Origin: an uncultured virus (IMG/VR IMGVR_UViG_3300022926_000008)
Lineage: Duplodnaviria > Heunggongvirae > Uroviricota > Caudoviricetes
Length of the DNA: 20,000 nucleotides
Virus record (IMG/VR): IMGVR_UViG_3300022926_000008
Strand: one strand, 5' to 3'
Shown: piece by piece, positions 1 to 20,000 of the stretch
Position numbering within the stretch: position 1 is the first letter of the stretch
Layout: the number at the start of each line of letters is the position of its first letter
Notes under the pieces: model-generated
Databases searched by the model: none
The model's input: only the letters and a program-made list of their open reading frames with translations
Told to the model about the DNA's origin: nothing
Program-made: the position numbers and the translations under genes

Positions 1-2
1 AA

Positions 3-515
3 CCGAAGATCGAGGGACCAGTCGACCTGTCTGAGGTTAAGCAGTGGATCCAGAACCTTAGGAGGCTCGGTCTTGATATCGGAATGGTATCCTTTGACCG
101 CTGGCAGTCATTCGATATTCAGAATGAGCTTAAGGCCGTGGGTATGAGAACCGAAACTGTTTCCGTAGCTAAGAAACACTATGAAGACATGGCAATGCTA
201 ATTTATGAAGAGCGTCTAGTAATGCCTTCTATCGATCTTTTGTTCGAAGAATTGACAGAGCTAAAGATTATGAATAACAACAAGGTCGACCACCCACGCA
301 AAAAGTCTAAGGACCTAGCAGACGCTGTCTGTGGTGCTGTGTTTGGTGCGATTTCTCACACTCCCAGGAACCGCAATCAAGAAGTAGAGATTCATACCTT
401 CAGGGACAGGCCGAAGGTTAATGTTGCGGACCTACCAGACAATGTGATAAACTATAGACCCAAGGAAATGACAGACGATGTTCGGAGCTACTTGGACCAG
501 TTTGGTTTAATTTAG
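3..515 (+). CDS. Terminase large subunit, C-terminal nuclease domain (5'-truncated by window edge)
   Basis: Frame is open from position 3, so the ATG at 84 is internal. Motifs SFDRWQS and KVDHPRKKSKDLADAVCGA resemble the RNase H-like terminase nuclease domain. Confidence 0.8.
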   Translation, partial: PKIEGPVDLSEVKQWIQNLRRLGLDIGMVSFDRWQSFDIQNELKAVGMRTETVSVAKKHYEDMAMLIYEERLVMPSIDLLFEELTELKIMNNNKVDHPRKKSKDLADAVCGAVFGAISHTPRNRNQEVEIHTFRDRPKVNVADLPDNVINYRPKEMTDDVRSYLDQFGLI

Positions 516-530
516 CACAAAATATTGTGT
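515..530. promoter_or_regulatory. NrdR box 1
   Basis: GCACAAAATATTGTGT matches the NrdR consensus acaCwAtATaTwGtgt at 14/16 and lies directly upstream of nrdI-nrdE-nrdF. Confidence 0.7.
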
Positions 531-545
531 GTTTTTTCAGGGTAA

Positions 546-561
546 ACAGCAGATGTAGTAA
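546..561. promoter_or_regulatory. NrdR box 2 (weaker)
   Basis: ACAGCAGATGTAGTAA, 10/16 to consensus, starts 31 bp after box 1 (typical tandem spacing) and abuts the nrdI SD (AAGGAG). Confidence 0.55.
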
Positions 562-576
562 AAAAGGAGTGTACAA

Positions 577-976
577 TTGATACCTATTGACATTGTATAC
601 TTCTCAAATTATTCGGGAAATACTAAGAGATTTGTGGAGAGACTAGATGGAAACCGTGGTTATCGTATTCCTATCGATACTAGGAGTGATAATGTCGTTG
701 CAGTTGATCGGGAGTTTGTTCTTTTTGTACCTACTTACGGTGGTGGCGAAGCTAGAACAGCGATCCCCCGACAAGTACGACATTTCTTAAATGTCAAACA
801 GAACCGAGAGCTGCTCCGTGGAGTAGTCGGTCTTGGCAATACCAATTTTGGTGAACATTACTGCAAGGCTGCAGAACTTATTTGTGAAAAGACAGGGGTA
901 CCGTTGATCGCAAGAGTAGAAGTATTTGGTACCAACGAAGACGTAGACAAAGTAAAAGAAAGGCTGAACCTACTAT

Positions 977-993
<17 letters not shown>
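577..993 (+). CDS. nrdI: Class Ib ribonucleotide reductase flavodoxin NrdI
   Basis: [20 protein letters not shown] and [10 protein letters not shown] motifs; TTG start after AAGGAG; directly upstream of nrdE. Confidence 0.95.
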
Positions 994-4053
<3,060 letters not shown>

Positions 4054-4085
4054 TGTATAATAGAAAAGACAGATAAGGAATTATT

Positions 4086-4901
4086 GTGTACAAAGAAAAC
4101 AGAACTTTAGACTGGATCCCACGGTTTGATGAGAGATCCAAAAACTATCCTATTAGACCGCTGCTTGGCACAAGGCGTACAGCAAGGAAAGCTACCTTTT
4201 GGCAAGAAGGAACAGTCCTAGACCAAGGTGCTGAGGGTGCCTGCGTAGGATTTGGCTGGATGGCAGATGTCTTGGCTAAGCCAGTTGCTCCAGAACAACA
4301 GCCAGCTGAAGAGCTTGGCAATTCATTGGCACAGTTCTATTATAAAGAAGCACAAAAGGTTGACCAGTGGGATGGCGAAGACTATGAGGGTACTTCTGTT
4401 CTAGCTGGTGCTAAGGTAATGAAAGAGTATGGTCTTATTTCAGAGTATCGTTGGTGCTTCTCTGTAGAAGATATCATTGATGCAGTATGTTTAAAGGGCC
4501 CAGTAGTCTTGGGTGTTCCATGGTTCCAGTCAATGTACCGCACATTGACTGGCGGTCTTGTTTATATTGATACTACAAAAGAGCCAGTCGGCGGACACTG
4601 TATTACAATTACTGGGTATGATCCTGCCATGCAAATTGGAAGGCAGACACTTGAGGTATTTAGATGGAGAAATTCTTGGGGCCACGACTATGGCGATGGA
4701 GGATCTGGATACATTAAGGTTTCAGACCTTAAAAGACTTTTTGAGCACGGGCAGGGTGCAGAAGCCTGTATTCCTCTAGTGAGAAACAAGCCAGTTCTTG
4801 AGTTCCCACCACGCAGCATTATTAAGAAGAGAACCTTCTGGGATATTCTACTTAATGCTGTTATTCAGTGGATTAAGTTTAGGTTCTTTCCTAACGGCTA
4901 G
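4086..4901 (+). CDS. Papain-like (C1 family) cysteine peptidase
   Basis: DQGAEGACVGF (oxyanion Gln, catalytic Cys), GGHCI (His), RNSWG (Asn); GTG start; aromatic, amphipathic C-terminal tail. Confidence 0.88.
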   Translation: MYKENRTLDWIPRFDERSKNYPIRPLLGTRRTARKATFWQEGTVLDQGAEGACVGFGWMADVLAKPVAPEQQPAEELGNSLAQFYYKEAQKVDQWDGEDYEGTSVLAGAKVMKEYGLISEYRWCFSVEDIIDAVCLKGPVVLGVPWFQSMYRTLTGGLVYIDTTKEPVGGHCITITGYDPAMQIGRQTLEVFRWRNSWGHDYGDGGSGYIKVSDLKRLFEHGQGAEACIPLVRNKPVLEFPPRSIIKKRTFWDILLNAVIQWIKFRFFPNG

Positions 4902-4930
4902 TTGACAAAGCTCATGCAGTCATATATACT
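4902..4930 (+). promoter_or_regulatory. SigA/sigma70-type promoter for the tRNA cluster
   Basis: TTGACA (4902-4907), 17 nt spacer, TATACT (4925-4930), 13 nt before tRNA-Asn. Confidence 0.8.
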
Positions 4931-4943
4931 GGTTGCATGACAT

Positions 4944-5015
4944 TGGCCACTAGCTCAACGGCAGAGCAGAGAGCTGTTAACTCTAAGGTTCCTGGTTCGA
5001 ATCCAGGGTGGCCAG
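4944..5015 (+). tRNA. tRNA-Asn (GTT)
   Basis: Acceptor TGGCCAC/GTGGCCA, anticodon loop CT-GTT-AA (4976-4978), T arm CCTGG-TTCGAAT-CCAGG; no encoded CCA. Confidence 0.95.
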
Positions 5016-5016
5016 C

Positions 5017-5065
5017 GGACCCCTATCCTAGCATCACTCAACGATATTTCACTGGATAGGGGTTC
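5017..5065 (+). other. 12-bp inverted repeat (hairpin) filling the Asn-Trp tRNA spacer
   Basis: GGACCCCTATCC (5017-5028) pairs with GGATAGGGGTTC (5054-5065) with one G-U; no U tract follows. Confidence 0.6.
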
Positions 5066-5067
5066 AT

Positions 5068-5138
5068 ATCGACCAAGTGTTACGGTAGCACGGCGGTCTC
5101 CAAAACCGTAGGACTAGGTTCAATTCCTAGGGTCGGTG
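5068..5138 (+). tRNA. tRNA-Trp (CCA)
   Basis: Acceptor ATCGACC/GGTCGGT, anticodon arm GCGGT-CT-CCA-AA-ACCGT (5100-5102), T arm CTAGG-TTCAATT-CCTAG; A at position 8 instead of U. Confidence 0.9.
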
Positions 5139-5152
5139 CGATAATTAAATAT

Positions 5153-5226
5153 GGTCTTGTAGCTCAGTTGGTTAGAGTGCCGCCCTGTCACGGCGGAGGT
5201 CGCGGGTTCAAGTCCCGTCAAGATCG
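5153..5226 (+). tRNA. tRNA-Asp (GTC)
   Basis: Acceptor GGTCTTG/CAAGATC, anticodon arm CCGCC-CT-GTC-AC-GGCGG (5187-5189), T loop TTCAAGT. Confidence 0.96.
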
Positions 5227-5229
5227 CGA

Positions 5230-5302
5230 GCCTCTGTAGCTCAGGGGACAGAGCAATGGACTTCTAATCCATGTGTCGTAGGTTCGAATCCTACCAGGGG
5301 TA
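5230..5302 (+). tRNA. tRNA-Arg (TCT)
   Basis: Acceptor GCCTCTG/CAGGGGT, anticodon arm ATGGA-CT-TCT-AA-TCCAT (5263-5265), T arm GTAGG-TTCGAAT-CCTAC. Confidence 0.94.
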
Positions 5303-5309
5303 CGAGTTA

Positions 5310-5318
5310 TGGTAGAAT
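5310..5318 (+). promoter_or_regulatory. Extended -10 promoter upstream of katG
   Basis: TGG-TAGAAT; the same TATGGTAGAATA string recurs at 19676-19687 before another gene. Confidence 0.55.
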
Positions 5319-5357
5319 ATAAGTATACTTTTATAGATAAGAAAGAGAGAGTATAAG

Positions 5358-7943
5358 ATGAGCGATGAGCCAAAATGCCCATTTCCGCATGAAAAGGTGC
5401 AAGGTGCCAAAGCACTAGCTACTGGTGAAAGTGCTAGAAAGTGGTGGCCAAATCAAGTTTCTGTGGATGCACTGCAACGCAATGGACAGAACAACAGCCC
5501 TTTTGAGAAAGACTTTGACTATTCAAAGGCTTATTCGGAGCTAGATCTCGAAAATTTAAAAAGCTTTGTGTTCGCCCTGATTACAAATTCTGGTCCAAGG
5601 TATGAAGAGGCAATTGCCGCTAGAGGTTTGGATGCAATGCCGTATGGTCAAAAGTACTGGTGGCCAGCCGACTGGGGGCACTATGGCCCTCTGTTTATTA
5701 GGCTAGCTTGGCATGCTGCTGGAACCTATAGAGTTAGTGACGGTCGTGGCGGTGCTGGCAGGGGAATGATTAGGATGGCCCCTCTTAACTCTTGGCCAGA
5801 CAATGTTAATCTAGACAAGGCAATGAGAATTCTGTGGCCAGCTAAGGAAAGGTTTGGAGACGGGATCAGCTGGGCTGACCTGTTTATTTTGGCAGGTAAC
5901 CTTGCTCTGGAGTCAATGGGATTCAAGACACTGGGCTTTGCTGCAGGACGAATTGATTCGTATGAAGAAGACGATACGTACTGGGGCAACGAAACTGCAT
6001 GGCTAGCTAATGAGAGACATCGAGAGCAGACTATTCTAGATAACCCATTAGCAGCAACCCACATGGGATTAATCTATGTTAATCCAGAAGGCCCAGATGG
6101 CAATGCTGAAGATTTTACTGGGGCTGCTAGAGATATTAGGATTACATTTGGCCGAATGGCAATGAATGATGAAGAGACCGTTGCCCTTATTGCTGGAGGC
6201 CACGCTTTTGGTAAGGCACACGGCAATGGTGATCCATCTAAGGTCGGTGAGCCGCCAGCAGGAGCCCCCATTGAGCAGATTGGGTTTGGTTGGAAAAATG
6301 CTAATGGCAAGGGCAATGCTGAAGATACCGTGAGCAGCGGTCTTGAGGGGGCATGGACCCCAACACCCACCACTTGGGATAACAAGTACCTAGAGCTTTT
6401 GTATAAGTATGAGTGGCAAAAGGTTTTAAGTCCAGCAGGAGCACAGCAGTGGGAGCCAATTGACTGCCAGCCAGAAGATATGGTTCCAGACGCACACGTT
6501 AAGGGCAAGATGAATAAGCCAATGATGCTTACGACAGATCTAGCCCTAAGATTTGGCGACCCAGAATATGATCGAATTGCAAGATCTTTTGCAGAAGACT
6601 TCGATCGCTTCTCAGATGTTTTTGCCAAGGCATGGTTCAAGCTAACTCACCGTGACATGGGGCCCCTGGACAGATACCTTGGTGATGAGGTACCAGAAGA
6701 AGTATTTACTTGGCAAGACCCAATTCACAAAAATACTTTCCCTGAAATTACTGATAAAGATATTAATAATTTAAGAGGCAATATTATTAAAGAGCTAGAA
6801 ACTACAGGGATTACCTTAAGCTATAACAACAAGGGGTATATTGAAAATAGAAAGCTTGACGTTCGGGATTTGGTTTTTACTGCCTGGGTGTCAGCCAGCA
6901 CGTATCGTGATAGCGATAGGCGTGGTGGTGCTAATGGTGCAAGGATTCTTCTGGAGCCAATGAAATCATGGGAGTTTGTAGACTATGAGCGTGCCCACAA
7001 AACAGTAACATTTTTGACAGAGATCAGAGACTCGCTAAAGATTGAGATGTCGATCGCTGACCTGATTGTTGCTGGAGGAAATATTGGTGTAGAGATTCTG
7101 GCTAAAAATGCTGGCTTTGAGCTTAAAATGCCATTTGTTGGTGGCCGCGGTGATGCTACTCAAGATCAAATTGATGTCGAGTCTGTAGGTCACCTAGAGC
7201 CAGTACATGATGGTTTCTTGAATTGGACCAAAGTAAAGCGTAGCTATGGCGATGGTGATAGCTCATCTAGTGCCGTTGGCGATGAAGATGGCTCAGTTAA
7301 CGGCTACTTTGGTGTCGAGCTAAGTGAAGACGACCTTGAGCTCTTGCCAATTTTGGGTAATGAAAATACTCAGGCAAACGTTTCTGAAGATTACCCTACT
7401 CTGTATGGTGATGCGACTGCCGATAGCGATGTGTACGTAGAGCTATCTGAAGACTCGTTTGTTCTAGAAGAGTTTGCAGAGTACCTAATGATTGAAAGGG
7501 CAGACCTTCTAAATCTAACTCCTAAAGAGTTGGTGGCATTGCTAACTGTATTTAGATCTGCATCTATTTATCACAGGTCATCTACTCTGAATAGAGACTC
7601 TACGTACTCTCCTGGTGACAATTGGAAGATTGGCACAGAGTTCTTGGAGCACATGGTGCTAAAAAGTTGGTATGCTTGGGAAGAGGCTAAGGAGCCTGAC
7701 GACACTGAAAAGGTAACTACCTACGATCACCCAGCAAAACAATTTATTGGCAAACACCTGCACCCAGATAGCCCAACTTCATTCCGTGCTAGTCGCGTAG
7801 ACCTATTGTTGGCTTCTAATCCTATTTTACGTGGGATCTGTGAGTTCTATACTCAGGCTGGCGGGCTGCAAAGACTAGTAGATGACTTTGCAAGTGCATG
7901 GAACAAGGTCATGATGCTTGACAGATACGACGTTAAGCGATAG
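5358..7943 (+). CDS. katG: Catalase-peroxidase KatG, enlarged (861 aa)
   Basis: KCPF N-terminus, [22 protein letters not shown] (distal Arg/Trp/His), [10 protein letters not shown] (adduct Tyr), [17 protein letters not shown] (adduct Met, proximal His), [20 protein letters not shown] and C-terminal KVMMLDRYD. Confidence 0.96.
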
Positions 7944-7954
7944 AATAAAGGATC

Positions 7955-8028
7955 GCCCTCTTAGCTCAGCTGGCCAGAGCAACGCACTTGTAATGCGTAG
8001 GTCATCGGTTCGAATCCGATAGAGGGCT
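7955..8028 (+). tRNA. tRNA-Thr (TGT)
   Basis: Acceptor GCCCTCT/AGAGGGC, anticodon arm ACGCA-CT-TGT-AA-TGCGT (7989-7991), T arm ATCGG-TTCGAAT-CCGAT. Confidence 0.96.
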
Positions 8029-8049
8029 CGACAATAAACAGGAGAGAGA

Positions 8050-8769
8050 ATGACAACATATATTAGGACAACTCCAGAACCAATCGATGTCCTTGACGAG
8101 GGCTATGTACGCCTCGTAGACGTGCTAGGAGACGATCTGGCGGTAGTTAATGCTGCTAGAGTTTCTTACGATAAGGAGAAAAACGAGTTTGAGGAAAGGG
8201 ATGCAAAGCTACTGAAGTTTTTGCTTAGAGAGCAGCATACAAGTCCTTTTAGACATGCAGCCGCAACCTTTGAAGTTTATGCCCCACTATTTGTTGCAAG
8301 GCAATGGTGGAAATATGCGGTAGCTTCTACGCATGTAGATGAGCAAAATGGCTGGAATGAATCTTCTAGGCGTTACATTACTGAGGATGAGAAGTTCTAC
8401 ATCCCACTACCAGACCAATGGCGTAGTAAGCCAGAGAATAGCAAGCAGGGCTCAGGTGAGCCAGTAGACGAAGAGCTGGGCCAGAAGTACTTTGAGATGC
8501 TCTGTGAGTCTGTGGTACAGGGGACTGAGGCATATCACATGGCTATGGATGATGGCATTGCCCCAGAGATTGCTAGACTATTCCTACCAGCATACGGCAT
8601 GTACGTACGTTGGAGATGGACTGTTTCGCTCCAGGGCATTCTAACGTTCCTTGACCAGCGTATTGAGCATGATGCACAGTGGGAAATTCAGGAGTATGCA
8701 AAGGCAGTTCGTAAACTAACTAAGGAAGCATTTCCAGAAACAATCAACATGCTATACGAGGAGGCGTGA
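8050..8769 (+). CDS. thyX: Flavin-dependent thymidylate synthase
   Basis: VVNAARVSY, HTSPFRH, PLFVARQW, WNESSRRY, APEIARLFLP and HDAQWEI motifs. Confidence 0.93.
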   Translation: MTTYIRTTPEPIDVLDEGYVRLVDVLGDDLAVVNAARVSYDKEKNEFEERDAKLLKFLLREQHTSPFRHAAATFEVYAPLFVARQWWKYAVASTHVDEQNGWNESSRRYITEDEKFYIPLPDQWRSKPENSKQGSGEPVDEELGQKYFEMLCESVVQGTEAYHMAMDDGIAPEIARLFLPAYGMYVRWRWTVSLQGILTFLDQRIEHDAQWEIQEYAKAVRKLTKEAFPETINMLYEEA

Positions 8770-8969
8770 TGTCAGATTCAAAAAAGCAAAGCCTGACCAA
8801 AACCATTAGTTGGCAGATTTGGCACTTTGTAGTTATTGCTAGTATACTTTACTTTGTTACTGGAGAGTGGGAGTATGCTGGCCTAGGTGCCATTGTCTAT
8901 ATCACTATAGAGGCATTAGGGTTTTATGCCCATGAAAGACTATGGGCAAAATTTGGCAGATTAAAGTAA
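8766..8969 (+). CDS. Small membrane protein, DUF2061-like
   Basis: KTISW...YAHERLW pattern with two hydrophobic segments; start GTG 8766 or ATG 8769. Confidence 0.7.
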   Translation: MMSDSKKQSLTKTISWQIWHFVVIASILYFVTGEWEYAGLGAIVYITIEALGFYAHERLWAKFGRLK

Positions 8970-8971
8970 TC

Positions 8972-8980
8972 TGTTATAAT
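8972..8980 (+). promoter_or_regulatory. Extended -10 promoter
   Basis: TGT-TATAAT upstream of SD AAGGAGG and the small ORF-nrdH pair. Confidence 0.6.
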
Positions 8981-9002
8981 TATTAAACAACAAGGAGGGG
9001 TA

Positions 9003-9131
9003 ATGGAGAACGTAATGTTTATTGTTTGGCACAGCTTGGCTATTGTTTTGCTGTCTGTGTCTTCTTATGGTATTGGCTATCAAGTAGCCAAAGATGGCCT
9101 AAAAAATATTCTAATTAAAAAGGAGAACTAA
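9003..9131 (+). CDS. 42-aa single-pass membrane protein (not in ORF track)
   Basis: MENVMFIVWHSLAIVLLSVSSYGIGYQVAKDGLKNILIKKEN; strong SD; stop overlaps the nrdH start (TAATG). Confidence 0.7.
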   Translation: MENVMFIVWHSLAIVLLSVSSYGIGYQVAKDGLKNILIKKEN

Positions 9132-9355
9132 TGACAACTGTCTACACTAAAAACAACTGTGTCCAGTGCGACATGACTAAAAGACTAATGGATAAGATCG
9201 GTGTTGAGTATGATACTGTGAATATCAGCGAAGATGCAGACGCACTGAATAAGTTAATTGAGATGGGTTATAAGGCGGCCCCAGTTGTCATGACTGACTC
9301 TGGAGATTCCTGGGCAGGCTTCCAACCTGATAAGATTACTGAGCTAGCAGCCTAA
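9131..9355 (+). CDS. nrdH: Glutaredoxin-like NrdH redoxin
   Basis: VYTKNNCVQC, APVV and WAGFQPDKI; 74 aa. Confidence 0.93.
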   Translation: MTTVYTKNNCVQCDMTKRLMDKIGVEYDTVNISEDADALNKLIEMGYKAAPVVMTDSGDSWAGFQPDKITELAA

Positions 9356-9810
9356 CTGTGATCTAGCTCAAAGCTCCCCGCGATATGAAAACTATCTGCG
9401 GGGCTTAGCTTTATGGGGGAGTTATCGCTATCTGAGAATGGAACGTGCTGGCCATTAGAGCTAATCGAATAAAGCCCCATAATGTCTGAACCCTCTATTA
9501 CGTGTCCAAGAATTGCATATTGGTTTCCGCTAGAGAAATCATGTAGGCAGCCATCACTTAAAATAATATTATGATTAGCAGCAAAAGGTAGCTTCATGTA
9601 ATACTGCCCAGTTCCAAATGTAAGAATATTATCCATGTCTACATCAATAGCAAAGTGACATAGGTTTCCAATTACTGTGTAGTGTCCAGTAAACAGCGGA
9701 TTGCTACTAAACGTTGGTTGTGGGTCAGACAGTGTGCCACCCTCAATAGTCCAGGAGCCGTTATCAGAACTACCAGATTGCCAAATGGAGGGGTGTGTGA
9801 ATCTGGCCAT
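9352..9810 (-). CDS. Hypothetical beta-rich protein, possibly fibre/receptor-binding head-like domain
   Basis: 152-aa ORF coupled to the upstream ORF; GHYTVIGNLCHF...YMKLPF and final GSFEL strand recall phage fibre head domains (inference). Confidence 0.6.
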   Translation of the reverse strand: MARFTHPSIWQSGSSDNGSWTIEGGTLSDPQPTFSSNPLFTGHYTVIGNLCHFAIDVDMDNILTFGTGQYYMKLPFAANHNIILSDGCLHDFSSGNQYAILGHVIEGSDIMGLYSISSNGQHVPFSDSDNSPIKLSPADSFHIAGSFELDHS

Positions 9811-10088
9811 TACTGACCCTGCTCTAGCTTAATATTGAGAACTGCAGCATACATGCCAGATGTTTCTCCAATTAGGTAAAGATCATCCATCCCAGATAGC
9901 TCAAAAGAGATGGCGTGATTAGGAAGAATTCTATAGCCAAAATTTGTTTGCGTAACATCGTGGCCACCAACGTATACGTAGCCAGATGCATTTACGTTCT
10001 GGATTGTAATGTCCATTCCAGAGTGAGTTCCGTCTGGAGTAATTTTTGTGGGGGTAACTCCAACCTCATATAATCTGTGTGTAGTCAT
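9810..10088 (-). CDS. Hypothetical phage protein (leaderless)
   Basis: 92-aa ORF; TGA-TATAAT lies 6 nt before the ATG; stop overlaps the next start. Confidence 0.7.
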   Translation of the reverse strand: MTTHRLYEVGVTPTKITPDGTHSGMDITIQNVNASGYVYVGGHDVTQTNFGYRILPNHAISFELSGMDDLYLIGETSGMYAAVLNIKLEQGQ

Positions 10089-10105
10089 AATAAAATTATA
10101 TCACA

Positions 10106-10204
10106 TTAGCAATTGTGTGCATCTATTTGTACATATAGATCTTCGCCATTGTCGCCCTGCAGCCTGACCTGACACCTGGGGCAAGTAAAATATAGAGGCA
10201 GCAT
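10106..10204 (-). CDS. 32-aa putative zinc-finger microprotein (not in ORF track)
   Basis: MLPLYFTCPRCQVRLQGDNGEDLYVQIDAHNC with CxxC...HxC; TACAAT 5 nt upstream of the ATG; fills the intergenic gap. Confidence 0.55.
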   Translation of the reverse strand: MLPLYFTCPRCQVRLQGDNGEDLYVQIDAHNC

Positions 10205-10241
10205 ACTCAATTGTAGTTTGTTTTTATGATAAAATAGCTAT

Positions 10242-11021
10242 ATGAAACTCATTAACCCAGCTCCAGGCCGTAAAGTTACCAGTGACTATGGCCCCAGGAC
10301 ACACCCTATTACTGGTCAAAAAGGCAAGATGCATCACGGAATTGACTTTGGCGGAAGCTTCGATGTGCTTGCTGCTGGCGACGGCATTGTTGATCATGTC
10401 GGCTGGTCTCCAAAAGGCGGAGGGCATGTTGTTAGAATTAAGCACGCATCTAATCTTTATACTGTTTACTATCATGGCAAGAATGCTACCAAGTTTAAGG
10501 TAGGGGATCGCATTAAAGCTGGCGAGGTTGTATACCGTAGCGGATCCACGGGTGCTAGCACAGGGAACCACCTCCACTTCGAATGCCGAAAAAGTGCCCG
10601 TTGGGGAGATAGCGTAGATCCTAATCTTTATATTAATAATAATGTTGTAGACCCTAAGGTAAAGGGTAGCGTCGGTGGCCCAGAAAATGCAGCTCGCCAT
10701 CAGTATGCCCTGAAGGTAGACGGCAAGATGGGCAAGAATACTTGGAGGGCATGGCAGAATGCACTTAAGGAAAATTTTGGCTACCGAGGAATTGTGGATG
10801 GTATTCCAGGCAAAATGACTTGGACTGCAATTCAAAAGTCTGGTCTCAAGTTTGGCTATAACGCAAAGTATGTGGATGGTAAGCCTGGGGCTAACACCAG
10901 AAAGTCCGTACAGAGGCGTTTGAAGGCCACTGGGGACTACCGTGGACCCCTTGACGGCATCTGGGGACCAAATACAATCAGTGCACTTCAGCGGGTACTT
11001 AACAAAGGACTGTATAAATGA
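10242..11021 (+). CDS. Endolysin: M23 peptidase plus repeated peptidoglycan-binding domains
   Basis: HHGIDF and HLHFE zinc motifs; C-terminal DG-x-x-G-x-x-T repeats (VDGKMGKNT, VDGIPGKMT, VDGKPGANT, LDGIWGPNT); leaderless after TGA-TAAAAT. Confidence 0.9.
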   Translation: MKLINPAPGRKVTSDYGPRTHPITGQKGKMHHGIDFGGSFDVLAAGDGIVDHVGWSPKGGGHVVRIKHASNLYTVYYHGKNATKFKVGDRIKAGEVVYRSGSTGASTGNHLHFECRKSARWGDSVDPNLYINNNVVDPKVKGSVGGPENAARHQYALKVDGKMGKNTWRAWQNALKENFGYRGIVDGIPGKMTWTAIQKSGLKFGYNAKYVDGKPGANTRKSVQRRLKATGDYRGPLDGIWGPNTISALQRVLNKGLYK

Positions 11022-11380
11022 TTAATAGTTTAGTCGAAGTATATAAAAGGCTGCGAGAGAATGCGGCACAGAATAAAAAGATATCAGACGATGCAATTGC
11101 ACAGGGCCCATCATGGAGGCACCGCCGTAGGCTAATCTATGGTGCATACTTCCTGGCAGTGTTTATGATCCTTTACGGTGCTTTCAGCCTTTTTACTGAA
11201 AGCCAAGTAGGTGTTGAGCTTGTAGTGGGCGGTGTCGCACTTCTATCTATTATCGTAACAGCCTACACAACATCAGCAACCTATGAAGATGTCCGCATCT
11301 GGAAAAGATCGGGACCAACCTCAAAGGTTCTTGACGACCCATCAGATCAGTTTGACACAGATAACCCAGATGGTGTATAA
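11018..11380 (+). CDS. Two-TM membrane protein, putative holin or lysis accessory
   Basis: Overlaps the endolysin stop; basic RHRRR followed by two hydrophobic helices. Confidence 0.65.
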   Translation: MINSLVEVYKRLRENAAQNKKISDDAIAQGPSWRHRRRLIYGAYFLAVFMILYGAFSLFTESQVGVELVVGGVALLSIIVTAYTTSATYEDVRIWKRSGPTSKVLDDPSDQFDTDNPDGV

Positions 11381-11381
11381 T
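11352..11381 (+). promoter_or_regulatory. SigA-type promoter upstream of r1t-like holin
   Basis: TTGACA (11352-11357), 18 nt spacer, TATAAT (11376-11381). Confidence 0.65.
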
Positions 11382-11408
11382 TAATAAGTTAACGAAAGGA
11401 ATGATTGT

Positions 11409-11654
11409 ATGATCATGACAGTAGCATTTTGGAAGTCCGCTGGAGAGCGAGCAATTAAAACAGCAGCACAGGCTGCAATTGCTCTCCTAGGAACTGACCA
11501 GTTCGTATCTGCTTTGGATGTAAACTGGACCGAGGTTGGTGGCATCGCATTGCTAGCGGGAGTTCTATCAATTCTAACATCAATTGTAGTACCAGCAGCA
11601 GAGACCAAGGCAGCCGTAGTTGCTGAGCTAGCACAGAAGGCAAGCAAGAAGTAA
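11409..11654 (+). CDS. Holin, r1t family
   Basis: FWKSAGERAIKTAAQ...VNW...AGVLSILTSI pattern typical of r1t-like holins. Confidence 0.85.
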   Translation: MIMTVAFWKSAGERAIKTAAQAAIALLGTDQFVSALDVNWTEVGGIALLAGVLSILTSIVVPAAETKAAVVAELAQKASKK

Positions 11655-11656
11655 CC

Positions 11657-11842
11657 ATGCCTATTTACCAGTACCAATGTGCTGGTTGCAATGAAATAGT
11701 AGACAAGATCAGGGGGATCAATGAACCCGAACCTCCTGGTCTTGTTTGCGATTCATGCAACAGTAATTTAAAGAGATACTATGCTAGCGGGGCATTTGGG
11801 GTTCAGTTTAATGGAAGCGGATGGGCAAGTAAAGACAAGTAA
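11657..11842 (+). CDS. FmdB-family zinc ribbon protein
   Basis: MPIYQYQCxxC...CxxC...FNGSGWASKD. Confidence 0.85.
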   Translation: MPIYQYQCAGCNEIVDKIRGINEPEPPGLVCDSCNSNLKRYYASGAFGVQFNGSGWASKDK

Positions 11843-11845
11843 GAC

Positions 11846-11874
11846 TTGACATCCCATAGTAAAGCAGTTATAAT
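11846..11874 (+). promoter_or_regulatory. Perfect consensus SigA/sigma70 promoter
   Basis: TTGACA (11846-11851), 17 nt spacer, TATAAT (11869-11874); heads the run of small overlapping genes. Confidence 0.85.
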
Positions 11875-11911
11875 AATAGAGACAATATAAACCACTAACA
11901 ATGGAGAAGTA

Positions 11912-12136
11912 ATGAGCACTGCAACACTAGAAAAAAAGCTAGAGAGACAGCTTACTATGCAGGATCGCTGTGATGCTGACTGTGGGTCACAGGCCTATGT
12001 AAGGGTAGAGGGTAGCACTGGAGAACTTTTGTTCTGTGCACACCACTATAATAAAATTATGAGTGACCCTACTGGGTACATTGCAATGACAAGCTTTGCA
12101 ACCAATACTATTGACGAAAGGGAGCATCTTTCTTAG
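11912..12136 (+). CDS. Small actinobacterial-type Cys/His protein
   Basis: LTMQDRCDADCGSQAYVRV...ELLFCAHH resembles a small conserved actinobacterial zinc-binding family; SD GGAG. Confidence 0.7.
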   Translation: MSTATLEKKLERQLTMQDRCDADCGSQAYVRVEGSTGELLFCAHHYNKIMSDPTGYIAMTSFATNTIDEREHLS

Positions 12137-12558
12137 TGGAGTATTTAATTGGAGCTTTGTTCATGTTGGGGGCATTGGTTGCTGCCAACAGGTTCATTCG
12201 TGAGCCGTACCTAGAGGCTCGCACAACAAAGCTCAAATATACTCAAAGCCACATTCATAGCCTGCTATCTCCTTTGTTGCAGTATGTACCAGAGGACAGG
12301 CCAAGGGTAGAGACACAATCTAATAATTTTGTAAGAAATTCTTATGTGCGTGTTCTGGTAATGGATGACTCTGCTTATTGGATTAAAGATCATTCTTTAT
12401 TTACTGCAGATCTTGTTGACGGAGAAGTTGCAAAAGAAACTACTCGTAAAGTTGACACAATGGCTATGAGTAAGGTAGAATTAGACAGGACAATGTTTAT
12501 TGTCGAAAAGCTTAGAGAGGGACTAGACAATGCTGATGGCGGTACAGGGAAGCCATAA
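12136..12558 (+). CDS. Hypothetical protein with N-terminal TM anchor
   Basis: GTG start overlapping the previous stop; hydrophobic N-terminus. Confidence 0.7.
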   Translation: MEYLIGALFMLGALVAANRFIREPYLEARTTKLKYTQSHIHSLLSPLLQYVPEDRPRVETQSNNFVRNSYVRVLVMDDSAYWIKDHSLFTADLVDGEVAKETTRKVDTMAMSKVELDRTMFIVEKLREGLDNADGGTGKP

Positions 12559-12883
12559 CTTTGGCGACTACAACATCTTCTTGCGTGCAATGTATACTGC
12601 CTTGTACACAATGAAGGAAGATGACAAAGACATTTTTATTTATACTGCAGGGCCAGTTAAGGTAAACAACATGGCCTTGGAGTTTGCCAACATCACGGAG
12701 AACAGTCTCAAGGCTAGGGGCATTAAAATCCAGACCCGCAGAGTAACAAAGCAGTGGGTAGAGGACAACATGTCTGATCTTGACTATTTTGCTTTCTTTA
12801 GCAAGCCTGGAGAGCCAACGTCTAGCCTAGTGGATGCTGCAGATAAGCATGGAGTAGAGGCACAGGTGTACACGTTCTCATGA
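12530..12883 (+). CDS. Hypothetical protein, possibly SLOG/YspA-like
   Basis: N-terminal AVQGSHNFGDY resembles the GSR-x-F-x-DY loop of YspA-type SLOG proteins; the family call is tentative. Confidence 0.55.
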   Translation: MLMAVQGSHNFGDYNIFLRAMYTALYTMKEDDKDIFIYTAGPVKVNNMALEFANITENSLKARGIKIQTRRVTKQWVEDNMSDLDYFAFFSKPGEPTSSLVDAADKHGVEAQVYTFS

Positions 12884-13242
12884 GTTTAAGTAAGAGTGAG
12901 CAGGCATTCCTGTCCGTGGCAAGATATTTTGCAGCAAAGTCTGAGGCAAATAAAAAGCACGGTGCAGTTATCGTAAGGTCTGGCAGTGTCATTGGTAGGG
13001 GCTACAATAAAGATACCAATAACCCAATGACTGTTTCGCCAGAGCATATTAAAACACACTGCTCACGACACGCGGAGATCGAAGCAATCCGCGATGCAAA
13101 TTGGAGAGTTGACGGGGCTATCCTGTATGTTGCGAGAGTCAACAGGCAGGGGCAGGACCGTAACAGCAAGCCTTGCAAATATTGCGAGCTTGTTATTAAT
13201 GAAACAAAAATAAAAAAAGTAATATATACAAGGGAAGATTAA
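12880..13242 (+). CDS. Zinc-dependent cytidine/dCMP deaminase-family protein
   Basis: HGAVIV, GYN, HAE and PCKYC motifs. Confidence 0.88.
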   Translation: MSLSKSEQAFLSVARYFAAKSEANKKHGAVIVRSGSVIGRGYNKDTNNPMTVSPEHIKTHCSRHAEIEAIRDANWRVDGAILYVARVNRQGQDRNSKPCKYCELVINETKIKKVIYTRED

Positions 13243-13243
13243 A

Positions 13244-13453
13244 ATGTTAGTATCATCGCTTGACAAGATGGAAGACATCGTAAATAAGAATAAGAATCTT
13301 CGATGGAATGGCTGGGATATAATTTATTCATATCCTACTGATAAAGCCAGGACATCTAAATTTGGTGCCAGAGTGAATGGGGTCTGGCACATGCAAAGAA
13401 TCTTTAAGCTCAATTCCGAAGGATGGCATATCCCCAAGAATTATGTGAGTTAA
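13244..13453 (+). CDS. Hypothetical protein
   Basis: 69-aa ORF tightly packed in the operon; Trp-rich. Confidence 0.7.
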   Translation: MLVSSLDKMEDIVNKNKNLRWNGWDIIYSYPTDKARTSKFGARVNGVWHMQRIFKLNSEGWHIPKNYVS

Positions 13454-13456
13454 GGC

Positions 13457-13753
13457 ATGGAGAAGCACAGCTGGAAAGAAAAAGCAGCGTGCCTTGGCTG
13501 GGATACTAATTTCTTCTTTGATAAGTATGAAGAGGATGAAACTGGAACATTCAGGCAGAGCATTGATAACCTATGTAAAGGTTGTCCAGTAGCGAGGCAG
13601 TGTTTTGCTGTTGGCATCTCACAGAAAGAGTGGGGTATTTGGGGAGGAGTCTACATTGAAAATGGAAAGATCTCCAGAGAGTTTAACAGGCATCGCACTA
13701 AAGAAGATTGGGCAGACACTTGGCAGTACCTAACTATGGAGCAAAAGAAATGA
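13457..13753 (+). CDS. whiB: WhiB-family Fe-S transcription factor
   Basis: AAC...FF...CKGCPVARQC and WGIWGG turn; four Cys. Confidence 0.9.
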   Translation: MEKHSWKEKAACLGWDTNFFFDKYEEDETGTFRQSIDNLCKGCPVARQCFAVGISQKEWGIWGGVYIENGKISREFNRHRTKEDWADTWQYLTMEQKK

Positions 13754-13857
13754 CTTTACTAATAGTACAAGTATTGATCTTGCTTGGTGTTTGGGTAAAC
13801 GTAGCCTTGGGCCTAATAGCACTGAGAGACAGGAGAAAATCTCGTGGCATACACTGA
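13750..13857 (+). CDS. 35-aa membrane microprotein (not in ORF track)
   Basis: MTLLIVQVLILLGVWVNVALGLIALRDRRKSRGIH; ATGA overlap with the whiB stop; one TM helix then a basic tail. Confidence 0.6.
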   Translation: MTLLIVQVLILLGVWVNVALGLIALRDRRKSRGIH

Positions 13858-14083
13858 TGAGATGAAGCGTGCAGCAAGATCGCTAACACCACCGCAAGGC
13901 TTCTATGTTGATATAATTGACAATGAACACTTTTTGTCCATTAGGGCAAGCGAAGAAGTGTTTATGAGATTGGATGACTTTGGTAAGCGACGTGCTGTAG
14001 AATATATGGTAAAGCTTAAGAAAGCACTAGAAGAAAACGGAGCAGTGGTTTTGCTAGTAAGAGAAGGCGGAGCAGAGCAATGA
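13844..14083 (+). CDS. Hypothetical protein
   Basis: GTG start after AGGAG; 79 aa. Confidence 0.7.
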   Translation: MAYTDEMKRAARSLTPPQGFYVDIIDNEHFLSIRASEEVFMRLDDFGKRRAVEYMVKLKKALEENGAVVLLVREGGAEQ

Positions 14084-14472
14084 TGATAGTGGAAATCATA
14101 GTAGCAACAATAGTTGCTATTATTATTAGCTTTTTGACAATTAGCAACATTAGAATGCGGCTAAAGAATAAAAGCCTAGCTACTTTGGCAACTCAGGCAG
14201 AGCTTGATCGAGTAACTGTCTATGAGCAGGCACAACAAATTTTTGCTGAAGAGCACGCAAAGGGTTCTTCTAGTGATGGTTTTATTAAGTTTATGTCTAC
14301 TTCTAGAGACTGGGCCTTCGAGTATATTGAAACTGTACAGAGAGACCTTTACGAGCTGAAGGCCTACCACGAGTTCCATGGGGCAGCCCCCAAGACTGTA
14401 GCACAAGCTAACGAGCTTAATAAGATTATCTTAAAGCTTATCGACAACCTACCGAAAGATGAGAAGAAATAA
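14080..14472 (+). CDS. Hypothetical protein with N-terminal TM helix
   Basis: Hydrophobic N-terminus then helical region; overlaps both neighbours. Confidence 0.7.
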   Translation: MMIVEIIVATIVAIIISFLTISNIRMRLKNKSLATLATQAELDRVTVYEQAQQIFAEEHAKGSSSDGFIKFMSTSRDWAFEYIETVQRDLYELKAYHEFHGAAPKTVAQANELNKIILKLIDNLPKDEKK

Positions 14473-14873
14473 TGTTTAGATATAATGCAATTGTAGACAA
14501 CGTAGTAGACGGCGATACTGTAGACCTATCTATTGACCTAGGCTTTGACGTGTGGCATAGAGCTCGTGTCAGGCTTATTGGAATTGATACTCCAGAAAAG
14601 TGGCATGACTACGGCAAGGTCGTAAAGAAATACGTTGCAGACTGCCTAGAGTTCAAAGAGATTGAAATCACTAGCACCAAGGCTGACAAGTATGGAAGAT
14701 ACTTGGTAGAGATTTATCTTGATGGAGGCGAGGGCACATTTAATCAGCACCTCATTGATGTTAATATGGCCAAGGGATACGAGGGTGCCTCCAGGGCAGA
14801 CCTTTGGACAGAAGAAGAGCTTGCCTTGCAGGATCATGAGCTTCTTGTAAATAAGCTTGACTTCTCAGACTAA
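14472..14873 (+). CDS. Thermonuclease (SNase-like) family nuclease
   Basis: VVDGDTV, RVRLIGIDTPE and DKYGRYL motifs; no signal peptide. Confidence 0.9.
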   Translation: MFRYNAIVDNVVDGDTVDLSIDLGFDVWHRARVRLIGIDTPEKWHDYGKVVKKYVADCLEFKEIEITSTKADKYGRYLVEIYLDGGEGTFNQHLIDVNMAKGYEGASRADLWTEEELALQDHELLVNKLDFSD

Positions 14874-14885
14874 CTGCAGTAAAAT
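14857..14885 (+). promoter_or_regulatory. SigA-type promoter
   Basis: TTGACT (14857-14862), 17 nt spacer, TAAAAT (14880-14885). Confidence 0.65.
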
Positions 14886-14905
14886 AGATACAAAGAGAGA
14901 GAGAC

Positions 14906-15379
14906 ATGCAAACATTTTTACCGTTTAAAGACTTTGATGACTCTGCCAAGGCACTTGATAATAAGCGTCTCAACAAGCAGATTCTAGAATGCTATCAAAT
15001 CCTTAAAGTCCTTAACAACCCAGACCCGCGGGCTGCATGGCGTAACCACCCTGCAGTTAAGATGTGGCGTGGTTATGAGCAGGCACTATTTCTTTATGTG
15101 CAGGCAATGATCAAGCAGGCTAAGCTGCGAGGCATCAAGACTGACAAGAACGAAGCCAACATTCACGCTCTCAGGCTACAAACTATTTCCCAGTGGGGTA
15201 ATGGATACCCCGAATGGTACATTAAGGATATCGACAGGGTGACAGAGTCCCACCGAGCTAACCTGTACCGCAAAGACCCAGAGTTCTATCATGATTTTAT
15301 TATGGATGAAGCCAATCCATGCTGCGATAGATGTCAGTACTACTGGCCAACACACATGGAGGTTATCAATGTCAGCTGA
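14906..15379 (+). CDS. Pyrimidine-dimer DNA glycosylase / MSMEG_6728-like protein
   Basis: MQTFLP...LDNKRLNKQILECYQI, W-x-NHPAVKMWRG, SHRANLYRKDP and YYWP motifs. Confidence 0.82.
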   Translation: MQTFLPFKDFDDSAKALDNKRLNKQILECYQILKVLNNPDPRAAWRNHPAVKMWRGYEQALFLYVQAMIKQAKLRGIKTDKNEANIHALRLQTISQWGNGYPEWYIKDIDRVTESHRANLYRKDPEFYHDFIMDEANPCCDRCQYYWPTHMEVINVS

Positions 15380-15713
15380 TGCTTTCGATGAGTACGATGG
15401 ACTTAGCGAAGAAGAAAAAGAAATTGCCCAGCAGTTCTATACCCTGGGATTTGAAGAAGGCTATGATCAGGGCTATGATACGTGTGAGCTAGAAAGTAGC
15501 TCCTATACTGATGGAAAAGATGTGGGTTTCCAGGAGGGCATCCAGCTTGAACGTAATCGTGTCTACCAAATTTGTTCTATGCAAATGGAGTGGGCAGAGC
15601 AAAACAACAAGGGGCGAGACTATATCTTCTGGAAAAATGTCAGGGAAGTCTTGCAGCCAAAAGACTTTGAGCCAATGTCACAAGAAGAATACGACGAATG
15701 GATTAATGAATAG
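15369..15713 (+). CDS. Acidic hypothetical protein with GxxxG repeats
   Basis: Start moved to ATG 15369 (SD GGAGG 15358-15362); GFEEGYDQGYD and GKDVGFQEGI repeats. Confidence 0.7.
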   Translation: MSADAFDEYDGLSEEEKEIAQQFYTLGFEEGYDQGYDTCELESSSYTDGKDVGFQEGIQLERNRVYQICSMQMEWAEQNNKGRDYIFWKNVREVLQPKDFEPMSQEEYDEWINE

Positions 15714-15715
15714 TA

Positions 15716-15724
15716 TGCTATAAT
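15716..15724 (+). promoter_or_regulatory. Extended -10 promoter of hsp20
   Basis: TGC-TATAAT, predicting a start near 15730-15731. Confidence 0.7.
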
Positions 15725-15729
15725 ACTAT

Positions 15730-15783
15730 TGCCTTGCCAAATGGGAGGCACAAATATTAACTCGCTGAAAAGGAGAAATAATG
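15730..15783 (+). promoter_or_regulatory. ROSE-like RNA thermometer in the hsp20 5' UTR
   Basis: Hairpin 1 TGCCTT/GAGGCA (15730-15750). Hairpin 2 CTC-G-CT gaaa AG-GAG (15761-15775) pairs the SD with a bulged G and contains the ROSE U(U/C)GCU motif. Confidence 0.65.
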
Positions 15784-16197
15784 GTTAATACTGCTATGGA
15801 TCTATTCAAGGATCCTTTTTTTATTGGTGTCGATCGAGAGCTTAATCGACTAATGAATGTACACGGAGCTGCTGTAAAGCAGTCATATCCACCCTATGAT
15901 ATCGTTCAGGTAAATGAGGATAACTATATCCTTAAGCTTGCTGCCGCTGGGTTTGCCAAGGACGATTTGGATATCACCGTTAAAGATGGTACTCTAGTAA
16001 TTACTGGAGACAAGACGGAGGCAGACGAATCCCACTACTTGCACAAGGGCATTGCAATGCGTAAATTTACGCGTACCTTTGCTCTTGGGGAGTATATGGA
16101 AGTGGCATCTGCTGAAATGGAGCACGGTATTTTGCACGTTAGTGTAAGGCGAGATGTTCCAGAAGAGAAGAAGCCACGCACCATTACAATCAAGTAA
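15781..16197 (+). CDS. Small heat shock protein Hsp20 (IbpA-like)
   Basis: SYPPYDI, LAAAGF, YLHKGIAMRKFTRTF, GILHV and C-terminal ITI motif. Confidence 0.95.
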   Translation: MVNTAMDLFKDPFFIGVDRELNRLMNVHGAAVKQSYPPYDIVQVNEDNYILKLAAAGFAKDDLDITVKDGTLVITGDKTEADESHYLHKGIAMRKFTRTFALGEYMEVASAEMEHGILHVSVRRDVPEEKKPRTITIK

Positions 16198-16228
16198 TAT
16201 AATTAAATAGTCATATTATAATAAAAGT

Positions 16229-16305
16229 GGTCCCCGCAGGACCTTAGGATGCTTAGTTACCATCTTTGACCGCGGCACTCGTGTTGCAATTTCCCTGCGG
16301 GGGCC
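16229..16305 (+). ncRNA. Candidate structured small RNA (three-way junction)
   Basis: P1 GGTCCCCGCAGG/CCTGCGGGGGCC (12 bp), P2 AGGATG/CATCTT, P3 GCGGCA/TGTTGC; TATAAT (16217-16222) is 6 nt before P1; G-U pairs favour the + strand. Confidence 0.55.
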
Positions 16306-16307
16306 TC

Positions 16308-16336
16308 TTGACATTCATCAGGTTTTAGTGTAAAAT
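16308..16336 (+). promoter_or_regulatory. SigA-type promoter, leaderless transcript
   Basis: TTGACA (16308-16313), 17 nt spacer, TAAAAT (16331-16336), ATG 7 nt downstream with no SD. Confidence 0.8.
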
Positions 16337-16343
16337 ATTACTT

Positions 16344-17327
16344 ATGAGAGAGACGACACTATCCCTAATTGTAATTACTTCCCTACTGTCTGGATGCACT
16401 ACTGCTCCAGAGGTGCAAGAGCAAGACAATGCTTCTAGCAGGTCGGCGGCACCACTTCTTTCACAGTCAGCTGTAGTAGAGCCAGTGGCAATAGAGCCAT
16501 TCGAGCCATGGTCTGAAACATTTTCCCGTAAGCAGCTGGGCACTGCAGTCATGTTAAAAATGAATGAGTATTTTGATGCCAACCATGTTGATGATTGCAA
16601 GTGGGAAGGGCAGATCCATTTAGAAAAAAGCTTATCTGTTATGACAGAGGTAGAATCTGTTATGGAAAAGACAGTTAGTACTTTTTGTAACATACTTCAG
16701 GACGACCCAGTAACTATTATCAGTAGTTATGGTTTTGTTAAAACAGTTTTAGAAGATCTTGATAGGCCAACAGATGACCACGGCGGTATTTGCGGAGGGC
16801 CTGGTGCTGGGATGAACACTGGCTGTGCTTTGTACCATGCGTCCTGGGTCAGCAATAGGCTAGACGGCAACATGATTATTGGAGTAACTGCTCACGAACT
16901 ATTTCATAATGTTCAGGATGCAATGAAATCTGGTAGACCATTTTGGAGAACGCCAGGACATGACGAAATGTTTACCCCTCACTGGTTTTTAGAGGGCGGT
17001 GCAGTAACTTACCAGTCAGCAATGGGTGACTATTTGGGATACTGGGACTATACAGCATATGATGCTTATAGCAATATGCTTGCGGCATCTCCTAATACTA
17101 ATATTAATCTACAGTCCCTAGAAACTGGGGGAAGCTTTGATGTCTATGTTGTGGGCCAGTTTGCCACAGAATATCTTGTTGCACATATTGGAATTGATGG
17201 CCTGCTAAACATCATTCCCAAGATTGATAATGGCAAGACATTTGATGAGTCGTTTGAAAGTGTTGTAGGGATGTCTTTAGAAGACTTTTATGCAAAAATG
17301 TCTCGTATCCAGATTATAAATGACTAA
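16344..17327 (+). CDS. Lipoprotein zinc metallopeptidase (gluzincin-like)
   Basis: Signal peptide with lipobox LLSG-C; AHELFH (HExxH) and downstream WFLEGGA (third ligand Glu). Confidence 0.8.
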   Translation: MRETTLSLIVITSLLSGCTTAPEVQEQDNASSRSAAPLLSQSAVVEPVAIEPFEPWSETFSRKQLGTAVMLKMNEYFDANHVDDCKWEGQIHLEKSLSVMTEVESVMEKTVSTFCNILQDDPVTIISSYGFVKTVLEDLDRPTDDHGGICGGPGAGMNTGCALYHASWVSNRLDGNMIIGVTAHELFHNVQDAMKSGRPFWRTPGHDEMFTPHWFLEGGAVTYQSAMGDYLGYWDYTAYDAYSNMLAASPNTNINLQSLETGGSFDVYVVGQFATEYLVAHIGIDGLLNIIPKIDNGKTFDESFESVVGMSLEDFYAKMSRIQIIND

Positions 17328-18046
17328 TAAATTACTCTATCGTGCCACATATTGTAGTGATTGTTGCCCCCTGGGACCTTGCTTTCACCAGTAGGTATCC
17401 CGATATCACCGTGGTTTGGTTTGTATAACACAAATGGTTTCTTGTGACTATTTAAATAAAAGCCTTTAGGTAAAGAATCTGGTACGTAGAATAAAAATTT
17501 TCCAAAAACTTGTTTGTGGTCGTATTTCAATCTTTGAGATGCTATGGCTGATCCAAAAACATTAGGGCCAGTTGGACAAGTAGAGCCAAAGCCGTAATAC
17601 TTGTTTTCAACGTTTTCAATACATCTGTCTACAGATTTTTGCAAAACTTCGTGGCCCTTGTCAGCATAGAAAACACTATTTTGAACAGCCCATGAAGAGT
17701 TAGAGGTGCCCTGCACTTCTGCAAAAACAACCAGCTCCTTATCTGAAAGCCTATATTTTTGTGGGGCAGCAGTAAAATAGTTATTTTGATCCATATACCA
17801 CCCACCAGTTTTATGTATAATATAGTATCTTGCAATATCTGCCTTATAAGCATATGGCTTAATATTATTAATTGCTTTTAGAACGTCTGTTGCACCGTCA
17901 TCCTTAAGCATTTGAGTGAAGCGTGGCAAATCCCAAAAATGATATTCGGCAGATGGCAGAAACTCTTTTATGTTGTCAATGTTAGGCGGCGTGTAGCCAT
18001 CTAGATCATCCCCCGAAAAGGCAATTTGGTGTATAATATTAATCAT
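17324..18046 (-). CDS. Glycosyltransferase, GT32 / DxD sugar-binding family
   Basis: IIHQI N-terminus, KADIARYYII and GGWYMDQN (DxD position read as DQN); GPNVFG. Confidence 0.8.
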   Translation of the reverse strand: MINIIHQIAFSGDDLDGYTPPNIDNIKEFLPSAEYHFWDLPRFTQMLKDDGATDVLKAINNIKPYAYKADIARYYIIHKTGGWYMDQNNYFTAAPQKYRLSDKELVVFAEVQGTSNSSWAVQNSVFYADKGHEVLQKSVDRCIENVENKYYGFGSTCPTGPNVFGSAIASQRLKYDHKQVFGKFLFYVPDSLPKGFYLNSHKKPFVLYKPNHGDIGIPTGESKVPGGNNHYNMWHDRVIY

Positions 18047-18075
18047 AAATACATTATACCAAAAGTGAGGGATGA

Positions 18076-19032
18076 ATGATTGTTTTAGTTACTGGCGGGG
18101 CTGGTTTTATAGGCTCGCATACAGTAGAGCTTTTGCTCGAAAAAAATTATAAAGTTATCGTTATAGATAATGAATCTACTGAGTCAAACTCTAAGTCTTA
18201 TTGGGATGATCGGGCAGCTAATTATAAGCTAGACATCTGTAATTATGAAGATATTCGCCCATTGTTTAATGATGTTGATTATGTTTTTCACCTTGCTGCT
18301 CAAGCAAGGATCCAGCCCTCGCTGATTGATCCTACGGAAACCATGAGAACAAATGTTTTTGGTACAGCCAATGTGTTGCGTTGTGCTAAAGAAGCTGGAG
18401 TCAAGAGGGTCGTGTTCTCTTCCAGCTCATCAGTTTATGGCAACGGAGAGCTGCCCAACAAAGAAGACAACGAGCTTGATGCCTTAAATCCATATTCAAA
18501 ATCTAAGGTGCTGGGTGAGGAGCTATGCAAGTTTTATAATGATGACTTAGGCTTACAAACTATTATTTTAAGATACTTTAACGTGTACGGGGAAAGGCAG
18601 CCAGACAAGGGGCCATATGCTACAATCTTATCTAAGTTTGAGAAGCAATATATGAATGATTTGCCACTAACGGTTGTTGGCGATGGCAAGCAAAGGCGTG
18701 ACTTTACTTGGGTAGAAGATGTTGCTAGGGCAAATATCGATGCCCTGAAGTTCCAAAAGCCAGAGAGATTGGGCAAGGCTTATAACATTGGGACTGGCAG
18801 AAACTATTCTGTTAACGAAATTGTTAAGATGTTTAAAAAGGCTAAAAAGTCTAAGGTAGATAATCGTCCAGCAGAAAGCTCTGAGACATTGGCATACTTA
18901 GAAAATACTGGAAGAACAATTGGTTGGGTTTGGGCGAGGTATTTAGAGACTCACATAGATAAGATAGTAAAAGCTAAAAGACTAAAAGACTACTATAAGC
19001 CAACCAGCGGTAAAACTGACCTTTGGGGTTAG
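18076..19032 (+). CDS. NAD-dependent epimerase/dehydratase (extended SDR)
   Basis: VTGGAGFIG, HLAA, SSSSVYG, YSKSK, RYFNVYG and RDFTWVEDV. Confidence 0.93.
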   Translation: MIVLVTGGAGFIGSHTVELLLEKNYKVIVIDNESTESNSKSYWDDRAANYKLDICNYEDIRPLFNDVDYVFHLAAQARIQPSLIDPTETMRTNVFGTANVLRCAKEAGVKRVVFSSSSSVYGNGELPNKEDNELDALNPYSKSKVLGEELCKFYNDDLGLQTIILRYFNVYGERQPDKGPYATILSKFEKQYMNDLPLTVVGDGKQRRDFTWVEDVARANIDALKFQKPERLGKAYNIGTGRNYSVNEIVKMFKKAKKSKVDNRPAESSETLAYLENTGRTIGWVWARYLETHIDKIVKAKRLKDYYKPTSGKTDLWG

Positions 19033-19658
19033 CCCCTCGCCTCTCCAATCCCATCTGCGTTACCATAGACATAAAAATCATCTAGGTTATACTCTTCAGT
19101 TGCTAGCATGCCAAAACAAATTCTCCAACCATTATTAATCTCGTCTACGCCGTGCCAATACGGCTCTTTTCCTGGGTGCAAGATAAGAGAGTTGGCAACT
19201 GGCTTAAACTTAAAATTAAGTTTTGGATAGACTAATTCTCCACCATCAAACTGATCTGTTAAATAATATACGGCTCCATAAGTTTTAACACCATGATCCA
19301 TGCCTAGGTCTTCTGGTGGACCATCTATGTGCTGTTTCATCTTTCCCTGTCTTTTACCAGCCTCTGGCGTTCTAGTATTCGGGCTCGGATAAAAGCTATA
19401 TTTTGTAATCGAGTCATCTTTGTATATTTCATGCAATGCTTTTTTCATAGCTTCCTGAAGCAGATCTAGAGATTTCTCTTCAATACCTTTTGGCGGAACG
19501 GGCTCTTTGAGGACAGATCTTTCAAAATCATTAACAAGATTATCTCCATACCATAAGCTGTGAATTGTTTGCTCTTTCAGGCTCAGCATATATTCTAAAT
19601 CTAAGAAATCATATATGATATAAATGTCGTAATCTTCTAGTGGCTTTTCTATTTTCAT
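19029..19658 (-). CDS. 2OG-Fe(II) oxygenase (prolyl-hydroxylase-like)
   Basis: HID (HxD), YLTDQFDGGELVYP, WHGV (distal His) and R in GWRI. Confidence 0.88.
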   Translation of the reverse strand: MKIEKPLEDYDIYIIYDFLDLEYMLSLKEQTIHSLWYGDNLVNDFERSVLKEPVPPKGIEEKSLDLLQEAMKKALHEIYKDDSITKYSFYPSPNTRTPEAGKRQGKMKQHIDGPPEDLGMDHGVKTYGAVYYLTDQFDGGELVYPKLNFKFKPVANSLILHPGKEPYWHGVDEINNGWRICFGMLATEEYNLDDFYVYGNADGIGEARG

Positions 19659-19692
19659 ACAATAATTTTAGCACATATGGTAGAATAGTTAC
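19659..19692. promoter_or_regulatory. Back-to-back divergent leaderless extended -10 promoters
   Basis: Minus strand: TGC-TAAAAT-6 nt-ATG(19658). Plus strand: TGG-TAGAAT-6 nt-ATG(19693). Confidence 0.7.
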
Positions 19693-20000
19693 ATGCCATA
19701 TTCTATTGGAGAAAAGGGGTCTTACGGTTGCTCGGGGTACCCTGTCGTAAAGGACGGAACTAGCGAAGTTATGGGCTGCCATGATTCTGCCGCAGCTGCA
19801 CAACGACAGATTGCTGCAATTAATATGAGTGAGGCAGAGAAGGGCAAAAAGAAAATGACATCTGCAATGGGACAGCCAGAGCCAGCAAGCTATGGCAAAT
19901 CACACTTTAACTGGAGCACACCAGTTCGCAAACCAGAACGATCAAGTTTTAGCATCGGCAAAGCTGATGCACCAGAGTTTCTGCCAGAGGTCGAAGAAGA
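19693..20000 (+). CDS. Hypothetical phage protein (3'-truncated)
   Basis: MPYSIGEKGSYGCSGYPVVKDGTSEVMGCHDSAAAAQRQIAAIN...; open to the window end; leaderless start. Confidence 0.75.
   Translation, partial: MPYSIGEKGSYGCSGYPVVKDGTSEVMGCHDSAAAAQRQIAAINMSEAEKGKKKMTSAMGQPEPASYGKSHFNWSTPVRKPERSSFSIGKADAPEFLPEVEE

Follow-up and report, generated by a model that had tools for sequence, protein, structure and literature searches.

Gene content of the locus

The DNA analysed here (hereafter the window) is a 20,000-nt stretch of the IMG/VR record IMGVR_UViG_3300022926_000008. The gene order is terminase, nrdIEF, tRNAs, katG, a further tRNA, thyX, lysis genes and whiB, such that viral genes lie on both sides of katG (Table 1). 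The katG open reading frame (ORF; 5358-7943, plus strand) runs from ATG to TAG and encodes 861 aa. It is placed between tRNA-Arg and tRNA-Thr, as had been read from the sequence in the original prediction. The four tRNAs upstream (4944..5303) score 51-69 bits against RF00005, the Rfam scan returned nothing beyond the five tRNAs, and the repeats in 4800-8200 are tRNA-derived or short.

Table 1 Annotated features of the window, with positions in nucleotides from its first base
Feature	Position	Strand	Evidence
Terminase large subunit (TerL) gene, 3' end (last 170 aa)	3..515	+	100% match to end of the 593-aa TerL ORF of L002; weak PHROG terminase matches
nrdI-nrdE-nrdF, class Ib ribonucleotide reductase operon	577..4053	+	Pfam Flavodoxin_NdrI 1.2e-38, Ribonuc_red_lgC 2.4e-161, Ribonuc_red_sm 7.4e-95
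Papain-like peptidase gene	4086..4901	+	phrog_16701 peptidase 1.3e-44; weak Pfam Peptidase_C1
Candidate sigma-70-like promoter TTGACA-17-TATACT, ahead of tRNA array	4902..4930	+	11/12 consensus matches
tRNA-Asn(gtt)	4944-5016	+	ARAGORN; Rfam RF00005
tRNA-Trp(cca)	5068-5139	+	ARAGORN; Rfam RF00005
tRNA-Asp(gtc)	5153-5227	+	ARAGORN; Rfam RF00005
tRNA-Arg(tct)	5230-5303	+	ARAGORN; Rfam RF00005
Extended -10 element TGGTAGAAT, candidate katG promoter	5310-5318	+	Read from sequence; 48 nt before ATG
katG, N-terminal haem (catalytic) domain, aa 1-451	5358..6710	+	5l05_A alignment; invariant catalytic residues
Clade-specific 20-aa insert in KatG N domain, about aa 79-98	about 5592-5651	+	Alignment
katG, linker and C-terminal haem-less domain, aa 452-861, with stop codon	6711..7943	+	Second Pfam/PDB stretch, aa 808-859
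Hypervariable acidic insert in KatG C-terminal domain, about aa 629-700	7242..7457	+	Alignment of viral KatGs
Candidate sigma-70-like promoter TTGACA-17-TAGAAT, overlapping katG 3' end, ahead of tRNA-Thr	7918..7946	+	11/12 consensus matches
tRNA-Thr(tgt), downstream border of katG slot	7955-8029	+	ARAGORN; Rfam
thyX, DUF2061 membrane protein gene and glutaredoxin gene (nucleotide/redox module)	8050..9355	+	Pfam Thy1 1.4e-37, DUF2061 2.5e-11, Glutaredoxin 1.3e-13
Lysis module: M23 endolysin with PG-binding domain, small ORF, r1t-type holin	10242..11654	+	Pfam Peptidase_M23 2.2e-21, PG_binding_1, Phage_r1t_holin 4.7e-20; PHROG endolysin and holin
whiB, marker of actinobacterial phages	13457..13753	+	Pfam Whib 8.8e-12; phrog_472
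Pyrimidine-dimer glycosylase gene (DenV-like)	14906-15379	+	Pfam Pyr_excise 1.8e-20
Hsp20 gene	15781-16197	+	Pfam HSP20 2.4e-20

Two independent IMG/VR assemblies, sharing 99.66-99.96% nucleotide identity, are co-linear over both katG flanks, and one 3,568-nt contig from another run bridges 5274-8841. The identical KatG protein is found on eight contigs, of which the longest measures 109,363 nt. Variant forms of it are encoded on contigs of 109,219 to 110,069 nt, and all 20 loci encoding the KatG protein have further phage genes in common with the window. Synteny is kept in relatives at 60-66% KatG identity. One relative that carries katG is rated 100% complete by CheckV, at 120,142 bp, and its genes include those for portal, protease, tape measure and replication. 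GC content stays level through katG, and no integrase was found among the 32 ORFs of the window or the 143 ORFs of this complete relative. The concern voiced with the original prediction, that the contig might not be viral or might be chimeric, is answered alike by the independent assemblies, the relatives and the complete genome. Judging by its genes, the phage is a roughly 109-kb WhiB-encoding actinophage; its TerL shares 55% identity with the terminases of Streptomyces phages 131-135 kb in size. The DenV-like and Hsp20 genes recur beside katG in distant katG phages, and glutaredoxin also recurs nearby.

The katG slot and candidate promoters

tRNA-Thr(tgt) lies immediately 3' of katG in 11 of the 14 phage loci scanned and also flanks the empty slot in katG-less relatives. 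In syntenic relatives, the slot (tRNA-Asp to tRNA-Thr) is either empty (53 or 218 nt) or occupied by unrelated small ORFs. None of the 18 TerL relatives that extend 6 kb or more downstream carries katG, and the gene is wholly absent from two relatives that are at least 90% complete. This comparison of loci indicates that katG is an accessory, dispensable cassette and that the part of the tRNA array it occupies is variable.

The extended -10 element that the original prediction assigned to katG is present (TGGTAGAAT) and would act as its promoter. The motif TGnTAnnnT occurs 37-48 nt ahead of the katG ATG in six of 12 phage loci, within divergent intergenic sequence. Contigs of four metatranscriptome libraries cover 26-30 of the 30 window bins about evenly and in both gene orientations, a pattern that transcription or DNA carry-over could each produce and that was left out of the evidence for expression.

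Enzyme identity and domain structure

The katG product matches Pfam PF00141 (peroxidase) in two stretches (E 1.6e-47; 162.8 bits against a cut-off of 27) and passes the NCBIfam equivalog TIGR00198 (cat_per_HPI; 788.2 bits, cut-off 770.25). It falls below the cut-off of NF011635 (PRK15061 catalase/peroxidase subfamily; 867.1 against 981 bits) because it is too divergent for this narrower model. The top sequence match among solved structures is 5l05_A (E 3e-197), a 728-aa chain named 'Catalase-peroxidase' which we take to be Burkholderia pseudomallei KatG, and the alignment covers residues 1-627 and 808-859. Two stretches were returned in each of the Pfam, NCBIfam and PDB searches, in keeping with an N-terminal haem domain and a C-terminal duplicated haem-less domain, and blocks of the C domain align with cellular KatGs around the inserts.

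Residue roles follow from the match to the solved chain and from what is established for KatG. The full two-domain enzyme and active site described in the original prediction were all recovered, with distal R115/W118/H119, the adduct residues M267-Y240-W118, proximal H282/W333/D394 and the switch R432 inside KLTHRD. Together with channel D148 these make ten residues, none of which varies in the alignment of 142 KatGs, viral and cellular. The Met-Tyr-Trp adduct, the mobile Arg switch and the channel Asp are the residues needed for the catalase activity of KatG. At the level of sequence, the ORF is thus confirmed as a catalase-peroxidase, KatG, a member of class I of the peroxidase-catalase superfamily, with a complete catalytic residue set.

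Outside the active site the protein is unusual. It is 133 aa longer than the solved KatG and contains inserts at three places, near aa 79-98, 489-503 and 629-700; phmmer left residues 628-807 unaligned to the solved chain. Together these features point to a C-terminal domain that is complete yet strongly remodelled. The insert at aa 629-700 is acidic (21 D+E against 1 K+R in 80 residues), occurs only in the sub-lineage of the window (P0001-P0009), where its length varies, and is missing from the viral relatives L005, L006 and L008. Relative to 5l05, Ala replaces Thr directly after the proximal His and likewise in the GK(T)HG motif. The first of these changes (A283), along with the remodelled C-terminal domain, could alter or reduce activity.

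The viral KatG family and its cellular relatives

Relatives of the window's KatG are encoded on 151 IMG/VR stretches, and the viral-type gene was identified on at least 78 IMG/VR contigs, which come from many metagenomes. The motif GGHAFGK, in which Ala follows the proximal His, is shared by all 40 viral KatGs and by 0 of 102 cellular ones; it was also found in 78 of 80 further IMG/VR loci, the remaining two giving no ORF under the filter used. F415 is likewise present in all 40 viral proteins, and the window has both A283 and F415. Identities within the family go down to about 50%, a diversity that suggests an old, long-established viral lineage.

The viral katG family is under purifying selection (dN/dS 0.05-0.2). 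Among viral pairs with unsaturated dS, to which the estimates are limited, dN/dS is 0.07-0.19 for the whole gene, and 0.05-0.07 for the N domain versus 0.11-0.21 for the C domain. The window's own sub-clade is saturated, and its katG differs from those of L002 and L003 by 1-3 codons, too few for dN/dS. Across the block, dS is mosaic (NrdE 0.90, glutaredoxin 1.1, M23 1.5; KatG, holin and hyp9352 saturated), which at most hints that katG may have a history apart from that of its neighbours.

The search of viral proteins and the tree with actinobacterial KatGs proposed alongside the original prediction gave the following placement: viral KatGs, together with KatGs of single-contig actinobacterial genomes of 1.27-1.47 Mb, split from all other cellular KatGs with a support of 100/99. 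In the maximum-likelihood tree one branch separates the 22 viral rows from the rest (UFBoot 94, SH-aLRT 69, 96% of 200 bootstrap trees), and an alternative to viral monophyly that joins clade 2 with the small-genome group is not rejected by the AU test (delta lnL 1.46, p 0.435). The window's KatG is very derived, with about 50% identity to any cellular KatG; raw identity is 51.0% to the small-genome KatGs versus 49.5% to those of other cells. By inference, the small genomes look like the acI/Nanopelagicales carriers of KatG 'group A', a KatG described in passages of the reports on it as a weak catalase for which other substrates are proposed (10.1101/343640; PMC7527133). The cellular sister group of the viral KatGs would then include an enzyme reported as weak in the catalase reaction.

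Host and habitat

The host suggested by the original prediction, a streamlined acI actinobacterium, did not find support. When NrdF of the phage was compared with 401 genomes from the Streptomyces class, it matched 37 at 73-78% identity, all of 2.4-9.1 Mb, with no match in any 1.3-1.5 Mb genome of the set, and Hsp20 matched none of the 401. Neither of the two supports an acI host. The sequencing runs containing the phage DNA bear the labels salt marsh or marine rather than lake; three marine metagenome runs, in which 35-41% of the sampled words were present, were left out of this reading of habitat.

The accompanying argument that acI bacteria need added catalase is outdated, since the same group has revised the effect, in the passages concerned, to a supply of haem (plus riboflavin), acI being haem auxotrophs. 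A katG-positive acI strain is described there as more tolerant of H2O2 than a katG-negative one. No haem synthesis genes were found in the phage, and radical-SAM (AhbD-type) PF04055 was found in none of five viral records, two of them complete.

Proposed role of the phage KatG

We consider it probable that the intact, selected katG of this phage works as a catalase-peroxidase that removes H2O2 in the infected cell, and that it is an accessory cassette in an actinophage. Judging from the sequence, transcription would proceed with the nucleotide/redox module, from the extended -10 element and/or the strong promoter before the tRNA array. The predicted 861-aa product, which by its sequence retains the distal Arg-Trp-His, the Met-Tyr-Trp adduct, the proximal His-Trp-Asp and the Arg switch, would take haem b from the host pool; as the phage has no recognisable haem synthesis genes, haem import would be needed in a haem-auxotrophic host. 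KatG would then dismutate H2O2 inside the host cell during infection; as H2O2 passes through membranes, the enzyme may also counter photochemical peroxide from outside, such that host metabolism, Fe-S proteins and phage DNA could be preserved until lysis. The gain would fall to phages whose hosts are without katG or hold a weak one, and this limit would explain why some lineages retain katG while close relatives have lost it.

Peroxide defence during infection, the core of the original prediction, is thus plausible and the most likely role for an intact gene under selection, although the idea had already been published, as an inference from metagenomes. The more specific proposal that KatG protects the phage ribonucleotide reductase (RNR) fares worse. 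The link is not conserved, as katG is not beside nrdEF in other katG phages, and in the complete katG-bearing relative the RNR is of class II and lies at a distance from katG. Directly upstream of katG this same relative has two glutathione peroxidase genes; such adjacency was found in only one of the 21 sequences searched, so it is not a general feature of katG loci.

A different chemistry would also account for the retention of the gene, with KatG serving as a peroxidase or oxidase of a specific substrate, in the turnover of peroxynitrite or organic peroxides, or in the capture or buffering of haem in a haem-limited host, and the viral changes marking a shifted function. The virus-only A283 beside the proximal His and F415, in 40 of 40 viral sequences, would fit such a shift, as would a C-terminal domain that evolves 3-4 times faster than the catalytic domain with lineage-specific inserts and deletions, the poor catalase activity reported for the likely cellular sister, and the haem auxotrophy of the likely hosts. 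However, the residues specific to the catalase reaction are all invariant, the glutathione peroxidase genes adjoining katG in the complete relative point to peroxide removal, and katG is not accompanied in a consistent way by any gene for a substrate or partner. On balance we regard this explanation as unlikely.

It is more doubtful still that katG is a passenger (moron) of little or no benefit, transient in a recombination-prone tRNA slot and heading for loss. Such a passenger would account for the variable content of the slot in syntenic relatives and for the absence of katG from the 18 informative TerL relatives and from the two nearly complete ones. It sits poorly with a viral family that is old and diverse yet keeps every catalytic residue, with its dN/dS, with the number of IMG/VR contigs that carry the viral-type gene, and with a candidate promoter conserved amid divergent intergenic sequence. 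Finally, a bacterial katG joined to phage DNA by misassembly, or a host chromosome or prophage border, might be suspected from the lack of a KatG family in PHROGs and from the seven of 50,697 deposited cultured-phage records that match katG, which, by our own reading of their names and sizes, look like bacterial contigs or fragments, but such an artefact is effectively refuted by the independent assemblies and bridging contig across both junctions, the synteny in divergent relatives, the complete viral genome, the flat GC and the absence of integrase from the ORFs searched.

We tentatively raise a further possibility. Viral KatGs, instead of being recent acquisitions from hosts, may form an old phage-adapted lineage, marked by A283, F415 and a fast-evolving, indel-rich C domain, that moves as a cassette between related phages, with the flanking tRNA genes as homology arms, and has properties unlike those of the weak group-A KatG of the likely haem-auxotrophic hosts, e.g., higher catalase turnover or tighter haem capture. 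If so, a katG-poor cell would become a strong sink for peroxide once infected by such a phage.

This matters as sunlight-made H2O2 is limiting for some streamlined plankton that rank among the most abundant, many of them without katG and unable to make haem. If phages deliver a working catalase-peroxidase, this would shift who removes peroxide from surface waters and which cells survive. The window is a concrete and well-delimited candidate for the validation of viral katG. It brings an intact 861-aa enzyme, sister phages that naturally lack katG and have the slot empty, residues diagnostic of the viral type, and C-terminal-domain variants that form a natural series.

Comparison with known systems

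Viral katG has been reported before. Passages of a lake virome preprint (Zhou et al., bioRxiv 10.1101/2024.02.06.579183) list it among the most abundant freshwater viral auxiliary metabolic genes (AMGs), on viruses of Nanopelagicales (Planktophila/Nanopelagicus), and propose H2O2 decomposition for the host; it also appears in passages on the Elbe estuary virome (PMC13390420), and the relevant entry of a 2025 review gives viral katG as 'Not validated'. The view that katG is not among the usual phage auxiliary genes does not hold against the abundance listing of the preprint and the 151 IMG/VR stretches with relatives. The gene is common and already described, which the original prediction had recognised would lower its novelty, and as it was reported from lake viromes the window is a well-documented example, not a new kind. 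The published AMGs share with the window a gene on phage genomes and the proposed role, and they carry a link to Nanopelagicales. In the main-text passages considered, those papers offer census, abundance and host correlation, whereas the protein, its phylogeny, the tRNA slot, the signature residues and the inserts do not feature in them; the phage of the window comes from runs labelled salt marsh, in contrast to the freshwater viromes of the published genes.

The solved KatG (PDB 5l05 and variants) has its catalytic residues and, by sequence, its two-domain fold in common with the window's KatG. The nearest cellular relatives would be the group-A KatGs of acI/Nanopelagicales, e.g., 'Ca. Planktophila rubra' IMCC25003 (10.1101/343640; PMC7527133), joined to the viral KatGs at 100/99. 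The small-genome cellular KatGs resemble acI group A of the published passages in their DNA-repair neighbourhood and in their length of 724-747 aa. They differ from the window's protein in lacking its three inserts, in keeping GGHTFGK where the viral motif is GGHAFGK, and in having Leu in 10 of 12 at the position of viral F415.

Other phage enzymes have likewise been proposed to raise the tolerance of the host to reactive oxygen species (ROS) while it is infected. Passages of Benler et al. 2021 (PMC8008677) describe manganese catalases and Dps in human-gut phages, and those of Kavagutti et al. 2019 (PMC6802176), the main text of which is without the word 'catalase', describe genes for 'phage-mediated ROS defence' in freshwater phages. 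These enzymes, i.e., di-manganese catalase, ferritin-like proteins, superoxide dismutase, glutathione peroxidase and thioredoxins, are haem-free and unrelated to KatG.

Results

The window katG is a real, intact and phage-borne catalase-peroxidase gene. The original prediction of a two-domain KatG was borne out by a Pfam peroxidase match in two stretches of the open reading frame (ORF) (PF00141, E 1.6e-47), by a score of 788.2 bits with TIGR00198, the KatG equivalog model, whose curated cut-off is 770.25, and by the solved structures nearest in sequence, which are catalase-peroxidases. The top one, 5l05_A (728 aa, E 3e-197), aligns with residues 1-627 and 808-859; the narrower model NF011635 gave 867 bits, below its cut-off of 981. 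The catalytic residues and the switch arginine named in the prediction are all present, i.e., distal R115/W118/H119, proximal H282/W333/D394, the adduct residues M267/Y240/W118 and R432 within KLTHRD, as is the channel D148, and none of them varies in an alignment of 142 KatGs, viral and cellular. The protein is ~130 aa longer than usual and its C-terminal domain is strongly remodelled, containing an acidic stretch; the extra length and inserts had been overlooked. The acidic insert is confined to the window's sub-lineage (proteins 61-96% identical), where it ranges from ~20 to 75 residues, in frame throughout and flanked by conserved blocks.

Features of the katG region in the window, and the corresponding gaps in katG-less relatives
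Feature	Position	Strand	Detail
katG ORF	5358-7943	+	ATG to TAG, 861 aa
KatG insert	near aa 79-98		20 aa
KatG insert	near aa 489-503		15 aa
Acidic stretch, KatG C-terminal domain	about aa 629-700		21 D+E against 1 K+R in 80 residues
tRNA Asn, Trp, Asp, Arg(tct) genes	4944-5303		upstream of katG
tRNA-Thr(tgt) gene	7955-8029		downstream of katG
Candidate promoter	4902-4930		TTGACA-17-TATACT, ahead of tRNA array
Candidate extended -10	5310-5318		TGGTAGAAT, textbook form, ahead of katG
Candidate promoter	7918-7946		TTGACA-17-TAGAAT, ahead of tRNA-Thr
Gap before tRNA-Thr, relative L234	12150-12202		53 nt
Gap before tRNA-Thr, relative L287	6048-6265		218 nt
Gap before tRNA-Thr, relative L228	10777-11220		444 nt
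Gap before tRNA-Thr, relative L219	7316-8127		812 nt

The carrier of katG is a genuine phage. Two contigs assembled in other metagenomes (IMG/VR) run co-linear with window 1-9505 (99.96% nt) and 1628-15582 (99.66% nt) and cross both katG junctions, which were therefore assembled independently; one of them supplies a full 593-aa terminase directly upstream of nrdI. The window holds the terminase end, nrdI-nrdE-nrdF, thyX, glutaredoxin, an M23 endolysin and an r1t-type holin, along with WhiB, a DenV-like glycosylase and Hsp20, and none of its 32 ORFs matched an integrase in Pfam or PHROGs. The exact KatG protein is on record in eight contigs, the longest of 109,363 nt, and near-identical variants lie on contigs of 109,219, 109,312 and 110,069 nt, suggesting a genome of ~109-110 kb. 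The terminase shares 55% identity with its counterparts in Streptomyces phages of 131-135 kb. G410, a katG-bearing relative at greater distance, is a CheckV-100% genome of 120,142 bp with portal, prohead protease, a 3,240-aa tape measure, Pol III alpha, primase, DnaB, RecA and WhiB, and no integrase among the 143 ORFs scanned.

This relative also encodes a set of tailoring enzymes that is unusual for a phage: around ten 2OG-Fe(II) oxygenase paralogues (loci L130-L133; e.g., L130:9282-15446 and L133:9639-15938), a tryptophan-halogenase-family gene (Pfam 4.9e-106), a carbamoyltransferase, a sulfotransferase, an Asp/Asn beta-hydroxylase-like gene, a TauD-family dioxygenase and an AdoMet decarboxylase. 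In the window, the DenV-like ORF (14906-15379) and the ORF that follows it (15291-15713) share 89 nt in different frames. An RNA-library contig (run X12) has five extra nucleotides (AATAG) after position 9130, immediately ahead of the glutaredoxin start, probably a strain variant.

The predicted position between tRNA-Arg and tRNA-Thr was correct, and Rfam at gathering thresholds found nothing in the window besides tRNAs. All 14 phage loci scanned have one or more tRNA genes upstream of katG, and in 11 of them tRNA-Thr(tgt) directly follows katG, with both deep viral clades represented. Four katG-less syntenic relatives have terminase, nrdIEF, tRNA-Asn...Asp, a gap and then tRNA-Thr, the gap being empty or holding unrelated small ORFs (170 and 137 aa). 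The window query found no KatG throughout two relatives that are at least 90% complete (115,083 and 98,649 nt; terminase 82% identical). KatG was encoded by 0/18 terminase relatives with at least 6 kb downstream (among the best 80 of at least 600 matches, 73-100% identity), a set that omits known katG-positive contigs, and this count is not a frequency. The inside of the tRNA array is a gene-turnover site, and katG a dispensable, accessory cassette within it. Synonymous divergence from one relative is mosaic (dS of 0.90 for NrdE, 1.1 for glutaredoxin and 1.5 for M23; saturated for KatG, holin and another ORF), which is compatible with, and no proof of, cassette exchange.

Candidate promoters precede both the tRNA array and tRNA-Thr, and the extended -10 claimed ahead of katG was found as a candidate element. 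Such elements stand 37-48 nt before the katG start in six of 12 loci even though the spacers diverge; in three loci katG starts ~35 nt past a tRNA and the extended -10 is absent, so read-through from the tRNA array is likely there.

The window KatG is a very derived member of a large viral family. As a query it retrieved 20 IMG/VR loci (51-100% identity), all of which have further genes in common with the window, and a search by profile recovered 151 IMG/VR stretches that code for relatives of KatG. The motif GGHAFGK, with Ala directly after the proximal His, occurs in 78 of the best 80 of these, the other two having no ORF under the filter used; 64 of the 78 share another window gene and 54 have tRNAs beside katG. 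Within the tree set the motif marks 40/40 viral or viral-like KatGs and 0/102 cellular ones, which carry GGHTFGK (97), GGHSFGK (2), GGHTVGK (2) or GGHTLGK (1). At position 415, Phe likewise marks the viral proteins (40/40); the nearest cellular group has Leu there (10/12) and other cells have Pro (96%). No PHROGs v4 family matches the window KatG, and the 7 of 50,697 deposited phage records with KatG (~46-51% identity) look, from names and sizes, like bacterial contigs or fragments.

Viral pairs with unsaturated dS (0.14-1.4) gave dN/dS of 0.07-0.19 over the whole gene. For pairs with dS of 0.66-1.6, the catalytic domain had values of 0.05-0.07 and the C-terminal domain values of 0.11-0.21. 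Within the window's own sub-clade dS is saturated, and two near-identical assemblies differ from the window katG by one and three codons.

The cellular sample comprised 401 genomes from the class holding Streptomyces sp. 184 (four unpublished, used in tallies only), of which 274 have KatG. A typical viral KatG has its 12 best matches (68-71% identity) exclusively in single-contig genomes of 1.27-1.47 Mb, with a GC of 47.5-49.4% around katG; in one of these, katG sits between AdnAB-like helicase-nucleases, an exo/endonuclease-phosphatase, a NUDIX protein and UvrD. In the main tree (IQ-TREE, 68 rows, 719 columns, LG+C20 PMSF), viral and small-genome KatGs split from all other cellular KatGs with support of 100/99, and one branch divides the 22 viral rows from the rest (UFBoot 94, SH-aLRT 69, 96% of 200 bootstrap trees); FastTree (142 rows) and a quick IQ-TREE run agree. 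An AU test did not reject the alternative that groups the second viral clade with the small-genome KatGs (delta lnL 1.46, p 0.435), so the case for viral monophyly consists of moderate tree support, the pair of signature residues and the genomic slot held in common. The viral Ala looks derived because the small-genome KatGs retain the general cellular Thr283, and this state would favour cell-to-phage transfer, with the direction not proven. The window KatG is among the most derived viral copies: its mean identity is 51.0% to small-genome KatGs and 49.5% to those of other cells, where a typical viral KatG reaches 69.2% and 63.9%.

Two cellular loci gave broken KatG matches: in an Actinomycetota MAG (G002:C8:23160-25344, L075) the match comes in two overlapping pieces (residues 2-439 and 427-693), suggesting a frameshift or assembly error, and in an Ilumatobacteraceae MAG (G005:C12:40576-42338) a second KatG-like stretch is broken by TGA codons.

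Discussion

An intact, selected KatG is encoded on a phage, with plausible transcription signals, amid nucleotide, redox and stress genes. The phage enzyme would take haem b from the host pool, form the Met-Tyr-Trp cross-link and remove H2O2 inside the infected cell, so that metabolism, DNA and Fe-S proteins would stay protected up to lysis. The repeated presence of DenV, Hsp20 and glutaredoxin genes alongside katG counts as context support for a peroxide role. Directly upstream of katG, G410 has two glutathione-peroxidase genes (L133:2728-6142; Pfam GSHPx 9.1e-09 and 4.7e-38), making a three-gene peroxide cassette found by tblastn in this genome alone (1/21 sequences searched). The proposed protection of ribonucleotide reductase (RNR) did not hold up as a conserved link: other katG phages have katG directly after terminase or far from any RNR, and G410 has a class II RNR elsewhere.

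The proposed peroxide-relief role for phage KatG is sensible and already published. In a preprint on a 20-year lake virome, katG is named among the most abundant viral auxiliary genes, contrary to the original view that it is not a usual one; katG-containing viruses of Planktophila and Nanopelagicus are treated, and H2O2 relief is proposed for viral katG, with viral ahbD for haem (Zhou et al. 10.1101/2024.02.06.579183). An AhbD-type radical-SAM gene was absent from the five viral records searched, two of them complete. Other sources report viral katG genes and transcripts peaking at low salinity in an estuary (PMC13390420), list viral katG as 'Not validated' (a 2025 review), propose 'phage-mediated ROS defence' in freshwater phages in 2019 without catalase (Kavagutti et al. 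PMC6802176), and describe manganese catalases in gut phages (Benler et al. PMC8008677). The literature searched held no biochemical study of a viral KatG and no description of the signature residues, tRNA-array slot or inserts. The value of the window katG is as a clean test case: some sister phages naturally lack the gene, certain residues are diagnostic, and the C-terminal domain comes in a series of variants.

The host can be placed in Actinobacteria from WhiB and the relatives of the terminase; published work and the KatG tree point further, short of proof, to Nanopelagicales. The window NrdF (nrdF, 3100-4053) shares 73-78% identity with genes from genomes of 2.4-9.1 Mb (37/401 of the Streptomyces class) and had no match in the 1.3-1.5 Mb genomes of that sample, so the cellular relatives indicated by the class Ib RNR differ from those indicated by katG; Hsp20 matched 0/401. 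The katG stretch is in 24 listed runs from 22 coded studies, 12 marked as possible sources, and salt marsh metagenome is the label on the runs with most of its words. Four metatranscriptome libraries have contigs over 26-30 of 30 window bins at ≥95% identity, coverage that does not show transcription, and one 3,568-nt contig from such a library spans window 5274-8841.

Among the presumed hosts, two studies report a KatG low in catalase activity in one acI strain, another strain without katG, and two groups of acI KatGs of patchy distribution (Kim et al. 10.1101/343640; Mondav et al. PMC7527133). The claim that acI need added catalase survives in part: the growth effect was later attributed to riboflavin and haem, for which acI are auxotrophic, while a katG-positive strain does tolerate H2O2 better. 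Five 1.4-1.5 Mb genomes (G126, G241, G047, G077, G360; loci L122-L126) carry a second KatG type, 56% identical to the viral one, with GGHTVGK in the two checked, no tRNA within 1.5 kb of katG, and a long branch that sits with sequences of Comamonadaceae, Gemmatimonas and Caldilineaceae. The published 'group B' acI KatG, acquired horizontally, would match this type. The small-genome KatGs nearest to the viral family agree with the published acI/Nanopelagicales 'group A' KatG in genome size, GC, length (724-747 aa) and DNA-repair setting, and from these likenesses we infer that they are Nanopelagicales group A KatGs.

Follow-up and report, generated by a model that had tools for sequence, protein, structure and literature searches.

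A conserved three-way-junction RNA of an uncatalogued family encoded downstream of hsp20 in uncultured aquatic phages

The spacer downstream of hsp20 in this phage DNA encodes, on the + strand, a real, conserved and structured RNA of an uncatalogued family. It folds into a three-way junction whose stems covary among relatives, occurs once per phage record and is preceded by a conserved −10 box. On balance, the element probably represents a single-copy gene whose product is a free-standing structured RNA of about 77–85 nt that acts in trans via an invariant loop; we infer the 5′ start and the 3′ end of this RNA, its action in trans and its partner along the lines set out below.

The window, by which we mean the whole stretch of 20,000 nt that was analysed, is of phage origin as judged from its gene content (ribonucleotide reductase, ThyX, M23 lysin, pyrimidine-dimer glycosylase, hsp20 and 2OG oxygenases), and it carries five tRNA genes. 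The three-way-junction RNA sits in a spacer of 146 nt between hsp20 (15781–16197) and a gene for a 327-aa protein (16344–17327). Within this AT-rich spacer the 77 nt from 16229 to 16305 form a GC-rich island, as described in the earlier note, with 59.7% G+C as compared with 9.7% in 16198–16228 and 26.3% in 16306–16343. The spacer region had no blastn match in 50,697 phage records and is absent from G001 (14 kb), the record nearest to the window. The closest match of the Hsp20 protein among isolates is only about 40% identical, and the phage is therefore without a cultured relative. The features of the locus are the following:

15781..16197, + strand: hsp20, the usual upstream neighbour (Pfam HSP20, E 2.4e-20; PHROG 432, E 2e-37)
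16217..16222, + strand: −10 box TATAAT of the RNA gene, ending 6 nt before G16229, the first paired base
16229..16240 with 16294..16305, + strand: closing stem P1 of 12 bp, one of them a G-U pair, from the minimum free energy (MFE) fold
16229..16240, + strand: 5′ strand of P1, GGTCCCCGCAGG, predicted 5′ end of the RNA (MFE fold, covariation)
16241..16245, + strand: linker J1/2, ACCTT, which together with the next bases makes up the conserved CTT[A/G]G
16246..16266, + strand: hairpin P2, AGGATG/CATCTT, with the 9-nt loop L2 (CTTAGTTAC); holds the invariant UAGUUACC
16267..16271, + strand: linker J2/3, TGACC, variable and AT-rich in relatives (alignments A4 and A5)
16272..16287, + strand: hairpin P3, GCGGCA-CTCG-TGTTGC, apparently a structural arm
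16288..16293, + strand: linker J3/1, AATTTC, consensus gaAU.. (column conservation in A4)
16294..16305, + strand: 3′ strand of P1, CCTGCGGGGGCC, where the RNA is predicted to end and the hsp20 transcript may end as well (covariation)
16308..16336, + strand: promoter of the 327-aa gene, TTGACA-17 nt-TAAAAT, with 11 of 12 consensus matches

The MFE fold of the RNA from 16229 to 16305 (+) is a three-way junction of −33.9 kcal/mol (z = −2.92), and a single one of 200 shuffled sequences folded as stably. This fold is identical to the one previously drawn by eye from the letters, i.e. a 12-bp stem and two hairpins joined by the linkers ACCTT, TGACC and AATTTC. The opposite strand of the element adopts a different and poorer fold (−27.9 kcal/mol, z = −1.76, equalled by 10 of 200 shuffles). 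Once relatives are compared, the structure is far beyond chance.

The earlier note had proposed to collect homologues downstream of hsp20 and to look for covariation, and both steps were productive: homologues exist, and they carry strong compensatory changes. A total of 80 viral contig loci, collected via Hsp20 relatives, were screened by nhmmer and then with the covariance models R1 and R2; by these models the element is present downstream in 19 of them. A pattern of the palindromic stem returned three identical copies (3/39 loci), and among 80 loci retrieved by a DNA pattern based on the two conserved loops 26 match the model, the rest being chance matches. Of 80 loci derived from the HNH protein discussed below, i.e. 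without any use of the RNA sequence in their selection, 76 match the model, and two of the four misses have less than 60 nt of upstream DNA. Including the window, this amounts to 125 loci with 63 distinct sequences in 88 distinct contexts of ±150 nt. When the DNA pattern was applied to bacterial and archaeal genomes, at least 120 matches were listed, and none of the 80 examined matches the covariance model. Exactly one match is found in each of five phage records (70–102 kb, two of them at least 93% complete), a copy number that disfavours a generic terminator or a dispersed repeat. The element is widespread in uncultured phages from aquatic samples that form a large clade and have genomes of about 100 kb.

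Covariation was assessed with 39 distinct sequences aligned to the covariance model (24 pairs, 936 cells). In this alignment, which is fitted to the structure and thus favours pairing scores, 89.2% of the cells are paired, and 17 of the 24 pairs show double-sided changes. All 12 pairs of P1 have changes on both sides, with 95.7% of the cells paired; in P2 the corresponding values are 96.6% and double changes in three of six pairs, and in P3 the core GGC/GCC pairs are retained. None of 500 shuffle controls reached any of five covariation measures, and sliding the 3′ partners by 1–3 columns made pairing drop to 33.5–56%. RNAalifold run on the same rows predicted P1, P2 and the core of P3 unaided, and an earlier, smaller sequence set gave the same covariation picture. 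G-U pairs make up 162 of the 936 cells, and pairing of the complementary strand would be 71.9%; the share of G-U pairs thus identifies the element as an RNA read from the + strand rather than as a DNA palindrome. Mutual information among the unpaired columns revealed no tertiary pair exceeding the phylogenetic signal.

The sequence UAGUUACC, which comprises the P2 loop plus its closing, is invariant in 63 of 63 distinct sequences. The word TAGTTACC is likewise present in all 63, including 35 that were reached via the HNH protein without the RNA sequence, as is CTT[A/G]G (CUU[A/G]G in the RNA) at the junction of J1/2 and P2. The P3 motif GGCnnTnGTG occurs in 54 of the 63 distinct sequences; one subgroup has a GCAA-capped arm in place of the P3 loop, and the sequence of L3 is therefore not essential. 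J2/3 varies freely among relatives. Given that the P3 loop is replaceable and the P2 loop invariant, P3 seems to serve as a structural arm, and P2 to be the working end of the RNA.

Two minor observations concern sequences related to these parts of the element. Three loci (L063, L066 and L070, at about 2920–2990) have a different, short hairpin array 3′ of hsp20 and a −10 box; this array holds GGGC-TAGTTA-CCC, which contains the TAGTTACC word of the invariant loop, and gives no match to R2. In L002, L173 and L060 the 3′ strand of P1 (GGGGGAT) could pair with ATTCCCC located 5 nt downstream to form a competing hairpin, a feature that is not conserved across the RNA family.

The TATAAT at 16217–16222, which the earlier note took for the −10 element of the RNA itself, ends 6 nt before G16229 and turned out to be conserved. 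A box, defined by at least five of six matches to TATAAT with A2 and T6 required and by an end 2–8 nt ahead of the model start, is present in 37 of 39 distinct sequences, as compared with 5.9% for any position of the same loci and 19% for AT-rich positions. Across all sets, the box lies just upstream in 58 of the 63 distinct sequences. In the other five it is found about 40 nt upstream, with a 33-nt hairpin insert (GTCGGGGGAGACAGCGAC) between box and P1; its retention in spite of this displacement is as expected if the box starts the transcript. A promoter element of its own is thus conserved with the RNA (37/39; 58/63 plus five displaced), as one would expect for a free-standing gene. Whether hsp20 or one of at least six other genes lies upstream, the RNA keeps its box, which in most relatives overlaps the hsp20 stop codon. 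The tRNA-Thr gene of the window, which starts 8 nt after its −10 box, has the same layout. Several points weigh against a free-standing gene: the window box is without a recognisable −35 partner, TATAAT-like hexamers are common in AT-rich spacers (the 19% mentioned above), contigs from RNA libraries are co-linear with hsp20, and the P1 stem of the window is not followed by a U tract.

The hairpin insert is part of a portable 5′ module consisting of the −10 box, 6–7 nt, the hairpin GTCGGGGGAGACAGCGAC and about 15 nt (..AAATA.CTGG.AT). This module precedes the RNA in L155, L143, L380, L402 and L410 and a pseudoknot-like motif in L019, L042, L055 and L076; hence, it fronts two different RNA elements.

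The RNA does not belong to a catalogued family as far as Rfam 15 (4227 models) is concerned, and its supposed novelty held in this respect. At gathering thresholds the whole window yielded only five tRNAs, all of them elsewhere, and a permissive run (E up to 10) over 16100–16450 added only three chance-level snoRNA matches (E 1.8–8.5, far below threshold); RF02996 (int-alpA-like) did not appear even at this E value. In the literature we found no description of the three-way-junction RNA. The 8,495 candidate structured-RNA models named 'DNAVirus_' that were predicted from IMG/VR (PMC10690425) have the same source and are the same type of object, and our RNA would comply with their requirements of covariation and at least three hits. 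None of these candidates has a shown function, and six contig numbers of RNA loci are absent from the one table of that source that was compared; the set could well contain the RNA as an unnamed model.

Among the catalogued phage RNAs, the pRNA of phi29 (RF00044) invites comparison as it also has its own promoter and a three-way junction that presents two loops. It differs from the RNA described here, which gives no Rfam match, is half the size and occurs in phages of about 100 kb that are not phi29-like. Moreover, L2 and L3 are not complementary, as they would be in loops that connect a pRNA ring, and L3 is replaceable.

We propose that host RNA polymerase would start at the −10 box, which would place the 5′ end of the transcript on the first base of P1 or immediately beside it. 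P1 may seal both ends of the RNA in the manner of a tRNA acceptor stem and thereby make it stable, and it would mark the end of the RNA and probably also that of hsp20 messages reading into the element. The junction could serve as a rigid scaffold that presents the invariant P2 loop UAGUUACC, flanked by conserved linkers. From the invariant loop alone, we infer that the RNA would act in trans through this loop by binding a protein. Protein binding appears likelier than antisense pairing because the conserved single-stranded sequence is short and confined to a closed loop, and because the RNA has no complementarity to the only evident target nearby, the start of the HNH gene; also, no antisense target of the RNA was found. 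A protein sponge or an anti-defence decoy, as suggested in the earlier note, would be candidate roles of this type.

Only a few small RNAs encoded by phages have a known role. The comparative support for this one, with a covarying stem, an invariant loop, a single copy and a private promoter, equals that for many accepted RNA families. A loop that never changes, held on a rigid scaffold, suggests that the RNA has a specific macromolecular partner, the identity of which would open up a piece of phage–host biology.

An alternative that we regard as unlikely holds that the element merely forms the 3′ end of the hsp20 mRNA, i.e. a structured terminator or stabiliser, and that there is no separate RNA. 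It would account for the position of the element, which starts 31 nt past the hsp20 stop codon, for the 12-bp G+C-rich P1 and for the tails of the relatives, which are moderately T-rich, 5.1 of the first 10 nt being T on average, and have TTT within their first 8 nt in 12 of 39. The overlap of the −10 box with the hsp20 stop codon in most relatives fits the same picture, and so do the RNA libraries. Parts of 15000–17500 are contained in 22 metatranscriptome runs, salt-marsh samples among them, the best three of which cover 73–89% of the sampled words. In X4, X5 and X6, hsp20 and the 5′-terminal 48, 47 and 32 nt of the element, respectively, are present on a single contig; in X1, one contig extends from hsp20 across the whole element and reaches the next gene. 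The contigs of the former three libraries end at 16276, 16275 and 16260, and these libraries contain no contig over 16277–17274. Assembled contigs do not map transcript ends, cannot show strand or level and may contain DNA, and their ends are not taken as a sign of termination. No discrete RNA of 75–85 nt was seen among them, and they fall just short of the finding by which the earlier note would have withdrawn its proposal, hsp20 mRNA 3′ ends mapping to the element. The 5′ part of the element is thus at least partly co-linear with the hsp20 message in RNA libraries.

Several points argue against a mere message end. Terminators do not preserve a junction and an unvarying 8-nt loop while the Hsp20 proteins of the relatives have diverged to 57–70% identity with that of the window. 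In addition, the element is present in one copy per genome, and in eight loci (L150, L163, L149, L197, L121, L143, L001 and L002) it lies behind a gene other than hsp20; the −10 box is conserved at a fixed distance. In the window there is no U tract after P1, as had been noted before (the tail reads TCTTGACATTC), and a simple terminator scan did not call the element on the + strand. Where a terminator would have a short loop on its GC-rich stem, P1 encloses 53 nt with two conserved hairpins.

The arrangement with hsp20 is reminiscent of 3′-UTR-derived small RNAs of the MicL/DapZ type, which have an internal promoter and share the terminator with the upstream mRNA. Here, too, the end of the preceding reading frame harbours part of the promoter, and small RNA and mRNA would share the end stem. 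RNAs of the MicL/DapZ type are, however, Hfq-dependent antisense regulators that act via a seed, whereas the RNA of the phages is a closed three-way junction that is also encoded away from hsp20.

The hsp20 genes themselves are accompanied by other candidate RNA elements. In the window, an extended −10 box, TGCTATAAT, at 15716–15724 is directly followed by a hairpin at 15730–15750 (loop GCCAAATGGG) and then by a strong Shine-Dalgarno sequence. The hairpin, of which a covarying counterpart exists in L017 (GGTCACCTGCCAAATGGGGGTGGCC), might stabilise the 5′ end or serve as RNA thermometer of the heat-shock gene. Downstream of hsp20 and a −10 box, about 50 further loci of the 80 hsp20 loci, plus L005 (2650–2681), L013 (2641–2672) and L031 (2955–2986), have another motif, NNNN-CCUGAGCAUG-NNNN-AUAAA-CUGCUC, in place of the three-way junction; it is not found in the window. 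Its outer 4-bp stem and the GAGCA/UGCUC pairing covary (e.g. GGACA/UGUCC and GGGUA/UACCC); this pattern hints at an H-type pseudoknot or an attenuator. The CCUGAGCAUG motif usually precedes a Shine-Dalgarno sequence and a zinc-ribbon-like gene (MPRYDYKC...) and has no Rfam match at gathering thresholds; a loose regular expression matches 54 of the 80 loci, a few of these matches being false.

In relatives, the RNA is usually located between hsp20 and a small gene for an HNH nuclease, a strong link that the earlier reading of the sequence alone had overlooked. The window, like some relatives, is without HNH gene. The product of about 90 aa is an HNH endonuclease (PHROG 2255, E 3.8e-24; PHROG 3106, E 1.1e-21; Pfam HNH weakly, E 0.0073), and its gene starts about 28–30 nt downstream of the RNA in 32 of 39 distinct sequences. 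Conversely, the RNA is present upstream and on the same strand in 76 of the 80 HNH-derived loci, and 43 of 199 viral loci have an HNH match, only one of which is without the RNA (42/43). This association suggests a further explanation, namely that the RNA is a cis leader or insulator of an HNH homing-endonuclease cassette that limits expression of the nuclease. We deem this rather improbable. The 80 HNH-derived loci are close relatives (at least 73% identity), and the link between RNA and HNH gene may thus simply reflect inheritance. The RNA is found without an HNH gene next to it in 7 of 39 distinct sequences, where other genes or a convergent gene follow; the HNH-free cases are the window and its three near-identical copies, L150, L163, L187 (cut short), L001, L149 and L197. 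In four loci, RNA and HNH gene are about 830–900 nt apart. A second conserved −10 box, without a Shine-Dalgarno sequence, is located between the RNA and the ATG of the HNH gene. The candidate role of an anti-start-site leader that acts by loop complementarity was not supported either, as RNAduplex comparison of the element with −25..+25 of the HNH start in 29 loci gave a mean z of 0.03 relative to shuffled targets.

The gene that follows the RNA in the window likewise has its own promoter, with TTGACA at 16308–16313 and TAAAAT at 16331–16336, which begins 3 nt after P1. The ATG at 16344 lies 7 nt past TAAAAT and is not preceded by a Shine-Dalgarno sequence; judged from this layout, which the earlier note had recognised, the mRNA of the 327-aa gene is probably leaderless. 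With a full promoter in between, the RNA is not a leader of this gene, in agreement with the previous assessment of a riboswitch as unlikely. An interposed promoter, complete in the window and represented by the second −10 box in relatives, is not what one would expect downstream of a 5′ leader. The N-terminus of the 327-aa protein (..LLSGC) resembles a lipoprotein signal. The gene has no family match, was found only in the near-identical copies of this phage and is missing from the other loci with the RNA; hence, the HNH gene is not a simple insertion relative to the window.

A precedent for the neighbourhood of a stable RNA and a homing nuclease gene is the tRNA region of phage T4, which encodes the small stable RNAs C and D and has the homing endonuclease gene segB among them. 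RNA C and RNA D resemble the RNA described here in being phage-encoded, tRNA-sized, structured, located in or near tRNA clusters and placed beside a homing nuclease gene; they are cut from a tRNA precursor, whereas our RNA has its own −10 box. By analogy with segB, the HNH gene may be a selfish homing gene that settled beside a stable-RNA gene and would not be the target of the RNA, even though the linkage in 76 of 80 loci would also fit a functional tie. The family would then provide a clear example of a conserved RNA gene with a homing nuclease gene parked next to it, and the window phage, being without HNH gene, offers a natural nuclease-free form of the locus in which the homing idea can be tested. 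Searches for the T4 capsid (PF07068) and portal (PF07230) proteins in G002 and G003 gave no matches, the control genomes being likewise silent.

The C-terminal domain of IF3 docks at the 790 loop of 16S rRNA, which also takes part in a subunit bridge. If the P2 hairpin mimicked this loop of helix 24, the RNA might be a decoy for a factor of the 30S platform such as IF3, an explanation to which we assign a very low probability. The majority 12-mer GGAUUAGUUACC agrees with E. coli 16S rRNA 785–796 at 11 of 12 positions, a match equalled anywhere in the rRNAs by 24 of 3000 shuffles in a comparison that was made post hoc and with the rRNA of E. coli, which is not the host. Moreover, the P2 loop consists of 9 nt closed by a G-C pair, as does the 790 loop according to PMC4613259. 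Binding of the IF3 C-terminal domain to the 790 loop, with a tenfold loss of affinity upon a change at position 791, is documented in PMC3130014, and excess IF3 inhibits translation of leaderless mRNAs as stated in PMC9031893; the gene that follows the RNA in the window is leaderless in its layout. If the mimicry were true, the RNA would soak up IF3 or another platform factor and thereby tilt initiation towards the leaderless, Shine-Dalgarno-less messages of the phage. For the invariant part alone, however, the likeness does not exceed chance: the invariant 8-mer matches rRNA at seven of eight positions, which 1919 of 3000 shuffles also achieve, and the 9-nt loop at eight of nine (666 of 3000). 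The loop of the window itself, CUUAGUUAC, fits the 790 loop less well than the majority sequence, and all 63 sequences share the single difference of the latter, A792 to U. Local alignment of all elements with the E. coli rrn operon produced equal or higher scores at scattered, unrelated places and no extended likeness to rRNA.

Finally, an origin from a tRNA by degeneration, or a role as tRNA-like processing signal, is most improbable for the RNA: its size is that of a tRNA, the 12-bp stem has the length of the stacked acceptor plus T stem of a tRNA, and same-strand tRNA genes are located within ±2.5 kb in 10 of 27 loci scanned, but it has three arms rather than four and, as noted earlier, no T-loop motif, neither ARAGORN nor the Rfam tRNA model (RF00005, E up to 10) detects a tRNA at the element, and the tRNA genes of the window are 8–11 kb away.

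The tRNA genes of the window deserve mention in their own right. tRNA-Thr and tRNA-Asn each have a near-consensus σ70 promoter (7918–7955 and 4902–4944, respectively), and the distance from the end of the −10 box to the 5′ end of the mature tRNA is 8 nt and 13 nt, respectively; with −10 boxes this close, little or no 5′ processing would be needed. Between two tRNA blocks lies a gene for an 861-aa protein (5358–7943) with a haem peroxidase domain (PF00141, E 1.6e-47, in two stretches) and no PHROG match, an unusual auxiliary gene in a phage.
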